Shown in pieces: positions 1-64,000 of a stretch of DNA of 64,000 bases. How positions within the stretch are numbered: the stretch's first letter is position 1; each line of letters starts with the position of its first letter. This DNA comes from an uncultured Rickettsiales bacterium (GTDB taxonomy: Bacteria > Pseudomonadota > Alphaproteobacteria > Rickettsiales > JABDBP01). Made by a program: the position numbers and the translations under genes. The stretch is taken from contig CAYVHI010000003.1 of assembly GCA_964450945.1 (NCBI GenBank), forward strand, positions 2,191-66,190, given 5' to 3'. The notes beneath the pieces were generated by a model. That model was not told the DNA's origin. It saw only the letters and a list, made by a program, of their open reading frames with translations, and did not search any database.

Positions 1-387
1 AATCCCCTGAAGAAACTGGAAGATGGCGGTAAGCATACAGTGTTTATTTCCCGCCAGAATCCTGATAAAGCAAGAAAAAGCTGGATTGCTGAAGGATTGG
101 CGGCGCGCGGGGAGATTATTGTGGATGATGGAGCGATAAAAGCACTTGGCTCAGGCAAAAGCCTGCTGCCTGCAGGAGTTGTGGAAGTTAGAGGAGAATT
201 TGACCGCGGGGATAAGATTGTTGTAAAATCCAAAGATAATAAAGAAATCGGTCGTGGGCTTTCTGCATATTCTTCCAAAGATGCAAGAAAAATTATAGGG
301 CATAAAAGCTCAGAAATTAAATCTGTACTTGGATTTGAAGGCAGGGAAGAATTGATCCATCGTGATGACTTGGTGCTGAAACAATGA
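1..387 (+). CDS. proB: Glutamate 5-kinase, C-terminal part (PUA domain); 5'-truncated by the window edge
   Basis: Frame 1 is open from base 1. The C-terminal sequence 'ARKSWIA...GEIIVDDGAIKAL..GKSLLPAGV..V.G.F.RGD' is typical of the ProB PUA domain. The stop overlaps the proA start (ATGA). Confidence 0.85.
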   Translation, partial: NPLKKLEDGGKHTVFISRQNPDKARKSWIAEGLAARGEIIVDDGAIKALGSGKSLLPAGVVEVRGEFDRGDKIVVKSKDNKEIGRGLSAYSSKDARKIIGHKSSEIKSVLGFEGREELIHRDDLVLKQ

Positions 388-1661
388 TGCTTATGAAAAA
401 AGAAAATTTTAAGGATGTTGTTGAAGAGCTTGGCCATAAAGCCAGGGCGGTCAGCCATGTGCTTGCACAAAGTTCTACAGATGCTAAAAACCGTGCACTA
501 AGGGGCGCCGCAAACGCCATACGTTCATCTAAAAAGAAGATAATGGCTGCAAACAAAAAAGATGTGGATGCAGCAAAGAAAAAAGGAATTTCAGGGGCTC
601 TATTAGACAGGCTTATTCTCAATGATTCCCGCATTGACGCAATGGCGAAAGGGCTTGATGATATTGCAAAACTCCCAGATCCTGTTGGTAGGAAATTAGC
701 TGAGTGGACAAGGCCAAACGGGCTTACGATTGTGCGTGTTTCCATACCGCTTGGAGTTATCGGAATCATTTATGAATCACGCCCTAATGTTACGGCGGAT
801 GCGGCCGGTCTTTGCATAAAATCCGGCAACGTTGCAATACTCCGCGGCGGTTCGGAAAGTTTTAATTCTTCGAAGGCAATACTTGCATGCTTGCATAAAG
901 GATTAAAGGCGGCAAAGTTGCCTGAAGATGCAGTTCTGCAAGTGCCTACGACTGACAGGGAAGCTGTGGGTGAACTTTTAAAACTCAATAAATACGTGGA
1001 TATAATAGTGCCACGCGGCGGCAAAGAGCTTATAAAACGTGTGATGGCTGAGAGCACCATTCCTGTCATCCAGCATCTTGATGGTAACTGCCATACCTAT
1101 GTGCATGAAGCAGCAGATGCAGATATGGCGGAGAAGGTTCTGGTGAATGCTAAGATGAGAAGGACGGGAATTTGTGGCGCTACCGAATCACTGCTCATTG
1201 ATAAAAAGATTGCAAAGAATATCCTGCCAAGACTTTCGGAGGCATTGATAAGGGAGAATTGTGAACTGCGTGGCGATAAGGAAGCAGTCAAGATAGATAA
1301 ACGCATAAAACCTGCAGCCGAGGATGATTATTATACCGAATATCTTGATGCGATAATCTCGGTTAAAGTTGTCTCTAACCTGGAAGAGGCGATAAAGCAT
1401 ATTGAAAAATATGGCTCCCACCACACTGATGCCATAATAACAGAAGATGCGACCGCTGCTGAGAAGTTTCTAAATCAGGTGGATAGTGCAATAGTCATGC
1501 ATAACACATCTACCCAGTTTGCCGATGGTGGTGAATTCGGCATGGGTGCGGAAATCGGCATATCTACCGGCAGGCTGCATGCAAGAGGGCCAGTTGGCGT
1601 GGAACAGCTTACCACCTATAAATATATGGTGAAAGGTAAGGGCCAAGTTAGGCCTAAGTAG
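384..1661 (+). CDS. proA: Gamma-glutamyl phosphate reductase
   Basis: 425 aa with 'IYESRPNVT.DAA.LC.KSGNA.ILRGG' and 'HT..I.T.D' ProA signatures. Lies directly after proB. Confidence 0.95.
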   Translation: MMLMKKENFKDVVEELGHKARAVSHVLAQSSTDAKNRALRGAANAIRSSKKKIMAANKKDVDAAKKKGISGALLDRLILNDSRIDAMAKGLDDIAKLPDPVGRKLAEWTRPNGLTIVRVSIPLGVIGIIYESRPNVTADAAGLCIKSGNVAILRGGSESFNSSKAILACLHKGLKAAKLPEDAVLQVPTTDREAVGELLKLNKYVDIIVPRGGKELIKRVMAESTIPVIQHLDGNCHTYVHEAADADMAEKVLVNAKMRRTGICGATESLLIDKKIAKNILPRLSEALIRENCELRGDKEAVKIDKRIKPAAEDDYYTEYLDAIISVKVVSNLEEAIKHIEKYGSHHTDAIITEDATAAEKFLNQVDSAIVMHNTSTQFADGGEFGMGAEIGISTGRLHARGPVGVEQLTTYKYMVKGKGQVRPK

Positions 1662-1668
1662 ATAGAAT

Positions 1669-2085
1669 ATGAATATTGAGTTAAGAATAAACGGTGTTTA
1701 TGCAGTGATACAGGATGCCATTGAGGTTTTAACGGAAAATAGAGAGTTAGCGCGCCTGGTGCTTGATAATATATGGTATGCATCTAAGGAAGAAGACGGT
1801 GTCGATACTAGGGAACTATTGATTGAGAATGGTGTAGTAAATGAAACAGTGCTGGATATCTCTGACCTTATCTTCAGTGCTATGCAATATTCCATTTCAG
1901 TGATTAACGGCGAGGAGCCGGGATATAACCCCAAAGAGTGTGTAACAAAACTTAATAAGTTTGATATTGGAGCGATAGATAGGGCAAAGATAGATACTCT
2001 AATGCGTACAGCAATGCTTATTGCAGACTCCAAGGAAGACCTTACACCACAGCAGGCATGGAAAAATGTAATCTCCAGGAATTAA
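1669..2085 (+). CDS. Hypothetical protein (138 aa)
   Basis: Clean ORF 8 nt after proA. No recognisable motif. Confidence 0.5.
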   Translation: MNIELRINGVYAVIQDAIEVLTENRELARLVLDNIWYASKEEDGVDTRELLIENGVVNETVLDISDLIFSAMQYSISVINGEEPGYNPKECVTKLNKFDIGAIDRAKIDTLMRTAMLIADSKEDLTPQQAWKNVISRN

Positions 2086-2105
2086 CTTTCCTACCACTCT
2101 AAAAG

Positions 2106-2945
2106 TTATTCCACTTTCCAGCCAGACGATTTTGGCTTTGTCACCCTTTCTGCTGAATCCATATATTCTGTTTTTTCTAAAGCAGCGCTTTCAGTAGCAA
2201 CTTGCTTTGCAAGTTTCTCAGCAAAATCAGGAGTTAATGTTTTAAAAGAGATGGCATCTTGTAGCATTACCAGAGACCTAGGTAGTTTTGTTAGTGCCGC
2301 AGCAAATGCATGCAGCGAATGAGGATGCTCTTCAGGCTGGTTATTCCTTGTCTGATTGATAATTACCGGCATAGAAGTATCAATCATGACTGTGTTTGGT
2401 GGTGGTTGCTGCCTATTCTGTTTTATAAGATCCATTATTTCCTTATCCCTTTTTCCAATCAGATTAACTTCATTTGTAAAACTGAAAGTATAGCTGCTTC
2501 TGCCAACAGGCACAGCTAGGTTGATAACTAAAATTCCATCATCACGCGGCACATCCAATAAATAAAAAAAGATATCCTTAAAATATACTCCTCCATAACT
2601 ATGGCATATTGAGGTAAATCTTGGTGTTTTTCCTTCCTTTAATAGTGGTTTTAGATAAGTGTCTGCAAATTCTAGCCTTACTTTCCCCTCATCATGCTCT
2701 TTGCTCATGGGTACGGGATGTGCATATGCAAGTATAAGTTCTGGGTCAAAACCTGGTTGGATGACGGACATTATCTGATGTGCGGCTCTTAAAGCAGAAC
2801 TGATACGGTTTTCCATTGGTGTTGATTGCCATGGGTCCATGCTCAGGAAATTTACAACGCTGCCTTCGGGTATTTCAGATACCTCGGTACCGATAAATTT
2901 CTGGGATGATTTTCCCCGGACGGTTTTTAAAGTATAAAGTGGCAT
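2106..2945 (-). CDS. Hypothetical protein, possible alpha/beta-hydrolase-like
   Basis: 279 aa. 'SICHSYGG' resembles a nucleophile-elbow (G/x-H-S-x-G) motif. Otherwise an orphan. Confidence 0.45.
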   Translation of the reverse strand: MPLYTLKTVRGKSSQKFIGTEVSEIPEGSVVNFLSMDPWQSTPMENRISSALRAAHQIMSVIQPGFDPELILAYAHPVPMSKEHDEGKVRLEFADTYLKPLLKEGKTPRFTSICHSYGGVYFKDIFFYLLDVPRDDGILVINLAVPVGRSSYTFSFTNEVNLIGKRDKEIMDLIKQNRQQPPPNTVMIDTSMPVIINQTRNNQPEEHPHSLHAFAAALTKLPRSLVMLQDAISFKTLTPDFAEKLAKQVATESAALEKTEYMDSAERVTKPKSSGWKVE

Positions 2946-2982
2946 AATTTCTTGATTATGCCCTTGATGTATTAAAAAAAGA

Positions 2983-4089
2983 TTAACTTCTTGTTATCCA
3001 GCCGCCGCCTAGAACGCGCGAATCCTTATACATAACGCAGGCCTGACCGGGAGTGACGGCAGATTGTGGCTCTAAAAGTGCAATTTCCACTTCGCCATTA
3101 TCATTCGCATGGATGATTGTTGCCGGTGCACCCTTATGGGTAGAGCGCAGTTTTACCCATATCTCATCACCCTTGTTGGGTTTTTCCCCATTGCCGATCC
3201 AGTTAAGCGAACGGATGGAAACTTTTTGACTTAAAAGGTCATTTACTGTGCCAACCATCACCTGATTTTTTTCTGGGATGAGTTTTACCACATAAAGCGG
3301 TTCGGTATGGGCAATACCCAAGCCGCGGCGTTGGCCGATGGTATAATTTATAATGCCATCATGGCGGCCGATGATGTTACCTTTCATATCCACTATATCA
3401 CCGGCATCAAGGGCGCCAGGTCGAAGTTTTTCAATTACTTTTGTATATCCGCCTTCCGGAACAAAGCAAATATCCTGGCTATCTGGCTTAACTGCTACCG
3501 GAAGAGCAAGCCTTTCAGCATGTTTCCTTGTTTCTTCCTTTGTCATGCCACCAAGCGGGAAATGGATGAAATCAAGCTGTTCACGCGTGGTGGCAAACAG
3601 GAAATAGCTCTGGTCTTTTGTTGGATCTACCGCGTGATGCATTTCCGCGCCATTTTCACCTTCAACACGACGGACATAATGGCCGGTGGCCAGTGCATCG
3701 GCCCCCAAATCTTTCGCTACTTTGAATAAATCACGGAATTTGACTGACTGGTTGCATTTAACACATGGAATCGGGGTTTCGCCCTTAAGGTATGAATCAG
3801 CAAAATCTTCCATCACCTCATTCTTAAAAATGCTTTCATAATCAAGGACATAGTGAGGGATGCCGATTTTTTCAGCTACCATTTTTGCGTCATAAATATC
3901 CTGCCCGGCACAACAGGCGCCTTTTTTCATCGCCCCGGCATAGTCATAGAGTTGTAAGGTGATGCCCACGACATCATAACCCTGCTCTTTTAAAAGCGCA
4001 GCGACGACGGAACTATCCACCCCGCCTGACATGGCAACCACCACCCGGGTTTTTTCCGGCGGTTTATTTACAGGTAATAAAAATTGCAT
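2983..4089 (-). CDS. mnmA: tRNA-specific 2-thiouridylase
   Basis: PP-loop '[12 protein letters not shown]', 'CC.GQD', 'D..KDQSYFL', 368 aa. Confidence 0.95.
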   Translation of the reverse strand: MQFLLPVNKPPEKTRVVVAMSGGVDSSVVAALLKEQGYDVVGITLQLYDYAGAMKKGACCAGQDIYDAKMVAEKIGIPHYVLDYESIFKNEVMEDFADSYLKGETPIPCVKCNQSVKFRDLFKVAKDLGADALATGHYVRRVEGENGAEMHHAVDPTKDQSYFLFATTREQLDFIHFPLGGMTKEETRKHAERLALPVAVKPDSQDICFVPEGGYTKVIEKLRPGALDAGDIVDMKGNIIGRHDGIINYTIGQRRGLGIAHTEPLYVVKLIPEKNQVMVGTVNDLLSQKVSIRSLNWIGNGEKPNKGDEIWVKLRSTHKGAPATIIHANDNGEVEIALLEPQSAVTPGQACVMYKDSRVLGGGWITRS

Positions 4090-4157
4090 TGGAACTGTTT
4101 CTCCCTATAAAAGGGAGGCGGAAGATACCCTAAAATTAGCGGAAATACAAGCTTTGA

Positions 4158-4535
4158 TTACTGCCAGCGGCTATATTGCGAGCGGACAGGGGCATTTGCA
4201 CCCAAAAATATCTTATTATCAGCAGGAACAGTAACCACATAGGCGGTTGCCTGAGGTTCCTTACCTTTTATTGGAAGTTTAGGCATAGTAAGATCATCAT
4301 TGGTAAGCCCGCACATTTTCATGAATTCGTTTGCGCTTCTTGAATCAGCAAATGCAACTTCAAAAAACCTGCCTAAAGGGCCAGTGGATTTTATATTATT
4401 CTCAATGCCCATAGAAAGACCTTCAGGATATTGATGTGCATCATAAAACAGCTTAACATCACGGTCTTGTAACTTAAGAGATGCTATTGCTTCAGCAATT
4501 ACTTCCTCTTTTCTTTTTGGTGTTTCATCTGGCAT
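4158..4535 (-). CDS. Hypothetical protein (125 aa)
   Basis: ORF only; same strand as mnmA; no motif recognised. Confidence 0.4.
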   Translation of the reverse strand: MPDETPKRKEEVIAEAIASLKLQDRDVKLFYDAHQYPEGLSMGIENNIKSTGPLGRFFEVAFADSRSANEFMKMCGLTNDDLTMPKLPIKGKEPQATAYVVTVPADNKIFLGANAPVRSQYSRWQ

Positions 4536-4601
4536 CTTTAATTTCTCCCCGTATTTTTTTATTTTAGTGTATATATAACTGGTTAAGGATTGGTAAAATA
4601 A

Positions 4602-6017
4602 ATGAAGAAAATATTTAAAGTATTGATATTACTTGGTTTATTAATATCAGCCACACTGGCCTTGGCAGAAAAATCAATACCAGAATCAGAAAGCCAGATA
4701 ACCCTTTCATATGCGCCGCTAGTTAAAAAAACCGCGCCGGCGGTAGTGAATATTTATACAAAAAAGAAAGTCAAAGTTCTTTCACCATTCCTTTATGATC
4801 CGTTCTTCAAACAGTTTTTTGGTGAGGAATTTAATGACAAGATTGATGATGGGGGGTGGATAAAGGAAAAGATAGAGAATTCTCTAGGCTCAGGGATAAT
4901 CGTTCGGTCTGACGGGCTGATCATCACAAACAACCATGTAATAAAAGGCAGCGATGAAATAACCGTGGTGCTGCATGATAGAAGAGAGTTTGATGCAAAG
5001 ATAGTGTTAACCGATGCAAAATCAGACATAGCGCTGTTAAAAATAAATGCCGAAGACAAATTGCAGAGTATTGAAATAGGGGATTCAGATGCACTCGAAG
5101 TTGGTGATATAGTGCTTGCTATCGGAAATCCATTCGGGGTTGGCCAAACAGTGACGCAGGGTATTGTTTCAGCGCTTGCCAGGACAACGCTTGGTATAAG
5201 TGACTTCCAGTTCTTTATTCAAACAGATGCGCCGATAAACCCCGGGAATTCAGGTGGGGCGCTGGTTGACATGAACGGAAAAATGGTAGGTATGAATTCT
5301 GCAATATATTCACGTTCAGGCGGCTCAAACGGTATTGGTTTTGCCATTCCTGCCACTATGGTAAAGACTATACTGCGCAGCTATGAAACAGGTGGAAAGG
5401 TGGTGCGACCATGGGTTGGTATATCAGTTCAGGAAGTAACGGCCGATATCGCAAAATCGCTTGGTATGGAAAGACCTGAAGGCGCAATCGTAAAACATAT
5501 ATACAAAGAAAGCCCGGCAGAAGAGGCCGGAATCAGACAGGGAGATGTTATACTTTCTGTTGATGATAAAGAGATAAATGATGACCGCTCTTTGAAATTC
5601 CGTATCGCCACCTACAGCATTGGCACGAAAGCTGAATTTGTTGTATTAAGAAACAGCAAGCATATTTCACTCACGGTTGAAATGAAAAAGCCATCAGATG
5701 ATGCGATGAAAGAAGAAACCAAAATTACCGGCGCAAACCCGCTTGCCGGAACAACGATTGCCAATATGACTCCTACGATTGCTGATGAACTTGGTGTTAG
5801 TGATGAGATAGAAGGTGTGGTAATTATTGAAGTGAAGAAAAAGACAGCAGCAGCAAATCTTGGGTTTATGAAAGGAGATATAATTGATAAGATTAACGGC
5901 AAATCCATAAAGACGGTTTCTGAAGCAAAGAATATTCTTTCTTCACGTCCACCGGTTGGCTGGACGGTTTCTGTAAAGCGCGGGAATGAAATTATAGCGG
6001 TAACAATAAGAGGATGA
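4602..6017 (+). CDS. htrA: Periplasmic serine endoprotease, DegP/HtrA family, two PDZ domains
   Basis: Signal peptide, 'TNNHV', 'DIALLK', catalytic 'GNSGGALV', and two PDZ-like repeats ('GD.I..VD...I'). Confidence 0.9.
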   Translation: MKKIFKVLILLGLLISATLALAEKSIPESESQITLSYAPLVKKTAPAVVNIYTKKKVKVLSPFLYDPFFKQFFGEEFNDKIDDGGWIKEKIENSLGSGIIVRSDGLIITNNHVIKGSDEITVVLHDRREFDAKIVLTDAKSDIALLKINAEDKLQSIEIGDSDALEVGDIVLAIGNPFGVGQTVTQGIVSALARTTLGISDFQFFIQTDAPINPGNSGGALVDMNGKMVGMNSAIYSRSGGSNGIGFAIPATMVKTILRSYETGGKVVRPWVGISVQEVTADIAKSLGMERPEGAIVKHIYKESPAEEAGIRQGDVILSVDDKEINDDRSLKFRIATYSIGTKAEFVVLRNSKHISLTVEMKKPSDDAMKEETKITGANPLAGTTIANMTPTIADELGVSDEIEGVVIIEVKKKTAAANLGFMKGDIIDKINGKSIKTVSEAKNILSSRPPVGWTVSVKRGNEIIAVTIRG

Positions 6018-6018
6018 T

Positions 6019-6387
6019 ATGGAAGTAATTATTGTTGCGCTGGGTGGGGCTATTGGTTCGGCACTAAGATATATACTTTCCCAGAAGGTTAATCTTCTAA
6101 GCAATAGTGATTTTCCATATGCCATAATGGTTGTGAATGTGGTTGGTTGCCTGATCATGGGCATAATGGCCGGGTTCTTCGGCCGCTACCCTGCCTCTCC
6201 TGACCTCAGGCTTTTGCTGACAGTTGGAGTGATGGGTGGATTTACAACCTTTTCCGCTTTTTCGCTTGATGTATTCATCCTGCTTGAAAAAGGTGATATC
6301 AAAGGCGCGGCGATTTATATTTTAGGTTCTGTCGGCCTTTCACTAATTGCATTTGCCGTCGGTATGTTTTCTGTAAGATACTCTTAA
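6019..6387 (+). CDS. crcB: Fluoride ion channel CrcB/FluC
   Basis: 122-aa four-TM protein with 'GA.GS.LRY' and 'GG.TTFS.FS'. Confidence 0.9.
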   Translation: MEVIIVALGGAIGSALRYILSQKVNLLSNSDFPYAIMVVNVVGCLIMGIMAGFFGRYPASPDLRLLLTVGVMGGFTTFSAFSLDVFILLEKGDIKGAAIYILGSVGLSLIAFAVGMFSVRYS

Positions 6388-6395
6388 CAATATTT

Positions 6396-7346
6396 ATGAC
6401 CCAGAAATTTGAAATAAATGCTGATGAGGCGGGGATAAGGCTTGACCGTTGGTTCAGGCGCAAATTTCCTGGCACGCCGCAATCGCTTCTTCAAAAATCT
6501 TTACGCAAGGGCGATATAAGGGTTGATGGGAAAAAAGCTGAAGCAAATACCCGCCTTCTTGCCGGGCAGAATGTGACTGTTTCATATTTTAATTTTAAGC
6601 CCGCAGATAAACCATATAAGCCGAAAATAGATGAAAAAAAGGCAGAGATGCTGAAATCTTCAGTAATCTATAAAGATGATGATATCATAGCGATAAATAA
6701 ACCTGCAGGGCTTGCCGCGCAAGGCGGTACAAAGGTTGGCAACAGCGTTGATTCATTGCTTGATGCTTTAATTTTTGAGGCAAATGAACGGCCAAAACTT
6801 GTGCACCGTATTGATAAGGATACCAGCGGGGTGATGATACTCGCCAGGAATACAAAAGCAGCCAGCCTGCTGACAGCAATGTTCAAGGATAAAACAATCA
6901 CCAAGAAATACTGGGCAGTGGTGGTTGGAACGCCCCATCCGCAAGAAGGCACAATCAAGAAACCGATAATCGCAAAAAAACTAGTGAAGAGAGCCGGAAG
7001 AAAAATTGAAAAAGCTGATGTTGATGAGTTCGGCCAGAGCGCAACAACCATATACCGCACGCTGGATGTGGCAGCAAAAAAAGCTGCATTGGTTGAGCTG
7101 CAGCCAATTACAGGGCGCATGCACCAGCTAAGAGTTCACATGTCTTTCATCAATCACCCGATTCTTGGCGATGGTAAATATGGAGGTAAGTTTGCATTCA
7201 TTCCAGGATTATCGGAAAGGATGCATCTGCATGCCCACGAAGTTGTTATAAATCTTAAGGGTAAGAAAATAAAAATAACCGCTCCGCTGCCTTTCCATAT
7301 GCAAGAAACTTTTGACAAGCTTGGGTTTCAAGCGTTTTCCATTTAA
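6396..7346 (+). CDS. rluC: 23S rRNA pseudouridine synthase, RluA/RluC family with S4 domain
   Basis: 'R.D.W..R' S4-like N-terminus, catalytic 'HRIDKDTSGVM', 'GR.HQLRVH'. Confidence 0.88.
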   Translation: MTQKFEINADEAGIRLDRWFRRKFPGTPQSLLQKSLRKGDIRVDGKKAEANTRLLAGQNVTVSYFNFKPADKPYKPKIDEKKAEMLKSSVIYKDDDIIAINKPAGLAAQGGTKVGNSVDSLLDALIFEANERPKLVHRIDKDTSGVMILARNTKAASLLTAMFKDKTITKKYWAVVVGTPHPQEGTIKKPIIAKKLVKRAGRKIEKADVDEFGQSATTIYRTLDVAAKKAALVELQPITGRMHQLRVHMSFINHPILGDGKYGGKFAFIPGLSERMHLHAHEVVINLKGKKIKITAPLPFHMQETFDKLGFQAFSI

Positions 7347-7443
7347 TCATCCACGTTGTCGTGCTAAAAGTCTCAAGCTCAGTCATGTAGGCTTAATCTA
7401 CACTCCTTCGCTTTCGCTTTACACTCCTAGTGGAATGATTAAA
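7342..7443 (+). repeat. Family-1 nested-hairpin intergenic repeat, copy G
   Basis: Outer arms 'tttaatcatccac' and 'gtggaatgattaaa' (one bulge). Core is 'ctcagtcatgtag-gcttaat-ctacactcc...acactcctagtg'. The left arm covers the rluC stop codon. Confidence 0.7.
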
Positions 7444-7544
7444 GCAAAACGCTTTATTATATCCCTTAACCAGTTGCAAAATAAAAATAACTGCACAATA
7501 ATAAATATTCTTTATGATTTCCCTGAAAAAGGTTAAAAGAGGCC

Positions 7545-9065
7545 ATGCCAAAACCGGTAGTATTATGTATTCTTGATGGCTGGGGCCACAGTGATGATCC
7601 CAAGGATAATGCAATTTTAAAGGCAAAAACCCCGAATTTTGAGCGTTTCCTTAAAGAAAGCCCGCATTCCCTGCTTGGAACCTCTGGCCTTGATGTTGGC
7701 CTGCCGGAAGGGCAGATGGGAAATTCCGAGGTGGGGCATATGACCATCGGCTCCGGCAGGGTGATAATGCAGGAATTGCCGAAAATCGACCAGGCGGTTA
7801 AAACCGGGACACTGGCAAAAGAAAAGGCGATAGAAAAATTCATTCAAAAACTAAAATCCACAAAGGGAGCATGCCATCTTCTAGGCCTTGTCTCTGATGG
7901 CGGTGTGCATGCGCATATAAACCACATAATCGCACTGGCAAAAATTATCGCAGGGCAGGGAGTGCCGGTAAAAATACATGCCATGACTGATGGAAGGGAT
8001 ACCGCACCGAACAGCGCACCCGATTTCTTAAGGACACTGGAAAAAGAAATCGCCGGTAACAAACTGATACAAATCGCAACAGTGATGGGCCGCTACTATG
8101 TGATGGACAGGGATAAAAGATGGGAAAGAATTGGCCTGGCATATGATGCAATTATCTCCGCCAAAGGAAAACCAGCTGGAAATGCACAGGAAGCGGTGAA
8201 GAACAGCTACAATGATAGCAAGACAGATGAATTCCTAATTCCCGCTGTGATAAAAGGATATGAAGGCGCTAAAGACGGTGATGGAATATTGATGGCAAAT
8301 TTCCGCGCTGACCGTGCGCGGCAAATAACAGAAAGCCTGCTTGATAAGGGGTTCAAGAGTTTTGCCCGTAAGGAGATAAATTTCTCCGCCGGGCTTGGCA
8401 TGGTTGAGTATTCAGAAAAACACAATGATTTCATGGATACGATTTTCCGGGTTGAAAAATTGGAAAAAATATTGCCGGAAATAATCGCTGATGCAGGGTT
8501 AAAGCAGCTTCGTATAGCCGAGACCGAGAAATATGCGCATGTTACCTTCTTTTTCAGCGGTGGCCGCGAAGCAGAGTTCAAGGGTGAAGAAAGGATACTG
8601 ATACCCTCCCCGAAAGTTGCCACCTATGATATGCAGCCGGAAATGTCGGCTAAAGAGGTGACGGCAAAATTATTAGATGCTATAACGGGCGATAAGTTTG
8701 ATTTTATTGTGGTAAATTTTGCCAATACCGATATGGTAGGCCATACAGGTATTATAGGGGCGGCAGTAAAGGCAGTGGAAGCAGTGGACGAAAGTTTAGG
8801 AAAAATTGCTGAAGCGGTAAAAAATAAAGGCGGCATCATGCTGATAACCGCTGATCATGGCAATGCAGAGCTAATGGTTGATCCTGAAACCGGTGTTGCA
8901 CATACCCAGCATACGCTTAACCCAGTGCCTTGTGTACTTGTGGGCCTTGATAAGAAAACAAAACTTAAAAACGGCAGGCTTTCTGATATAGCACCAACGC
9001 TGCTTGAAATAATGAAGCTGCCAAAACCAAAAGAAATGAACGGAAATTCCCTTATAATCAATTAG
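7545..9065 (+). CDS. gpmI: 2,3-bisphosphoglycerate-independent phosphoglycerate mutase
   Basis: 'ILDGWG', 'GQMGNSEVGH..IG.GR', 'ITADHGN', 506 aa. Confidence 0.95.
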   Translation: MPKPVVLCILDGWGHSDDPKDNAILKAKTPNFERFLKESPHSLLGTSGLDVGLPEGQMGNSEVGHMTIGSGRVIMQELPKIDQAVKTGTLAKEKAIEKFIQKLKSTKGACHLLGLVSDGGVHAHINHIIALAKIIAGQGVPVKIHAMTDGRDTAPNSAPDFLRTLEKEIAGNKLIQIATVMGRYYVMDRDKRWERIGLAYDAIISAKGKPAGNAQEAVKNSYNDSKTDEFLIPAVIKGYEGAKDGDGILMANFRADRARQITESLLDKGFKSFARKEINFSAGLGMVEYSEKHNDFMDTIFRVEKLEKILPEIIADAGLKQLRIAETEKYAHVTFFFSGGREAEFKGEERILIPSPKVATYDMQPEMSAKEVTAKLLDAITGDKFDFIVVNFANTDMVGHTGIIGAAVKAVEAVDESLGKIAEAVKNKGGIMLITADHGNAELMVDPETGVAHTQHTLNPVPCVLVGLDKKTKLKNGRLSDIAPTLLEIMKLPKPKEMNGNSLIIN

Positions 9066-9072
9066 AGGTATT

Positions 9073-10428
9073 ATGAAACTTAAAGTTCTAACAATTCTTT
9101 TTGCAATTATTTTCTCCGCCACTTCTGCCTTGGCTGCAAAAGAGAAGGAAAAGAAACAGGAAAATTCTGAAGAAACCATGAGGCTGCTCAGTCTTTTTGG
9201 CGATGTGTTCGAAAAAGTAAAGCAGGATTATGTTGAGGATGTAACGGATGATAAGCTGATAGAATCAGCAATAAACGGCATGCTGACTTCACTTGACCCA
9301 CACTCCAGCTACATGAATGAAAAACAGTTTGCTGAAATGCAGATACAGACAAAAGGAGAATTCGGTGGGCTTGGAATAGAAGTTACGATGGATAACGGTT
9401 TGGTAAAAGTGGTTTCCCCTATCGATGATACACCGGCATTTAAAGCCGGAATACAGGCGGGAGATTTTATCAGTGAGATAGACGGTACACCTGTACTTGG
9501 CATGAACCTTACCGAAGCAATAGATAAACTGCGCGGAAGAGTTGGCAGCAAAGTAAAACTCACAGTGCTGAGGAAAGGCGAGAAAGAGCCGCTTGATATA
9601 GAAATCGTTCGCGATATCATAAAAATAAAATCCATAAGATCACACAAGGAAGGGAATGATGTTGCATATATCCGCATAACTTCATTCTCTGAGCAGACTG
9701 ACCGTAATTTCAGGGCAGAATTTGATAAACTGAAAAAAGAAATGGGAGATAACCTTAAAGGACTTGTTATTGATATGCGCAATAATCCAGGCGGCTTGCT
9801 CGACCAGGCGATAGCGATTGCTGATTTCTTCCTGGAAAGTGGCGAGATTGTTTCAACCAAAGGCCGTATTGCTGACAGTACAAAGCTTTTTCATGCCAAG
9901 GAAGGTGATATTACCGGGGGCATACCTATTGTTGTTCTTATCAACAGCGGTTCTGCATCTGCATCTGAAATTGTGGCAGGTGCGTTAAAAGACCATAAAC
10001 GCGCCGTTGTTATGGGAACACAATCATTCGGAAAAGGTTCCGTGCAGACGGTTATACCACTTCCTGATGATGGTGCGATGAGGCTTACTACCTCGCGTTA
10101 CTACACACCTTCAGGCGTTGCTATCCAGGCTAAGGGAATTGAGCCTGACATAGTGGTTGAACCGGCAAAGATAGAATTCCTAAAGACCAAGGAAAATGCT
10201 GAGGCTGACCTGGTAAGGCACCTGAACAATGATCAGGATGGGGAAGATGATAAACAAAAAGACAAGGATGAAGTAAAAACAGAGGACCAGCTGCTTCGTA
10301 ACAGCAGTAGCGATAAATCACTTTATGATAAGGATTATCAGCTGGCGAGGGCGGTTGACCTGCTGCGCGCAATCAATGTGTTCAATAGCTCCATAAAGGG
10401 CAAGAAACTTACTATTTCCAAAGAATAA
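9073..10428 (+). CDS. ctpA: Carboxy-terminal processing protease (S41)
   Basis: Signal peptide, PDZ ('AGI..GD.I..IDG'), 'DLRNNPGG', 'SASASEI.AGAL.D', 'GT.SFGKGSVQ'. Confidence 0.9.
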   Translation: MKLKVLTILFAIIFSATSALAAKEKEKKQENSEETMRLLSLFGDVFEKVKQDYVEDVTDDKLIESAINGMLTSLDPHSSYMNEKQFAEMQIQTKGEFGGLGIEVTMDNGLVKVVSPIDDTPAFKAGIQAGDFISEIDGTPVLGMNLTEAIDKLRGRVGSKVKLTVLRKGEKEPLDIEIVRDIIKIKSIRSHKEGNDVAYIRITSFSEQTDRNFRAEFDKLKKEMGDNLKGLVIDMRNNPGGLLDQAIAIADFFLESGEIVSTKGRIADSTKLFHAKEGDITGGIPIVVLINSGSASASEIVAGALKDHKRAVVMGTQSFGKGSVQTVIPLPDDGAMRLTTSRYYTPSGVAIQAKGIEPDIVVEPAKIEFLKTKENAEADLVRHLNNDQDGEDDKQKDKDEVKTEDQLLRNSSSDKSLYDKDYQLARAVDLLRAINVFNSSIKGKKLTISKE

Positions 10429-10440
10429 GCAGTTGATGGT

Positions 10441-11556
10441 ATGAAAGAAGATTCTTCCAAACGTAATTTGATTATATGGAGAGTGACAACACTGGCGCTA
10501 CTGGTGTTGTGCGGCTACATGTCTTGGATAATCTATTCCACATACAGCGTTCAGGAAAAAGACCCTATAGCGAGTGGCAAGCGCTTTATTATTTCTGTTG
10601 GTACTGGTGAAATAAGAATAAAGGAAAAGCTGCCTGAACCGCCGCAAGCTGCAGAACCGGCAAAAACAGAGGAACAGGTTTCATCGCATGAGCCAGAAAA
10701 GAAACCAGAAGGAGAAGAAAAAATCTCCTTCCCGGAAGTAAAGCCGCTGCCGCCAGCCGATAATGCTAAAAACGAAGAAAAGAAAGAAGAAGGTAATAAG
10801 GAAGCCGTAACGGTAGAACAAAAAACAGAAGTCAAGCCAGAGGCAAAACAAGAACCTTCCCCAGCAGTTCCTGATAAATCAAAACCAAAAATAGCTATAA
10901 TCATGAGCGGGCTTGGCCTGAGCAGGACAAGCACAACAGAGGCTATGAGCCTTCCTTCAGTAATAACTTTCAGTTTCTCGCCATATTCAAATAATCTTGC
11001 TGAGTGGGTTTCTCAGGCAAAACAAAGTGGCCATGAAATATTACTGGATTTTCCTCTCGAGCCTAATGACTACCCGATAACTGACCCAGGGCCATACGCA
11101 CTGCTTAATTCCCTAAGCAAAGAAGAAAATTTATTAAGGTTCCGTTCTTTGCTTGCCCTTGTTGAAGGATATAGCGGCTTGCTTACCGCAAAGGATGAAA
11201 AATTCACTGCATCGGCAGTAAACCTTGCGCCAATCATAAGCGAAATAAAAGATCGTGACCTGAAACTGATATTTTCTGAGCGCAATCCAAGCAGTCCGGT
11301 TTTTGCGCTTTCGGAAAACATAAATTTCCCTTTCTGGTCAAGCGAGATGATAATTGACAGAAAAATCTCACGCGAGGATATAGAAAATAATCTTGCCGAA
11401 CTGGAAAAAATTGCTTTCTTAAAAGGTTCAGTGATTTGTACCGCAAGACCTTACCCCATTACTGCAAGGATACTTAAGCAATGGATGGAAAGCCTGCCTG
11501 GTAAGGGAATAGAGGTCGTGCCTATTTCTTCCATACCACGAGAGTCCAGACGGTGA
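10441..11556 (+). CDS. Divergent polysaccharide deacetylase (YibQ-like) with N-terminal TM and K/E/P-rich linker
   Basis: 'IAIIMSGLG', 'FSFSPY', 'GHEILLDFPLEP.DYP..DPGP'. The gpmI-ctpA-yibQ order is conserved. Confidence 0.7.
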   Translation: MKEDSSKRNLIIWRVTTLALLVLCGYMSWIIYSTYSVQEKDPIASGKRFIISVGTGEIRIKEKLPEPPQAAEPAKTEEQVSSHEPEKKPEGEEKISFPEVKPLPPADNAKNEEKKEEGNKEAVTVEQKTEVKPEAKQEPSPAVPDKSKPKIAIIMSGLGLSRTSTTEAMSLPSVITFSFSPYSNNLAEWVSQAKQSGHEILLDFPLEPNDYPITDPGPYALLNSLSKEENLLRFRSLLALVEGYSGLLTAKDEKFTASAVNLAPIISEIKDRDLKLIFSERNPSSPVFALSENINFPFWSSEMIIDRKISREDIENNLAELEKIAFLKGSVICTARPYPITARILKQWMESLPGKGIEVVPISSIPRESRR

Positions 11557-12026
11557 CAGAAGAGCCCAGAAGAACGCTTTACCGCATGGGCGTCGGCATA
11601 ATGCTGGTAAATAGAGACAGGCATGTTTTTACCGCCAGGCGTATAGATACACGTGCAGAAGCGTGGCAGATGCCACAAGGTGGTATAGATAAAAATGAAG
11701 AGCCACATGTGGCGGCAATGCGTGAACTGAAGGAAGAGATAGGGACAAACAATGCCAAGCTTATTATTGAAAGCAAAGAATGGTTTTCTTATGATTTGCC
11801 AAAATCCCTGGCAAACAAATTGTGGGGAGGAAGATATAAAGGGCAGAAACAGAAATGGTTCCTGATGGAATTCTTGGGTGAAGACAGTGATATAAACATA
11901 GCGACAAAGCGCCCGGAATTTTCACACTGGCAATGGACTGAACCGGGAAAAGTCGTGGATCTTATAGTTCCATTTAAAAAGGAATTGTACAGGCAAGTAA
12001 TAAAAGAATTTTTACCTTATTTATAG
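11553..12026 (+). CDS. rppH: RNA pyrophosphohydrolase (Nudix)
   Basis: 'YR.GVGI.L.N', 'WQMPQGGID..E....AA.REL.EE.G' Nudix box. Confidence 0.9.
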   Translation: MTEEPRRTLYRMGVGIMLVNRDRHVFTARRIDTRAEAWQMPQGGIDKNEEPHVAAMRELKEEIGTNNAKLIIESKEWFSYDLPKSLANKLWGGRYKGQKQKWFLMEFLGEDSDINIATKRPEFSHWQWTEPGKVVDLIVPFKKELYRQVIKEFLPYL

Positions 12027-12028
12027 AA

Positions 12029-14992
12029 ATGACGAAATTAAAAACAAAAATAAAACCGGAGCGGAAATGCGCAGTGTTCATACTTGGTATGCACAGGAGC
12101 GGTACTTCTGCCCTGGCGCGCGTTTGCAACCTGCTTGGTGTTGATCTTGGGAATAAATTCCTTGCTACAAATGAACATAACGAGAAAGGTTACTGGGAGC
12201 ATGAAGATGTAGTGAACATACATGACAGGATCTTTGAAGTTCTAGGTTCATCATGGGATGATACCAGGCCGCTTCCGGATAATTGGTGGGAAAGACAGGA
12301 TATAAAATCCTTGCGAGAAGAACTGGAAGGCGTGATTGCGCGTGATTTTGAATCTTCCGAACTATGGGGCTTAAAAGACCCGCGGCAAGTGCGGCTCATG
12401 CCTTTATGGCTGGAAATATTGAAGGAAAAAAATATCGAACCGGCTTTTGTAATCACGCTGCGCGATCCTTTAAGTGTTGCAAAATCCTTGGAAAAAAGAG
12501 ACTGGGCAGACCATGAGAAGGCGCTTCTTTTATGGCTCATCTATAACATGGATGCAGAACTTATGACCCGTGAATATGCACGGGTGTTCGTTAATTATGA
12601 TGATATGCTTTCTGACTGGGAAAAGCAGGTTAAGCATATAAGCAAGGAACTTGCACTTCCTCTTGCTGATAATGTGGCGCAGCAAAAAGGTAATATAGAA
12701 GAATTCCTTTCGCCGTCACTACGCCATCATCAGAAAGGAAAACTTATACTTACCACCAATACAAAACTTAAGAACTGGATAGAGGACCTGGAAAAGATCC
12801 TCTCTGGTTTTGCCGCAAATGCGCATGACAAGGATATAAAGCGCAGGATGGATAATCTGGCAGATGAAATAAATAATGAACTTAAAAATACAAGTGATCT
12901 TGCTGCCTGCTGGTTTCGTGAGGCTATAGCCAACCGCAAACGGATGGGCGAGGCTTATACGAAACTGCATGAAGCAAACCTGGCAAGGCATGAAGTAGAA
13001 AAGATATTAATTAATAAAGAGGAAGCGATAAAAAACCTGCAACGACGCATCGAAGACCATCATAAAACAATAGATGACCTGATGAATTCCACATCATGGA
13101 AAGTTACTGCACCTCTACGTGCCGCAGTAAGGGCGCTCCGACTTACAAAACATCTGATTCGTCCTGAAGTATACAGGGTAATGAGCCATATAGTGCGTAG
13201 CCAGGGCATTCGTGGATTGATGCAGCAGATAATGAGCCGTATTGCAGATAAGCATGTAACTGCAGATAAATGGTACCGTGAATATAAACCTTCACCTAAA
13301 ATGCTTGTAACTTTTATGGAGAAAAAATGGCCGGAAGAAGCGCCGTTTTTTTCCATAATAATGGGAGTGTATAACACAAGAGAAGAATGGCTGAGAGAGG
13401 CTTTGGACAGTATAATTGCCCAGACATACCGCAAATGGGAGCTTGTTTGTGTTAATGATAATTCAACATTGCCGCACATAAAACCCTTACTTGATGAATA
13501 CGCAAAAAAAGACATCCGAATAAAAGTAATTCACCAGGAAAAGAACAGGGGTGTTTCCGCATCATCAAATGTTGCAATTTCAGAATCAAAAGGTGATTAC
13601 ATCTGCTTCATGGATCATGATGATTATCTTGAACCGCAGGCATTACATCGTTTTGCAGAGGCAATTCTTGCGGATGATACAGATATTTTATATAGCGATG
13701 AGATATTGACTTCCGAAGATATAGAAGATTTGCAGAACTTTGAGCTGCGCCCTCAATTTTCCTATTATTTTTATCTTTCGCACCCTTATTTTGTCCATTT
13801 TGTTTCAATACGTGCAAGCATAATAAAAGAAGTTGGAGGGTTTGATGAAAGCTTTAAGGTTTCCCAAGATATTGACCTGATGCTGAAGGCCATCGAAAAA
13901 GCTAATAAGATAAGCCATGTGCCGGATATTCTTTATCGTTGGAGAGTGCATGAAACAAGCCTTGGTCATACATATATAGGTGATGTATGGAAGAGTTCAG
14001 CAAAGGCAAGGATTGATCACCTGAAACGGCGCGGATTCAGCCCTGAGATTAAAGAAGGCGTAGCTTCCAATTTTTATGATATTGATTTTTTCCCCGGTAA
14101 AGTTTCCAAGGTTGCAATAATAATCCCAACCAAGAATCGCGGTGATTTACTGAAGACGTGTATAGACAGCATAAAGAACACGACTGACAGAAAACTTTAT
14201 GACATATATGTGGTTAACCATGATTCAAATGATAGAGAAACACTAAGTTGCCTTGATAGCCTGAAAAAGGAACATACTGTCATTAATTATTCAGGGCCTT
14301 TTAATTTTTCCAAGCTGATTAATATTGGCGCTGCCGAAGCGGCAAAGAAAGACTACACACACTACCTTGTGCTTAATAATGATATTGAAGCGAAAGAGCC
14401 GGGCTGGCTTGAGCATATGGTAAAAATTGGAAATTATCCGGATGTTGGAGCGGTGGGTGCGATACTGCTTTACCCGGATGGTGTGATACAGCATGCAGGC
14501 GTTATTGTTGGTGTTCACGGTGCGGCAGAACACGCGCATAAATTCGATGAAATGAAAATTGAAGGAAGATATAACACAACCGATAACGGCTCTCTATACG
14601 CAAGCAGGGAATATAGTGCGGTTACAGCAGCATGTATGCTGGTGGATGCGAAAGTTTACCAGAAAGTGAAAGGTTTTGATGAAGAGCTGGCCGTTGGTTT
14701 TGGTGATACGGATATTTGTCTCAGGATTGGCGAGGCGGGGTATAAAGTTATGATGGACCCTTATGCAGTGCTTATTCACCATGAATCAGTAACCAGAGGT
14801 AAACCAAAACGATTGGTTGACCCACACCCGGCAGACAGCAGAAGATTCGTCAACCGTTATTATGATATTATCACCAGTTGTGATCCTTATTATAATCCTT
14901 TGCTTTCCAATATTTCATCCAAACCGGAACTTAGAATTGGCTGGCATTCACCTGAAAAACTGAAAGCAAGAACGGTTACCCTGAAGAGTTAG
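12029..14992 (+). CDS. 987-aa multidomain enzyme: sulfotransferase-like N-domain, coiled coil, two GT2 glycosyltransferase domains
   Basis: 'ILGMHRSGTSALA' (sulfotransferase 5'-PSB-like loop). There are two 'FSIIMGVYN/IIIPTKN...DND/NHDS...DHDD/NNDIE' GT-A style modules. Confidence 0.7.
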   Translation: MTKLKTKIKPERKCAVFILGMHRSGTSALARVCNLLGVDLGNKFLATNEHNEKGYWEHEDVVNIHDRIFEVLGSSWDDTRPLPDNWWERQDIKSLREELEGVIARDFESSELWGLKDPRQVRLMPLWLEILKEKNIEPAFVITLRDPLSVAKSLEKRDWADHEKALLLWLIYNMDAELMTREYARVFVNYDDMLSDWEKQVKHISKELALPLADNVAQQKGNIEEFLSPSLRHHQKGKLILTTNTKLKNWIEDLEKILSGFAANAHDKDIKRRMDNLADEINNELKNTSDLAACWFREAIANRKRMGEAYTKLHEANLARHEVEKILINKEEAIKNLQRRIEDHHKTIDDLMNSTSWKVTAPLRAAVRALRLTKHLIRPEVYRVMSHIVRSQGIRGLMQQIMSRIADKHVTADKWYREYKPSPKMLVTFMEKKWPEEAPFFSIIMGVYNTREEWLREALDSIIAQTYRKWELVCVNDNSTLPHIKPLLDEYAKKDIRIKVIHQEKNRGVSASSNVAISESKGDYICFMDHDDYLEPQALHRFAEAILADDTDILYSDEILTSEDIEDLQNFELRPQFSYYFYLSHPYFVHFVSIRASIIKEVGGFDESFKVSQDIDLMLKAIEKANKISHVPDILYRWRVHETSLGHTYIGDVWKSSAKARIDHLKRRGFSPEIKEGVASNFYDIDFFPGKVSKVAIIIPTKNRGDLLKTCIDSIKNTTDRKLYDIYVVNHDSNDRETLSCLDSLKKEHTVINYSGPFNFSKLINIGAAEAAKKDYTHYLVLNNDIEAKEPGWLEHMVKIGNYPDVGAVGAILLYPDGVIQHAGVIVGVHGAAEHAHKFDEMKIEGRYNTTDNGSLYASREYSAVTAACMLVDAKVYQKVKGFDEELAVGFGDTDICLRIGEAGYKVMMDPYAVLIHHESVTRGKPKRLVDPHPADSRRFVNRYYDIITSCDPYYNPLLSNISSKPELRIGWHSPEKLKARTVTLKS

Positions 14993-15002
14993 TTTTTTTC
15001 CG

Positions 15003-15042
15003 CCTCGCTTCGCTGGCTCAAGGCTGACTTGGTTTATTAACC
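15003..15042 (+). repeat. Family-2 repeat, partial copy (3' half)
   Basis: 'gcttcgctggctcaaggctga..ggtttattaacc' matches 30218-30251 of the full copy. Confidence 0.5.
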
Positions 15043-15061
15043 TCACATAACGGAAATAAGA

Positions 15062-15973
15062 CTAATCGTGGTAAATCATGGTGCCGGTGCCATGCTCGGT
15101 GAAGATTTCGAGCAGCAGAACATGCGGCAGGCGGCCATCTAAGATATGAGCCGCTTCGGTGTTATGTTTTACCGCATCTATGCAGGTTTCCACCTTCGGT
15201 ATCATGCCGCCGCTGATGGTTTTATCCTTCATCAGTTCATTGGCTTCGGAAACGCTTAAATCAGAAATCACATTCTTTTCCTTATCAAGCACGCCGGGAA
15301 CATCGGTAAGCATCAAAAGTTTCCGTGCAGCAAGGGCGGAGGCGATTGCGCCGGCAGCAGTATCTGCATTAATGTTATAGGTTTCACCGTTTTCACCGAC
15401 CCCAATTGGTGCAATGACCGGAATGATGTTCGATTCTTCAAAGAGCACCAAGATATCAGGATTTATCATACTCGGTTCACCGACAAAGCCGAGATCAAGA
15501 ATCTTCTCTATATTTGAATCTGGGTCTCTTTCAGTGCGGCGAAGTTTACGCGCTTCTATCAAATTACTATCCTTGCCGGAAATACCGACGGCCATACCGC
15601 CGGCTGCATTAATCTCTGTCACGATTTGTTTGTTAATGGTGCCAACCAGAACCATCTCCACAATCTCAACGGCGGATTTATCGGTAACGCGGAGGCCATC
15701 TACAAATGAACTTTTTATCTTTAAGCGGTCAAGCATCTTGCCGATCTGCGGACCACCACCATGAACTATCACAGGGTTTATACCAACCTGCTTCAATAGA
15801 ACAACATCATGAGCGAACTGTTTGGCAAGCTCTGGATCACCCATTGCCGCGCCGCCATATTTTATGACAAATGTATCACCAGAGAACTGGCGCATGTAAG
15901 GCAAGGCTTCCGCAAGTATGCGTGCCTTATCAAACAGCTGTTCCTTATCTAAATTCTTTTTCTTTCCTGCCAT
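15062..15973 (-). CDS. argB: Acetylglutamate kinase
   Basis: 'FVIKYGG.AM', 'VHGGGPQI', 'NINAD.AAGA.A', 303 aa. Confidence 0.95.
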
Positions 15974-15985
15974 AATTTATATATT

Positions 15986-16612
15986 TTATAACATTGCGGC
16001 TATTTCTGCACGTAAAACATCTATACCTTCGTTTTCCCTGGAGCTGGTTACCAGAACTTCCGGGTGGAGCGCAGTATGCTCGCCTGCTATTTTATTTATA
16101 GATTCAAAAATATCATCAATATTTTTCTTCTTAACCTTATCTGATTTAGTCAGCACTATCTGATATGACATTGCCGCATCATCCAGCACATTCATTACAT
16201 CATTATCACTATCTTTGAGGCCATGACGTGAGTCTACCAGCATGAAAACGCGACTTAAACCCGGACGGCCACGCAGATAATCGTATATAAGATAGTTCCA
16301 GCCTGCAACTTCCTTCTTCGCGGCCTTTGCATATCCATAACCGGGAAGGTCCACGACTATCAGTTCTTTTCTGACCATGAAGAAGTTAAGCTGGCGGGTA
16401 TGGCCAGGGGTTGCTGAAGTGCGAGCAATCTTTTGCCCAAGCACAGCATTCACTAGGCTTGATTTGCCCACATTTGAGCGTCCGGCAAAGGCAATCTCCG
16501 GCATATTATATGTGGGAAGGTCATCAACTTTTACCGCGCCAAGCAGGAATTTGCACTCGCCGGCAAACAGTTTTCTGCCACGCTCAAGCGAATCCTTATC
16601 ATGAATGGTCAT
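15986..16612 (-). CDS. engB: Ribosome biogenesis GTP-binding protein YsxC/EngB
   Basis: 'AFAGRSNVGKSSL.N', 'DLPGYGYA', 'LTKSDK'. Confidence 0.9.
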   Translation of the reverse strand: MTIHDKDSLERGRKLFAGECKFLLGAVKVDDLPTYNMPEIAFAGRSNVGKSSLVNAVLGQKIARTSATPGHTRQLNFFMVRKELIVVDLPGYGYAKAAKKEVAGWNYLIYDYLRGRPGLSRVFMLVDSRHGLKDSDNDVMNVLDDAAMSYQIVLTKSDKVKKKNIDDIFESINKIAGEHTALHPEVLVTSSRENEGIDVLRAEIAAML

Positions 16613-18312
16613 TTTTTTCTGCCCTTCAGTTTAATTCCGCGGGAAATTATATATTGCTGGCCTATGGAGAGCAGGTTGCTCCATGACCAGTAGATTACAA
16701 GGCCGGCAGGGAAAGAAGCAAACACAAACAATAATACGAAAGGCATTAGACGCATCATCTGTGCTTGTACGGGATCATTGGGGGCCGGGTTCATCTTTTG
16801 CTGGAAGATCATGGTAATCATCATTATAAGCGGCCATAGACCTATCATCATGAAAGCTGGTGGATGCCACGGTATCAACCCGAAAAGGTTGAAGATTGTG
16901 GTAGGATCCTGCGCGGAAAGGTCTTTTATCCAGCCAAAGAACGGCGCGTGGCGCATTTCTATGGTTATAAAAATCACTTTATATAAAGAGAAAAACACCG
17001 GTATCTGGATGAAAAGCGGCAGGCATCCGGAAAGCGGGTTAATCTTCTCGCGCTTATAAAGTTCCATTACTTCCTGATTGAGTTTTGTGCGGTCATCTTT
17101 GTAGCGATCCCGCAGTTTCATCATCTCTGGATGCAGGAGCTTCATTTTACTCATTGAATGGTATGATTTGTTGGCAATCGGGAACATAACCAGCTTAACC
17201 AATACGGTCAGGATCATAATGGCTATACCGAAATTTCCGACATGTTCATAAAAATATTTGAGCAGCTTTGTCATCGGTTTTGTAAGGAAATAATACCAGC
17301 CGAAATCTATTGCACGGTCAAACAGCCGGATATTATAGAGTTTTGCGTAATCCTCTATTAGATCAAGCTTCTTTGCTCCGGCAAAGAACAGTGTTTTTAT
17401 CTCTTTACTTTCCCTGGAAGGTATTACGATTTTTTCACCACGATAATCAGCCTGAAAACGATCTGTGCCATCTTTTTGGCTGTATGAATATTTTACATCA
17501 AATTTATCTGTCTGAGGTATGAAAGCGGTGAGCCAGTATTTATCAGTAATTCCCATCCAGCCGCCTTTAATGGTTTTTAATTCCTTATTTTTTTCTTCCT
17601 TCAGTGTTGCATAGGTTATTTCTTCCAGTGTTCCGCTTAAGACACCTAAAACCCCTTCATGCAGCACATAATATGCTGTGGCATCATGGTGGATGCGGTT
17701 AATGAGCCCGTAAGGGTGTAGAGATATCTCTATGCCTGAATTATTTTCAACGCGCTGTTTAAGCGTGAACATATAGTGATCATCAATCTCTATAGTTATT
17801 GAGAAGCGAATTTTCTGCCTATTTTCCCATGAAAGGGTTATCGGCTGTTTAGGGGTAAGAGTGCTGCTGCTAGCTTTCCATATAGTATTTGGGCCTGGCA
17901 AATCAATATTATCGCCCAGCCAGCCTGTCTCGGCAAAATAAAGGTCTTTGGCACCAGACGGTGAAAGAAGCACGACCTGGGGGCTATCTTTTTCCAGCCC
18001 CTGCCTGAATTCCACCAAAGTCAAATCATCTATCCTTGCGCCTTTGAGTGATATGGAGCCTTGTAGCCTATCTGCATTTATGCGAACCCGCCCGCCCTCA
18101 GCAATTATGCTTTTTCTATCCTGAAGCGATTCGGCAGTGCTCTGCTGGGCAGGCATAACCAAAGGTTTTTGCGCCACTGCGGCTTCCTTCTTCTTCAGTT
18201 CTTCCTGTCGGATTAATTCCCTCTGCTTTGGCCAGGTGTAAAAAACCTGCCAGCCGAGCAGTATAACTATCGATATTACAGTAGCTGTTAATAATCCTTT
18301 AGTATCCTTCAT
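16609..18312 (-). CDS. yidC: Membrane protein insertase YidC
   Basis: 567 aa with a large periplasmic domain, plus 'N.GIAI...T...K....P.......SM.KM..L.P....L...YKDD' and 'GC.P...Q.PVFF.LY'. Confidence 0.95.
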   Translation of the reverse strand: MKDTKGLLTATVISIVILLGWQVFYTWPKQRELIRQEELKKKEAAVAQKPLVMPAQQSTAESLQDRKSIIAEGGRVRINADRLQGSISLKGARIDDLTLVEFRQGLEKDSPQVVLLSPSGAKDLYFAETGWLGDNIDLPGPNTIWKASSSTLTPKQPITLSWENRQKIRFSITIEIDDHYMFTLKQRVENNSGIEISLHPYGLINRIHHDATAYYVLHEGVLGVLSGTLEEITYATLKEEKNKELKTIKGGWMGITDKYWLTAFIPQTDKFDVKYSYSQKDGTDRFQADYRGEKIVIPSRESKEIKTLFFAGAKKLDLIEDYAKLYNIRLFDRAIDFGWYYFLTKPMTKLLKYFYEHVGNFGIAIMILTVLVKLVMFPIANKSYHSMSKMKLLHPEMMKLRDRYKDDRTKLNQEVMELYKREKINPLSGCLPLFIQIPVFFSLYKVIFITIEMRHAPFFGWIKDLSAQDPTTIFNLFGLIPWHPPAFMMIGLWPLIMMITMIFQQKMNPAPNDPVQAQMMRLMPFVLLFVFASFPAGLVIYWSWSNLLSIGQQYIISRGIKLKGRKK

Positions 18313-18320
18313 ATATAATT

Positions 18321-18542
18321 TTAATCCTTTTTGCTCGGCACCGGATCATACCCGGACTGGCCGAAGGGGTGACACCTTAGAAGCCTTCTGATGGCCAGCC
18401 TTAGGCCAAATACTCCATGTTTCTCAATAGCTTCTGCTGCAAATTCCGAACATGAAGGAGTGAACCTGCATGATGGCAGCAGCATGGGAGAAATGCATAA
18501 TTGATATGTTTTTATAAGTAATAGGGTAAATTTTTTAAACAT
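18321..18542 (-). CDS. yidD: Membrane protein insertion efficiency factor YidD
   Basis: '[12 protein letters not shown]....G', 'R..RCHP...GYDPVP'. Confidence 0.9.
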
Positions 18543-18571
18543 TTGGGCGTTATATATAAGAAGTTAGGCTT

Positions 18572-18910
18572 TTATATCAAGCGAATTAATTTTTCCATAT
18601 CCTTTATCAGGTTCTGGAATGGGATGGTGAGGGCGCTCTTACGGCCTATAAGCACATAATCACAATCTGATTTTGCATGTTTCCTGAAAACTCCCGCTGC
18701 TGCATGACGTAGACGGCGTTTTACCCGGTTTCTTTCTGCCGCGTTGCCTATCTTCCTGCTTACCGTGAAACCAAGGCGGGGAAAAGTAATAGTTTCATCA
18801 TCTCTTTTTAGTGATTGCATAATAAAACCGGGCGCAACCATTGATGTGCCTTTTTTACTTATCTTCAAGAAATCCGCCCGATTTTTCAGGGTCAATATCT
18901 TATTATTCAA
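18572..18910 (-). CDS. rnpA: Ribonuclease P protein component
   Basis: Basic 112-aa protein with 'RLGFTVS.K.G.AV.RNR.KR.LR'. Sits between rpmH and yidD. Confidence 0.85.
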   Translation of the reverse strand: MNNKILTLKNRADFLKISKKGTSMVAPGFIMQSLKRDDETITFPRLGFTVSRKIGNAAERNRVKRRLRHAAAGVFRKHAKSDCDYVLIGRKSALTIPFQNLIKDMEKLIRLI

Positions 18911-18939
18911 CGAAGAAACCTGTAAGGTTACAGCTTTAT

Positions 18940-19074
18940 TTAAGCAGAAAGACGCTTGCGGCCCTTGCTTCTGCGACTTGCAACTACTTTACGGCCACCA
19001 GCGGTTGCCATGCGGTTCCTGAAACCATGCCTGCGCTTCCTGACAAGCTTGCTGCCTTGATATGTACGCTTCAC
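18940..19074 (-). CDS. rpmH: 50S ribosomal protein L34 (absent from the supplied ORF track, which lists nothing shorter than 60 aa; this is 44 aa)
   Basis: Hand translation of the minus strand gives (GTG)[49 protein letters not shown] lies 7 nt upstream of the GTG. Confidence 0.9.
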
Positions 19075-19241
19075 AAAATTACTCCAATGCTAAATGGAAG
19101 AGGGGGATATATATAGATTTCTTAACAAAAGGTCAACAATACATCTCTTAAATTATACAAATACTTTAAAAAATGTTATTGTATATCGTCTAATATGCTA
19201 TATTTTAACAGTTTTCATGGTTTATCGGCAGAAACAGGATA

Positions 19242-20717
19242 ATGTTCTCCTATTTAAGATACTTCTCAACCATTAGTTTTATATTGGTAATAATTGCTGC
19301 AATTATTGCCGGTATGTATTACCGCTCCGTGGTTGCAGAAGATATTATTAAGGTACTGGCAGAACGGAATAATATATCTTACGCACGGAATTATGTTAAC
19401 CTAGTATGGAAGAAACATTTCCAGAACTACCCTGCCCAGCAGATGAACAGCTATCCGGGAATTGCCGAATTCAGAGGCGATTCCGAAAGGTATCTTTCCG
19501 GAGTCCCGCTTACTGCATTTATGGTATATTCGCCCAAAGGGGAAAGTCTTATAGCCCTTGGTGAAAATAAACTGCAGAGTGTCGATACGGAAAGACAGTC
19601 AGATTTTGCCGTTGCCCAGCAAGGAAATGCTATCAGCAGGACTATTGGCGATAAATGGTCCAATGATTTTAAAAGCAGTGATACGAACAAGATAGTAGTA
19701 AGGAGCCTTGTTCCGGTTTTCATGGATGATTCCTCTACGCCTCTTCTTGCTGCGGTTGTTGAGCTTGTCTATGATGTCACGCCGTTATGGAAAGAGCCTA
19801 TACGCCTGCAGATTATTGGCACGGCAGTTATTATATTCATATTCTCGATACTTTATATTTCCCTGCTTTATACCATTTCGCGTGCGGAAAAGATTATCAC
19901 AAAACAACATGAATCAAACCTTGAACTTAGCGAAGCAAAGATCAGGGCGGAAGCGGAAAGCCAGGAAAAATCGAAATTCCTTGCCAATATCAGCCATGAA
20001 CTGCGCACCCCTCTAAATGCCATCATAGGTTTTTCTGAAATATTGAAAGATGAAGTGATGGGTCCGATAAACAATGACCAATATAAGGATTATATTAACG
20101 ATATACATGCCTCCGGCGTACACCTTTTAAGCCTTATAAATGACATCCTTGATTATTCAAAGGCCGAAGCAGGAAAGTTAGAAGTTGAAATGGTTGATGT
20201 GGATGTTACCAAGGTAATGCAATCGTGCCTGCGCCTGGTATCTCCGCGCGCAGAAGCGGCAAGTGTTATCCTGGTGGATGAAATTCCAAAAGACCATTAT
20301 GTGGTGAAGACCGACCCTAAACGCCTTAAGCAGATTCTGCTTAACCTACTTTCAAATTCAGTGAAATTTACCCCTGCACAAGGGAAAGTATCGCTTTCCA
20401 GCTGGTATAATGTAGTAGAGGGAACGCTGCATATAGAAGTGAAAGATACCGGCATAGGCATCGCCCCGAAAGATATTTCAAAGGTTATGTCTACCTTCGG
20501 GCAGGTGCAGAATGAATATAACCGGAAATATGAAGGAACCGGGCTCGGTCTGCCGCTTTCCAAAAAACTTATTGAACTTATGGGCGGCAGGTTCATTATT
20601 GAAAGCCAGGTTGGTACCGGTACAAAAATCACCATAGTACTGCCAAAAGATAAGATACAGAATGCCCCAGGACAACAACAGCAACAACAACCAGCCACGC
20701 AACCGCCTGTCGGTTAA
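19242..20717 (+). CDS. Membrane sensor histidine kinase (orphan), poly-Q C-terminal tail
   Basis: H-box 'SHELRTPLNAI', N-box 'LLNLLSNSVKFT', 'DTGIGI', 'GTGLGL'. The C-terminus is 'GQQQQQQPATQPPVG'. Confidence 0.85.
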   Translation: MFSYLRYFSTISFILVIIAAIIAGMYYRSVVAEDIIKVLAERNNISYARNYVNLVWKKHFQNYPAQQMNSYPGIAEFRGDSERYLSGVPLTAFMVYSPKGESLIALGENKLQSVDTERQSDFAVAQQGNAISRTIGDKWSNDFKSSDTNKIVVRSLVPVFMDDSSTPLLAAVVELVYDVTPLWKEPIRLQIIGTAVIIFIFSILYISLLYTISRAEKIITKQHESNLELSEAKIRAEAESQEKSKFLANISHELRTPLNAIIGFSEILKDEVMGPINNDQYKDYINDIHASGVHLLSLINDILDYSKAEAGKLEVEMVDVDVTKVMQSCLRLVSPRAEAASVILVDEIPKDHYVVKTDPKRLKQILLNLLSNSVKFTPAQGKVSLSSWYNVVEGTLHIEVKDTGIGIAPKDISKVMSTFGQVQNEYNRKYEGTGLGLPLSKKLIELMGGRFIIESQVGTGTKITIVLPKDKIQNAPGQQQQQQPATQPPVG

Positions 20718-21489
20718 AGACATAAAGGTGCACAAAGGCAAAACGCCACTTGTCTGCCTTACCTGCTACAGCACGCCTTTTGCAAAAATATTAGATAAGC
20801 ATGTGGATATATTGCTGGTTGGCGACTCACTCGGCATGGTGCTTTACGGCATGAAAAATACCCGGGGAGTGACTCTTGATATGATGATAAACCACGGCAA
20901 AGCGGTAGTTAATGCTTCGCGAAAAGCCTTTGTAGTGGTGGATATGCCGTTCGGTTCATACCAGAAATCAAAGCAACAGGCATTGGAGAATTGTAGAAGG
21001 GTTATAAAAGAAACTGGCTGTGATGCAGTGAAGATGGAAGGGGGAACAGAACTTGCAAGTACAGTGAAATTCTTGCGCGAAAAAAATATTGAGGTGATGG
21101 GGCATGTTGGGCTGATGCCCCAATATGTAAAGACTGCTAAGGATTATAAATATAAAGGCCGCACGCCTGAAGAGGCAAAAAAAATAATGGCTGATGCAAT
21201 TGCCATAGAAAAATCAGGGGCATTTTCCATAGTGCTTGAAGCAATAGATGAAAAACTGGCGCGGAATATAACAAAGAAACTTTCTATACCAACTATCGGT
21301 ATCGGCGCATCACTGGCATGTGACGGACAGGTGCTGGTTGCAGAAGACATGCTTGGGCTTGACCCAACATTCAAACCAAGATTTGTAAAAAATTATACAA
21401 AACTTAATGAGGCGGTGGAAAAGGCTGTTAAGGAATATACGAAAGAAGTACGGAGCAGAAAATTTCCAAGTAAAGAACATTTGTTTTAA
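20662..21489 (+). CDS. panB: 3-methyl-2-oxobutanoate hydroxymethyltransferase
   Basis: 'L.CLTCYS..FA...D......LVGDSLGMV..G', 'VV.DMPFGSY', 'KMEGG'. This is the only ATG upstream of the conserved N-terminus, and it overlaps the kinase tail by 56 nt. Confidence 0.88.
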   Translation: MPQDNNSNNNQPRNRLSVKDIKVHKGKTPLVCLTCYSTPFAKILDKHVDILLVGDSLGMVLYGMKNTRGVTLDMMINHGKAVVNASRKAFVVVDMPFGSYQKSKQQALENCRRVIKETGCDAVKMEGGTELASTVKFLREKNIEVMGHVGLMPQYVKTAKDYKYKGRTPEEAKKIMADAIAIEKSGAFSIVLEAIDEKLARNITKKLSIPTIGIGASLACDGQVLVAEDMLGLDPTFKPRFVKNYTKLNEAVEKAVKEYTKEVRSRKFPSKEHLF

Positions 21490-22574
21490 GAAGCTTTTTT
21501 CTTTTTACCGCCATTCTGGCGGAATTCGGTAGCGGATTTCCCGGTATATTCCTTGAAAACGCGGTTGAATGAAGTGATGCTGGTAAAGCCTGTATCAACG
21601 GCAATGGTTGTTATGGATTTTTTTGTCTCCCTTAACATTTCCTTGGCTTCTTTCATGCGCAATTCGTTAGTAAGTTCACGGAAACTTTTTTTAAATTTCC
21701 AGTTCATAACTTTTGATAGGGTGTGTTCATTAACTTTTAATTTTTGTGCCAATTGCTTGCGTGAAAAACCGACCTGGCGGTAAATATTTTCCTTCATCAG
21801 CATATTTTCTATTTTTGCAGCAAGGTTTTTTTCCTTATCAGTGGGTATCCATATGCGCTGAAGTGATTCAAGCTGGAAGCTTTTCGAAAACACCCTGAAT
21901 ATGGAAGAAAGGACAAGATAGATAAAAACAATTCCTATCATGGTGCGTATAAATAGAGCATCTGGTTTTGGCACTTTTAATAAAATTTCGGCAAGATAGG
22001 TTGAGATGGTGATAAGATTAAACATCACCAGTGCGATTATCAGCCAATATTTTGATTTCTTATTTATATCTGCGCTGTCAATGGCGTGTGATTTACGTGA
22101 TATGGTTACCATGAGTAAAAGGAAAACCAGTGCTGTGCCGAACACATGATATAAGTTCATGAGATAAGAAGTATAGAAACAACTGTAGTTCGGAATGCAA
22201 ACTTCCTTGTAGTTAAGAAATAGATAGGTAAAAGAACCGGCGCCAATTATAGGCAAAGTGAGGATAAGGAAATATGGCCATGGTGGCACACGCCCGAGCA
22301 GGCATTGCATGATAAGCAGAAAACTTGCTTCAGGGAGCATGTTTTCTGTCATCACGAAGAAAGACCTTAATACAAATTTAAATGAAATCTGTGCTTCCGC
22401 CAGCGGCAGAAGGTGGACGGCAAAACTGCTGCCAAGGCAGATGAAATAAAAGAAAGGCAGAATAATGCTGAAAAAATTCTTAAATGAAGAGAGCAGATAT
22501 ATAAGCATGAACATGCAGGGAAGCAGCGCTGCAAGCTGTAATCCTTGGGTTATATTTAATGTAAGATTATACAT
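21486..22574 (-). CDS. Membrane-integrated AraC/XylS-family transcriptional regulator
   Basis: About 230 aa of predicted TM helices are followed by an AraC HTH: 'LAQKLKVNEHTLSKV', 'ITTIAVDTGFTSITSFNRVFKEYTGKSATEFR'. Confidence 0.75.
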   Translation of the reverse strand: MYNLTLNITQGLQLAALLPCMFMLIYLLSSFKNFFSIILPFFYFICLGSSFAVHLLPLAEAQISFKFVLRSFFVMTENMLPEASFLLIMQCLLGRVPPWPYFLILTLPIIGAGSFTYLFLNYKEVCIPNYSCFYTSYLMNLYHVFGTALVFLLLMVTISRKSHAIDSADINKKSKYWLIIALVMFNLITISTYLAEILLKVPKPDALFIRTMIGIVFIYLVLSSIFRVFSKSFQLESLQRIWIPTDKEKNLAAKIENMLMKENIYRQVGFSRKQLAQKLKVNEHTLSKVMNWKFKKSFRELTNELRMKEAKEMLRETKKSITTIAVDTGFTSITSFNRVFKEYTGKSATEFRQNGGKKKKAS

Positions 22575-22580
22575 GATTTC

Positions 22581-23300
22581 CTATTCATTTTTATTTTCTG
22601 CCGGCGCAATTTCTTTTAATCTTTCCTTCAGGAAATAATTCATGAAATTCTTTTCCTGCTCAGAAATATTATCGTAATTCTCAAGTATATCCTTAACTAT
22701 ATTTGCAGCCTGCTCTTTCTCGCCCATATCGGCGAGCAGGAATGCCGGCATCTGCCGCGCCCAGAATGGAATATTCTCTATGTTTTTAAGTTTCTGAGCT
22801 ATTACTAATGCAAGATTCTCATCTTCCAGTTTATATTTTGCTATTATTACTGCCTGAACCAGCCACCACCATTTCTTTTCAGGATCGCGCATGGAATGCT
22901 CTTCCAGATAATCGATTACATAGCGGGTATCAGGTTTATACTGTGTGTTGCTATAATAGTAAGCTGCCATGGATGGTATGTAGTTGGACTGGCTATCAAG
23001 ACTATCCAGCAGGCGGAACCACTTGCTGAGTTTACTGTAATCATAAAGGCGGAGCGCAGTGAATCTTCCAAAACTATCGCCAGCGTTCTGGATATTAAAC
23101 CCGAGCCAGCGGAAATAAAATTGTTCATCGCCGAAAGATAAAGCCTTTACGGTGGTTTCTCCTGGAACTTCGGGGACTATCGCAATATCAGGTTTTATGG
23201 TTTTTGTGTGTGACCACAGGAGAAGCTGCAACAGGAAAAATAATAAAATCAGATAATTTCTTTTATAAAAATCTAAGGTGATAGGGTAATTGATTTTCAT
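22581..23300 (-). CDS. Hypothetical membrane-anchored protein (239 aa)
   Basis: N-terminal TM 'LILLFFLLQLLLW' and a helical, Trp-rich body. Start is adjacent to the stop of the upstream gene. Confidence 0.45.
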   Translation of the reverse strand: MKINYPITLDFYKRNYLILLFFLLQLLLWSHTKTIKPDIAIVPEVPGETTVKALSFGDEQFYFRWLGFNIQNAGDSFGRFTALRLYDYSKLSKWFRLLDSLDSQSNYIPSMAAYYYSNTQYKPDTRYVIDYLEEHSMRDPEKKWWWLVQAVIIAKYKLEDENLALVIAQKLKNIENIPFWARQMPAFLLADMGEKEQAANIVKDILENYDNISEQEKNFMNYFLKERLKEIAPAENKNE

Positions 23301-24062
23301 TTAAAATTGTTTGCGTTTAAAATCTGAAATTGCCATCAATAATAGAAATGGTATGTAGATCGCCGCCTGAAATACAAAAACCCATAAATGATCATCTGCC
23401 CCAGGGCCGTATATAAGCCATTTGCTCTTGCCGAACAGATCAAGCCGTGGAAGCACAGTGGAAACCACTAGCATTAGTTTACTCATGAACCAGCTGGCAC
23501 TGAAGACTTCAAATAAGTAGTTATGTATAAGCATGAGGAAGAATCCCATGATGCGTGCGATGAAATAAAAACCAAAACTTGCCAGAACAGAGCTGACTGC
23601 GCTTTTCAAGATCAAAGAAATGAAAAGTGAGAAAGCCACTACTATAAATGCTTCAAACAAAAGACTGATACTCCAGAATATAAGGCCGCCGAAATCAGGA
23701 GATGAAAAAACCGGTACCGCAAGGGTGACTGGTATAACTAAAAAACAGGACAGCACAGCAAACCCAAGCCAGTAGGAAAATACAAATGTTGGCCTGGAGA
23801 TGGGGCGTGAAAGTATAAGTTCAACCTCCCGGTTATCAAATGCCCGGCGTACATGGAAACATACGAATACCATAAGCCCGACCAAAAGTATCATGCGTGA
23901 GGAGCTGGTTATGTATGAAAGTATCATCTGCCCTTCTTCGGTTACCGCTGTTCCACCTAGCAAGGATGATATTGAAATGGCAAAAATTATGGCAATGAAT
24001 AAGGCTATAAACAGCCAATCCCTAACCGCAGTGAGCAATATATAACGCGTTGTAGTAAACAT
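23301..24062 (-). CDS. Polytopic membrane protein, ABC-2-type permease-like
   Basis: Six or so TM segments. 'EVELILSRPISR' resembles the conserved E-x-L-x-x-P-x-x-R of ABC-2 permeases. No ATPase lies adjacent. Confidence 0.5.
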   Translation of the reverse strand: MFTTTRYILLTAVRDWLFIALFIAIIFAISISSLLGGTAVTEEGQMILSYITSSSRMILLVGLMVFVCFHVRRAFDNREVELILSRPISRPTFVFSYWLGFAVLSCFLVIPVTLAVPVFSSPDFGGLIFWSISLLFEAFIVVAFSLFISLILKSAVSSVLASFGFYFIARIMGFFLMLIHNYLFEVFSASWFMSKLMLVVSTVLPRLDLFGKSKWLIYGPGADDHLWVFVFQAAIYIPFLLLMAISDFKRKQF

Positions 24063-24074
24063 AAATCCTTTGTC

Positions 24075-24193
24075 ATAAGTTATAAATTTATTTTCTACGT
24101 TGCGTACTACGATTCACTATGCTCACGTACGTTTTATAGTACGCTCTGCTAGCTCGTCTTGTACTCCTAGTATTAAATAAATTTATAACTTAT
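24075..24193 (+). repeat. Family-1 nested-hairpin intergenic repeat, copy A
   Basis: Perfect 18-bp outer arms 'ataagttataaatttatt' (24075-24092) and 'aataaatttataacttat' (24176-24193). Core is 'gctcacgtac-gttttata-gtacgctc...cttgtactcctagta'. Confidence 0.8.
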
Positions 24194-24215
24194 TAGACTA
24201 ACTACAGTGAAATTA

Positions 24216-26027
24216 TTAGAATTTCAAGGGGCGAGGATCGTTTGAAAATTTATTATAAAGTTCCTTGTCGGTTTTTTCAACATTACTTGCTGAGCCAGGA
24301 ATGAGAGTGGCTTTGATGAATATTACGGTTTCTATGGTTTCAGTAAAATCATCCCTGCTATTGAAAAGCCGCCCGGCAATAGGTAGCTGATTAAGTCCCG
24401 GAACGCCGCTTTCATTGTTTTTCGTACGGTTTTCCATCAATCCACCGATAACCATCACCTGACCACTTCTTATTTTTAAGATTGAATCCAGTTCTCTTAC
24501 TTCAATAACCGGGACTTCATTTTTGATACTAGTAGAACCAAGTTTTTGGGCAATGATGGCGGCACCAGGATCAACAACTGTTCCGGTAATGCGTGATAGC
24601 GTAGGGCGGATATTCATGGTAATTTCATTAGTCTGCAAGTTGATAGAAGGTTGCAGAGTTAATATTACGCCGATAGGAACGGTGTTGAGAGTACTTGTTA
24701 TTTTACTTCTGTCTTGCTGGGTGCCGCCTGCGCTTGTATCAGTTCGTTCTTCAAGTTCTATTGTGAAGTAAACAGAGTTTTTGGCAAAAGTAAGCACGGC
24801 CTGCTGATTGTTAATTGCGTTAATACGCGGGCTGGAAAGAGTGCGGGTTGTACCAAATTGCTCCGTAAACGTTGCTACTGCATCTAAACTTATATTATCT
24901 AAACCAAACAATTCATTTTTTACGACATTTACAGTTAGTAAATCTGTTAAACTATCGGTAGGTGTAGAAAAATCTCCCGGTGAATCAAATTCAAAACTTT
25001 TTGAACTAATGGTATTCCATTTAATGCCATTTTTATAGGCATCACTTAATGAGACTTCCAGAATCTTTGCTTCAATCAAGACCTGAGCGGACTGGGCAAC
25101 TTTTATGCTATCGAGATATTTTTTAACTTCACGGTGTTTACGCTCAGTTGCCATGACAGTGACAACACCGGCCTGACGGTTTATATTCACAAAGCTGCCC
25201 GGCGCTTGTTTTGATGGGTCTGGCACGCCGCCTGCGGCAAGCAAGGCTGGGTCTATAGGTGAAGATTTGATAAGTAAACCGGTGCTTGTGCCGGTATAGC
25301 TTGTCAGTATTGTAGCAACCCCGGTTTCTATGGATTTCCATATATCACTGTCATAGTTGGATTTCAGGAGATTTTTTGAACCGGTGGAGAAACTATCTCC
25401 ACCACCACCACTTCCAGTAGCTGCACCGCTGGCTGCACCTGAACTTGCCCCACCACTTGCCTTGGCAGAAAGTACTTTAGTGCTGATATTGACTTCACCC
25501 GAATTGGAACGGATGATATTTAAGAAATCGACGGGATAATTTACGATATATGGCGAATCAATGCTTATCTTCAATATACCGTTCTTCATGGAATATTTAA
25601 GGCCGGCCAGCTCGGATACCCTTTCTATTACTTCAGAAAATGGCCTGTCTTTTGCCCTGAAAATTATGCCGCCCTGGATTCCCGGATCAATTTCTATATC
25701 AATATCGGCCTTCCTTGATAACTCCATGAAAACTTCTTTAATAGGAATTTCTTCGGTAACGGAAATTGTTATTAGTTTATCTTCCGGAAGTTCCGGTGGC
25801 GGCATTATTATATCTGAAATGTCTGGTACAGGAGGGATCGTTGGTGTTTCTGATGAAGAACTTTCAGCAGGTTCTTTATTTTTTCCTATACTCTTATAGT
25901 CTTCTCTTGTTAAGGAAAGTTCATTATCAATGATAGAAGGGTTTGATATTTCCCGGTAATCCCTACACGACGAGGAAAGGAGAAAGCACGAGGCTGCAAC
26001 TAAACTATAAATTATCTTTCTCATCAC
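24216..26027 (-). CDS. Type IV pilus secretin, lipoprotein type (PilQ/MshL-like)
   Basis: Lipobox 'LLSSSC'. Secretin C-domain: 'VLIEAKILEVSLSD', 'PVIEVRELDSILKIRSGQVMVIGGLM', 'VPGLNQLPIAGRLF', 'ETVIFIKATLI'. Confidence 0.85.
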   Translation of the reverse strand: MMRKIIYSLVAASCFLLSSSCRDYREISNPSIIDNELSLTREDYKSIGKNKEPAESSSSETPTIPPVPDISDIIMPPPELPEDKLITISVTEEIPIKEVFMELSRKADIDIEIDPGIQGGIIFRAKDRPFSEVIERVSELAGLKYSMKNGILKISIDSPYIVNYPVDFLNIIRSNSGEVNISTKVLSAKASGGASSGAASGAATGSGGGGDSFSTGSKNLLKSNYDSDIWKSIETGVATILTSYTGTSTGLLIKSSPIDPALLAAGGVPDPSKQAPGSFVNINRQAGVVTVMATERKHREVKKYLDSIKVAQSAQVLIEAKILEVSLSDAYKNGIKWNTISSKSFEFDSPGDFSTPTDSLTDLLTVNVVKNELFGLDNISLDAVATFTEQFGTTRTLSSPRINAINNQQAVLTFAKNSVYFTIELEERTDTSAGGTQQDRSKITSTLNTVPIGVILTLQPSINLQTNEITMNIRPTLSRITGTVVDPGAAIIAQKLGSTSIKNEVPVIEVRELDSILKIRSGQVMVIGGLMENRTKNNESGVPGLNQLPIAGRLFNSRDDFTETIETVIFIKATLIPGSASNVEKTDKELYNKFSNDPRPLKF

Positions 26028-26111
26028 TAAAAATAAATTCCTGCGTTTATAGATATAACCTAAACCATTAACATACTAAAAAATTAAGAAAAATTAAATA
26101 CCAAAATTGAT

Positions 26112-26867
26112 TCAGGTAAGATAAAAAAGATTCTTCATTTCAGGGATAAGCAGGCATAAAAGCAGAGCAACCGCCAATGCCGGGCCGAAAGGAAACTCAG
26201 ATTCTTTTTTTATCTTTTGCCAAAAGAATCCAAGCATTGTGCCTAATATGCCACTAATCAGCATGAATGGAACGAACATCCATACACCTAAAAACAATCC
26301 TGCAATGGTAAAAAATTTTACATCACCAAGACCAAGCGATTCACGCTTCTTCCATTTAAAGAAAACCCAGCGCAGGGAAAACGAAATTACAAAACCCAAC
26401 ACCATTCCTGCAAATGAATCAATAAAATCACGTCCGGAAAAGAACGCATAAATTATAGCAAGTACAGAAAGAACTATTTGCAATGAATCAGGGATTATTT
26501 TGTGTTCTAAATCTATGTTAACAATAATTAACAACAACAGGGCGGTTGGTATGATTATAAAAGTTTCTACGCTTATTCCAAATTTTAGATAAATTGTAAC
26601 AAATAAAAATGCAGAAATTATTTCAAGGATAAGATAGCTGGAACTTATGTTTTTTTTGCAGTATCTGCACTTTCCTGAAGTTAAAAGCCATGATATCAGG
26701 GGTATAAGATCATAGTACTTAAGGGGATTCTTGCACTTAGGGCAGTATGACCTTCCAAGCCAGATCTGCTCACCTTTTGGGATGCGGAAAATAGCAACGG
26801 AGGCAAAACTGCCGCAGGCCAGTCCTGTAATGAATATTAGGGATATTAATATGAGTTCGTGGACCAT
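26112..26867 (-). CDS. pilD: Prepilin peptidase / N-methyltransferase (A24 family)
   Basis: 'CPKCKNPL...CRYCKK' zinc-like motif, with catalytic Asp motifs 'DLEHKIIPD' and 'GLGDVKF'. Confidence 0.9.
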   Translation of the reverse strand: MVHELILISLIFITGLACGSFASVAIFRIPKGEQIWLGRSYCPKCKNPLKYYDLIPLISWLLTSGKCRYCKKNISSSYLILEIISAFLFVTIYLKFGISVETFIIIPTALLLLIIVNIDLEHKIIPDSLQIVLSVLAIIYAFFSGRDFIDSFAGMVLGFVISFSLRWVFFKWKKRESLGLGDVKFFTIAGLFLGVWMFVPFMLISGILGTMLGFFWQKIKKESEFPFGPALAVALLLCLLIPEMKNLFYLT

Positions 26868-26956
26868 ATACTGATAGAATAATTACTGTACTTTAGGTAT
26901 AATATAACTTAAAACTTGCACTTGGATATTAGTATATTAATGGTGTAAATAAAGAA

Positions 26957-28402
26957 ATGAAAAAACGCCTTAAAAATTCAATGCGTGGTTTTACATTAAT
27001 ACAGCTTGCTGTAATACTTACCATAGTTTCAGTTGTTTTGACCGGCTTTCTCAATATAGGCTCCTACCAGACAAAAAGACACGAAACTGCAAAAACAGAA
27101 AGAAAAATCGGTAAAGTCATAGAGGCAGTAAAAGAAAGCATATCTGGCCAGGTGAATTTGGGAGCGGGCGGGGCAGGCGGAACCGGGATAGGAATCCCAT
27201 GCCCGGCAGAACCGCTGCCAAAGAACCATGCTAATTTTGGAATATCAAACTGTAATTTTGATCCTTACTCAGTAAGGGATACTTATGGAATATTAACTGG
27301 TGCAGTTCCGGTAAACACCCTGAAGATACCTTATGATATGGCTTATGATGAAAACGGCAACCTTCTTGAATATGTTATGACATATGCATTAAGGACAAAT
27401 ACCGGGCTTGGTGGTGTGGGAGAAGGGAACATAACAGTTATGTTCCCTGGTAGTGATATTCCGGCAGAAGATAAGGCTGCACTTGTTGTTTTCGCTCACG
27501 GTGAAAATGGTACAGGGGCGATGGTTGAGGGCGGTGATGGTGAAAGGCACCCCGGTATAATAAACGATGAAGCAGCTATAGAAAATTTCAACTGTTCGGG
27601 AGGAATAAGTTCTAACAATATTGGCGGAATGCTATGTGGTGGCGGGTATAATAATATTTTCATCAAGCAGGCCCCTAATAAGTATCTAACGAAAAGCACG
27701 AAATTTGACCAGTTATTGGAATATCAGACAGTTTGCCATCTGCTTACCGGAAGGGATTGGGAAGGTTGTTTTGTAGGTTATGCTGATGCTGGCGGCTCTG
27801 ATGGTGGAGGCGCCGGTGGCGCTGCCGGCGGTGCTTCCGGATGCCCTGCAGGTGAAGGTTACTGGGGAGATCCATGTATGGGTAATGGCACACCAACTGG
27901 TGAAGGATATCCTGACCCGCCTGGGGCGCCGCCAGGATATACATGTTGCCAGGCAAGCTTCTACTGCGCCGACCCTAATACCACAAGCCCTACTACGCCG
28001 CCCGATAAATGTGTTGCTGACGTTGGCATACCGGGAGAATGTACATACTTTGATGATGTTGATACGAGTTGCCTTACCGGCGGTGCACCAGGCGGTGGTG
28101 CTGGTGGAGGTGGTTGTGTAACTCATGATGATTGTACTGGCGAACCGGGAAATGTTTGTTGTTTCTCCGGTACATGCATGACATGTTATGGCGGTCCATG
28201 TCAAATGGATAAAGATTGTTACAAAAGCAAAAACAACTTGGTATGCTGTGCAGGTACATGTGCTTATCAATCATGTACCTGTACACCTACTTGTACTGAT
28301 GGAACGCAATGCGGAAGCAGTACAGAGTGTGTTAACAACTGCTGCGACAGTTTTACAGGAACCTGCGTTACACCACCCCCAACAGGGATGTGCTTACCTT
28401 AA
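26957..28402 (+). CDS. Giant pilin-like protein (481 aa) with class-III signal and Gln at mature position +5; Gly- and Cys-rich C-terminal half
   Basis: 'MKKRLKNSMRG|FTLIQLAVILTIVSVV' prepilin motif. 'YDENGNLLEYV' echoes the pseudopilin DPWGN-x-Y motif. 34 Cys by my count, 20 of them in the last ~95 aa. Confidence 0.75.
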   Translation: MKKRLKNSMRGFTLIQLAVILTIVSVVLTGFLNIGSYQTKRHETAKTERKIGKVIEAVKESISGQVNLGAGGAGGTGIGIPCPAEPLPKNHANFGISNCNFDPYSVRDTYGILTGAVPVNTLKIPYDMAYDENGNLLEYVMTYALRTNTGLGGVGEGNITVMFPGSDIPAEDKAALVVFAHGENGTGAMVEGGDGERHPGIINDEAAIENFNCSGGISSNNIGGMLCGGGYNNIFIKQAPNKYLTKSTKFDQLLEYQTVCHLLTGRDWEGCFVGYADAGGSDGGGAGGAAGGASGCPAGEGYWGDPCMGNGTPTGEGYPDPPGAPPGYTCCQASFYCADPNTTSPTTPPDKCVADVGIPGECTYFDDVDTSCLTGGAPGGGAGGGGCVTHDDCTGEPGNVCCFSGTCMTCYGGPCQMDKDCYKSKNNLVCCAGTCAYQSCTCTPTCTDGTQCGSSTECVNNCCDSFTGTCVTPPPTGMCLP

Positions 28403-28407
28403 GGTAG

Positions 28408-29601
28408 TTGATTATGAACAAATATAATAAAGCATTTACGATGGTGGAACTTTCTATTGTGCTGGGCATCATAGCGCTTTTGATTGGAACATCGGTATCG
28501 CTTGGCTCAGCGCGGATAAATGTTGAGAAAGCGCGCCAGACCCAGCAGAAGATGGAAGTGATAATAGAGAATCTTAAACGCTATATTTCAACCGGAGGTA
28601 ATTATATTGTAAACGGTGTTCCATGTCCGGCACGTGCCGACCTGCCTGATACAAACGCTGCTTTCGGGGTTGAAGATTGTGTATCAGGATCTGGCGCTTT
28701 TGCAAATGGTATATATATAGATGGTGGCCAGGCGACTTTCAGGGTTGGCCAGGTTCCTAACCGAACCATACTTCTGCCTGATGAATATGTGTATGATGGC
28801 TGGGGAAATAAATTTGACTGGGTTATGGATACACGCTACCGGCTGGGGTCAGATTTGCAGGGTGGTGCCGGCACAGAAACAAACCTTATTGAAATAAGGC
28901 CAACACAAGCTGGTGCAGCCATTACCCAAAGCGCAATATTCATGATCATGAGTCACGGCCCTTCCGGTCACGGGGCGTGGAAAAAGAACGGCAGCAGCCG
29001 TATTGACAAAAACGGCCTTATTGCTGATGTAGATAAAATAGAAAATACTTTATGCAATGCCGGTGTTGCAGTTGAGTGTGACGGTGCCGCCCAGAGGGTT
29101 TTTGTAATAAAAGCTGTAAACAGCACGTTTGATGATATTGCTATATATAAAATGCGCTGGCAGCTTATTCCTGCAGTTACCGGCGGTGGCATAATACGCC
29201 ACCCGATAGCGGCATGCAACCGCCCTAACCCTTCTGCTGCCGGTACTGACCAGACTTATGCCTGCCCTACTGACCCACGCAACTGCGTGCCAGCAGCAAT
29301 GGGCAATCAAATGGGTGCATATGCCAGCAGGTTTGTTAATAATGGTGTTAATGGCTGTACTAATGCAACTGGTTGCTGGGAACAATATGAAGCCAGGAAT
29401 GAAACGAATACTGCTATTGGTTCAGATACATATAGATATATGTGTATAGCCCCAGATGGCAGCCCTGTGTTATGCAAGGCAACAGTTAGCGCACTTGCGG
29501 ATGGTGTTGCAATGGCACCTGAAACATGGCTGGAAAGGAATGCTACAGTTACTCCTAACAGAGATAATACTGTAGGTGATTGTATCTGGTGGCAGTATTA
29601 A
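28408..29601 (+). CDS. Large pilin-like protein (397 aa), paralog of the preceding gene
   Basis: 'NKA|FTMVELSIVLGIIALLIG' has Ala at -1 and Glu at +5. Blocks shared with the 481-aa protein: 'G(I/V)PCPA...NA.FG(I/V).(N/D)C', 'YDGWGNKFDWVM', '(A/S)HG..G.GA'. 12 Cys. Confidence 0.75.
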   Translation: MIMNKYNKAFTMVELSIVLGIIALLIGTSVSLGSARINVEKARQTQQKMEVIIENLKRYISTGGNYIVNGVPCPARADLPDTNAAFGVEDCVSGSGAFANGIYIDGGQATFRVGQVPNRTILLPDEYVYDGWGNKFDWVMDTRYRLGSDLQGGAGTETNLIEIRPTQAGAAITQSAIFMIMSHGPSGHGAWKKNGSSRIDKNGLIADVDKIENTLCNAGVAVECDGAAQRVFVIKAVNSTFDDIAIYKMRWQLIPAVTGGGIIRHPIAACNRPNPSAAGTDQTYACPTDPRNCVPAAMGNQMGAYASRFVNNGVNGCTNATGCWEQYEARNETNTAIGSDTYRYMCIAPDGSPVLCKATVSALADGVAMAPETWLERNATVTPNRDNTVGDCIWWQY

Positions 29602-29723
29602 ACTAATTATTATTGCCAATTTTTGCGTCACTTTGTTTTTTTATAATCCTCATGTACTTTTTTGTACACTCCGGTTATAAAAAAACTTCAGCTCCTAAAA
29701 CTTGTCTAATAATAATTAGTTTA
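29599..29723 (+). repeat. Family-1 nested-hairpin intergenic repeat, copy D
   Basis: Perfect 16-bp arms 'taaactaattattatt' and 'aataataattagttta'. Core is 'aatcctcatgtac-tttttt-gtacactccggtt...gctcctaaaact'. The left arm begins with the pilin-like gene's TAA. Confidence 0.8.
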
Positions 29724-29733
29724 TTTTACCTAT

Positions 29734-30159
29734 ATGAAAATTGCCATTGGTTCAGACCACGCCGGAGTGGAACTAAAAAATAAAATAAAAGAGAAGCTAA
29801 AGAAGTTTGGTGAAGTGATTGATTGTGGCACCAACTCTTCCGATTCTGTTGATTATCCTGATTATGCAAGTAAGGTAGCGCAGGAAATAATTTCCGGCAA
29901 AGCGGTAAAAGGCGTTCTTATCTGCGGTTCGGGAATTGGTATGTGTATTGCTGCCAACCGCCATAAGGGAATACGTGCGGCGCTTTGCCATAATTCTGAA
30001 ACGGCAAAACTCTCCCGCCAGCATAATGATGCAAACATACTTGTACTTGGCGCCAGGACTGTTGATGAAAGCAATAACCTGCAGGCTGTGGAAGCCTTCT
30101 TTACTACGGACTTTGAAGGCGGAAGGCACCAACGCCGCGTGGAAAAAATGAGTAAATAA
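29734..30159 (+). CDS. rpiB: Ribose-5-phosphate isomerase B
   Basis: 'KIAIGSDHAG..LK', 'G.LICG.G.G..I.ANR..GIRAA', 'AR.HNDAN.L.LGAR'. Confidence 0.9.
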   Translation: MKIAIGSDHAGVELKNKIKEKLKKFGEVIDCGTNSSDSVDYPDYASKVAQEIISGKAVKGVLICGSGIGMCIAANRHKGIRAALCHNSETAKLSRQHNDANILVLGARTVDESNNLQAVEAFFTTDFEGGRHQRRVEKMSK

Positions 30160-30160
30160 T

Positions 30161-30255
30161 TTTTACCCATGCGGTATTGTTTCCGTGAAGGTTTACTAAC
30201 TTTCACATGGAACGATGCTTCGCTGGCTCAGGGCTGGCGGGTTTACTAACCCGCC
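30161..30255 (+). repeat. Family-2 double-hairpin intergenic repeat, full copy
   Basis: Hairpin 1 is 30185-30206 ('gtgaaggtt-tact-aactttcac'). Spacer is 'atggaacgatgcttcgctggctcagggct'. Hairpin 2 is 30236-30255 ('ggcgggtt-tact-aacccgcc'). Confidence 0.7.
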
Positions 30256-30377
30256 TTAAAAAACCTCCCTCTTGCAAAACGCTTTAAAACCCTCTAAAAC
30301 AGGCTCCCAATAACAATTTATTGGAGTTTATGATGTTTTTTTCAGCAGCAAAAAAGAAAATCGAAGGAAGCGAAAAT

Positions 30378-31679
30378 ATGTTTTTTGAAACCGGACTTGC
30401 ACAGGCGGACCCTGAACTGAATAAGGCAATAGAAGGCGAGCTTAAACGCCAGCAGAACCAGATTGAGCTTATTGCTTCTGAGAATATTGTGAGCAAAGCG
30501 GTGCTTGAAGCACAAGGTTCCGTGCTTACCAATAAATATGCAGAAGGTTACCCAGGTAAAAGATATTACGGCGGCTGCCACGAAGTTGATAAAGCGGAAA
30601 CGCTTGCCATAGAGCGCTCAAAAGAATTATTCAGCTGTAAGTACGCAAACGTGCAGCCAAATTCAGGATCACAGGCAAACCAGGGCGTGTTCAATGCGCT
30701 CATCCAACCGGGCGATACTATTCTTGGCCAATCACTTGCTGCCGGTGGACATTTAACCCACGGCGCAGCACCTAACCAATCAGGCAAATGGTTCAAGGCT
30801 ATCCAATATGGTGTAAGAAAAAATGATTCACTGCTTGATTATGAAGAAATGGAAAAGCTTGCGCGCGAAAATAAACCAAAATTAATTGTTGCCGGATTTT
30901 CTGCCTACCCAAGAATCGTAGACTGGAAAAGATTCAGGAAGATCGCAGATGAAGTTGGTGCTTACCTGATGGTTGATATGGCTCACGTTGCAGGGCTTGT
31001 GGCTGCCGGTGCTTACCCATCACCGATCCCATATGCACATGTTGTAACCACCACTACGCATAAGACACTGCGTGGACCAAGGGGTGGATTGATACTTTCC
31101 AACTATCCTGAACTAGTGGTGCGTAAAACCCCTACCGGAAAAGATGTTACGCTTGAGCAGGCAATTAATTCAGCCATATTCCCTGGTATACAGGGCGGCC
31201 CGCTAATGCATGTTATCGCCGCAAAAGCGGTTTCATTCGGTGAGGCGCTGAAACCTGATTTCAAAACCTATGCAAAGCAGGTTGTTGAAAATGCACAGGC
31301 GCTGGCAGAAACTCTGAAGAAACGTGGCCTTGATATTGTTACCGGCGGTACTGATAACCATATAGTGCTGGTAGATCTGCGCCCGAAGAAACTGACCGGC
31401 AAAGATACCGAGGAAAGCCTGGAAAGAGCAGGGCTTACATGTAATAAGAACGCCATACCTTTTGACCCGCTGCCACCAGTGAAAACTTCAGGCGTCAGAC
31501 TTGGCACGCCAGCAGGAACCACAAGAGGTTTCAAGGAAAATGAATTCAAAAAAATTGGTGAACTTATAGGTGATGTGCTGGATGGTTTGGCAGCAAACCC
31601 GGCAGATAATTCTGCAGCAGAGAAAAAAGCTTTAGTGCAAGTTGCTGAATTATGTGCTAAATTCCCTATCTATGGGTAA
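30378..31679 (+). CDS. glyA: Serine hydroxymethyltransferase
   Basis: Start moved to the ATG preceded by 'aggaag'+7 nt. '[31 protein letters not shown]', '[14 protein letters not shown]'. Confidence 0.95.
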
Positions 31680-31803
31680 AAATCATTCTAATTAGTGATT
31701 TTGGCGTTGCATTAATTTTTTTTAATTCTCACGTACGTTTCTAGGTACGCTCGAATTAAAAAAAACTCTGCTCCTAAAACTCCCTTAATTATAATGATTT
31801 TTA
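31677..31803 (+). repeat. Family-1 nested-hairpin intergenic repeat, copy F
   Basis: The left arm 'taaaaatcattctaattag' starts at the glyA TAA (31677-31679). The right arm 'cttaattataatgattttta' ends at 31803 (one mismatch, one bulge). Core is 'ttctcacgtac-gtttctag-gtacgctcgaa...gctcctaaaact'. Confidence 0.75.
31777..31803 (+). other. Coordinate overlap zone of the two outer arms of family-1 copy F (see the repeat feature 31677-31803)
   Basis: Placeholder giving the span shared by arm coordinates: left arm 31777-31795, right arm 31784-31803 as read from the sequence lines. The left-arm numbers are inconsistent with a left arm that abuts the glyA stop at 31677-31679. Treat the full element span in the next entry as authoritative and re-derive the left-arm coordinates from the sequence. 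Confidence 0.2.
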
Positions 31804-31827
31804 GAAATCATTAGAAAGAGGCTACTT

Positions 31828-32292
31828 ATGAAATGTCCGTTCTGCGGTTTTGAAGATACACAAGTGAAGGATTCCAGGCCTTCAGAAGATGGCATGTCTA
31901 TCAGACGCAGAAGGTTCTGCCCAAAATGTGAATCACGCTTCACCACATTCGAGCGGGTGCAGATACGTGAGCTGGTCGTTATAAAAAAGAATGGCGAAAG
32001 GAAGCCTTTTGACCGAGAAAAACTTGTGCGCTCTATAGAACTGGCGGTAAGGAAACGCCCTGTTACAACTGAACAGGTTGATATGGCGGTAAATAATATT
32101 GTGCGCGATTTGGAAAGTATGGGAGAGAGCGAAATAAACTCTACGGTTATAGGCGAAGCGGTGATGAAAGCGCTTTCAAAACTTGATTCTGTTGCTTATG
32201 TCAGGTTTGCTTCCGTTTATAAAGATTTCCGTGAAGCAAAAGACTTTGAAGATTTCGTAGAACGCCTAGGCTCAAAAAAATCCAACGCTTAA
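31828..32292 (+). CDS. nrdR: Transcriptional repressor NrdR
   Basis: 'MKCPFCG..DT.V.DSR....G..IRRRR.C..C..RFTT.E' zinc ribbon plus ATP-cone. Confidence 0.95.
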
Positions 32293-32294
32293 AA

Positions 32295-33395
32295 ATGAAT
32301 TCTCCTGATGAAAAATTCATGCACCAGGCACTCTCGATTGCCCGGCGCGGCGTTGGCAACACCTGGCCCAATCCTTCTGTTGGCTGTGTAATTGTAAAAG
32401 GTGCAACCATAATAGGGCGTGGCTGGACAGCGCAAGGTGGCAGGCCACATGCCGAGGCTATAGCGCTTGACAGGGCAGGCAAGGAAGCAAAAGGCGCGAT
32501 AGCCTATGTAACGCTTGAACCCTGCTGCCACCACGGTAAAACCCCACCATGCACAGATGCATTGATACGCGCCGGAATAGTGCGCGTAGTGATCGGCGCG
32601 ATTGACCCAGACAAGCGCGTTGCCGGAAAAGGTGTGGAAGCTTTAAAGAAAGCAGGCATTGAAGTTGTAACAGGTGTGCTTGAGCAGGAAGCGGAGGAAT
32701 TAAATGCAGGGTTCTTTAAAAGAATAAAAGAGGGCCGGCCATATATAACGCTAAAAATGGCAACCACACTTGATGGAAAGATAGCTCTCTCAAACAAGGA
32801 AAGCCGGTGGATAACCGGTGAGGATGCGAGGAGTTTTGCCCATGCTTTGCGTTCACGGAATAACGCCATAATGGTTGGCAGCGGCACAGTGGCAGCAGAT
32901 GACCCTGAGCTTTCCTGCCGCCTTCCTGGCCTTGAAGACCGCTCACCCGTGCGGGTTATTGTTGATAGCAACCTGAAAATTCCGCTCTCCAGCAAACTTG
33001 TGAAAACCGCGCAGAATATCCCGCTCTGGATCATCACGCTGGCAAAAAACAAGAAGGAGAAGAATTGGAATTTATTAGCTGAAAAAGGCATCAAACTGAT
33101 AGAGGTATCTGACCGGAAGGGTCGTCCGAAACTAACAGATGCCATGGAAGAACTTGGAAAACTTGGTATCAACCGCCTGCTGGTTGAAGGTGGAAGTTCA
33201 CTTGCCACATCGCTCCTGAAAGAAAACTTGGTTGATGAAATTATAATGATCCAGGCGCCGAAAATTATAGGTAATGATGGGGTGGCGGCAATAGGGGATA
33301 TGGGCTTTTCTTCGCTTGAAAAAATTACCAGATTTAAAATTGTCTCCACCCAGCTGATAGGCGAAGATACTGTTAAGATAATGAAAAAGGTTTAG
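32295..33395 (+). CDS. ribD: Riboflavin biosynthesis bifunctional deaminase/reductase
   Basis: 'NP.VGCVIV', 'HAE..AL', 'YVTLEPC.H.GKTPPC', and a C-terminal reductase domain 'TLDGKIA'. Confidence 0.95.
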   Translation: MNSPDEKFMHQALSIARRGVGNTWPNPSVGCVIVKGATIIGRGWTAQGGRPHAEAIALDRAGKEAKGAIAYVTLEPCCHHGKTPPCTDALIRAGIVRVVIGAIDPDKRVAGKGVEALKKAGIEVVTGVLEQEAEELNAGFFKRIKEGRPYITLKMATTLDGKIALSNKESRWITGEDARSFAHALRSRNNAIMVGSGTVAADDPELSCRLPGLEDRSPVRVIVDSNLKIPLSSKLVKTAQNIPLWIITLAKNKKEKNWNLLAEKGIKLIEVSDRKGRPKLTDAMEELGKLGINRLLVEGGSSLATSLLKENLVDEIIMIQAPKIIGNDGVAAIGDMGFSSLEKITRFKIVSTQLIGEDTVKIMKKV

Positions 33396-33451
33396 TTCTT
33401 TATCCAGGTCGCTCTGAGCTTGTAGCTCAACCGCTCCCGCGTAATAATCTC

Positions 33452-33754
33452 CTAGAACTTATAGAAATAGGTGTAGAGGATATTTCTTAAGAGATAGAGC
33501 AGCGCGAATAATATAATCGGGGAAAGATCGATACCGCCAAGGTCGCCTAAAATACGGCGGGTTACCTTCCTTATTGGCCTGATAACCGGCTCCACCAGGC
33601 GGTAAAGTATTTCATTCACCTTGCGGATAAACGGATTATAATCATTCACTATTTTAAAATAGCTGAGCCAGCCCATGATTATCCAGATAATGATAACCCA
33701 GATGTAAAAGCTGATGAAAAAAGAAATAAAATCTATAAATGGGTTGATGTTCAT
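33452..33754 (-). CDS. YggT family membrane protein
   Basis: 100-aa protein with 'P.I..V..IT.P.L.P.R....LGG.D.SP....ALL'-like sequence. Confidence 0.75.
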   Translation of the reverse strand: MNINPFIDFISFFISFYIWVIIIWIIMGWLSYFKIVNDYNPFIRKVNEILYRLVEPVIRPIRKVTRRILGDLGGIDLSPIILFALLYLLRNILYTYFYKF

Positions 33755-33798
33755 GAGATGTTTTATATTCTATTTAATGTAAATTGGGAAGGTACTAA

Positions 33799-34221
33799 AT
33801 GTTTACATGCACCATAAGAGTTGAATGCGATGTCGCAAAAAGGCTTGCAGAATTTATTGGCCCGTGCAGTAACCTGCATGGTTACCATATTGCCATAGAG
33901 GCAACTTTCACCAGTAAGAAGCGTGGAAAATCAGGTGAAGTTATAGATTATTATAAGCTGAAGGAGCTGCTGGGGAACTGGATAAATAAAAACTGGGACC
34001 ACAACACGCTCTTAAATAAAAAAGATAAAAAACTCGGTGATGCAATTTCCAACATAACCGGCCAGAAAGTTTTTTACTTTGATGGTGACCCATCTGCCGA
34101 AAATATAGGTGAATATGTCTTAAAGGAAGTTTGCCCAAGGCTGTTTTCAAAACTTGGTGTTACATGTATAAATGTGAGGGTTTATGATAACCCAGGCGCC
34201 TTTGTAGAAGCTATGGGGTAG
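33799..34221 (+). CDS. queD: 6-carboxytetrahydropterin / 6-pyruvoyl-tetrahydropterin synthase family (QueD-like)
   Basis: 'C.NLHGYH' catalytic Cys-His motif, 'DHN.L', 'SAENI', 140 aa. Confidence 0.75.
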   Translation: MFTCTIRVECDVAKRLAEFIGPCSNLHGYHIAIEATFTSKKRGKSGEVIDYYKLKELLGNWINKNWDHNTLLNKKDKKLGDAISNITGQKVFYFDGDPSAENIGEYVLKEVCPRLFSKLGVTCINVRVYDNPGAFVEAMG

Positions 34222-34223
34222 GC

Positions 34224-34320
34224 TTTTTATACCCATTCGGTATGTTCCCTGCAAAGTTTTCTAACTTTGCAATGGAACGGTGCTTCGCACACTCATGGCT
34301 GGCAGGTTTTCCTAACCTGC
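34224..34320 (+). repeat. Family-2 double-hairpin intergenic repeat, full copy
   Basis: Hairpin 1 is 34250-34271 ('tgcaaagtt-ttct-aactttgca'). Spacer is 'atggaacggtgcttcgcacactcatggctg'. Hairpin 2 is 34302-34320 ('gcaggtt-ttcct-aacctgc') and abuts the pdxH stop. Confidence 0.7.
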
Positions 34321-34919
34321 TATGGATATAACATAATTATTTGCCACTTACCTTTCTCATCCTTGCTGTAAAGATGGCGCTGGTGAAGGCGGCTTTCGCC
34401 TTCCTGCCAGAATTCTATTTTTTCTGGCACCAAACGGAAACCTGACCAGTGCTTTGGCCGTGGAATATCATCACCAAGTTCCGCTTCCATAATATCAACC
34501 TGTTCTATGAACGCCCGGTAATCCTTTAAAACCTCAGACTGGCGGGAAGCAATCGCCCCAAGCCGGCTTCTTGGATGGCGGGAATTAAAATAAGCATCAG
34601 CCTCTTTTTCGGTAACCATTATTACCTCTCCCTCAATACGTATCTGCCTGCCTAAAGCCTGCCAGTAAAAACATAGTGAAGCATATGGGTTATTAAGAAG
34701 TTCCTTGCTTTTGCGGCTGCCAAGGTTGGTGAAGAAACAAAAACCCCTCTCATTATATTTTTTGAGGAGAACCATGCGGGCTGAAGGTTTTCCATCTTTG
34801 GTGGATGTGGCAAGGCACATGGTGGAGGCATGTTCTTCGCCCAATTCTTTTGCTGCGTTAGAATACCATTTTGAAAAAAGCTGGAATGGATTTTTACTTC
34901 CTTGTGATTTCATCCCCAC
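34320..34919 (-). CDS. pdxH: Pyridoxamine 5'-phosphate oxidase
   Basis: 'A..LAT....G.PS.R.VLLK......F.F.TN..S.K', 'IE.WQ....RLH.R..Y'. Confidence 0.9.
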   Translation of the reverse strand: MGMKSQGSKNPFQLFSKWYSNAAKELGEEHASTMCLATSTKDGKPSARMVLLKKYNERGFCFFTNLGSRKSKELLNNPYASLCFYWQALGRQIRIEGEVIMVTEKEADAYFNSRHPRSRLGAIASRQSEVLKDYRAFIEQVDIMEAELGDDIPRPKHWSGFRLVPEKIEFWQEGESRLHQRHLYSKDEKGKWQIIMLYP

Positions 34920-35304
34920 TTACACCTTTCTCACTTTTTTCGTCTTTTTCTATAAGATTTATCGTACGCCAGTTTATTCTGAAGCCAAAACCTTCCAGCC
35001 TTCCTGAACAGGAGATGGCATCATCTTTGCGCGGAAATTCTGCTATCACAACCTCCTGATTATCGATTCTTGTGTGAATAAAATTTGCATGCCCGGGAAA
35101 TCTGGATAACCCCTGATTGATAAGTGAAACAAATTCCTTTACAGACATTCCATCATTAAATTCCCTGCCGCTTAAAGGCATCCTTACACACCAGGTTTCT
35201 CCTCTGCCATCATCTGATAATAGCGTTGGAGTAAAAAAGGTTGCACGCATGCCGCTTACGACCTTAGCATAATCTTCGATTGTTCTTGGAGTTGTTTTAC
35301 TCAT
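34894..35304 (-). CDS. Hypothetical protein (136 aa)
   Basis: ORF only. Its 3' end overlaps the pdxH start by 26 nt. Confidence 0.4.
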   Translation of the reverse strand: MSKTTPRTIEDYAKVVSGMRATFFTPTLLSDDGRGETWCVRMPLSGREFNDGMSVKEFVSLINQGLSRFPGHANFIHTRIDNQEVVIAEFPRKDDAISCSGRLEGFGFRINWRTINLIEKDEKSEKGVSGDEITRK

Positions 35305-35374
35305 TTTCTTTAACCTTATTTTAATGAATATAAATATTTTATAAAGTATGTTCCATAATTAAAATTAATAAAAT

Positions 35375-37378
35375 ATGAATAGACGAAATAAACCACAAAA
35401 ACTCAGAATTACCTCAGATTTCCAGCCGGCTGGCGACCAGCCGACCGCTATTGCTGCGCTTGTTGGGGGGCTAAAGAAGAAAGAGAAGGACCAGGTTTTA
35501 CTGGGGGTTACAGGTTCAGGGAAGACCTTCACCATGGCGCATATAATAGAAAAAACCCAGCGTCCGGCGCTTATTTTAGCACCAAATAAAACGCTTGCCG
35601 CCCAGCTTTATGGGGAGATGAAAAGCTTCTTCCCGGAGAATGCGGTGGAATATTTTGTTTCATATTATGATTATTACCAGCCGGAAGCCTATATCCCCAA
35701 AAGCGATACATATATCGAGAAAGATTCTTCAATAAATGAGCAGATAGATTTGCTCCGCCACTCTGCAACGCGTGCGCTGCTTGAAAGAAGAGATGTGATT
35801 GTGGTGGCCTCCGTTTCATGTATCTATGGCCTAGGGAGTCCGGAACTTTATTTGCAGATGGTGGTGCCACTAAAGAAAGGTGACAGGATTTCTATTTCAT
35901 CACTGGTTAAAAAACTGGTGGAGATACAATATGAGAGGAATGATATAGATTTTCACCGCGGCACATTCCGTCTGCGCGGTGATAGCCTAGATATTTTTCC
36001 ATCACACTATCAGGACAGGGCGTGGAGACTTTCTTTCTTCGGAGATGATGTTGAAAACATATATGAGTTTGACCCGCTGACTGGAGAAAAAACTGATGAG
36101 ATGGAAGAGATTACAGTGTTTGCCAACAGCCACTATGTAACACCACGCCCAACAATGCTGCAAGCGATAGAGCTTATAAAAGAAGAACTGAAAGACCGGC
36201 TGAAATTTTTTGAGAAGAGTGGAAAACTGTTGGAAGCACAAAGACTGGAACAGCGCACCCAGTTTGATCTGGAGATGATTGTTGAGACAGGTGTTTGCAA
36301 AGGGATTGAAAACTATTCACGCTATCTCTCCGGCAGGAATGCCGGTGAACCACCGCCAACATTATTTGAATATCTGCCGAAAGATGCGTTGCTATTCATA
36401 GATGAAAGTCACGTGGGCGTGCCGCAGATTAACGGCATGTATAACGGCGACAGGGCAAGAAAGACAACACTGGTTGAACATGGTTTCCGCCTGCCTTCAG
36501 CGCTTGATAACCGGCCCTTAAAATTTGAAGAGTGGGAAAAGATGCGCCCACAAACTATTTATGTTTCTGCAACACCTGGCCCATGGGAACTGAAACAGAC
36601 TAGCGGAGAAATCGTTGAGCAATTAATAAGGCCTACCGGGCTTATCGATCCACCATGCGTAGTAAAACCTGCTGAAACGCAAGTGGATGATTTGCTTGCT
36701 GAATGTAATGAGGTGGTGAAGAAAGGTGGGCGCGTGCTGGTTACCACACTTACAAAACGCATGGCTGAAGATTTAACCCAGTATATGCAGGAAGCCGGGC
36801 TAAAGGTTGCCTATATGCACTCTGACATTGAAACATTGGAGCGCATAGAAATAATTCAAAATTTAAGGAAGGGTGAGTTTGATATACTGGTTGGGATAAA
36901 CCTGCTCCGTGAAGGGCTGGATATTCCTGAATGTATGCTGATGGCGATTTTAGATGCTGACAAAGAAGGTTTCTTACGCTCTGAAACTTCACTTATCCAA
37001 ACTATAGGAAGAGCTGCAAGGAACGTGGACAGTAAAGTGATACTCTATGCAGATAAAATCACCGGTTCAATGCAGCGTGCGATGGCAGAAACCGACCGAA
37101 GGAGAAAATTGCAGCAGGAATATAATGAAAAGTACGGCATTACGCCTGAGAGTATAAAAAAGAAAATTTCCGAAGTTCTTGATAGTGTTTATGAACAAGA
37201 CCATGTGACTGTGAAAGTTGATGATGAGATAAAACATCTTGATGAAAAGGCTTTAAAGAAACATCTGGATAAGCTGCATAAAGAAATGCTGAAATTTGCT
37301 GCTGACCTTGAATTCGAAAAAGCTGCAAAACTGCGTGATGAAATAAAGAAACTAGAACAGATGAAGCTGGCTGTCTAA
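35375..37378 (+). CDS. uvrB: Excinuclease ABC subunit B
   Basis: 'GDQP.AI..L', '[10 protein letters not shown]', '[10 protein letters not shown]', 'DESH', and a C-terminal UVR motif 'LEFE.AA.LRD.I'. Confidence 0.97.
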
Positions 37379-38274
37379 CGGTGGAATGTATTTTTACCGC
37401 CGCCTGGGCCACCGCCACCAGGATTGCCACCACCTGGGTTGCCAGTGTTTCTGCCATCATAGATAGTGGCAAAATCATCCCCAACTTGGGCAAATTCAGG
37501 AATAAGCCTTGCCCTTATGGCATGATCAAAATTTGAAAAGCTGGTAAAATATTTCATAGGATTCTTAAGTTCTTCTACAACCATTGAAGTGAGTGCGGCA
37601 CGAAGTGCAGGAGAAAGAGAGTTTATATCTGCTTCTAAAACACTTGGATCAACGCGGTCCATCATATATTTTTTAAGAACGGCGCCTAAAAGATTCTGCC
37701 CTATGGAAATTTCACCTACCGCTTTTTCAGACCTATCAAGGTAAGCATCCACACCAACAGTATCTATGCAGGTTTTATGAGTGGAGAGGAATGGTATTGT
37801 CTCGCCAATCATGATTCTCCTCATCATTACAGGGAGTTTATCGCTTTGCCCTGCCGCCCGGCTTCTTTCAGCTATCTCACTATCAACAACAATGGAATAT
37901 GCGGCTCTTTTAGTGCTTGAATCAAGATCAACTAAATTAAGGCCAAAACTGTATCTGTGGGTTCCAGCAGGTAGACCAAGATACCTTGGGTCATCAGGAA
38001 TTCCGTTCTCAAAAAGTTTTGGCTGGATATAGAGCAGCAGGGGGTCGCGGTCATGGTATATTTCTTTCAGCAGGGCTCCTGTTGCTGCCATACCTGAGGG
38101 TGATGGAGGGAATAATGCTATCAGCGCATTAAAAACTCCATCGATAAATTGAACTGCCTCAGCAGAAGTCCTGGCTTTAGGGGCATTAAGATATTCCGGC
38201 CTTTTCAATACACTGAAAATACCATTCATTATCCCTGCTATAATCTGTTTTTCTATATGTGCATCATGTGGCAT
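37375..38274 (-). CDS. Orphan protein, paralog A (299 aa), Gly-rich C-terminus
   Basis: Shares 'APK/V...A...DG/N.F' and '[12 protein letters not shown]' blocks with the next gene. The C-terminus is '[16 protein letters not shown]'. Confidence 0.6.
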
Positions 38275-38296
38275 AGTTTAAATATACGCCTATAAG

Positions 38297-38318
38297 GTTA
38301 AAAAACGGTAAATAAACT
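38297..38318 (-). promoter_or_regulatory. Shared 22-nt upstream motif, copy 1 (plus-strand 'gttaaaaaacggtaaataaact')
   Basis: Exact 22-nt repeat with 39209-39230. It lies 23-44 nt upstream of the paralog A start codon. Confidence 0.5.
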
Positions 38319-38329
38319 GGCAGTTTAGA

Positions 38330-39184
38330 TTAATCGCGCATTATATCATCAATGGCTGGGCCGGGCTTGTTAATATAGCTTTTAGCAAAATCCTTTGTGA
38401 GATTCCTAAAATCATTAGTAAGATGTGCTCCATCTTCGCCGCGGTGCATTAGGTTTGCTGCCATCTGCATTGGAAGCAGCTTTAATAGTAAAAGAACCTT
38501 TGGCAGTTCTTTTCCTAACTGTCCCTTAAGTTCTTTTGCTTCCTGCTGGATAATTTCTGTTGGAACGAGATCAATTAAAACCTTATCTGTAATTGCTGCT
38601 ATCATTTCATGGCCGGCCATTATCTCACCTACCGCTTTCTCGGATCTGTTTTCCATATAATCCATGGGTATAGATTGCATGCAAGTTGCCTTTAACCCGG
38701 CATGGATAAGGATTTCGTGAAAACTGATCAGCCTTAGGATTACCGGTGTAAGATCACTCTTTGAACCATCATGATCTTCCAAACCTTTGGAAATTTCAGT
38801 ATCAATTACCATCCCCATGTTGCTGGCTGGTGGAAATGTAGAATTACTTCCATAGTAAAAAAATGCCGTAGAGCCTTTTGATGAACCAAACTTACTGCCA
38901 AGCGCCATCACTCTTGGTGATGTTACGCCTGATTCATAAAGGCCTGCCTCATATAGGGTATGTTTGCGGTCAAAATAAAGTTGGTGGAGGAATTTTTTTA
39001 CATCAGGAGGGTAAAAGCCGCTCATATGAGTGAAAAGATTATCAAGCATACCTGCCGCCTGAACAGAAGATACTGGCGCCTTTATATACTCACTTGCATC
39101 CCCAAGCCTTTTTACAAAAAACTTTATAGCCTCGCCAACTATAAGTTTTTCCTGATAACCATCATTTTTTCTTTCAATTGTCAT
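38330..39184 (-). CDS. Orphan protein, paralog B (284 aa from the internal ATG)
   Basis: Start set at 'MTIERKNDGYQEK', which aligns with the paralog A N-terminus. Shared block '[15 protein letters not shown]'. Confidence 0.6.
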   Translation of the reverse strand: MTIERKNDGYQEKLIVGEAIKFFVKRLGDASEYIKAPVSSVQAAGMLDNLFTHMSGFYPPDVKKFLHQLYFDRKHTLYEAGLYESGVTSPRVMALGSKFGSSKGSTAFFYYGSNSTFPPASNMGMVIDTEISKGLEDHDGSKSDLTPVILRLISFHEILIHAGLKATCMQSIPMDYMENRSEKAVGEIMAGHEMIAAITDKVLIDLVPTEIIQQEAKELKGQLGKELPKVLLLLKLLPMQMAANLMHRGEDGAHLTNDFRNLTKDFAKSYINKPGPAIDDIMRD

Positions 39185-39208
39185 ATTAGGTAATAATAAA
39201 ATATTTAA

Positions 39209-39230
39209 GTTAAAAAACGGTAAATAAACT
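39209..39230 (-). promoter_or_regulatory. Shared 22-nt upstream motif, copy 2
   Basis: Identical to 38297-38318. It lies 25-46 nt upstream of the paralog B ATG and 9 nt upstream of the divergent 39239 ATG. Confidence 0.5.
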
Positions 39231-39238
39231 ACACTGGC

Positions 39239-39703
39239 ATGAAAATTGCTTCTTATTCCAGCATGATAGGAAGCGTTCAAAATAACCTGTATGCACTGGC
39301 ATCGAAAAGCGGTGTTCAGTTTGCTAACAAAGAATATGAAGATGGCAGCAATTTCTTCGGAAAAGACGGTCTTACAATTGGCGATGCCATAGATGCAATA
39401 AACCCGCTTAACAACCTGCCGGTTGTTTCAAGTTTTTTCGGTAATGATGAATCCCCCGCTTCTAAAATTGCCGGCAGTGCTCTTTATGGTGGACCGCTTG
39501 GCGTTGTTGCCTCGTTATTTAATTCATTTGTTGAAGGTGAAACAGGAAAAACTTTTGCAGATCATATAATTGCACTATTTGACAACAAGCCTGATGCTGA
39601 AGAAGCGGCCAGCAAATATGCCAAAGTGCAAAATTTCAATGAAGAAGTGAGCCAGGTTAAGGCAGAAGTACCAAAGTTTAATGTATTAGGTATTTCAGTA
39701 TAA
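39239..39703 (+). CDS. Hypothetical protein (154 aa)
   Basis: ORF only. Divergent from paralog B. No signal peptide or motif recognised. Confidence 0.4.
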   Translation: MKIASYSSMIGSVQNNLYALASKSGVQFANKEYEDGSNFFGKDGLTIGDAIDAINPLNNLPVVSSFFGNDESPASKIAGSALYGGPLGVVASLFNSFVEGETGKTFADHIIALFDNKPDAEEAASKYAKVQNFNEEVSQVKAEVPKFNVLGISV

Positions 39704-40315
39704 TTATTGAGGCCCCATCATGCATGGAAGAGGAGGGCCTTTCCCATCACCTTTCTTCCACTTACCATCACATTTCTTGCCTTCGAGATATTTATTGAAG
39801 ACTTTTACTGCACGTTCAGCATCCTGAGGATCCTGCAGGGCAGGGTTGGTGATTTGTGATTGTTCGCTGGCATGCTGAACTATATTAGCAGCAACAGAGC
39901 AGCCAAAGGTTTTGTGATTAAGGTTATATGGGTTAAAATGATTATCAACGTAGCGGCTGTCACAATCACGCGCAACTACACGCTCATAAACCAGAACAAC
40001 GTTGTTAGCACCAATCTTAGAAACCATTTTAAATGGAACGCCAAATTGGTTGAGGACTGATTTTACTTCATTGCAGGTATAGCTGTTATCAGTGCAGGTA
40101 AGTTCCGCCCTTGTTGGCTGATCACGGTTTATCCAGCCAGAAACATCACCAATAACAGAAGCGTTGCCGAGACCGAAAGATACGCGCTCAGCTGAAGCAT
40201 CAATAAGGTTGTTAGGATTGCCACGGGTAACATAAGCTTCTTTCTTAAGACGCTCACCACATGCGGAAACTAAAAGAGCAATAACAAGTGCAGATATGAT
40301 TGTAAGTTTTTTCAT
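39704..40315 (-). CDS. cpaD: CpaD-like pilus assembly lipoprotein
   Basis: Start set at 'MKKLTIISALVIALLVSAC' (lipobox), 1 nt after the secretin stop. 'GCSVAANIV......I.NPA.L..P.DA.RA..V...Y..G' resembles CpaD. Confidence 0.6.
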   Translation of the reverse strand: MKKLTIISALVIALLVSACGERLKKEAYVTRGNPNNLIDASAERVSFGLGNASVIGDVSGWINRDQPTRAELTCTDNSYTCNEVKSVLNQFGVPFKMVSKIGANNVVLVYERVVARDCDSRYVDNHFNPYNLNHKTFGCSVAANIVQHASEQSQITNPALQDPQDAERAVKVFNKYLEGKKCDGKWKKGDGKGPPLPCMMGPQ

Positions 40316-40316
40316 G

Positions 40317-41642
40317 TTAATCCACCATATATCCAAAGGTTCCTTCAATTGCAGATTCGCCACCAGGAAGCTGGGACTGTATGCCCCTTCTTCCAGACAT
40401 AGCACCCAGTGAGCCGAGGAAAATATTTTCCAGGTTGCTAGGTGTGCGGTATTCATCAGTAGGCATCTTGATATCCTGCGATTTAACAGGATCAACAAGG
40501 TAAGGAGTTACAGAAATAACCAGCTCTGTCTCATCACGCTCAATGCTTGAGCCACGGAGAATCGAGCCAAGAATAGGGATATTGGAAAGCGGGGTTGCAC
40601 CGCCGGATTCAACATTTATGTTATCTTTCATGAGTCCTGCAATCATGAAGCTTTCGCCTGGTGCAAGCTCAACCGTTGTTTTTGCCTTGCGCGATGAAAT
40701 GCCCGGAACAGAAAAACCAGCAGTTACAACAGCGCCTTTTTCAGAAAGCTGAGAAACTTCAGATTCAACAGTTAGGCGGATGCGGTTCTTGGAAAGAACA
40801 ATTGGAGTGAACTCTAGGCCAACACCATAATTCTTATAATTAACCGCAAGACCTTCACGTGATTGCATAGGAACAGGAATCTGGCCGCCGGAAAGGAAAT
40901 TTGCGGTTTCACCGGAGATAGCTGTCAAATTTGGTTCGGCAAGAACTTTGAACAGGCCATCTTTTTCAAGGGAAGCAAGACCAACAGCGCCATATTTTTT
41001 CAGTGCAGTGCGCTGAACTTCGCCAACACGGACACGCAGCATTACCTGCTGTGAATTCCTTATCTGCATCATGTTTAGGATTTCTTCACGGCTGCCGTGG
41101 CCACGCACATGTTGTTCGACAATATGCATTATACGGCCAGCAATTTCAGCATCAGAAACCATGCCGCTTACAGCAAGGCTTTTGTTTCCGGTTCTTTTTA
41201 TCCCGACAGTTTCGTTAGGGAAATATGTTTTTATTGTATTTTCTATATCAGAATATTCACCACGGTAACCGGTTTGTGTAACAATTTTCTTTTTCTTTTG
41301 TTTAGGTTTTTTCTTAACAGGTGCTTTTGGTGGTTCAGGGGCAAAAGCAGGTTCAGGAGGTGCTACAGCGATTGCAACTGGGGCAGGCGGAGGTGAGGGG
41401 GGAGCTTCAGCCGCCATTGGCATAACCGGGGCAACAACAGGAGCAGGAGGCATTTCTGAGCCAATAGGAGCAACAGGCATTGCCATCATTGGTGTGGGTG
41501 GAGCAGCAGGTGCTGCCATAGGCGCCACCTCATTATTTGTGTTAACACCTAAATTATCAGAGGTTTCCTGAGCGCGGATATTCGCAACTGAAAAAATGAA
41601 AAAGGCCGCACTTATTAAAATGTATTTTCCAACAACCTTCAT
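40317..41642 (-). CDS. cpaC: Tad/Flp-type secretin (CpaC/RcpA family) with ~100-aa Met/Pro/Ala-rich N-terminal insert
   Basis: Signal peptide and a BON-like segment. 'LAEPNLTAISGETANFLSGGQIPVP', 'YKNYGVGLEFTP', 'VPGISSRKAKTTVELAPGESFMIAGL', 'IPILG.ILR', 'ELVISVTPYLV'. Confidence 0.85.
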   Translation of the reverse strand: MKVVGKYILISAAFFIFSVANIRAQETSDNLGVNTNNEVAPMAAPAAPPTPMMAMPVAPIGSEMPPAPVVAPVMPMAAEAPPSPPPAPVAIAVAPPEPAFAPEPPKAPVKKKPKQKKKKIVTQTGYRGEYSDIENTIKTYFPNETVGIKRTGNKSLAVSGMVSDAEIAGRIMHIVEQHVRGHGSREEILNMMQIRNSQQVMLRVRVGEVQRTALKKYGAVGLASLEKDGLFKVLAEPNLTAISGETANFLSGGQIPVPMQSREGLAVNYKNYGVGLEFTPIVLSKNRIRLTVESEVSQLSEKGAVVTAGFSVPGISSRKAKTTVELAPGESFMIAGLMKDNINVESGGATPLSNIPILGSILRGSSIERDETELVISVTPYLVDPVKSQDIKMPTDEYRTPSNLENIFLGSLGAMSGRRGIQSQLPGGESAIEGTFGYMVD

Positions 41643-41890
41643 GGCACCAAACCCTTAAAAAATAGATTAATTTTTAAAAACAAATCACTGCTGCACTTAA
41701 TAAGCAGACCCTAATCGTATATTGCTGCGGCGACAAATAGTCAAGCGATATTCCCAGCCCGCTATTCATAATCATGCTTATTATACAGATAGTTGCACAA
41801 CCAACAAAAGCCCCCGTCTTTTTGGGGTAATATATTGAGATATAGGTATTTTATCTTTAATAAAAGGTTCACAAAAAATGCTGGTGGTTT

Positions 41891-41899
41891 TGCTATAAT
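41891..41899 (+). promoter_or_regulatory. Candidate extended -10 promoter element 'TGcTATAAT'
   Basis: Perfect TGnTATAAT about 118 nt upstream of the 42017 GTG. No good -35 at 17-bp spacing, which extended -10 promoters tolerate. Confidence 0.35.
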
Positions 41900-42016
41900 T
41901 TACGCTTCAAGGTATTCCAGACGCGGACAAACAACTATAACTTTCCGTGTCGGGAGTTATGGTTCCGCTGAAAAGGGACCTTGGAATCCTCGAGCCGTTA
42001 GAAAGGACGGTGGCAG

Positions 42017-42310
42017 GTGGCGAAGCTTTCGGATTTTGTCTCAATCGAGACGCAGCCGGATGGGAGCGTGAAACTCGTGCTCACCAAGAAGGCGGTGGAA
42101 GGCGACTACCAAGTGTACGGCGGGGGGGACATCACCCTCGAGCCGTGGGAACTTGACGCGAAGTCTCCTGAAATCAAGCTGGAGGCCCAAGAGTTCGAGA
42201 TCGATGTCGTGAACGACATCGGCACCTTGGTTGCCGAGGGTAAGATCAAGCTTACCCACAAGCTCGAGATCACGGAAGATCCCGAGTTCGAAGACGACGA
42301 AGACGAATAA
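42017..42310 (+). CDS. 97-aa hyper-acidic protein of unknown family, encoded with foreign (GC3-rich) codon usage
   Basis: GTG start with 'AAAGGA' ending 9 nt upstream. 26 D/E versus 9 K, no R or C. The tail is 'EDPEFEDDEDE'. All 7 Ile are ATC and 8/9 Lys are AAG. Confidence 0.6.
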   Translation: MAKLSDFVSIETQPDGSVKLVLTKKAVEGDYQVYGGGDITLEPWELDAKSPEIKLEAQEFEIDVVNDIGTLVAEGKIKLTHKLEITEDPEFEDDEDE

Positions 42311-42365
42311 GAGAATTAAAAAAAACCAAATTTATTGAAACTATTTATTTAAATTATCCGGTTTT

Positions 42366-42394
42366 CCCCCTCATGATGAGGGGGTTTTTGTTTT
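42366..42394 (+). terminator. Rho-independent terminator
   Basis: 'ccccctca-tga-tgaggggg' is an 8-bp GC-rich stem (42366-42384), followed by 'tttttgtttt'. Confidence 0.75.
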
Positions 42395-42447
42395 AAAGAC
42401 CTATAATACTAGTTGCGAAAAAAGCTGATTTTGCTTATTTTGCCCGC

Positions 42448-44004
42448 ATGACTTTTGTTGATGAAAAGATACTTATCCTCGATTTTGGTTCCCAGCTTAC
42501 CCAGCTTATCGCCCGAAGGGTGCGTGAAAATGGCGTATATTCAGAAATTAGGCCCTATAATATAAGTGATAAAGAAATAAAGGCGTTTGGCGCGAAAGCT
42601 ATAATACTTTCCGGCGGTCCAGCCAGCGTTTCCGGCCACAAAGCACCAACAGTTAATAAAAAAATATTTGAAATGGGTGTTCCCATACTTGGCATATGCT
42701 ACGGGCAACAATTGATGTGTGATCTGCTCGGCGGTAAAGTGGAAAAAGCCAAGAAAAGGGAATTCGGCCGGGCATTCGTTGATGTGAATTCTGAATCTGA
42801 ATTATTTAAAGGTGTTTGGAAAAAAGGTGAGAAGCACCAGGTGTGGATGAGCCATGGTGATAGTGTTGTGACGTTGCCAAAAGGTTTTAAAGCGGTGGCG
42901 GGAACTGAAGGTGCACCATTTGCAGTGGTTGCTGATGAAAACAGGAGATTCTATGGAATACAGTTCCATCCTGAAGTTGTTCATACACTTGAAGGAAAAG
43001 AACTCTTAAAGAATTTTACCCACCGGATTGCTGGCTGCAAAGGCAACTGGAACATGGCAGCATTCCTTAAAGAAGAAATTAAAAAGATAAAGCAGCAAGT
43101 GGGAAATAAAAAAGTTATCTGCGCGGTTTCCGGTGGGGTGGATTCATCTGTGGTGGCAGCACTTATACATAAAGCCATTGGCAACCAACTTCACTGCGTT
43201 TTTGTTGATACCGGCCTGCTGCGCCTTGATGAAGCAAAACGCGTGAAAAAGATGTTCGCTGAGAACTTTCATATAAAAATAAAACAAATAGATGCTAGTA
43301 AATTATTCCTCGGCCGCCTAAAAGGGGTGACTGACCCGGAGAAGAAGCGAAAAATTATCGGCAAAACGTTCATTGATGTTTTTGAGAAAGAAGCAAAGGC
43401 CATAAAAGGAGTGGAATTTTTAGCGCAAGGCACGCTTTACCCTGATGTTATTGAATCAGTTTCATCATTCGGCGGCCCATCTGTTACCATAAAATCGCAC
43501 CACAATGTTGGCGGCCTGCCAGCCCGCATGAAACTTAAACTTATTGAGCCGGTGCGTGAATTATTCAAAGATGAAGTGAGAAGGCTGGGATTAGAACTTG
43601 GTATGCATTTAGATATGGTGAAACGCCATCCATTCCCGGGGCCGGGGCTTGCCATCCGCATGCCGGGTGAAATAACAAAGGAAAAACTGGAAATCCTGCG
43701 CCAGGCAGATGCAATTTTCATCGAAGAGTTGCATAAAGAGGGGCTTTATGACCAGATATGGCAGGCATATGCAGCGTTATTACCGGTAAAAACCGTTGGT
43801 GTTATGGGTGACAGCCGCTCTTATGAATATATATGCATGCTCCGCGCCGTTACCTCAACCGATGGCATGACTGCAGATTTCTTTGATTTTCAACATAGTT
43901 TCCTAAGCCGCGTTAGTAACCGGATAGTCGGTGAAGTTAGAGGAATAAACAGGGTGGTTTATGATGTAACATCAAAACCGCCAGCAACAATCGAGCTGGA
44001 ATAA
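42448..44004 (+). CDS. guaA: GMP synthase (glutamine-hydrolysing)
   Basis: 'ILDFGSQ.TQLIARR.RE', 'GICYG.Q', 'SGGVDSSV', and C-terminal 'KPP.TIE.E'. Confidence 0.97.
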
Positions 44005-44126
44005 AACAAATCTAGCTGGCATCTTGCTTGAAGAAAAATGTGCGAATCCTCATGTACCTTCTTTGTACACTCCGGTTCTGCGCGCATTTTCTTCCGCGTA
44101 TCTGCTTAGCTAGATTTGTTTTATTC
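43999..44126 (+). repeat. Family-1 nested-hairpin intergenic repeat, copy E
   Basis: Perfect 19-bp arms 'gaataaaacaaatctagct' and 'agctagatttgttttattc'. The left arm includes the last codon and TAA of guaA. Core is 'aatcctcatgtac-cttcttt-gtacactccggtt'. Confidence 0.85.
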
Positions 44127-44311
44127 ATATTGATTATAAGCCAAAATCCTTAAGTTTCAGTTTGTTAATCATTTGTTAATCATTTTGTGAAAAAATGACG
44201 TTTAAATAGACACATAACGTCTTTCTTTATTTTTATTCATAATACTTTATGGTATCTTTAAAGAAGGGTGTATAGAAATGTCTATGCAACTCAAGAGGTT
44301 AGATTAGAAGA

Positions 44312-46273
44312 GTGAATTTGACGGGTGACAACAAGGTAAAGCCAGGCGCGGAAGGTACAACGCCTGTTCAACCCGGTATGGTGAAGCCAGCTGGTGCTCC
44401 TGCCGCTGCGGCACCTGTTTCTCCGCCATCTGCTGCTGCAACTAAACCAGCAACTACTGCGCCAAAAGCTACACCTGGAATGCCTGCTTCTCCACAAGCG
44501 GCCGTTCCGCCAAAAGCACCAACTACAACAGCTCCTGCACCAGTGCAGAACCGGCCGCCGCAGGCGCCAGCAGATCCGACTAAAAAAATAACCAGCCATA
44601 TAGGCGAAGTTATGGTGGAGAAAGGTCTTATCTCAAAAGACCAGCTGGAAATTGCACTTAAGGAGCAAAAAGAGCAGGAAGGCACCAAACGCATGATGCT
44701 TGGAAGCATACTTGTAGAAATGGGTTTCATTACGGAAAGTGCGCTTGGCGAAGTTCTGGCTGAATCTACCGGTATTGAAAAATTCGATATGAAATCTGCT
44801 GTGCTTGATCCGAAGCTGGTCAAGCAAATCCCAAAGCATGTGGCAGAAAGATATAAGATGATACCTATAACGATTATCGGGGAAAGCATACAGATTGCCA
44901 TATCAGACGTTTATAACGTGCTGGCGATTGATCAGGCGCACAAGTATTTCCCAAAAAACTTCAAGATCGTTCCCGTTTATGCCGCTGAAGCGGAAATCTC
45001 GGAACTGATAGACCATTACTATGATTATGAAATGTCGGTTGACGGCATCTTAAAAGAAATCGAAACCGGAATAGCGGAAAAGAAAGAACTAAGCGGTGAA
45101 GCAGAAGGATATATCAACCCGACTGTACGCCTTGTGGATGCTCTTCTGGTTGATGCGATAAAACAAGGAGCTTCCGATATCCACCTTGAGCCGGAAGGAG
45201 CTTTCCTGCGCTTACGCTACCGTATTGACGGGCAGATGATGCAGATAAGAAGTTTTCATAATGATTACTGGCCGGCGATAGCCGTTCGTATAAAAATCAT
45301 GTCAGGCATGAACATCGCCGAGGTAAGGAACCCGCAGGATGGACGCATTGCCTATAATGTGCTTGGCAAAGAAGTGGATTTCCGTGTTTCCACCCAGCCG
45401 ACAGTTTACGGCGAAAATATCGTTATGCGTATCCTGGATAAGAAGAAATCACTGGTGACGCTTGATAAGCTTGGGTTCTCTGAACATAACGAAAAAGTAC
45501 TAAAGAAACTTCTGAAAAGACCAGAAGGAATTATAATAGTGACTGGTCCTACCGGTAGCGGTAAGACTACAACGCTTTATTCAATCCTCAGCTATATAAA
45601 TTCGGTTGATGTTAATATCATGACACTGGAAGATCCGGTGGAATACCAGTTGCCGATGATACGCCAATCAAGCGTGCGTGAAGGCGGGATGAATTTTTCT
45701 ACAGGTATGCGCTCACTTATGAGGCAGGACCCTGATATCATATTCGTGGGTGAGGTGCGTGATGAAGACACGGCAAATATGGCACTCCGAGCTGCCATGA
45801 CCGGCCACCAGGTGTTTACTACACTGCACACCAACGATGCGATAGGCGCTATACCACGCCTGGTGGATATTGGTGTGCAGCCGAGCCTTCTTGCCGGCTC
45901 ACTCATCTGCTGCATGGCGCAAAGGCTTGCAAGAAAATTATGCTTAAGTTGCAGGAAAGAAAAAATTGCAACACCTGAAGAATGTAAAATTCTAGGTGTT
46001 GACCCTAAATCTCCACCGAAGATATATGAGCGTGTAGGATGTGATAAATGTAATGGCGGGTATAAGGGCCGAGTCGCAGTTGCAGAGATACTGCCGGTTG
46101 ACAGGGAAATGGATGAATTAATAGCCAATCGCGCAACCCGCAAGGTTATACTTAACCATGCAATTTCAAACGGGTTTGTTACTATGGTGCAAGATGGCAT
46201 CAATAAAGTTTTATTAGGGCAGACTGACCTGGAAGAACTTATCAATACCGTTGATATGACCGAACGCCTATAG
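44312..46273 (+). CDS. pilB: Type IV pilus assembly ATPase (PilB/MshE-like) with ~95-aa Pro/Ala-rich N-terminal extension
   Basis: Walker A 'GPTGSGKTTTLYS', 'EDPVE', 'GEVRD', 'TGH.VF.TLHTND', and a tetra-Cys 'CLSC...CDKC'. The GTG start is uncertain; in-frame ATG alternatives lie downstream. Confidence 0.9.
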   Translation: MNLTGDNKVKPGAEGTTPVQPGMVKPAGAPAAAAPVSPPSAAATKPATTAPKATPGMPASPQAAVPPKAPTTTAPAPVQNRPPQAPADPTKKITSHIGEVMVEKGLISKDQLEIALKEQKEQEGTKRMMLGSILVEMGFITESALGEVLAESTGIEKFDMKSAVLDPKLVKQIPKHVAERYKMIPITIIGESIQIAISDVYNVLAIDQAHKYFPKNFKIVPVYAAEAEISELIDHYYDYEMSVDGILKEIETGIAEKKELSGEAEGYINPTVRLVDALLVDAIKQGASDIHLEPEGAFLRLRYRIDGQMMQIRSFHNDYWPAIAVRIKIMSGMNIAEVRNPQDGRIAYNVLGKEVDFRVSTQPTVYGENIVMRILDKKKSLVTLDKLGFSEHNEKVLKKLLKRPEGIIIVTGPTGSGKTTTLYSILSYINSVDVNIMTLEDPVEYQLPMIRQSSVREGGMNFSTGMRSLMRQDPDIIFVGEVRDEDTANMALRAAMTGHQVFTTLHTNDAIGAIPRLVDIGVQPSLLAGSLICCMAQRLARKLCLSCRKEKIATPEECKILGVDPKSPPKIYERVGCDKCNGGYKGRVAVAEILPVDREMDELIANRATRKVILNHAISNGFVTMVQDGINKVLLGQTDLEELINTVDMTERL

Positions 46274-46283
46274 TTATAATACC

Positions 46284-46400
46284 AACAGATTTTTTGCTTA
46301 TTACTTTGCCTTAGCTACGGGCTCGGTTTGCTCATGTACTATTAAAGTACATTCCGCCACCTCGCCTTGCACTTCCTAGTACTAAACAAAAAAATCTGTT
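46284..46400 (+). repeat. Family-1 nested-hairpin intergenic repeat, copy B (between pilB and pilC)
   Basis: Arms 'aacagatttttt' and 'aaaaaatctgtt', extendable with a bulge. Core is 'gctcatgtac-tattaaa-gtacattcc...cttgcacttcctagta'. Confidence 0.75.
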
Positions 46401-46427
46401 TTAGATAATGAATTAAAAATGTTTTAA

Positions 46428-47633
46428 ATGATCAATTATAAATATTCAGCAGTAAATGATCTTGGCAGAACCATCAAAGGAACAATGGCTGCCGCAAATT
46501 CTGATGATCTTGAAGCGCGCTTAAAAGAAATAGGCCTTGATATTATTGACTACAGGGAAATAGAGGACAAGAAGACCTCTTTCTTTGCCAAGAATATTAC
46601 GGCGCGCGATTTAATAATGTTCTGTATCCACATGGAACAGCTTGATAAAGCCGGGGTTCCGCTTATGGATGCGCTGGCTGACCTTCGCGATACTTCTGAT
46701 TCTCCCAGACTGAAAGAACTGATGGCGCAGATTTATGAATCAGTAAAGGGCGGAAAAATGCTTTCAGCCGCCCTGGCAGAACACCCGCGCATATTTGGCG
46801 AGGTGTTTACAGGTCTGGTTGCTGCTGGTGAGAAAACAGGTCATATGTCTGATTCATTTGGACACCTTTCTCATCACATAAAGTGGAATGAAGATATAAG
46901 ACGTAAAGTGAAAAAATCGATACGTTATCCGATAATACTTCTGGTGATGATGGTTGCCGTTATAAGTATAATGATGCTTTTCGTTGTGCCGCAGCTTTCC
47001 AGCTTCATGCTTTCGCAAGGATTTGACCTGCCACTGCATACACGCGCGCTTATATGGACATCTGACACATTTGTGAAATACTGGTATGCCATACTTGGCA
47101 TACCGACAGTAGCTGTTGTTGTTATAATAATGATGTACAGGAGTTCCGAAGATTTTGCCTATCAGGTGGATAAGATTGCGCTCAAAACACCATTTGTCGG
47201 AAAAAATATATCCAAGATTGATCTGGCGCGGTTCTCCCAGTTCTTTTCGGTGACTTTCATGAGCGGCATAGATATCCTTGAGTGTTTGAGGACAGCCCAG
47301 AATGTGGTGGGTAACCGCATCATAAAAGAAGCAATCCAATATGTGCGCCGCAGCGTTTCTGAAGGAAACTCGCTTACTTCATCCCTTAAAGTTTCCAACC
47401 AGTTTCCAAGCCTGGTAATAAGAATGTTTAAAATCGGGGAAGAAAGCGGCGAGATGGGAAAAGCCCTAGATAACATAAACTTTTTTTATGAACGTGAGGT
47501 CAATGATTCTGTTGAATCAACAGTAGAGTTGATACAACCGGCACTAACGATTATACTGGGTGGAGTTTTATTCTGGATTACGGCGGCGGTATTTGGCCCG
47601 CTTTATGATAGTTTCACTAAGATGTCATTTTAA
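46428..47633 (+). CDS. pilC: Type IV pilus platform protein (PilC/GspF family)
   Basis: 401 aa with two GspF repeats ('F...L..L..AG.P....L', 'GE.SG.....L') and three TM segments. Confidence 0.9.
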   Translation: MINYKYSAVNDLGRTIKGTMAAANSDDLEARLKEIGLDIIDYREIEDKKTSFFAKNITARDLIMFCIHMEQLDKAGVPLMDALADLRDTSDSPRLKELMAQIYESVKGGKMLSAALAEHPRIFGEVFTGLVAAGEKTGHMSDSFGHLSHHIKWNEDIRRKVKKSIRYPIILLVMMVAVISIMMLFVVPQLSSFMLSQGFDLPLHTRALIWTSDTFVKYWYAILGIPTVAVVVIIMMYRSSEDFAYQVDKIALKTPFVGKNISKIDLARFSQFFSVTFMSGIDILECLRTAQNVVGNRIIKEAIQYVRRSVSEGNSLTSSLKVSNQFPSLVIRMFKIGEESGEMGKALDNINFFYEREVNDSVESTVELIQPALTIILGGVLFWITAAVFGPLYDSFTKMSF

Positions 47634-47645
47634 CAACAGTGTCTA

Positions 47646-49232
47646 ATGTTTGGTAGCAGAAGTAAAAAATTTGTTCTTACAATAGGTGATGACGGAGTCA
47701 TCCTTACCTTTCTTGATGGCGCAAAACTTAAGGAGCGCTTGTTTTGCCAAGCACCTTCATCTGAAGACGCTGAAAAATTAAAAAAACTTCTGGAAAGGAA
47801 CCGTTCGGTCCCTATCTATATTTACATAGATCTGCTTGACCAGTCATTTTCCCAGCAGACGATTCCGCCGATAAGCGCCCTAAGAGTCAATGCACTTGTA
47901 AAAAGGAAGTTGCAAAGAGATTTCAACCCCAATGATATAAAAGCTGCCTTGAAACTTGACCGGTTAAAGACCGGTAGAAAGGACTGGATATATCTGTTTC
48001 TTTCAATCCCTTTTATTCCTCCGCTTTCAGAGTGGATTGAGATGATGCTCGAGATGCCCAATAAATTCGCGGGCATATATTCACTTCCCTTAGAAGTTGA
48101 GGCGCTGGTTAGAGATATAGACAAACTGCGCAAAGGTTCGGTGCCTGCCCAGTGGAAGATGCTGATAGCCCATAATAAGGTAGGGGGGATAAGGCAGGTT
48201 GTTTACCGTAACAATACTTTTATAATAAGCCGCCTTAACCAACCAGTTGGTGCTGCAGAAGCTGGGGTTATAGCGGGCAATATCGAGCAGGAGGCGGCAA
48301 ACACAATAGAGTTTATACGCCGTGTGGGATATGAAGAGAAGGATGGCCTGGATCTTTATGTTATTTGTGAGAAAGATATAAAATCACAACTTCAGTCATC
48401 ACGTATTACTGCTGTAAAAGATATAACTGTATTCACTCCGCATGAACTTGCAACCAAGCTTGGTATGAAAAATGTTACCAAGGAAGAAGATAAATACTCT
48501 GATATTCTTCTTGCCGCCCATTTCGGGAGTAAAAAAAGGAAGCATCTTCGTATTTCTACAAAAAATACCGAACAGCTTGATAAGCTGGATTTACTTGATA
48601 ATGCAGCAGTAGCTGGTGGTAGCGTTCTGGTTTTACTGATGCTTTTGCTGGGTGGGTATTATGTTGTTTCTCTCTACTCCATAATAAATGAGTTTAATCA
48701 GGCCAAGAAGTTAAGGGGCGAGAATGAAATTAAACTGGAAGAGATAAATAAGGAAAAACAGAAATTCTCTGTTGATATAAACGCGGTTATTGATACCGTC
48801 TATTATTATAATGTTTTCAGTAAAAATGAAGCATATCCGCTTAACATGCTGAGCCAGTTTTCTGAAGTTAAAGGCAAGGGAAATTCAGTAAAGACCGTGC
48901 GTGTAAAAATGGATGAGATGGAGAAATCTACTCCTCCGAATGCCTTTGGCAAAGATTTGGGTGTGATGCAGCCACGCGGTATAAACATAAACTACAGCAT
49001 GGAGCTGAAAACAAGTTCCAATACTATTGAACAACTGCTTGAATACACGGAAAACTTCACCAAAAAGATCCAGGAATCTTTCAAGGGCTATGATATAAAA
49101 TTTTCTAATTTGCCAAGCCGTGAAATTATTAACACAAATATAGGTGGAGGCGCATTACCAAATGGACCTGATCTTAGGAATGTAACCATACAGGTTATTA
49201 TAGAGACCGCCAAAAGTAAGGAGAAACAGTAA
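47646..49232 (+). CDS. Bitopic assembly protein, possibly PilM-PilN fusion / GspL-like
   Basis: About 330-aa cytoplasmic domain beginning 'FVLTIGDDGVILT', a single TM 'VAGGSVLVLLMLLLGGYYVV', then ~170 aa periplasmic. Sits right after pilC. Homology not verified. Confidence 0.45.
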   Translation: MFGSRSKKFVLTIGDDGVILTFLDGAKLKERLFCQAPSSEDAEKLKKLLERNRSVPIYIYIDLLDQSFSQQTIPPISALRVNALVKRKLQRDFNPNDIKAALKLDRLKTGRKDWIYLFLSIPFIPPLSEWIEMMLEMPNKFAGIYSLPLEVEALVRDIDKLRKGSVPAQWKMLIAHNKVGGIRQVVYRNNTFIISRLNQPVGAAEAGVIAGNIEQEAANTIEFIRRVGYEEKDGLDLYVICEKDIKSQLQSSRITAVKDITVFTPHELATKLGMKNVTKEEDKYSDILLAAHFGSKKRKHLRISTKNTEQLDKLDLLDNAAVAGGSVLVLLMLLLGGYYVVSLYSIINEFNQAKKLRGENEIKLEEINKEKQKFSVDINAVIDTVYYYNVFSKNEAYPLNMLSQFSEVKGKGNSVKTVRVKMDEMEKSTPPNAFGKDLGVMQPRGININYSMELKTSSNTIEQLLEYTENFTKKIQESFKGYDIKFSNLPSREIINTNIGGGALPNGPDLRNVTIQVIIETAKSKEKQ

Positions 49233-49903
49233 TGCAAGCGGTAAAACTGAAAAGGAAGCTTACTGCGGATTTTGTTTTTTTTGCCATTCTGGTTGGGGTG
49301 GGAATATTGATTAATATAATATTGTTTATCCAGACACGGAGCTACAAAAGCGATCTAGATAAAATAAAATCAGAAATAATAGCTCAGGAAGGCAAATATA
49401 ATAAAACCAGGGAAGGGTTGGGAGCAGCAACGTTATTGCTTGATGTGTATAAGGATATTCGTAAAGACAGGCATATCCAGACAGAATTTGTTGATGACAT
49501 AACATCGCGCATAAAAGAGGCAAGGGAGCCCCTGCAATTTTTGAAAGACAAGTACAGGCTCTCACAGCTTGATATTACAATCACCCCGCCTACCGCTATG
49601 AAAGAGGCTTTTCTAAAACGTGAAAATTATATTGCAAACGCAAGCAAGGTGACATTGCGTTTTTCTGGGCTTACTGATGAACTGGTTCTATCTTTCGTAC
49701 ATGAATTGTTTGATGAGTTTCCGGGTTATGTTTCGATAACATCACTCGACCTTGAAAAGGTTGGTGATATAAATGAGCAGACTGTGGCAACAATAAAAAC
49801 CGGTGTTTTCCCTATACTGGTAAAAGGTATATTAGTTTTTGAGTGGATAAAAGTTGGTAGTCCGAAGACTGCTGAAACAAAAGATACTAATAAGGCTCCA
49901 TAA
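49232..49903 (+). CDS. Bitopic protein, PilO/GspM-like by topology
   Basis: N-terminal TM 'FVFFAILVGVGILINIILFI', a coiled-coil segment, then a ~130-aa domain. Start overlaps the upstream stop (TAATG). Confidence 0.4.
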   Translation: MQAVKLKRKLTADFVFFAILVGVGILINIILFIQTRSYKSDLDKIKSEIIAQEGKYNKTREGLGAATLLLDVYKDIRKDRHIQTEFVDDITSRIKEAREPLQFLKDKYRLSQLDITITPPTAMKEAFLKRENYIANASKVTLRFSGLTDELVLSFVHELFDEFPGYVSITSLDLEKVGDINEQTVATIKTGVFPILVKGILVFEWIKVGSPKTAETKDTNKAP

Positions 49904-49904
49904 T

Positions 49905-50792
49905 ATGTCAAAACTTACAAAAATGAATATTTGGAAATGTCTGTATCTGGTGATTTGCTTTTTATTTCTAATGCCGGCCTATGCACAGGAAAAACAACCT
50001 CTAAAACCAGAAGAAGAAATAAGCTCTGATGAATATAGCCTGCGTTCGCTTTACAGCAAAGGAAAGGTTTCAAAAGCTTTCTCCCTGAAAGAAGAAAGTG
50101 ACGATAAAGAGAAAGCAAAAGATTCAAAAGAAAAGCAGCAGGAAGAAGATAAAAAGCAGCAGGAAGTAAAAAATAAGGATATTCCTGATGCTGATGAAAA
50201 AAGAAGCAAGGCCGTTGATTATGCCAACCTTCCTTATAAGGGCAGCCTTATGTATGATGAAAGATCGCTCAACGCCCTTTATTCTTTCCTACAGGGCAAT
50301 GTTGCCGAATTCAGTAATGATGAGAGCCTTTTATCAAGCTTTGATGAGCTGCCTTCCATAGCACCCGCTTTTTTCCTGAATTCAGTTATATTCATTTCTC
50401 CTTCAGAATGGTCTGTATGGGTGGATAATAGTAAGTTCAGGCCTAATATTGGAGGCGAGCAGATAACTGCAGAAAAAGTGGATAAGGAATTTGCAGTATT
50501 CAAATGGAAGCCAAAAAAACTGGATTACATTTCCCCTAACTGGCAGGCTAATCTTGTGGCAGCAGATATTGCAAAAAACAAACTTGTAAAAGACAGGCAA
50601 GGGCTGATCTCCAAAGATGGAAATATTTTTGTTGATGCGATAAACAACGAAGTATATTTTCGCCTGGCGCCGAATCAGACCTTTGTTTCGCGCACCATGG
50701 AGATTGCAGAAGGTTATAAGGATGATTTTACCATTCCTACCCAAAGCAATCTTGGGTTCACTGAACAGCTTGATATAAAACAGGGCCAATAG
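49905..50792 (+). CDS. Secreted protein with K/E-rich linker (pilus-operon member, unknown family)
   Basis: Start set at 'MSKLTKMNIWKCLYLVICFLFLMPAYA|QE' (signal peptide), 1 nt after the upstream stop. Confidence 0.45.
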   Translation: MSKLTKMNIWKCLYLVICFLFLMPAYAQEKQPLKPEEEISSDEYSLRSLYSKGKVSKAFSLKEESDDKEKAKDSKEKQQEEDKKQQEVKNKDIPDADEKRSKAVDYANLPYKGSLMYDERSLNALYSFLQGNVAEFSNDESLLSSFDELPSIAPAFFLNSVIFISPSEWSVWVDNSKFRPNIGGEQITAEKVDKEFAVFKWKPKKLDYISPNWQANLVAADIAKNKLVKDRQGLISKDGNIFVDAINNEVYFRLAPNQTFVSRTMEIAEGYKDDFTIPTQSNLGFTEQLDIKQGQ

Positions 50793-50796
50793 AACA

Positions 50797-51567
50797 ATGA
50801 ATTATCCACTGGAAATTAACAATCTGAATAAAAGTTTTGGTGATAAGAAAGTTTTGAATAATATTTCCCTGAAAGTAAAACTGGGAGAAATTTTTGGTCT
50901 TGTGGGCCTGAACGGTGCTGGCAAGACAACGCTGATAAAAATAATTCTTGGATTCCTAAACCAGGATTCTGGCACTGCTGATATTTTCGGTATGAGTGCA
51001 AAACAGACAAATGCACGTAAAAATCTTTCATATCTGCCGGAAAAATTCAACCCTTCGCAGTTCTTAAAAGGAAAGGAATTTCTCTCTTTCTCACTTTCCT
51101 ATTTCGGGAAAAGTTTCGATCTTGACCTTGCTGGTGAAAAGGCTGATGAACTTGGCCTGAACCCTGATGTTCTTGAGCACAGAGTTGGTAGGTATTCAAA
51201 AGGTATGGGCCAGAAACTCGGCCTTGTTTCGGCACTTCTGACCGAGGCGCCGCTCCTGCTGCTTGATGAGCCAATGAGTGGCCTTGACCCAAGCGCAAGG
51301 ATATTGCTTAAGGATAACCTGCTAAAATACAAAAAAGAGGGAAAGACGGTCTTTTTCAGCTCCCATATTCTGGCTGATATTGAAGAGATATGCGACCGCA
51401 TAGGCATACTGCATAATAATGAAATGGTTTTTGTTGGCACTGCCGCTGAATTTAAAAAGAAATATCCCGCTGATAGCCTTGAACGCTCTTTCCTGAGAGC
51501 AATTAATTTTAAGTCAACTATCGAAAAAAAACCGGCAAAAAAGAAATCTAGAGCATATTCTAGCTAA
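50797..51567 (+). CDS. ABC transporter ATP-binding protein
   Basis: Walker A 'GLNGAGKTT', signature 'YSKGMGQKLGL', Walker B 'LLLLDEP', H-loop 'SSHIL'. Confidence 0.9.
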   Translation: MNYPLEINNLNKSFGDKKVLNNISLKVKLGEIFGLVGLNGAGKTTLIKIILGFLNQDSGTADIFGMSAKQTNARKNLSYLPEKFNPSQFLKGKEFLSFSLSYFGKSFDLDLAGEKADELGLNPDVLEHRVGRYSKGMGQKLGLVSALLTEAPLLLLDEPMSGLDPSARILLKDNLLKYKKEGKTVFFSSHILADIEEICDRIGILHNNEMVFVGTAAEFKKKYPADSLERSFLRAINFKSTIEKKPAKKKSRAYSS

Positions 51568-51650
51568 GCATATATATTTGTTGCGAAATGAAATCTGATT
51601 TTTTGCGTATAAGAAATTTTTTAGCAATAGCGGTTACTATGCTCTAAAAA

Positions 51651-52793
51651 TTAAAAATCTTCGTTCTTTGGTTTTTGCGGGGTTGTCTGAGCGGGTATGT
51701 AATTGGACTTGCTGAGTGAGGGGTTACCAGATTTTTCCTGGCTTATCTTGAGGCGTAGGTTACCAGGATTATCAGATTCGTTGAGTGCTGTTTCTTCAGT
51801 TATTTTACCTTTCAAGAAAAGATCCAGCAGATATTGATCAAAACTTATCATTCCCTGGTCTTTATTTTTTTCCATCATTTCCTTAATTTCTTTAATCTTA
51901 CCTTCTTCAATAAGTTTTTTGACCAAACCCTGATTAAGCATTATCTCTATAGCCAAACACCGCATGCCGGAAATGCTTGGAACCAAGCGCTGGGATATGA
52001 CAGCCTTAAGGTTTTGTGAAAGGGTGAGTAATGTCTGTTTTGACATTTCTTCAGGGAAGAGATTGATGATTCGCTCTACAGCCTGGTTTGAGTTATTGGC
52101 ATGCAGGGTTGCCACGCATAAATGCCCAGTCTCACAAAACTGGATGGCACTTTCCATTGTCTCACGATCACGTATTTCACCTATGACTATGACATCAGGA
52201 GTCTGCCGCAATGCATTCTTAAGAGCGGTGCCATAAGAATATGTATCTATACCGATCTCACGCTGGGTGAAGATGCAGTTTTTATGCTCGTGGATGAATT
52301 CAATGGGGTCTTCAACAGTAATTATATGGCCGGAGCCATACTGGTTCCTATAGCCTAACATCGCCGCAAGGGAAGTTGATTTACCAGCTCCGCTGGCACC
52401 GACCATAAGGACAAGGCCTCGCTTTTCCATGATGAGTTTACCGTAAATCTCAGGCAGTCCAAGTGATTCGAAAGTAGGTATTTCCACGCGTATTCGGCGT
52501 ATTACAATTCCGCGGTTATGCTGCTGGTGAAAGAAATTAGCGCGGAAACGCTTGCCGTGATAGGAATGGATGGCGACATTCAATTCCAGTGTGGATTCAA
52601 ACTCGCTCCTCTGGCTTTCATTCAGCATTTCAGCTATGAATGAATTTATATCTTCATTGGTAAGTTTTGCATTGCCGGCATGAACGATTTTATTTTCTAT
52701 CCGCAAGCTCGGAGGATAACCTACTGTCAGGTAAATATCGGAAGCCTCCTTATTTACCATTTCCAGTAAAAGATCTGCAATTTTTACTGTCAA
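51651..52793 (-). CDS. pilU: PilT-family retraction ATPase, PilU-like
   Basis: 'ASDIYLTVGYPP', Walker A 'GASGAGKSTSLAAM', 'EDPIEF', 'GEIRD.ET', 'TGHL..ATLHAN'. Confidence 0.85.
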   Translation of the reverse strand: MTVKIADLLLEMVNKEASDIYLTVGYPPSLRIENKIVHAGNAKLTNEDINSFIAEMLNESQRSEFESTLELNVAIHSYHGKRFRANFFHQQHNRGIVIRRIRVEIPTFESLGLPEIYGKLIMEKRGLVLMVGASGAGKSTSLAAMLGYRNQYGSGHIITVEDPIEFIHEHKNCIFTQREIGIDTYSYGTALKNALRQTPDVIVIGEIRDRETMESAIQFCETGHLCVATLHANNSNQAVERIINLFPEEMSKQTLLTLSQNLKAVISQRLVPSISGMRCLAIEIMLNQGLVKKLIEEGKIKEIKEMMEKNKDQGMISFDQYLLDLFLKGKITEETALNESDNPGNLRLKISQEKSGNPSLSKSNYIPAQTTPQKPKNEDF

Positions 52794-53903
52794 TTAAAAC
52801 TCCATTTTTTTGCTTTGTATCATGTGGGGATTTTGTTGTGCTGGTGCTGTGCCGCCTGGCTTTGATTCATCTTCACCAGAATCAAGATTTAACACCGATC
52901 TTGCAGCCTGCGCGGTGATTACGCCCTGCTGCATAAGATTGTTTACACAATCTTTCATGGTTTGCATGCCAACCTTTGAGCCAACCTGCATAAGTGAATA
53001 TATTTGCGGAACCTTACCTTCGCGTATCATGTTACGTATTGCCGGAGTACCAAGCAGGATTTCATGTGCCGCCACGCGGCCGCTGTTATCTGCCTTCTTG
53101 ATAAGCGTTTGTGCAATTACAGCTTCCAGAGTACTACCTAACATGGACATGATGAGGGCTTTACTCTGTGCTGGGAAAGCATCGATAATCCTGTCTACAG
53201 TTTTTGCAGCAGAGTTGGTGTGTAGTGTTCCCATAACCAAGTGCCCGGTTTCTGCGGCAGTCAGCGCCAACTGTATGGTTTCAAGGTCGCGCATTTCGCC
53301 CACCAGAATTACATCCGGATCTTCACGCAGTGCGCTTTTAAGGGCCCTGGCAAAAGACATCGTGTTACTGCCAAGCTCACGCTGGTTTATCAGAGCTTTA
53401 TTGGATTTATGGACAAACTCTACCGGATCTTCGACTGTGAGGATATGTTTTGGAAAATTTTTATTTATGTGGTCAATAATAGCTGCAAGAGTTGTTGATT
53501 TACCGCTTCCCGTAGGGCCGGTAACCAGAACAAGACCCTTGTGTAAAGAAGCAATTTTCTGGAGGATTGGCGGGGTATTAAGCTCCTGCAATGTCAGTAT
53601 GCGGTCCGGAATGGCACGAAAAGCAGCCGATGGACCATTAAGTGTGGTAAAAGCATTTACCCGGAAACGCAGTTCGCTGAACTGGATGGCAAAATCTAAC
53701 TCAAGATCCCTTTCATAATCGGCGCGCTGATTCTCTGTCATTATCGAATAAAGAAGTGATTTCACCGCATCTGCCGTAAGGACATCAAGTTTAAGGTGAA
53801 CGATTTCGCCGTTTATGCGCATAATCGGCGGCTGGCCGGAAGAAAGATGTAGATCAGAAGCCTTATTTTTCTTGGTCAACTGTAGTAATTCAAGTACTTC
53901 CAT
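52794..53903 (-). CDS. pilT: Twitching motility ATPase PilT
   Basis: 'ASDLHLSSG.PP..R..G', Walker A 'GPTGSGKSTTLAA', 'EDPVEF', 'GEMRDLETI', 'TGHLV.GTLHT', 'AHEIL'. Confidence 0.92.
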   Translation of the reverse strand: MEVLELLQLTKKNKASDLHLSSGQPPIMRINGEIVHLKLDVLTADAVKSLLYSIMTENQRADYERDLELDFAIQFSELRFRVNAFTTLNGPSAAFRAIPDRILTLQELNTPPILQKIASLHKGLVLVTGPTGSGKSTTLAAIIDHINKNFPKHILTVEDPVEFVHKSNKALINQRELGSNTMSFARALKSALREDPDVILVGEMRDLETIQLALTAAETGHLVMGTLHTNSAAKTVDRIIDAFPAQSKALIMSMLGSTLEAVIAQTLIKKADNSGRVAAHEILLGTPAIRNMIREGKVPQIYSLMQVGSKVGMQTMKDCVNNLMQQGVITAQAARSVLNLDSGEDESKPGGTAPAQQNPHMIQSKKMEF

Positions 53904-53912
53904 AATATGCCC

Positions 53913-55223
53913 CTATCTGACTGCGCTTTTATTTAATAGAAAAGTCACTCTGCTCTGAATCTTATCAACTGAATCAGGCAAATCATAACCGCTTCTGGCC
54001 GCCTCTATAACCTGGTTATAGAAATTGGCTGCTTCTTTAAAATTTCCAAGTCTGTCATAAGCTATGGCAAGGTGGTATTTATATATGGCATTATCAGGAG
54101 AGAGCATTATAGCCCTAATGAGGAATTTTGTTGCCTCCGGATAATTGCCGTTCTTTAAGTGGATAATACCCATCTGCGCCGGAAGGATGCTGAACTCAGA
54201 ATTTTCCTTATATAATTTTTCGAACTCCCCTATTGCCTCATTTGGAAATTGCTGGCTTAGAAGCACCAGGTAATTATTAACTGCAACCTTGTTTCTTGGT
54301 TCGGCCTTCAATACTTCTCTATAAAACTGGCGCGCCTGTTCATATTGCTGATTCTGCTGGTAAGCAACTGCAAGACCAAGCATTGTACGCCTGTTTTTTA
54401 TATCAAGCTCAAGCGCTTCCTTAAAGAATTCTATGGCAATCTCATTCTGGCCTGCAAGCAGGGCATCCTGTGCATCCTGCAGGATTTTTGCCAGATATTC
54501 ATAATCTTCGTTGACCTCGATTTCGAGCATATTTACGCCCTGTTCATATAGGTTTTCCTGCGATTCAGGACTTTGTTCAGTTCCTGGAGCATTTGCTGAT
54601 GCAGTACCTTCACCAGGAATCTCCTCTTCATTTTCAGGAGGTATGGCTCCTGGAGCATTTTCGGTAGGTTGTGCAAATGGAGATACAAAATTACCGTGCT
54701 CTATAGTGAAAGACTCAAACTCTTTCTTCTCATTAACTTTTTTCAGACTTGAACCAAGAGCTTCATAGTCATTCTTTTCTTTTGCATTTTCTTCCTTGGT
54801 GGTTATTTTCTGTTTTTTATCCTTATTATTCTTTACATCAGATTTGCTTTTTTGTTTCTCTGGCTCTTTTGCTTCCGGGCTTTTTTCTGACTGCTGCTTG
54901 CGTTTTTCTTCATATGGCTTGGTATTTGTGTTTACTTCCTTTTCAATTTCGGCAAGAAATTCATCAATATCATCCTCATCTTCATAATTAATCAGAAGAA
55001 GTGGAGTCTTAACATCTGATACCTCAAGATTATCGGCTGGTTTCTGTGGTTCAGGTTTGCTGGCTTGTAAATCACTGTTTCCTGTGTAGAGGAAAATAAT
55101 GATTGAAATAAGAGCGGTCAGTTTCCAAAACATGCCTTCCGGCACTTTTGAAAAAAAGAAGCGCACCAGAAGGAAACGTCTGTAAAACCTGAGTTTGCGG
55201 TAAAGAATATTGCTTTCCATCAC
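53913..55223 (-). CDS. TPR-repeat protein with N-terminal membrane anchor and K/E-rich region (PilF/MshN-like position)
   Basis: C-terminal half has multiple TPR-like repeats ('A...F.EAL..D..N', 'YHLAIAYD.LG....A...Y'). The start may be the internal 'MFWKLTALISIIIF' (55133). Confidence 0.7.
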   Translation of the reverse strand: MMESNILYRKLRFYRRFLLVRFFFSKVPEGMFWKLTALISIIIFLYTGNSDLQASKPEPQKPADNLEVSDVKTPLLLINYEDEDDIDEFLAEIEKEVNTNTKPYEEKRKQQSEKSPEAKEPEKQKSKSDVKNNKDKKQKITTKEENAKEKNDYEALGSSLKKVNEKKEFESFTIEHGNFVSPFAQPTENAPGAIPPENEEEIPGEGTASANAPGTEQSPESQENLYEQGVNMLEIEVNEDYEYLAKILQDAQDALLAGQNEIAIEFFKEALELDIKNRRTMLGLAVAYQQNQQYEQARQFYREVLKAEPRNKVAVNNYLVLLSQQFPNEAIGEFEKLYKENSEFSILPAQMGIIHLKNGNYPEATKFLIRAIMLSPDNAIYKYHLAIAYDRLGNFKEAANFYNQVIEAARSGYDLPDSVDKIQSRVTFLLNKSAVR

Positions 55224-55328
55224 ATCTATATGTTGTGGTTACAGATGAATTTTAACCCTATAATTATTATTATTCAAGGATATACTCTCTCCTTTAATTG
55301 TTTTAAAAAATATGGAATCATAACGAGT

Positions 55329-56411
55329 ATGAATTTCTATCAGTTTATAAGGCCAATTATATTTACTCTTCCTGAAGAGGCGGCCCACCACCTTGCCTTA
55401 AGTGTTTTACAAAAAGGGTTGCTGCCAACCCCGCGTGAAAAGCAGTATCTTGGAACGCTGCGCATGGATCTTTGGGGGTTGAGTTTTAAAAATCCGGTCG
55501 GGCTTGCTGCTGGATTCGATAAAAACGCTGTTGCCATAAAACCACTGCTAGACCAGGGATTTGGGTTTATCGAAACCGGAACCGTTACTCCATTGCCACA
55601 GATAGGAAATGAAAAACCAAGATTATTCCGGCTAAAAGAAGACAAAGCAATAATCAACAGAATGGGCATGCCTGGTGATGGAAGTGATTTATATGTGAAA
55701 AGGCTTGAAGCATGGCAGAAATATAAATCAACATTCGGGTATAAGGGGATTGTTGGCGCCAATATCGGGAAGAATAAAGAAGGTGATGCAAAGGAAGATT
55801 ATATAACAATGCTTAAGAAAGTTTACGGGCTTTCAGATTATATATCGCTAAATATTTCTTCGCCAAATACAGCTGGCCTTAGGGATTTACAGGCAAAAGA
55901 CGAACTTGAAAAACTTCTTTCCGCACTGAAGAGAGAGAAGAAAATGCTGATGGAAGAAAAGGATAAGGATATACCGATATTACTGAAGATTGCTCCGGAC
56001 CTAGGTGAAGATGAACAGAAAGATATAGCCGAAGTGATGATGAAACAGAAAATCGACGGGCTAATAGTAAGCAACACCACAACCGCCAGGGAAAACCTAA
56101 AAAGCAAGAATGCCGGTGAGACAGGCGGACTTTCCGGCAAGCCACTTCTTGAACCTTCAACTAAAGTATTAAAAAATATGTATAAATACACGGAAGGCAA
56201 GGTTCCTATCGTGGGGCTTGGAGGAGTTTTTACCGCCGAAGATGCTTACGCAAAAATAAAAGCCGGCGCCAGCCTTATACAAATATATACATCATTGATA
56301 TATAAGGGGTTTTATGTAATAGACGAGATAAACACGGGCCTTGAAAAATTGCTGTTCAAGGATGGATATTCACATCTTAGCGAAGCAGTAGGGAAGGACG
56401 CCGGTTCGTGA
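55329..56411 (+). CDS. pyrD: Dihydroorotate dehydrogenase (quinone), class 2
   Basis: Start set at 'MNFYQFIRP..F.L..E.AH'. 'GLAAGFDKN', 'GFGF.E.GTVTP..Q.GN.KPR.FRL', 'N.SSPNT.GLR'. Confidence 0.93.
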   Translation: MNFYQFIRPIIFTLPEEAAHHLALSVLQKGLLPTPREKQYLGTLRMDLWGLSFKNPVGLAAGFDKNAVAIKPLLDQGFGFIETGTVTPLPQIGNEKPRLFRLKEDKAIINRMGMPGDGSDLYVKRLEAWQKYKSTFGYKGIVGANIGKNKEGDAKEDYITMLKKVYGLSDYISLNISSPNTAGLRDLQAKDELEKLLSALKREKKMLMEEKDKDIPILLKIAPDLGEDEQKDIAEVMMKQKIDGLIVSNTTTARENLKSKNAGETGGLSGKPLLEPSTKVLKNMYKYTEGKVPIVGLGGVFTAEDAYAKIKAGASLIQIYTSLIYKGFYVIDEINTGLEKLLFKDGYSHLSEAVGKDAGS

Positions 56412-56475
56412 TTTCTCTTGACCGCACAAGAGTTTCAGGGTAAAAAGCCACTCCTTTAAAAAAACAGGTAAGCCC

Positions 56476-56757
56476 ATGACAAACATTTGCGAAATTACAG
56501 GTAAGAAATACCAACGCGGAAACCAGGTTTCCCACTCTAACCGTAAAATGATAAAGCAGTTCGAGCCGAACATGCAGGCCGTTTCTTTCTACAGCGAAAA
56601 ACTGGGCAAACTGGTAAGGCTTATTGTTGCCGCTTCAACAATCCGCACCATCGATAAAAAGGGCGGGCTTGATGCATTCCTTACTGCTACACCAAACAGC
56701 AAACTTACAGATAAAGCAAAGAAGCTGAAAAAGCAGATTACCAAGCAAGCTGCTTAA
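56476..56757 (+). CDS. rpmB: 50S ribosomal protein L28
   Basis: 'CE.TGK....GN.VSHSN.K..R.F.PN.Q'. Confidence 0.93.
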   Translation: MTNICEITGKKYQRGNQVSHSNRKMIKQFEPNMQAVSFYSEKLGKLVRLIVAASTIRTIDKKGGLDAFLTATPNSKLTDKAKKLKKQITKQAA

Positions 56758-56878
56758 AACTCAATTCTAGTGATTGATTGCTGTGTCAGCTTGAAGCTGC
56801 GGTGCTCATGTATTTTTTTATACACTGTGCTCTTCGCTTATTCGCTTCCTAGCACTCAAAACACTATAATTGAGTTTT
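56756..56878 (+). repeat. Family-1 nested-hairpin intergenic repeat, copy C
   Basis: Arms 'aaaactcaattctagtg' and 'cactataattgagtttt' (one mismatch). Core is 'gtgctcatgta-ttttttta-tacactgtgc...ttcgcttcctagca'. Lies between convergent rpmB and parE. Confidence 0.75.
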
Positions 56879-56883
56879 TTATT

Positions 56884-58869
56884 TTAGACGTCTAAGTTTT
56901 CGGCGAGGTTTTCGCGCATGATCTGGCTTTGTTCGGTGATGAACTTAAAGCGCAGTTCCGGCTTTTTACCCATCAGATGTTCAACTTGCGTTTTTGAGGC
57001 TTCACGCTCCGATTCGCTGATTTTTACCTGCAGCAAGGTGCGGTTCTTCGGGTTCATGGTGGTTTCTTTCAGCTGCTGGGCTGTCATTTCCCCTAGACCT
57101 TTAAACCGGCCGATTTCAAGATTGCCGCGCTGCTTACCCAGTTCTTTTACTAATTTATCTTTTTCCTTATCATCCTTCGCATAATAATTCTTACCGAGCT
57201 GGGTGATACGGTAAAGTGGTGGCTGGGCCAGATATAAATGGCCGTTATCAATCAGCTGAGGCATTTCCTGATAGAAATATGTCATCAGCAGCGATGCTAT
57301 GTGAGCACCATCCACATCCGCATCTGTCATGATTATGACTTTATCATAACGGAGGGCTTCTTCCGAATAAAGAGTGCCGCTGCCGCAACCAAGCGCAGTT
57401 ACTATATCTGCCAGCTCTTGATTATTTTTCTGTTTCTCAGATGTTGCACTGGCAACGTTCAATATCTTGCCGCGAAGCGGAAGTATCGCCTGGGTTTCAC
57501 GCGCACGCGCCTGTTTGGCGGAGCCGCCGGCGCTATCGCCCTCTACTATGAATATCTCGGTTCCTTCTTTTGTATCGCGCGAGCAATCTGCAAGTTTACC
57601 GGGAAGACGAAGTTTCTGGGTGGCAGTTTTGCGGCCGACATCCTTCTTCATCTTGCGGTTTATACGCTCTTCAGCAATCTCGATAAGGTAGTTTAAGAGC
57701 TTATCTGCGGATTCCTTATTACCGGAAAGCCAGTGATCGAAATGGTCTTTCACTGCGCTTTCAACAAGACGGGAAGCGTGACCACTCACCAGTTTTTCCT
57801 TTGTCTGCCCCTGGAACTGAGGATCCGGCAGGAAGAGAGAGAGGATTATGCAGGCGCTGCCGCCGACATCTTCACTGATAATGCTTTCGGCTTTTTTATT
57901 CCCCGTCATCTCGCTGAAATCACGTATACCTTTTATAAGGGCGTTACGGAAACCGTTTTCATGCGTGCCGCCCAAAGGAGTTGCAATGGTATTGCAATAT
58001 GAATGAGAAAATGGATCAATCTCACGCGACCAGCTAACCGCCCATTCAACACTGCCCTGTTTCTCAGGAAGTTTAACTTCACCGGTGAAAGGTTCAGGAG
58101 TTATAGTTGCAATGTTTTCAAGCTCTGCTGCTAGGAAATCTTTTAAGCCATTTGGGAAATGGATAACGTCTTTTTCAGGGGTTTTATCTTTTTCAGTAAT
58201 AAGTGAGGCATCACACAACCAGCGTATCTCAACACCTTTAAAAAGATATGCTTTTGATTTTGCCAGCTGATAAAGCCTTGCTGGTTTGAACTTAGCTTTG
58301 GCGCCGAAAATTTCCGGATCAGGAGAAAATGTAATCGTTGTCCCGCGGCGGTTAGGTGCGGTGCCAACTTTCAAGAGTTTTGTTTTTGGGTGGCCCTGCT
58401 CATATTCCTGTTTCCATAAAACTTTATCCCGCGCAACTTCAACCACCAGATGTTTGGAAAGCGCATTCACCACTGATAAACCCACACCGTGCAAACCACC
58501 GGAAGTTTCATATACCTTGCCGCTGAATTTACCGCCGGAGTGCAGCATGGTCATGATGACTTCGAGCGCAGATTTTTTCGGGAATTTTGGGTGCGGATCA
58601 ACCGGAATACCGCGGCCGTTATCCGTTACAACTATCCTGCCATCCGCCTTCATGGTTATCTCGATGGTGCTGGCATGGCCCGCTACGGCTTCATCCATCG
58701 CGTTATCAAAAACCTCTGCAACCAGGTGATGCATAGCGGTCTCGTCAGTACCGCCAATGTACATGCCCGGACGGCGCCTTACCGGCTCCAACCCCTCCAA
58801 CACCTCTATATCATGGGCGCTGTATGAATCTTTCTGTTTCTTTTTGGGACTATCGAAAAGATCGGCCAT
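56884..58869 (-). CDS. parE: DNA topoisomerase IV subunit B
   Basis: 'LEGLE.VR.RPGMYIG', 'GLHGVG', 'EGDSAGGSAKQ', 'PLRGKILNV', 'IMTDADVDGAHI'. At 661 aa it fits ParE rather than GyrB. Confidence 0.88.
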   Translation of the reverse strand: MADLFDSPKKKQKDSYSAHDIEVLEGLEPVRRRPGMYIGGTDETAMHHLVAEVFDNAMDEAVAGHASTIEITMKADGRIVVTDNGRGIPVDPHPKFPKKSALEVIMTMLHSGGKFSGKVYETSGGLHGVGLSVVNALSKHLVVEVARDKVLWKQEYEQGHPKTKLLKVGTAPNRRGTTITFSPDPEIFGAKAKFKPARLYQLAKSKAYLFKGVEIRWLCDASLITEKDKTPEKDVIHFPNGLKDFLAAELENIATITPEPFTGEVKLPEKQGSVEWAVSWSREIDPFSHSYCNTIATPLGGTHENGFRNALIKGIRDFSEMTGNKKAESIISEDVGGSACIILSLFLPDPQFQGQTKEKLVSGHASRLVESAVKDHFDHWLSGNKESADKLLNYLIEIAEERINRKMKKDVGRKTATQKLRLPGKLADCSRDTKEGTEIFIVEGDSAGGSAKQARARETQAILPLRGKILNVASATSEKQKNNQELADIVTALGCGSGTLYSEEALRYDKVIIMTDADVDGAHIASLLMTYFYQEMPQLIDNGHLYLAQPPLYRITQLGKNYYAKDDKEKDKLVKELGKQRGNLEIGRFKGLGEMTAQQLKETTMNPKNRTLLQVKISESEREASKTQVEHLMGKKPELRFKFITEQSQIMRENLAENLDV

Positions 58870-58958
58870 TTATTTTGTGCTTTGTGCTTAAATACTAAAA
58901 AATATTATGATAACCTGAAAATCTTAGAAAGGAAGTTATAAACCAAGAACAAGCTAAA

Positions 58959-60488
58959 ATGCAAGGAAAACCCGAATATTCCAAAAAAAATCCTCTGGAA
59001 GTGCTGAGTAATGCTGAAATGCAGGCTGCCGACAAGAAAGCTATTTCTTCAGGCATAGCTGGGGAGAAACTCATGGAAACGGCAGGAAAAGCTGTTACAG
59101 ATGAGATAGTTAGACGGTTTAAGAAAACAAACATCCTTATTGCCTGTGGCCCTGGAAATAATGGTGGAGACGGATTCGTTATCGCCAGATTGCTTAAAAG
59201 CAAAGGCTGGACCGTAAAGGTGGGATTACTTGGAGAAGCCAGTGACCTCAAGGGCGATGCGCTTTTTATGCACAAGAAACTTGCCAAGGCAAAAATAAAA
59301 TGTGCGGCACTATCTCCCGCGCTTATAAGTGGTTGTTCCCTGGCTGTTGATGCCATCTTCGGAACGGGGCTTAAGAAAGAGATAAAAGGTGAGGCAAAAA
59401 AATTCATCGATGCACTTAATAAATCTGGTATCGGGGTTATAGCCGTTGATATCCCGAGCGGCATCAATGGCGATAATGGTGAAGTTATGGAAGTGGCGGT
59501 GAAAGCAGACATAACTGTTACATTCGCCAAGAAAAAATATGGCCACCTGATGCTGCCGGGTAAGGCATATGCAGGTGAGGTGGTGGTTACTGATATTGGT
59601 ATCACTGAAAAGCATATCGGCAAAATAAATGCATGGGAAAATAATCCTGACCTTTGGTTTTATGCATTTCCGTTTCCAAGAATCTCCATGCATAAATATA
59701 GCCGCGGGCATGCGGTGATTGTTGGTGGCGGTACAAAAAAATGCGGGGCCAGCAAACTGGCTTCCCTTGCTGCGCTTAGAATTGGCGCCGGGCTTGTTAC
59801 CATTGCTTGCCCGGAAGATGCGTTGCCGGTTTATGCTGTCTCTGCATTCTCGGTGATGACAGAGCCGGTGAATGATGCACAGGATTTTGCAAAATTTATT
59901 GAAGATACACGCAAAAATGCACTGCTGATTGGGCCAGGTGCAGGCATAAATGCATTAACAAAGGAATATGTGATGATAGCGTTAGAACAAAGGAAAGCCT
60001 TTGTCATGGATGCTGATGCGCTCTCTGTTTTCTCCGACCCCTTCACCAATGATGCCGAAACACTTTTTGCAACAATCAAGAAAACCAAGACTCCCGTAGT
60101 GCTGACGCCGCATGAAGGTGAGTTTTCGAAGTTGTTCAGAAAACACATAGATCACGATATGCCAAAAATAGAACGGGCAAAAGTGGCGGCAGAGATAAGC
60201 GGTGCAGTGGTTCTCTTAAAAGGTGCCGATACCGTTATTGCAGCACCTGATGGCAGAGTGGTGATTAACAGCAATGCCCCGGCCTATCTTGCAACCGCCG
60301 GAAGTGGGGATGTTCTTGCTGGCATGATTACCGGCCTGCTTGCTCAAGGGATGGATGCTTTTACTGCCGCAGCGGCAGCCTGCTGGATCCACGGCGAAGC
60401 GGCGGGTTATTTCGGCATCGGCCTCATCTCAAGCGACTTGCCGGATATAATCCCGGAAGTGCTTGCCTATCTTGAAGTTTCAAGATAA
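58959..60488 (+). CDS. nnr: Bifunctional NAD(P)H-hydrate repair enzyme (epimerase/dehydratase)
   Basis: 'CGPGNNGGDG', 'D.IFGTGL', 'KY.RGH..I.GG', 'TPH.GE', 'GSGDVLAG'. Confidence 0.9.
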   Translation: MQGKPEYSKKNPLEVLSNAEMQAADKKAISSGIAGEKLMETAGKAVTDEIVRRFKKTNILIACGPGNNGGDGFVIARLLKSKGWTVKVGLLGEASDLKGDALFMHKKLAKAKIKCAALSPALISGCSLAVDAIFGTGLKKEIKGEAKKFIDALNKSGIGVIAVDIPSGINGDNGEVMEVAVKADITVTFAKKKYGHLMLPGKAYAGEVVVTDIGITEKHIGKINAWENNPDLWFYAFPFPRISMHKYSRGHAVIVGGGTKKCGASKLASLAALRIGAGLVTIACPEDALPVYAVSAFSVMTEPVNDAQDFAKFIEDTRKNALLIGPGAGINALTKEYVMIALEQRKAFVMDADALSVFSDPFTNDAETLFATIKKTKTPVVLTPHEGEFSKLFRKHIDHDMPKIERAKVAAEISGAVVLLKGADTVIAAPDGRVVINSNAPAYLATAGSGDVLAGMITGLLAQGMDAFTAAAAACWIHGEAAGYFGIGLISSDLPDIIPEVLAYLEVSR

Positions 60489-60501
60489 CCTTACATACCT
60501 T

Positions 60502-60903
60502 ATGGCGTACTGGCTGATAAAAAGTGATCCCGAAACCTATGGCTGGGAAGAGATGAAAAGAGACGAATCCACCCACTGGAACGGCGTGCGCAATTTTCAG
60601 GCGCGCAATAATATGGCCGCCATGAAGAAAGGTGATAAATGTTTTTTCTATCACTCTGGCGAAGATAAGGCGATAGTTGGGATTGTTGAGGTTATAAAAG
60701 AAGCATACAAAGACCCGGAAGACAAAGAAGGAAAATTCCTTATGGTGGATGTGAAAGTCGCCCAGCCATTGAAAAACAAGGTAACCCTTGCTATGATAAA
60801 GCAGCATAAAGCCCTTAAAGACTTTGCACTTGTAAAACAATCCCGCCTTTCGGTGATGCCAGTTGCAAATGAAGAATGGAAAATTATTCAGCAAATGGCC
60901 TAG
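60502..60903 (+). CDS. EVE domain protein
   Basis: 'YWL.KS.P....W..........W.GVRN.QARN.M..MK.GD..FFYHS'. Confidence 0.8.
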   Translation: MAYWLIKSDPETYGWEEMKRDESTHWNGVRNFQARNNMAAMKKGDKCFFYHSGEDKAIVGIVEVIKEAYKDPEDKEGKFLMVDVKVAQPLKNKVTLAMIKQHKALKDFALVKQSRLSVMPVANEEWKIIQQMA

Positions 60904-60922
60904 GCCGCTTGGACTTATATTC

Positions 60923-61438
60923 ATGAAAAAATATTTATATATCCTTTTTATTGTTATTGGCACCCTGGCTGCCTATCCGGCGCTGGCGGGAAAAGACCAT
61001 GAGGATCCAGGTGCACCTAAAAAAGAGGGGGAAGAGGAAGAAGATGAGAAATTTACAGAAAAAGAAAAAATTGAAGGCGGGCTTGAAATAAAACTGGTGC
61101 GCTCACACACACTGAAAAGGACGCTGGAAGCAAGGAACTATAAGATATATGTCATTGATCTTAGGGGGCCGGAGAAATACCGTGAAGGGCATATAAAGGG
61201 AGCATATAACCTTAAACTTGAATTTATTAATGCGCGTAACATGAAGCGCATAGTACAAAATAAAGATGATTACATAGTTTTTTATGCTGATGAGAGAGAA
61301 TCAACAGAGCCGACTGCAGCGGCCATAAAGGCATTTGGCCTCGGCTATACAAAAATATATAAATATTATGACGGATATCGGCACTGGGAGCTTCGTAAAT
61401 ATCCAAGGGAAAAAGGTTTATCAAGAGAATCAGAGTAG
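60923..61438 (+). CDS. Secreted rhodanese-like domain protein
   Basis: Start set at the signal peptide 'MKKYLYILFIVIGTLAAYPALA'. 'IDLR....Y..GHI.GA.N'. No active-site Cys is obvious. Confidence 0.65.
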   Translation: MKKYLYILFIVIGTLAAYPALAGKDHEDPGAPKKEGEEEEDEKFTEKEKIEGGLEIKLVRSHTLKRTLEARNYKIYVIDLRGPEKYREGHIKGAYNLKLEFINARNMKRIVQNKDDYIVFYADERESTEPTAAAIKAFGLGYTKIYKYYDGYRHWELRKYPREKGLSRESE

Positions 61439-61440
61439 TT

Positions 61441-62127
61441 ATGAAAAAATCTAAGGAAAAAATTATTTTCGCGGTTCCGAAAGGAAGGATACTTGAAGAA
61501 ATACGCCCTCTCCTAAAACAGATTAATATAAAACCAGAGGAGAGCTTTTTTGATGAGAGCGCAAGGGCGCTCCGCTTTACTTCCAACATAGACTGGCTGG
61601 ATTTTATAAGGATAAGGAGCTTTGATGTTGCAACCTTCGTGGCGTTTGGTGCGGCCCATATTGGCATTGCCGGCAATGATGTTCTTGAAGAATTCGATTA
61701 CCCGGATATCTATGTCCCGGTTGATCTTAACCTCGGCGTATGCCGCATGTCGCTTGCTGCACCAAAGGATATGAAAAAAAATGGCGGCTATAAAAACGAG
61801 AGCCACCTTAGCATTGCAACGAAGTATCCAAATACGACAAAGAGATATTTTGCCAAGAAGGGTATTCAGGCGGAGTGCATAAAACTGAACGGAGCAATAG
61901 AACTGGCGCCAAAGCTTGGGCTTAGCCAGTATATTGTTGATCTGGTAAGTACAGGGAAAACTTTGGCTGAAAACGGGCTTTCAGAGGTTGAAAAAATTGC
62001 TGATGTTTCATCGCGCCTTATAGTTAACCGTACCGCATTCAAGATAAAAAGTGCAAAACTTGGGCCACTTATTGCTGATGTTGAAAAAACACTGAAAAAA
62101 ATGAAAAAGAGAAAGAAAAATGCCTAA
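61441..62127 (+). CDS. hisG: ATP phosphoribosyltransferase (short form)
   Basis: 'IFAVPKGR', 'R..DV.T.V..GAA..GI.G.DVL.E', 'D.V.TG.TL..NGL'. Confidence 0.9.
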   Translation: MKKSKEKIIFAVPKGRILEEIRPLLKQINIKPEESFFDESARALRFTSNIDWLDFIRIRSFDVATFVAFGAAHIGIAGNDVLEEFDYPDIYVPVDLNLGVCRMSLAAPKDMKKNGGYKNESHLSIATKYPNTTKRYFAKKGIQAECIKLNGAIELAPKLGLSQYIVDLVSTGKTLAENGLSEVEKIADVSSRLIVNRTAFKIKSAKLGPLIADVEKTLKKMKKRKKNA

Positions 62128-63415
62128 CATTATATCTTCCACAGATAAGGATTTTTTAGGTACGCTGCAAAAGATAATGGAATTGCAGGAAGAAAACGAT
62201 AGCCATGTGGAGAAACGGGTTGAGGAGATAATAAGAAACATAAGAAAAAAAGGTGATTCTGCACTCAATGAATATACAAGAAAATGGGATAATCCAGCGC
62301 ATAAGGCTGGCGATTTTTCGATTCCCGTTTCGGCACTGAAGAAAGCTTCTGAAAGCATTTCTGCAAAAACAAGAAAAGGATTGCAGGAAGCAATAGAAAG
62401 GGTGGAAAGCTACCATAAAAAACAGTTACCCAAAGATATATATTACACAGACGGCAAAGGCGTAAAACTTGGCTGGAAGTGGTGTGCGCTGGATTCGGCA
62501 GGGATTTATGTTCCGGGCGGAACCGCATCTTACCCGAGTTCGGTAATCATGAATGCCATACCTGCAAAAGTCGCAGGAGTAAAAAGGATTGTGATGGTAG
62601 TGCCTGCACCAAAAGGAAAAATAAACCCGGTGGTGTTTGCCGCTGCATATCTTTGTGGCGTAAAGGAAGTTTATAAAATCGGTGGAGCACAAGCCATTGC
62701 TGCACTTGCTTACGGTACAGAAAGCATAAAACCGGTAGATAAAATCGTTGGCCCCGGCAACGCATATGTTGCCACAGCAAAACGCAGGGTGTTCGGCAAG
62801 GTGGGGATCGATATGATTGCCGGCCCTTCGGAAATCGCAGTAATCGCTGATGATAAAAATAACCCGGACTGGATAGCTGCAGACCTGCTTTCCCAAGCCG
62901 AACATGATAAGGATGCAAAAGTTTTTCTAATCAGCAACAGTGAAAGTTTTATCAAAGCTGTGCAGAAATCTATTGGAAAAATCCTGCCAAAACTTGCACG
63001 CAAAGAAATTGCTGGCGCAGCAATAAAAAATAACAGCACATTCATAAAAGTAAAAAACCTTGATGAAGCCTGCAAGGTTGCTGACATCATTGCACCAGAA
63101 CACTTGGAACTGGCGATTGAGAAGCCGGAAACCCTGGCTAAAAAAATAAAACACGCAGGCGCTATATTCATGGGAAGATACACGCCGGAAGCGATAGGAG
63201 ATTATATCGCAGGCCCAAGCCATGTGCTGCCGACTTCCGGCACCGCACGCTTTTCTTCCGGGCTTTCGGTTTATGATTTTATAAAACGTACGTCACTTAT
63301 TGGCTGTGATGAAAAATCTTTTAAAAAACTGGCGGAGCAGACGGAGAATCTTGCCAAGGAAGAAGGTTTGACGGCGCACGCACTTTCCATCTCGATCAGA
63401 AATGACAGGAAATAA
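62120..63415 (+). CDS. hisD: Histidinol dehydrogenase
   Basis: 'G.YVPGG.A.YPSSV.M', 'GGAQA.AA.AYGT', 'GPGN.YV..AK', 'SQAEHD', 'APEHLE'. Confidence 0.95.
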   Translation: MPNIISSTDKDFLGTLQKIMELQEENDSHVEKRVEEIIRNIRKKGDSALNEYTRKWDNPAHKAGDFSIPVSALKKASESISAKTRKGLQEAIERVESYHKKQLPKDIYYTDGKGVKLGWKWCALDSAGIYVPGGTASYPSSVIMNAIPAKVAGVKRIVMVVPAPKGKINPVVFAAAYLCGVKEVYKIGGAQAIAALAYGTESIKPVDKIVGPGNAYVATAKRRVFGKVGIDMIAGPSEIAVIADDKNNPDWIAADLLSQAEHDKDAKVFLISNSESFIKAVQKSIGKILPKLARKEIAGAAIKNNSTFIKVKNLDEACKVADIIAPEHLELAIEKPETLAKKIKHAGAIFMGRYTPEAIGDYIAGPSHVLPTSGTARFSSGLSVYDFIKRTSLIGCDEKSFKKLAEQTENLAKEEGLTAHALSISIRNDRK

Positions 63416-63869
63416 AATTACCAACGTAGTTCTCCATGAAAGCGCGGTTATAAGCAAACTGCCGGAAGTGGCTAATGAAAGGAACATCGCCATTGCCGAC
63501 CTGCTGGAAAAAAATGAATTCTCACTGGTTGATGATTTCGCCGGGCCTTATGAACTTACACTCAGTGTTAAAGAAGGCAGGCTGGTGATTTCCGTTGCCA
63601 GTGAGAAAGATAAAACCGAAAAAAAGATCAATGTTTCACTTAAGCCTTTCAATAAAATCATCAAAGATTATTTCCTGGTTTGCGAAAGTTATTTTGAAGC
63701 GGTGAAATCTGCCAATACCCAAAGCGTTGAAGCAATTGACATGGGAAGAAGGGGCATTCATAATGAAGCTTCCGAGCTGTTGATTGATAGCCTGGAAGAA
63801 AAAATAAAAATGGATTTCAATACAGCGCGCAGGTTGTTTACGCTTATGTGCGTTTTGCATTTCAGGTAG
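63402..63869 (+). CDS. UPF0262-family protein
   Basis: 155 aa, overlaps the hisD stop. 'E..IAI.DLLE.N.F.......GPY.L.L....GRL', in the position typical of alphaproteobacterial hisD neighbours. Confidence 0.65.
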   Translation: MTGNKITNVVLHESAVISKLPEVANERNIAIADLLEKNEFSLVDDFAGPYELTLSVKEGRLVISVASEKDKTEKKINVSLKPFNKIIKDYFLVCESYFEAVKSANTQSVEAIDMGRRGIHNEASELLIDSLEEKIKMDFNTARRLFTLMCVLHFR

Positions 63870-63874
63870 GAATT

Positions 63875-64000
63875 ATGGCAGATAAAGCAGATTTAATTAA
63901 AGTAAAAGAATTTTTTGAAAAAATTGATGGCGGTGAGGCCGGAAAAGCACTTTATTTTTTAAAGAATTTGTTAATAGGATGTGAAAATCTCCAAGTGCGG
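63875..64000 (+). CDS. Hypothetical protein, 3'-truncated by the window edge
   Basis: ATG at 63875, 6 nt after the upstream stop. Open to the window end. Unknown family. Confidence 0.3.
   Translation, partial: MADKADLIKVKEFFEKIDGGEAGKALYFLKNLLIGCENLQVR

What the first reader, a model, noticed from the sequence alone, without database searches (positions are those of the whole stretch)
44312..50792. pilB-pilC followed by three non-canonical assembly genes instead of recognisable pilMNOP
After clear PilB-like and PilC genes come three tightly coupled ORFs (overlapping or 1-12-nt junctions). By topology they fill the roles of the inner-membrane alignment complex. The first is a 528-aa bitopic protein with a ~330-aa cytoplasmic domain, a TM and ~170 aa periplasmic, like GspL or a PilM-PilN fusion. 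The second is a 223-aa bitopic PilO/GspM-like protein. The third is a 295-aa secreted K/E-rich protein. I cannot see the usual sequence motifs of PilM/N/O/P in any of them. The locus also includes pilT, pilU and a TPR protein on the opposite strand (51651-55223). With the lipoprotein (MshL-style) secretin and pilD 18 kb away, this is a complete retractile T4P-like machine with a divergent, hybrid T4aP/MSHA/T2SS-like core.
Basis: partly seen in the sequence, partly recalled or inferred. Interest (0 to 1): 0.6.

Follow-up and report, generated by a model that had tools for sequence, protein, structure and literature searches.

The report
Divergent MSHA-like pilus alignment genes
The three unannotated genes after pilB-pilC are very diverged versions of the proteins that link a type IV pilus motor to its outer-membrane pore, so a pilus that standard annotation would call incomplete in these Rickettsiales-like bacteria is probably complete.

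Summary
PilB (44312-46273) and PilC (46428-47633) are followed by three tightly coupled ORFs of 528, 223 and 295 aa. None of them matches Pfam or NCBIfam.

- **O3 (528 aa).** The AlphaFold model (pLDDT 83) has a PilM/FtsA/GspL-type actin-fold cytoplasmic domain, one TM helix, a coiled coil and a ferredoxin-like periplasmic domain. This is a PilM-PilN fusion, as in fused MshI or GspL.
- **O4 (223 aa).** The model (pLDDT 93) finds PilO structures first in the PDB. O4 is paralogous to the periplasmic half of O3 (hhalign 94%).
- **O5 (295 aa).** It has a signal peptide, an acidic/basic linker and a conserved beta-rich domain. The start of that domain aligns with MshK (hhalign 91%) and weakly with GspB. 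No structure could be computed.

The secretin scores best as MshL, and the ATPase carries an MshEN domain. PilT, PilU, PilD and pilin-like genes are present.

The order pilB-pilC-O3-O4-O5-ABC ATPase is conserved in about 80 alphaproteobacterial MAG loci. In some metagenome contigs the whole system forms one cluster that also includes an ABC permease.

Verdict: this is a sequence-divergent, rearranged, MSHA-related retractile type IV pilus. It is a new variant of a known kind, of modest interest.

The parts
44312..46273 (+). Extension ATPase, PilB/MshE-like, with a Pro/Ala-rich N-terminal extension of about 95 aa and an MshEN domain
   Evidence: - Pfam T2SSE 413 bits and MshEN 50.7 bits.
- NCBIfam c-di-GMP motif NF053729 scores 57 bits against a cut-off of 38. 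PilB (512 bits) and GspE (492 bits) are both below their cut-offs.
- In both the Aeromonas and the Legionella record, the best tblastn match to this protein is MshE.
46428..47633 (+). Inner-membrane platform protein, PilC/MshG/GspF-like
   Evidence: - Pfam T2SSF 162 bits over two stretches.
- NCBIfam GspF 301 bits and PilC 245 bits, both below their cut-offs.
47646..49232 (+). O3: PilM-like actin-fold cytoplasmic domain, one TM, a coiled coil and a PilN-like periplasmic domain. It has the same fused domain layout as fused MshI or GspL.
   Evidence: - No Pfam or NCBIfam hit.
- AF2 pLDDT 83.
- Foldseek: PilM 2.9e-9; FtsA, PulL and EpsL at about 1e-7 to 1e-8.
- Family profile against M. xanthus PilN: E=0.019.
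- hhalign against the MshI2/PilN-domain reference: 61%, E=8e-5.
- One TM at about 321-345.
49232..49903 (+). O4: bitopic PilN/PilO-type protein that takes the PilO/MshJ/GspM role
   Evidence: - No Pfam or NCBIfam hit.
- AF2 pLDDT 93: a long TM-plus-coiled-coil helix, then a ferredoxin-like domain.
- Foldseek top hits are PilO: 3jc8_Oa at 2e-3, 2rjz_A at 4.8e-3 with TM 0.51, and 5uvr.
- hhalign against the O3 family: 94%, E=1.2e-7.
- hhalign against MshI2: 85-91%. Against MshJ: 48-61%.
- 972 cluster representatives at E<=1e-3.
49905..50792 (+). O5: secreted periplasmic protein with a K/E/D-rich linker and a conserved C-terminal beta-rich domain of about 120 aa. Proposed MshK/PilP/GspB-type connector to the secretin.
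   Evidence: - Signal peptide ending AYA|Q.
- hhalign against the MshK reference: 88-91%, E about 1e-6 to 3e-6. Against MshI1, MshI2 and MshJ: below 1%.
- Pfam T2SSB is matched sub-threshold by 9 of 74 relatives and by the consensus at E=0.024.
- GspB 4wfw: E=0.25.
- Alternative FN3-like hits.
- No structure model was possible.
50797..51567 (+). ABC ATPase of the ABC-2 exporter type, the last gene of the operon
   Evidence: - ABC_tran 90 bits. Best NCBIfam matches are DrrA and GldA-like.
- A 4-nt spacer after O5.
- Detected in 74 of 83 related loci, and directly downstream of O5 wherever both are present.
- In the same cluster as the permease in L086, L090 and L095.
51651..52793 (-). PilU-like retraction ATPase
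   Evidence: NCBIfam pilT_fam 413.5 bits against a cut-off of 319. Synteny is conserved.
52794..53903 (-). PilT retraction ATPase
   Evidence: NCBIfam pilT_fam 466.7 bits against a cut-off of 319. Synteny is conserved.
53913..55223 (-). Membrane-anchored or secreted TPR protein, a candidate MshN or PilW/PilF equivalent
   Evidence: - Many TPR families match.
- Best NCBIfam match is PilW at 61 bits, below its cut-off.
- It lies next to pilT and pilU in about 40 loci, and between the secretin and PilB in L104 and L106.
24216..26027 (-). MshL-like secretin, probably a lipoprotein
   Evidence: - Pfam Secretin and Secretin_N_2.
- NCBIfam MshL 199.6 bits against a cut-off of 250. GspD scores 105 and PilQ 71.
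- Cys20 aligns with the lipobox Cys of the Aeromonas and Legionella MshL.
26112..26867 (-). Prepilin peptidase PilD
   Evidence: Pfam A24_N_bact 104 bits and Peptidase_A24 57 bits.
26957..28402 (+). Large pilin-like protein (481 aa) with a Gly- and Cys-rich C-terminus
   Evidence: Class III signal-like N-terminus MRG|FTLIQLAV.
28408..29601 (+). Large pilin-like protein (397 aa)
   Evidence: N-terminus NKA|FTMVELSIVLG. NCBIfam prepilin N-terminal domain TIGR02532 scores 17.8 bits against a cut-off of 16.3.
23301..24062 (-). ABC-2-like permease, the likely partner of the operon's ABC ATPase
   Evidence: - Polytopic membrane protein with a weak ABC2_membrane_2 hit.
- Directly follows the secretin here and in L086-L091, L095, L098, L101 and L105, and lies one gene (u239) further along in L112.
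22581..23300 (-). u239: TM-anchored protein of unknown family that travels with the permease
   Evidence: No Pfam or NCBIfam hit. The order secretin-permease-u239 is conserved.
21486..22574 (-). AraC-family regulator at the end of the secretin block
   Evidence: HTH_18 and HTH_AraC. Conserved after u239 in L086, L087, L089-L091 and L095.

Best explanation
The segment is the motor and inner-membrane operon of an MSHA-related, retractile type IV pilus. The extension ATPase (MshE/PilB-like, with an MshEN regulatory domain) and the platform protein (PilC/MshG-like) come first. The next three genes encode the alignment subcomplex in a form too diverged for family HMMs to recognise.

- **O3** is a single polypeptide that does the work of PilM plus PilN, as fused MshI or GspL does. 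Its cytoplasmic actin-like domain would dock the ATPase and the platform. Its TM helix, coiled coil and ferredoxin-like domain reach into the periplasm.
- **O4** is its PilO/MshJ/GspM-type partner. It would pair with the periplasmic half of O3 through the coiled coils and the ferredoxin-like domains.
- **O5** is a soluble periplasmic connector. Its C-terminal beta domain, which opens with an MshK/GspB/HR-type motif, would bind the N-terminal domains of the MshL-like secretin. Its linker region would hold on to O3/O4.

Together they would align the motor with the secretin, so that pilins processed by PilD are polymerised by PilB and depolymerised by PilT/PilU.

**Shown here:** the gene content, the folds of O3 and O4, the paralogy between them, remote homology to the MSH components, and the conserved synteny.

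**Inferred:** all protein-protein contacts, the secretin-binding role of O5, and regulation by c-di-GMP.
For: **O3.**
- AF2 model with pLDDT 83. It has an actin-like N-terminal half with a 1C-type insertion, a helix at 306-371, and an alpha-beta-beta-alpha-beta-beta C-terminal domain.
- The best Foldseek PDB hits are PilM (2.9e-9), FtsA, and PulL/EpsL (about 1e-7). Generic actin-fold kinases and PPX are 1000-fold weaker.
- The family profile hits M. xanthus PilN over the TM and periplasmic region at E=0.019.
- It also hits the Legionella PilN-domain MSH protein.
- hhalign against the MshI2 reference gives 61%.

**O4.**
- AF2 pLDDT 93. PilO structures rank 1, 2, 3 and 7 in the PDB search.
- hhalign against the O3 family: 94%, E=1.2e-7, aligning O4 36-166 with O3 351-482.
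- hhalign against MshI2: 85-91%. Against MshJ: 48-61%.

**O5.**
- hhalign against a 22-sequence MshK reference: 88-91%, E about 1e-6 to 3e-6. The other three MSH references serve as controls and stay below 1%.
- Recurrent sub-threshold T2SSB/GspB hits fall on the same motif.
- Genuine MshK proteins themselves reach only sub-threshold T2SSB/T2SSC scores.

**System context.**
- The secretin scores best as MshL.
- MshEN is present, and the c-di-GMP motif model scores above its cut-off.
- PilT and PilU both score above their cut-off.
- PilD and two pilin-like genes are present.

**Conservation.**
- 105 species-level genomes carry O3 relatives.
- The order PilB-PilC-O3-O4-O5-ABC recurs across about 80 loci.
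- L086, L090 and L095 carry everything in one co-directional cluster.
- L104 and L106 show secretin-TPR-PilB-PilC-O3-O4, which links the arrangement to the MSH order L-N-E-G.
- Fused MshI forms exist in canonical MSH loci, for example the 480-aa ORF in L148.
Against: - No family HMM recognises any of the three proteins.
- The Foldseek E-values for O4 are weak (2e-3 to 2.5e-2; none at or below 1e-3). Phage tail-terminator folds follow closely.
- O4 scores higher against the PilN-type reference than against the PilO-type reference. Calling it the PilO equivalent therefore rests on position and on the structure hits.
- O3's cytoplasmic domain shows no significant profile similarity to MshI1 (hhalign 1.6%).
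- O5 has no structure model. A domain-only profile hits titin and fibronectin FN3 domains (8oty_A E=0.0013), so its beta domain could be FN3-like rather than HR-like.
- O5 is not a lipoprotein, unlike PilP.
- No MshM is present in the window.
- No experiment exists.
Confidence: 0.78

Rival explanations
1. The operon encodes a type II secretion-like machine, with a pseudopilus that expels proteins. In this reading O3, O4 and O5 are GspL, GspM and GspC/GspB equivalents rather than pilus alignment proteins.
For: - The fused O3 architecture is exactly that of GspL, and its cytoplasmic domain matches PulL/EpsL with the highest target-normalised TM-scores (0.61-0.64).
- PilC scores best against the GspF model (301 bits against 245 for PilC).
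- O5's only Pfam or PDB similarity to a secretion-system protein is to GspB.
- In Acinetobacter records the best match to the ATPase is GspE.
Against: - Two retraction ATPases, PilT and PilU, both above the family cut-off, are conserved next to the operon. Classical T2SS lack them (established knowledge).
- The secretin scores 200 bits against MshL and 105 against GspD.
- The window contains no gspG-K-type pseudopilin cluster, only two very large pilin-like genes.
- The ATPase carries an MshEN domain.
Confidence: 0.1
2. These are ordinary PilM/N/O/P or MshI/J/K proteins in a standard operon, missed only because of compositional drift. In that case nothing distinguishes the system.
For: - Profile-profile comparison does recover MshI2, MshJ and MshK relationships.
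- Some genuine MSH components are also poorly recognised by Pfam and are annotated 'hypothetical' in Legionella.
Against: - hhalign probabilities are only 61-91%, with E-values no better than 1e-6.
- BLAST finds no MshI/J/K similarity.
- The gene order differs from mshIJKLMNEGF.
- MshM is absent from the window.
- PilT and PilU, an ABC ATPase and a permease are integrated into the conserved cluster.
Confidence: 0.08
3. O3-O5 are not pilus parts. They would be accessory subunits of the ABC transporter whose ATPase follows them, for example a periplasm-spanning exporter scaffold.
For: - The ABC ATPase is translationally coupled to O5 and conserved there.
- A permease and an unknown TM protein are conserved in the same cluster.
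Against: - O3 and O4 have the specific PilM/PilN/PilO folds.
- L104 and L106 carry O3 and O4 directly after PilB-PilC, but both contigs end at O4, so the ABC gene's presence or absence there cannot be judged.
- The coupling to PilC upstream is just as tight (12 nt).
Confidence: 0.04

Closest known systems
MSHA (MSH-type) type IV pilus, mshIJKLMNEGF. Compared here with the Aeromonas caviae and Legionella adelaidensis loci and about 45 metagenome loci.
   Same: - MshL-like lipoprotein secretin.
- MshE-type ATPase with an MshEN domain.
- MshG-like platform protein.
- A PilM-PilN-type protein that can be fused (MshI).
- A PilO/PilN-type partner (MshJ).
- A small secreted protein with an HR-like motif (MshK).
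- A TPR protein (MshN).
- Remote profile homology of O3, O4 and O5 to MshI2, MshJ and MshK.
   Different: - The I/J/K equivalents follow E-G instead of preceding L.
- The secretin is unlinked in this window.
- No MshM is present in the window.
- pilT and pilU are adjacent.
- O5 is 2-3 times longer than MshK, with a long charged linker and an extended domain.
- An ABC ATPase, a permease, u239 and an AraC regulator are integrated into the cluster.
- Sequence identity is too low for BLAST or family HMMs.
T4aP alignment subcomplex PilM-PilN-PilO-PilP (P. aeruginosa, M. xanthus, Thermus)
   Same: - Actin-like PilM fold.
- Bitopic PilN/PilO pair with a coiled coil and a ferredoxin-like domain.
- A periplasmic connector.
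- PilT/PilU retraction.
   Different: - PilM and PilN are fused here.
- None of the three ORFs matches the PilM_2, PilN, PilO or PilP HMMs.
- O5 has a type I signal peptide, not a lipobox.
- The secretin is MshL-like, not PilQ-like.
T2SS GspL-GspM-GspC (and GspB)
   Same: - GspL is the same kind of fusion: an actin-like cytoplasmic domain, a TM and a ferredoxin-like periplasmic domain.
- GspM is a PilO-like partner.
- The GspC-HR and GspB domains contact the secretin.
- O5's only Pfam or PDB similarity to a secretion-system protein is to GspB.
   Different: - No T2SSL, T2SSM or T2SSC HMM reaches significance; the only trace is a sub-threshold T2SSM hit (E=0.023) on the O4 consensus TM and coiled coil.
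- Retraction ATPases are present.
- No pseudopilin cluster.
- The secretin is closer to MshL than to GspD.
Myxococcus xanthus pilG-pilH-pilI (ABC transporter genes inside a T4aP cluster)
   Same: ABC transporter genes are embedded in a type IV pilus gene cluster (PMC6060248). From my own memory, not checked here: pilH mutants lack pili (Wu et al. 1998).
   Different: No sequence comparison with PilGHI could be made here. In the window the ATPase and the permease are split between two loci.

Membership tests
PilM (Pfam PF11104 PilM_2 / TIGR01175) | Sequence match to the family HMM above its threshold | tested here: not met
   O3, its 26 relatives and the family consensus give no PilM hit at E<=0.1 to 10.
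PilM (Pfam PF11104 PilM_2 / TIGR01175) | Actin-like ATPase fold of the PilM/FtsA type | tested here: met
   AF2 pLDDT above 90 over residues 10-300. Foldseek gives PilM 2ych_A at 2.9e-9 and the PilM 5eou/5eoy entries at about 3e-8 to 1.5e-7.
PilM (Pfam PF11104 PilM_2 / TIGR01175) | A separate cytoplasmic protein that binds the N-terminal peptide of PilN | tested here: not met
   In O3 the domain is covalently fused to the TM and periplasmic part. All 80 or so relatives are 495-690 aa, so all are fused.
PilN (Pfam PF05137) | Sequence match to the family HMM above its threshold | tested here: not met
   No PF05137 hit. Genuine MshI2 proteins do reach it.
PilN (Pfam PF05137) | Remote homology to PilN-type proteins, with a bitopic layout of coiled coil plus ferredoxin-like domain | tested here: inconclusive
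   - M. xanthus PilN E=0.019.
- hhalign against the MshI2 reference: 61%, E=8e-5.
- The architecture itself is met.
PilO (Pfam PF04350) / GspM (PF04612) | Sequence match to the family HMM above its threshold | tested here: not met
   No PilO hit for O4, for 68 relatives or for the consensus. T2SSM reaches only E=0.023, and only on the TM and coiled coil.
PilO (Pfam PF04350) / GspM (PF04612) | PilO-type fold: an N-terminal TM, a coiled coil and a ferredoxin-like domain | tested here: met
   AF2 pLDDT 93. PilO entries 3jc8_Oa, 2rjz_A/B and 5uvr take ranks 1, 2, 3 and 7, with probabilities 0.97-1.00 but E-values of only 2e-3 to 2.5e-2.
PilP (Pfam PF04351) | Lipoprotein signal (lipobox Cys) | tested here: not met
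   The O5 signal peptide ends AYA|QE. The family consensus ends ALA|QE.
PilP / GspC-HR / GspB / MshK domain | Small beta domain of the HR type that binds the secretin N0 domain | tested here: inconclusive
   - hhalign against MshK: 88-91% over 50-73 columns.
- T2SSB is sub-threshold. GspB 4wfw E=0.25.
- Competing FN3 hits exist.
- No structure model is available, and binding was not testable.
GspL (T2SS) | Match to the T2SSL/GspL_C HMMs and a T2SS gene context (gspC-M, pseudopilins) | tested here: not met
   No such HMM hits. The context contains pilT, pilU and an MshL-like secretin, with no pseudopilin cluster.
MSHA pilus system | MshL-type secretin | tested here: inconclusive
   TIGR02519 is the best model at 199.6 bits, but that is below its cut-off of 250.2.
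MSHA pilus system | MshE-type ATPase with an MshEN c-di-GMP-binding domain | tested here: met
   PF05157 scores 50.7 bits against a cut-off of 23.1. NF053729 scores 57 bits against a cut-off of 38. Ligand binding itself was not testable.
MSHA pilus system | Canonical operon mshI-J-K-L-M-N-E-G-F, including MshM | tested here: not met
   The order here is E-G-I-J-K-ABC. The secretin lies 17 kb away, and tblastn finds no MshM in the window.

The most novel reading that the evidence does not exclude
This is a distinct, widespread alphaproteobacterial subtype of type IV pilus machine. At least 105 species carry it, and the O4 family has several hundred 50%-identity clusters. In this subtype an ABC transporter is an obligate, co-evolving component. 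The transporter consists of the ATPase coupled to the alignment genes, plus the permease and u239 coupled to the secretin. It might energise or gate secretin or pilus assembly, or export a pilus-associated substrate. It would not be a passenger.
Probability: 0.25. Interest if true: 0.55.

Novelty: new variant of a known kind. Interest (0 to 1): 0.33.

Why it matters
- **Genome reconstructions.** Surveys of basal Rickettsiales and Holosporales score type IV pili from pilA/B/C/D/Q/T-type markers. In their MacSyFinder table (PMC9352585 supplement) pilM/N are detected in only a few of the genomes tabulated, and another study describes 'incomplete type IV pili' (PMC9992710). Assigning these three 'hypothetical' families to the alignment subcomplex suggests the machines are complete. 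It also supplies three profiles (A1, A5, A6) that could be added to TXSScan-type models.
- **Evolution of the machine.** The loci document how far PilM/N/O/P-type proteins can drift while the fold and the operon logic are kept. They also give a second, independent example of an ABC transporter embedded in a pilus cluster.
- **Limits.** No new mechanism or new class of system is implied.

Tried and rejected
- **Family scans.** Pfam and NCBIfam scans of the three ORFs, of all family members and of the consensus sequences gave nothing above threshold.
- **O4 against PDB sequences.** The O4 family profile returned only coiled-coil noise.
- **Homologue searches.** The word-indexed search found only 3 homologues of O4 and 5 of O5. 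Families were therefore built from neighbouring genes in related loci and from the exhaustive search.
- **Structure prediction.** Both prediction jobs were then spent on O3 and O4, so O5 has no model.
- **Single MSH sequences.** hhalign against single MshI/J/K sequences was too weak. Reference alignments from metagenome MSH loci were needed.
- **Secretin scan.** A metagenome scan with the single secretin found nothing. The three-sequence secretin alignment worked.
- **ATPase placement.** Placing PilB by best hits was not decisive. It is 35-39% identical to MshE, GspE and PilB-like proteins alike, and no proper phylogeny was made.
- **FN3 reading of O5.** I considered it because of the titin hits. 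I could neither confirm nor exclude it. I prefer the MshK/HR reading because of the specific hhalign result, the gene position and the GspB hits.
- **Rfam.** No RNA families were found in the window.

Full report
**1. Observation**

The ORF map matches the finding.

| Gene | Coordinates | Length | Key evidence |
|---|---|---|---|
| PilB-like ATPase | 44312-46273+ | 653 aa | T2SSE 413 bits, MshEN 50.7 bits |
| PilC-like platform | 46428-47633+ | 401 aa | T2SSF |
| O3 | 47646-49232+ | 528 aa | no family hit |
| O4 | 49232-49903+ | 223 aa | no family hit |
| O5 | 49905-50792+ | 295 aa | no family hit |

- The junctions are a 12-nt gap, a TAATG overlap and a 1-nt spacer.
- A hydropathy scan gives one TM in O3 (about 321-345), one N-terminal TM in O4, and a signal peptide ending AYA|Q in O5. 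O5 residues 28-135 are 40% K/E/D.
- Neither Pfam nor NCBIfam recognises O3, O4 or O5.
- On the opposite strand lie PilU, PilT (both above the NCBIfam pilT_fam cut-off) and a TPR protein.
- A secretin (24216-26027-) and PilD (26112-26867-) lie 17-18 kb upstream.

**2. Not a chance arrangement**

- O3 has 26 relatives in the protein collection, none with a Pfam domain.
- Relatives of O3 occur in 105 species-level genomes, all MAGs. Nearly all of the 80 listed are labelled Rickettsiales, Alphaproteobacteria or simply Pseudomonadota.
- In the 80 loci fetched, the order PilB-PilC-O3-O4-O5-ABC ATPase recurs with short or overlapping junctions. It is usually convergent with TPR-PilT-PilU.
- An exhaustive profile search with the O4 family found 972 cluster representatives at E<=1e-3 and 496 at E<=1e-10. 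These are large but unannotated families.
- One related locus, L019, is MAG UBA6187. Schön et al. 2022 place it in the Athabascaceae and infer type IV pili as ancestral to Rickettsiales (PMC9352585).

**3. O3**

- The AlphaFold2 model, built on the 26-sequence alignment, has a mean pLDDT of 83 and above 90 through residues 10-300.
- The N-terminal 300 residues form an actin-like two-lobed fold with an inserted subdomain.
- A continuous helix at 306-371 contains the TM segment and a coiled coil.
- Residues about 378-520 form an alpha-beta-beta-alpha-beta-beta domain.
- The best Foldseek PDB hits are PilM (2ych_A, 2.9e-9), an uncharacterised Bacteroides actin-like protein, FtsA, P. aeruginosa and M. 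xanthus PilM, and the cytoplasmic domains of PulL and EpsL (about 1e-7). Generic sugar kinases and PPX are orders of magnitude weaker.
- The family profile weakly matches M. xanthus PilN across the TM and periplasmic region (E=0.019).
- It also picks out the PilN-domain protein of a Legionella MSH locus.
- O3 is therefore a PilM-like and PilN-like fusion, the architecture of GspL and of fused MshI. A 480-aa fused MshI occurs in a canonical MSH locus, L148.
- A D-x-G motif (D15, G17) is invariant in the family. I could not establish whether the domain binds nucleotide.

**4. O4**

- The AlphaFold2 model, built on 129 sequences from the exhaustive search, has pLDDT 93. It shows one long helix (2-75: TM plus coiled coil) and a ferredoxin-like alpha/beta domain.
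- PilO structures take ranks 1, 2, 3 and 7 in the PDB search: 3jc8_Oa at 2e-3, 2rjz_A at 4.8e-3 with TM 0.51, and 5uvr. No hit reaches E<=1e-3, and phage tail-terminator proteins follow closely.
- Profile-profile comparison shows that O4 and the periplasmic half of O3 are paralogues. hhalign gives 94%, E=1.2e-7, aligning O4 36-166 with O3 351-482. PilN and PilO, and GspL and GspM, have the same relationship (established knowledge).

**5. O5**

- The conserved part is a C-terminal domain of about 120 residues. It opens with the motif YPxFxLxSIxYxxPxDWxxWxNGxKI...V..V....V...W.
- Three independent weak signals fall on this motif:
  - GspB/OutB 4wfw at E=0.25;
  - Pfam T2SSB matched by 9 of 74 relatives, best E=0.0026;
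  - the family consensus matching T2SSB at E=0.024.
- Genuine MshK proteins reach only the same kind of sub-threshold T2SSB/T2SSC/Y4YQ_C scores.
- Against a 22-sequence MshK reference alignment from canonical MSH loci, the O5 profiles give hhalign 88-91%, E about 1e-6 to 3e-6. Against MshI1, MshI2 and MshJ they stay below 1%.
- Caveat: the domain-only profile also hits titin and fibronectin FN3 domains (8oty_A E=0.0013).
- The domain is therefore certainly beta-rich. It is probably an extended HR-type domain, but an FN3-like fold is not excluded.
- O5 is not a lipoprotein. In that respect it resembles MshK rather than PilP.

**6. What kind of pilus**

- The secretin scores 199.6 bits against the MshL model (cut-off 250), 105 against GspD and 71 against PilQ.
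- Its Cys20 aligns with the lipobox Cys of the Aeromonas and Legionella MshL.
- The ATPase carries MshEN, and the MshE-related c-di-GMP motif model scores above its cut-off.
- In both the Aeromonas and the Legionella record, the best tblastn match to the window's ATPase is MshE. Overall, however, it is 35-39% identical to MshE, GspE and PilB-like proteins alike.
- PilC scores best against GspF.
- BLAST finds no MshI/J/K and no MshM in the window.
- O3 and O4 relate remotely to the MSH components. O3 against MshI2 gives 61%. O4 against MshI2 gives 85-91%, and against MshJ 48-61%.
- Denise et al. 2019 report PilMNOP homologues in MSH and T2SS (PMC6668835).

**7. One system, and a wider gene set**

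- A metagenome scan with a secretin alignment gave three groups of loci.
- **Group 1.** The closest relatives of this secretin (L086, L087, L089-L091, L095) carry, on one strand and tightly packed, O3-O4-O5-ABC ATPase-TPR-PilD-PilT-PilU-secretin-ABC-2 permease-u239-AraC.
- The window's three separate loci (21.5-29.6 kb, 44.3-51.6 kb and 51.7-55.2 kb) are therefore parts of one conserved system.
- The ABC ATPase (50797-51567), the permease (23301-24062), u239 (22581-23300) and the AraC regulator (21486-22574) belong to that system's conserved gene set.
- M. xanthus pilGHI is a precedent for ABC genes inside a pilus cluster (PMC6060248).
- **Group 2.** L104 and L106 show secretin-TPR-PilB-PilC-O3-like-O4-like. 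This is the MSH order L-N-E-G followed by the I/J equivalents. L105 retains an MshM-like ATPase.
- **Group 3.** These are canonical MSH loci.
- This series makes a rearranged MSH-related origin the most economical reading.

**8. Mechanism (inferred)**

- PilB and PilC would dock on the cytoplasmic actin-like domain of O3.
- O3 and O4 would pair through their coiled coils and ferredoxin-like domains around the platform.
- O5 would bridge to the N-terminal domains of the MshL-like secretin.
- PilD-processed pilins would be added by PilB and removed by PilT/PilU.
- c-di-GMP may gate extension through the MshEN domain.
- None of these contacts was tested here.

**9. Verdict**

- The system is a sequence-divergent, rearranged MSHA-related type IV pilus: a new variant of a known kind.
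- Its main value is annotation. It fills the 'missing' alignment genes of pili reported in basal Rickettsiales and Holosporales.
- The most open point is the role of the conserved ABC transporter.

Noticed in passing
window 50797-51567 (+), 23301-24062 (-), 22581-23300 (-), 21486-22574 (-); L086, L090, L095: An ABC ATPase is translationally coupled to O5 and conserved there (detected in 74 of 83 loci). An ABC-2-like permease, a TM-anchored unknown protein (u239) and an AraC regulator follow the secretin. In several metagenome contigs all of these lie in one co-directional pilus cluster. The arrangement resembles M. xanthus pilGHI. The function is unknown.
   Followed up: partly
window 26957-28402 (+) and 28408-29601 (+): Two unusually large pilin-like genes (481 and 397 aa) lie divergent from pilD. 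The first has Gln instead of Glu at position +5 (MRG|FTLIQ) and a Gly- and Cys-rich C-terminal half. No small major pilin gene was seen anywhere in the window.
   Followed up: partly
window 37375-41642 (-/+): A second, CpaC-like secretin (40317-41642) and a CpaD-like gene (39704-40498) lie next to three ORFs with no family hit (37375-38274, 38330-39280, 39239-39703). No Tad ATPase or platform gene was found among the ORFs scanned in the window. This may be a remnant or a split Tad system.
   Followed up: no
window 44312-44600 (+): PilB begins with a Pro/Ala-rich low-complexity extension of about 95 aa, ahead of the MshEN domain. In the first MshEN motif, His replaces the usual leading Arg (HIGEVMVEKGLI...).
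   Followed up: no
L104:758-8948, L106:4-8125, L105:3201-15833: These metagenome relatives have the order secretin-TPR-PilB-PilC-O3-like-O4-like. L105 keeps an MshM-like AAA ATPase next to TPR-PilD-secretin-permease-u239. They look like intermediates between canonical MSH loci and the window's arrangement.
   Followed up: partly
A3 members, e.g. L008:9656-11758, L007:12270-14003: O5 relatives range from 232 to 701 aa. The N-terminal linker is hypervariable, K/E-rich in some and P/A-rich in others. A few long members match beta-flower domains (PF21785, 3e-5).
   Followed up: no
L084:9066-11758 (Legionella adelaidensis plasmid NZ_LR134433.1): In this canonical MSH locus the MshI1, MshJ and MshK equivalents are annotated 'hypothetical protein'. 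In Pfam they reach only sub-threshold scores, so poor recognition of these components is not unique to the window's lineage.
   Followed up: yes
window 1-64000: No Rfam family reaches its gathering score anywhere in the window. The pilus genes are interspersed with housekeeping genes: guaA, uvrB, glyA, ribD, pyrD, gyrB and yidC.
   Followed up: yes
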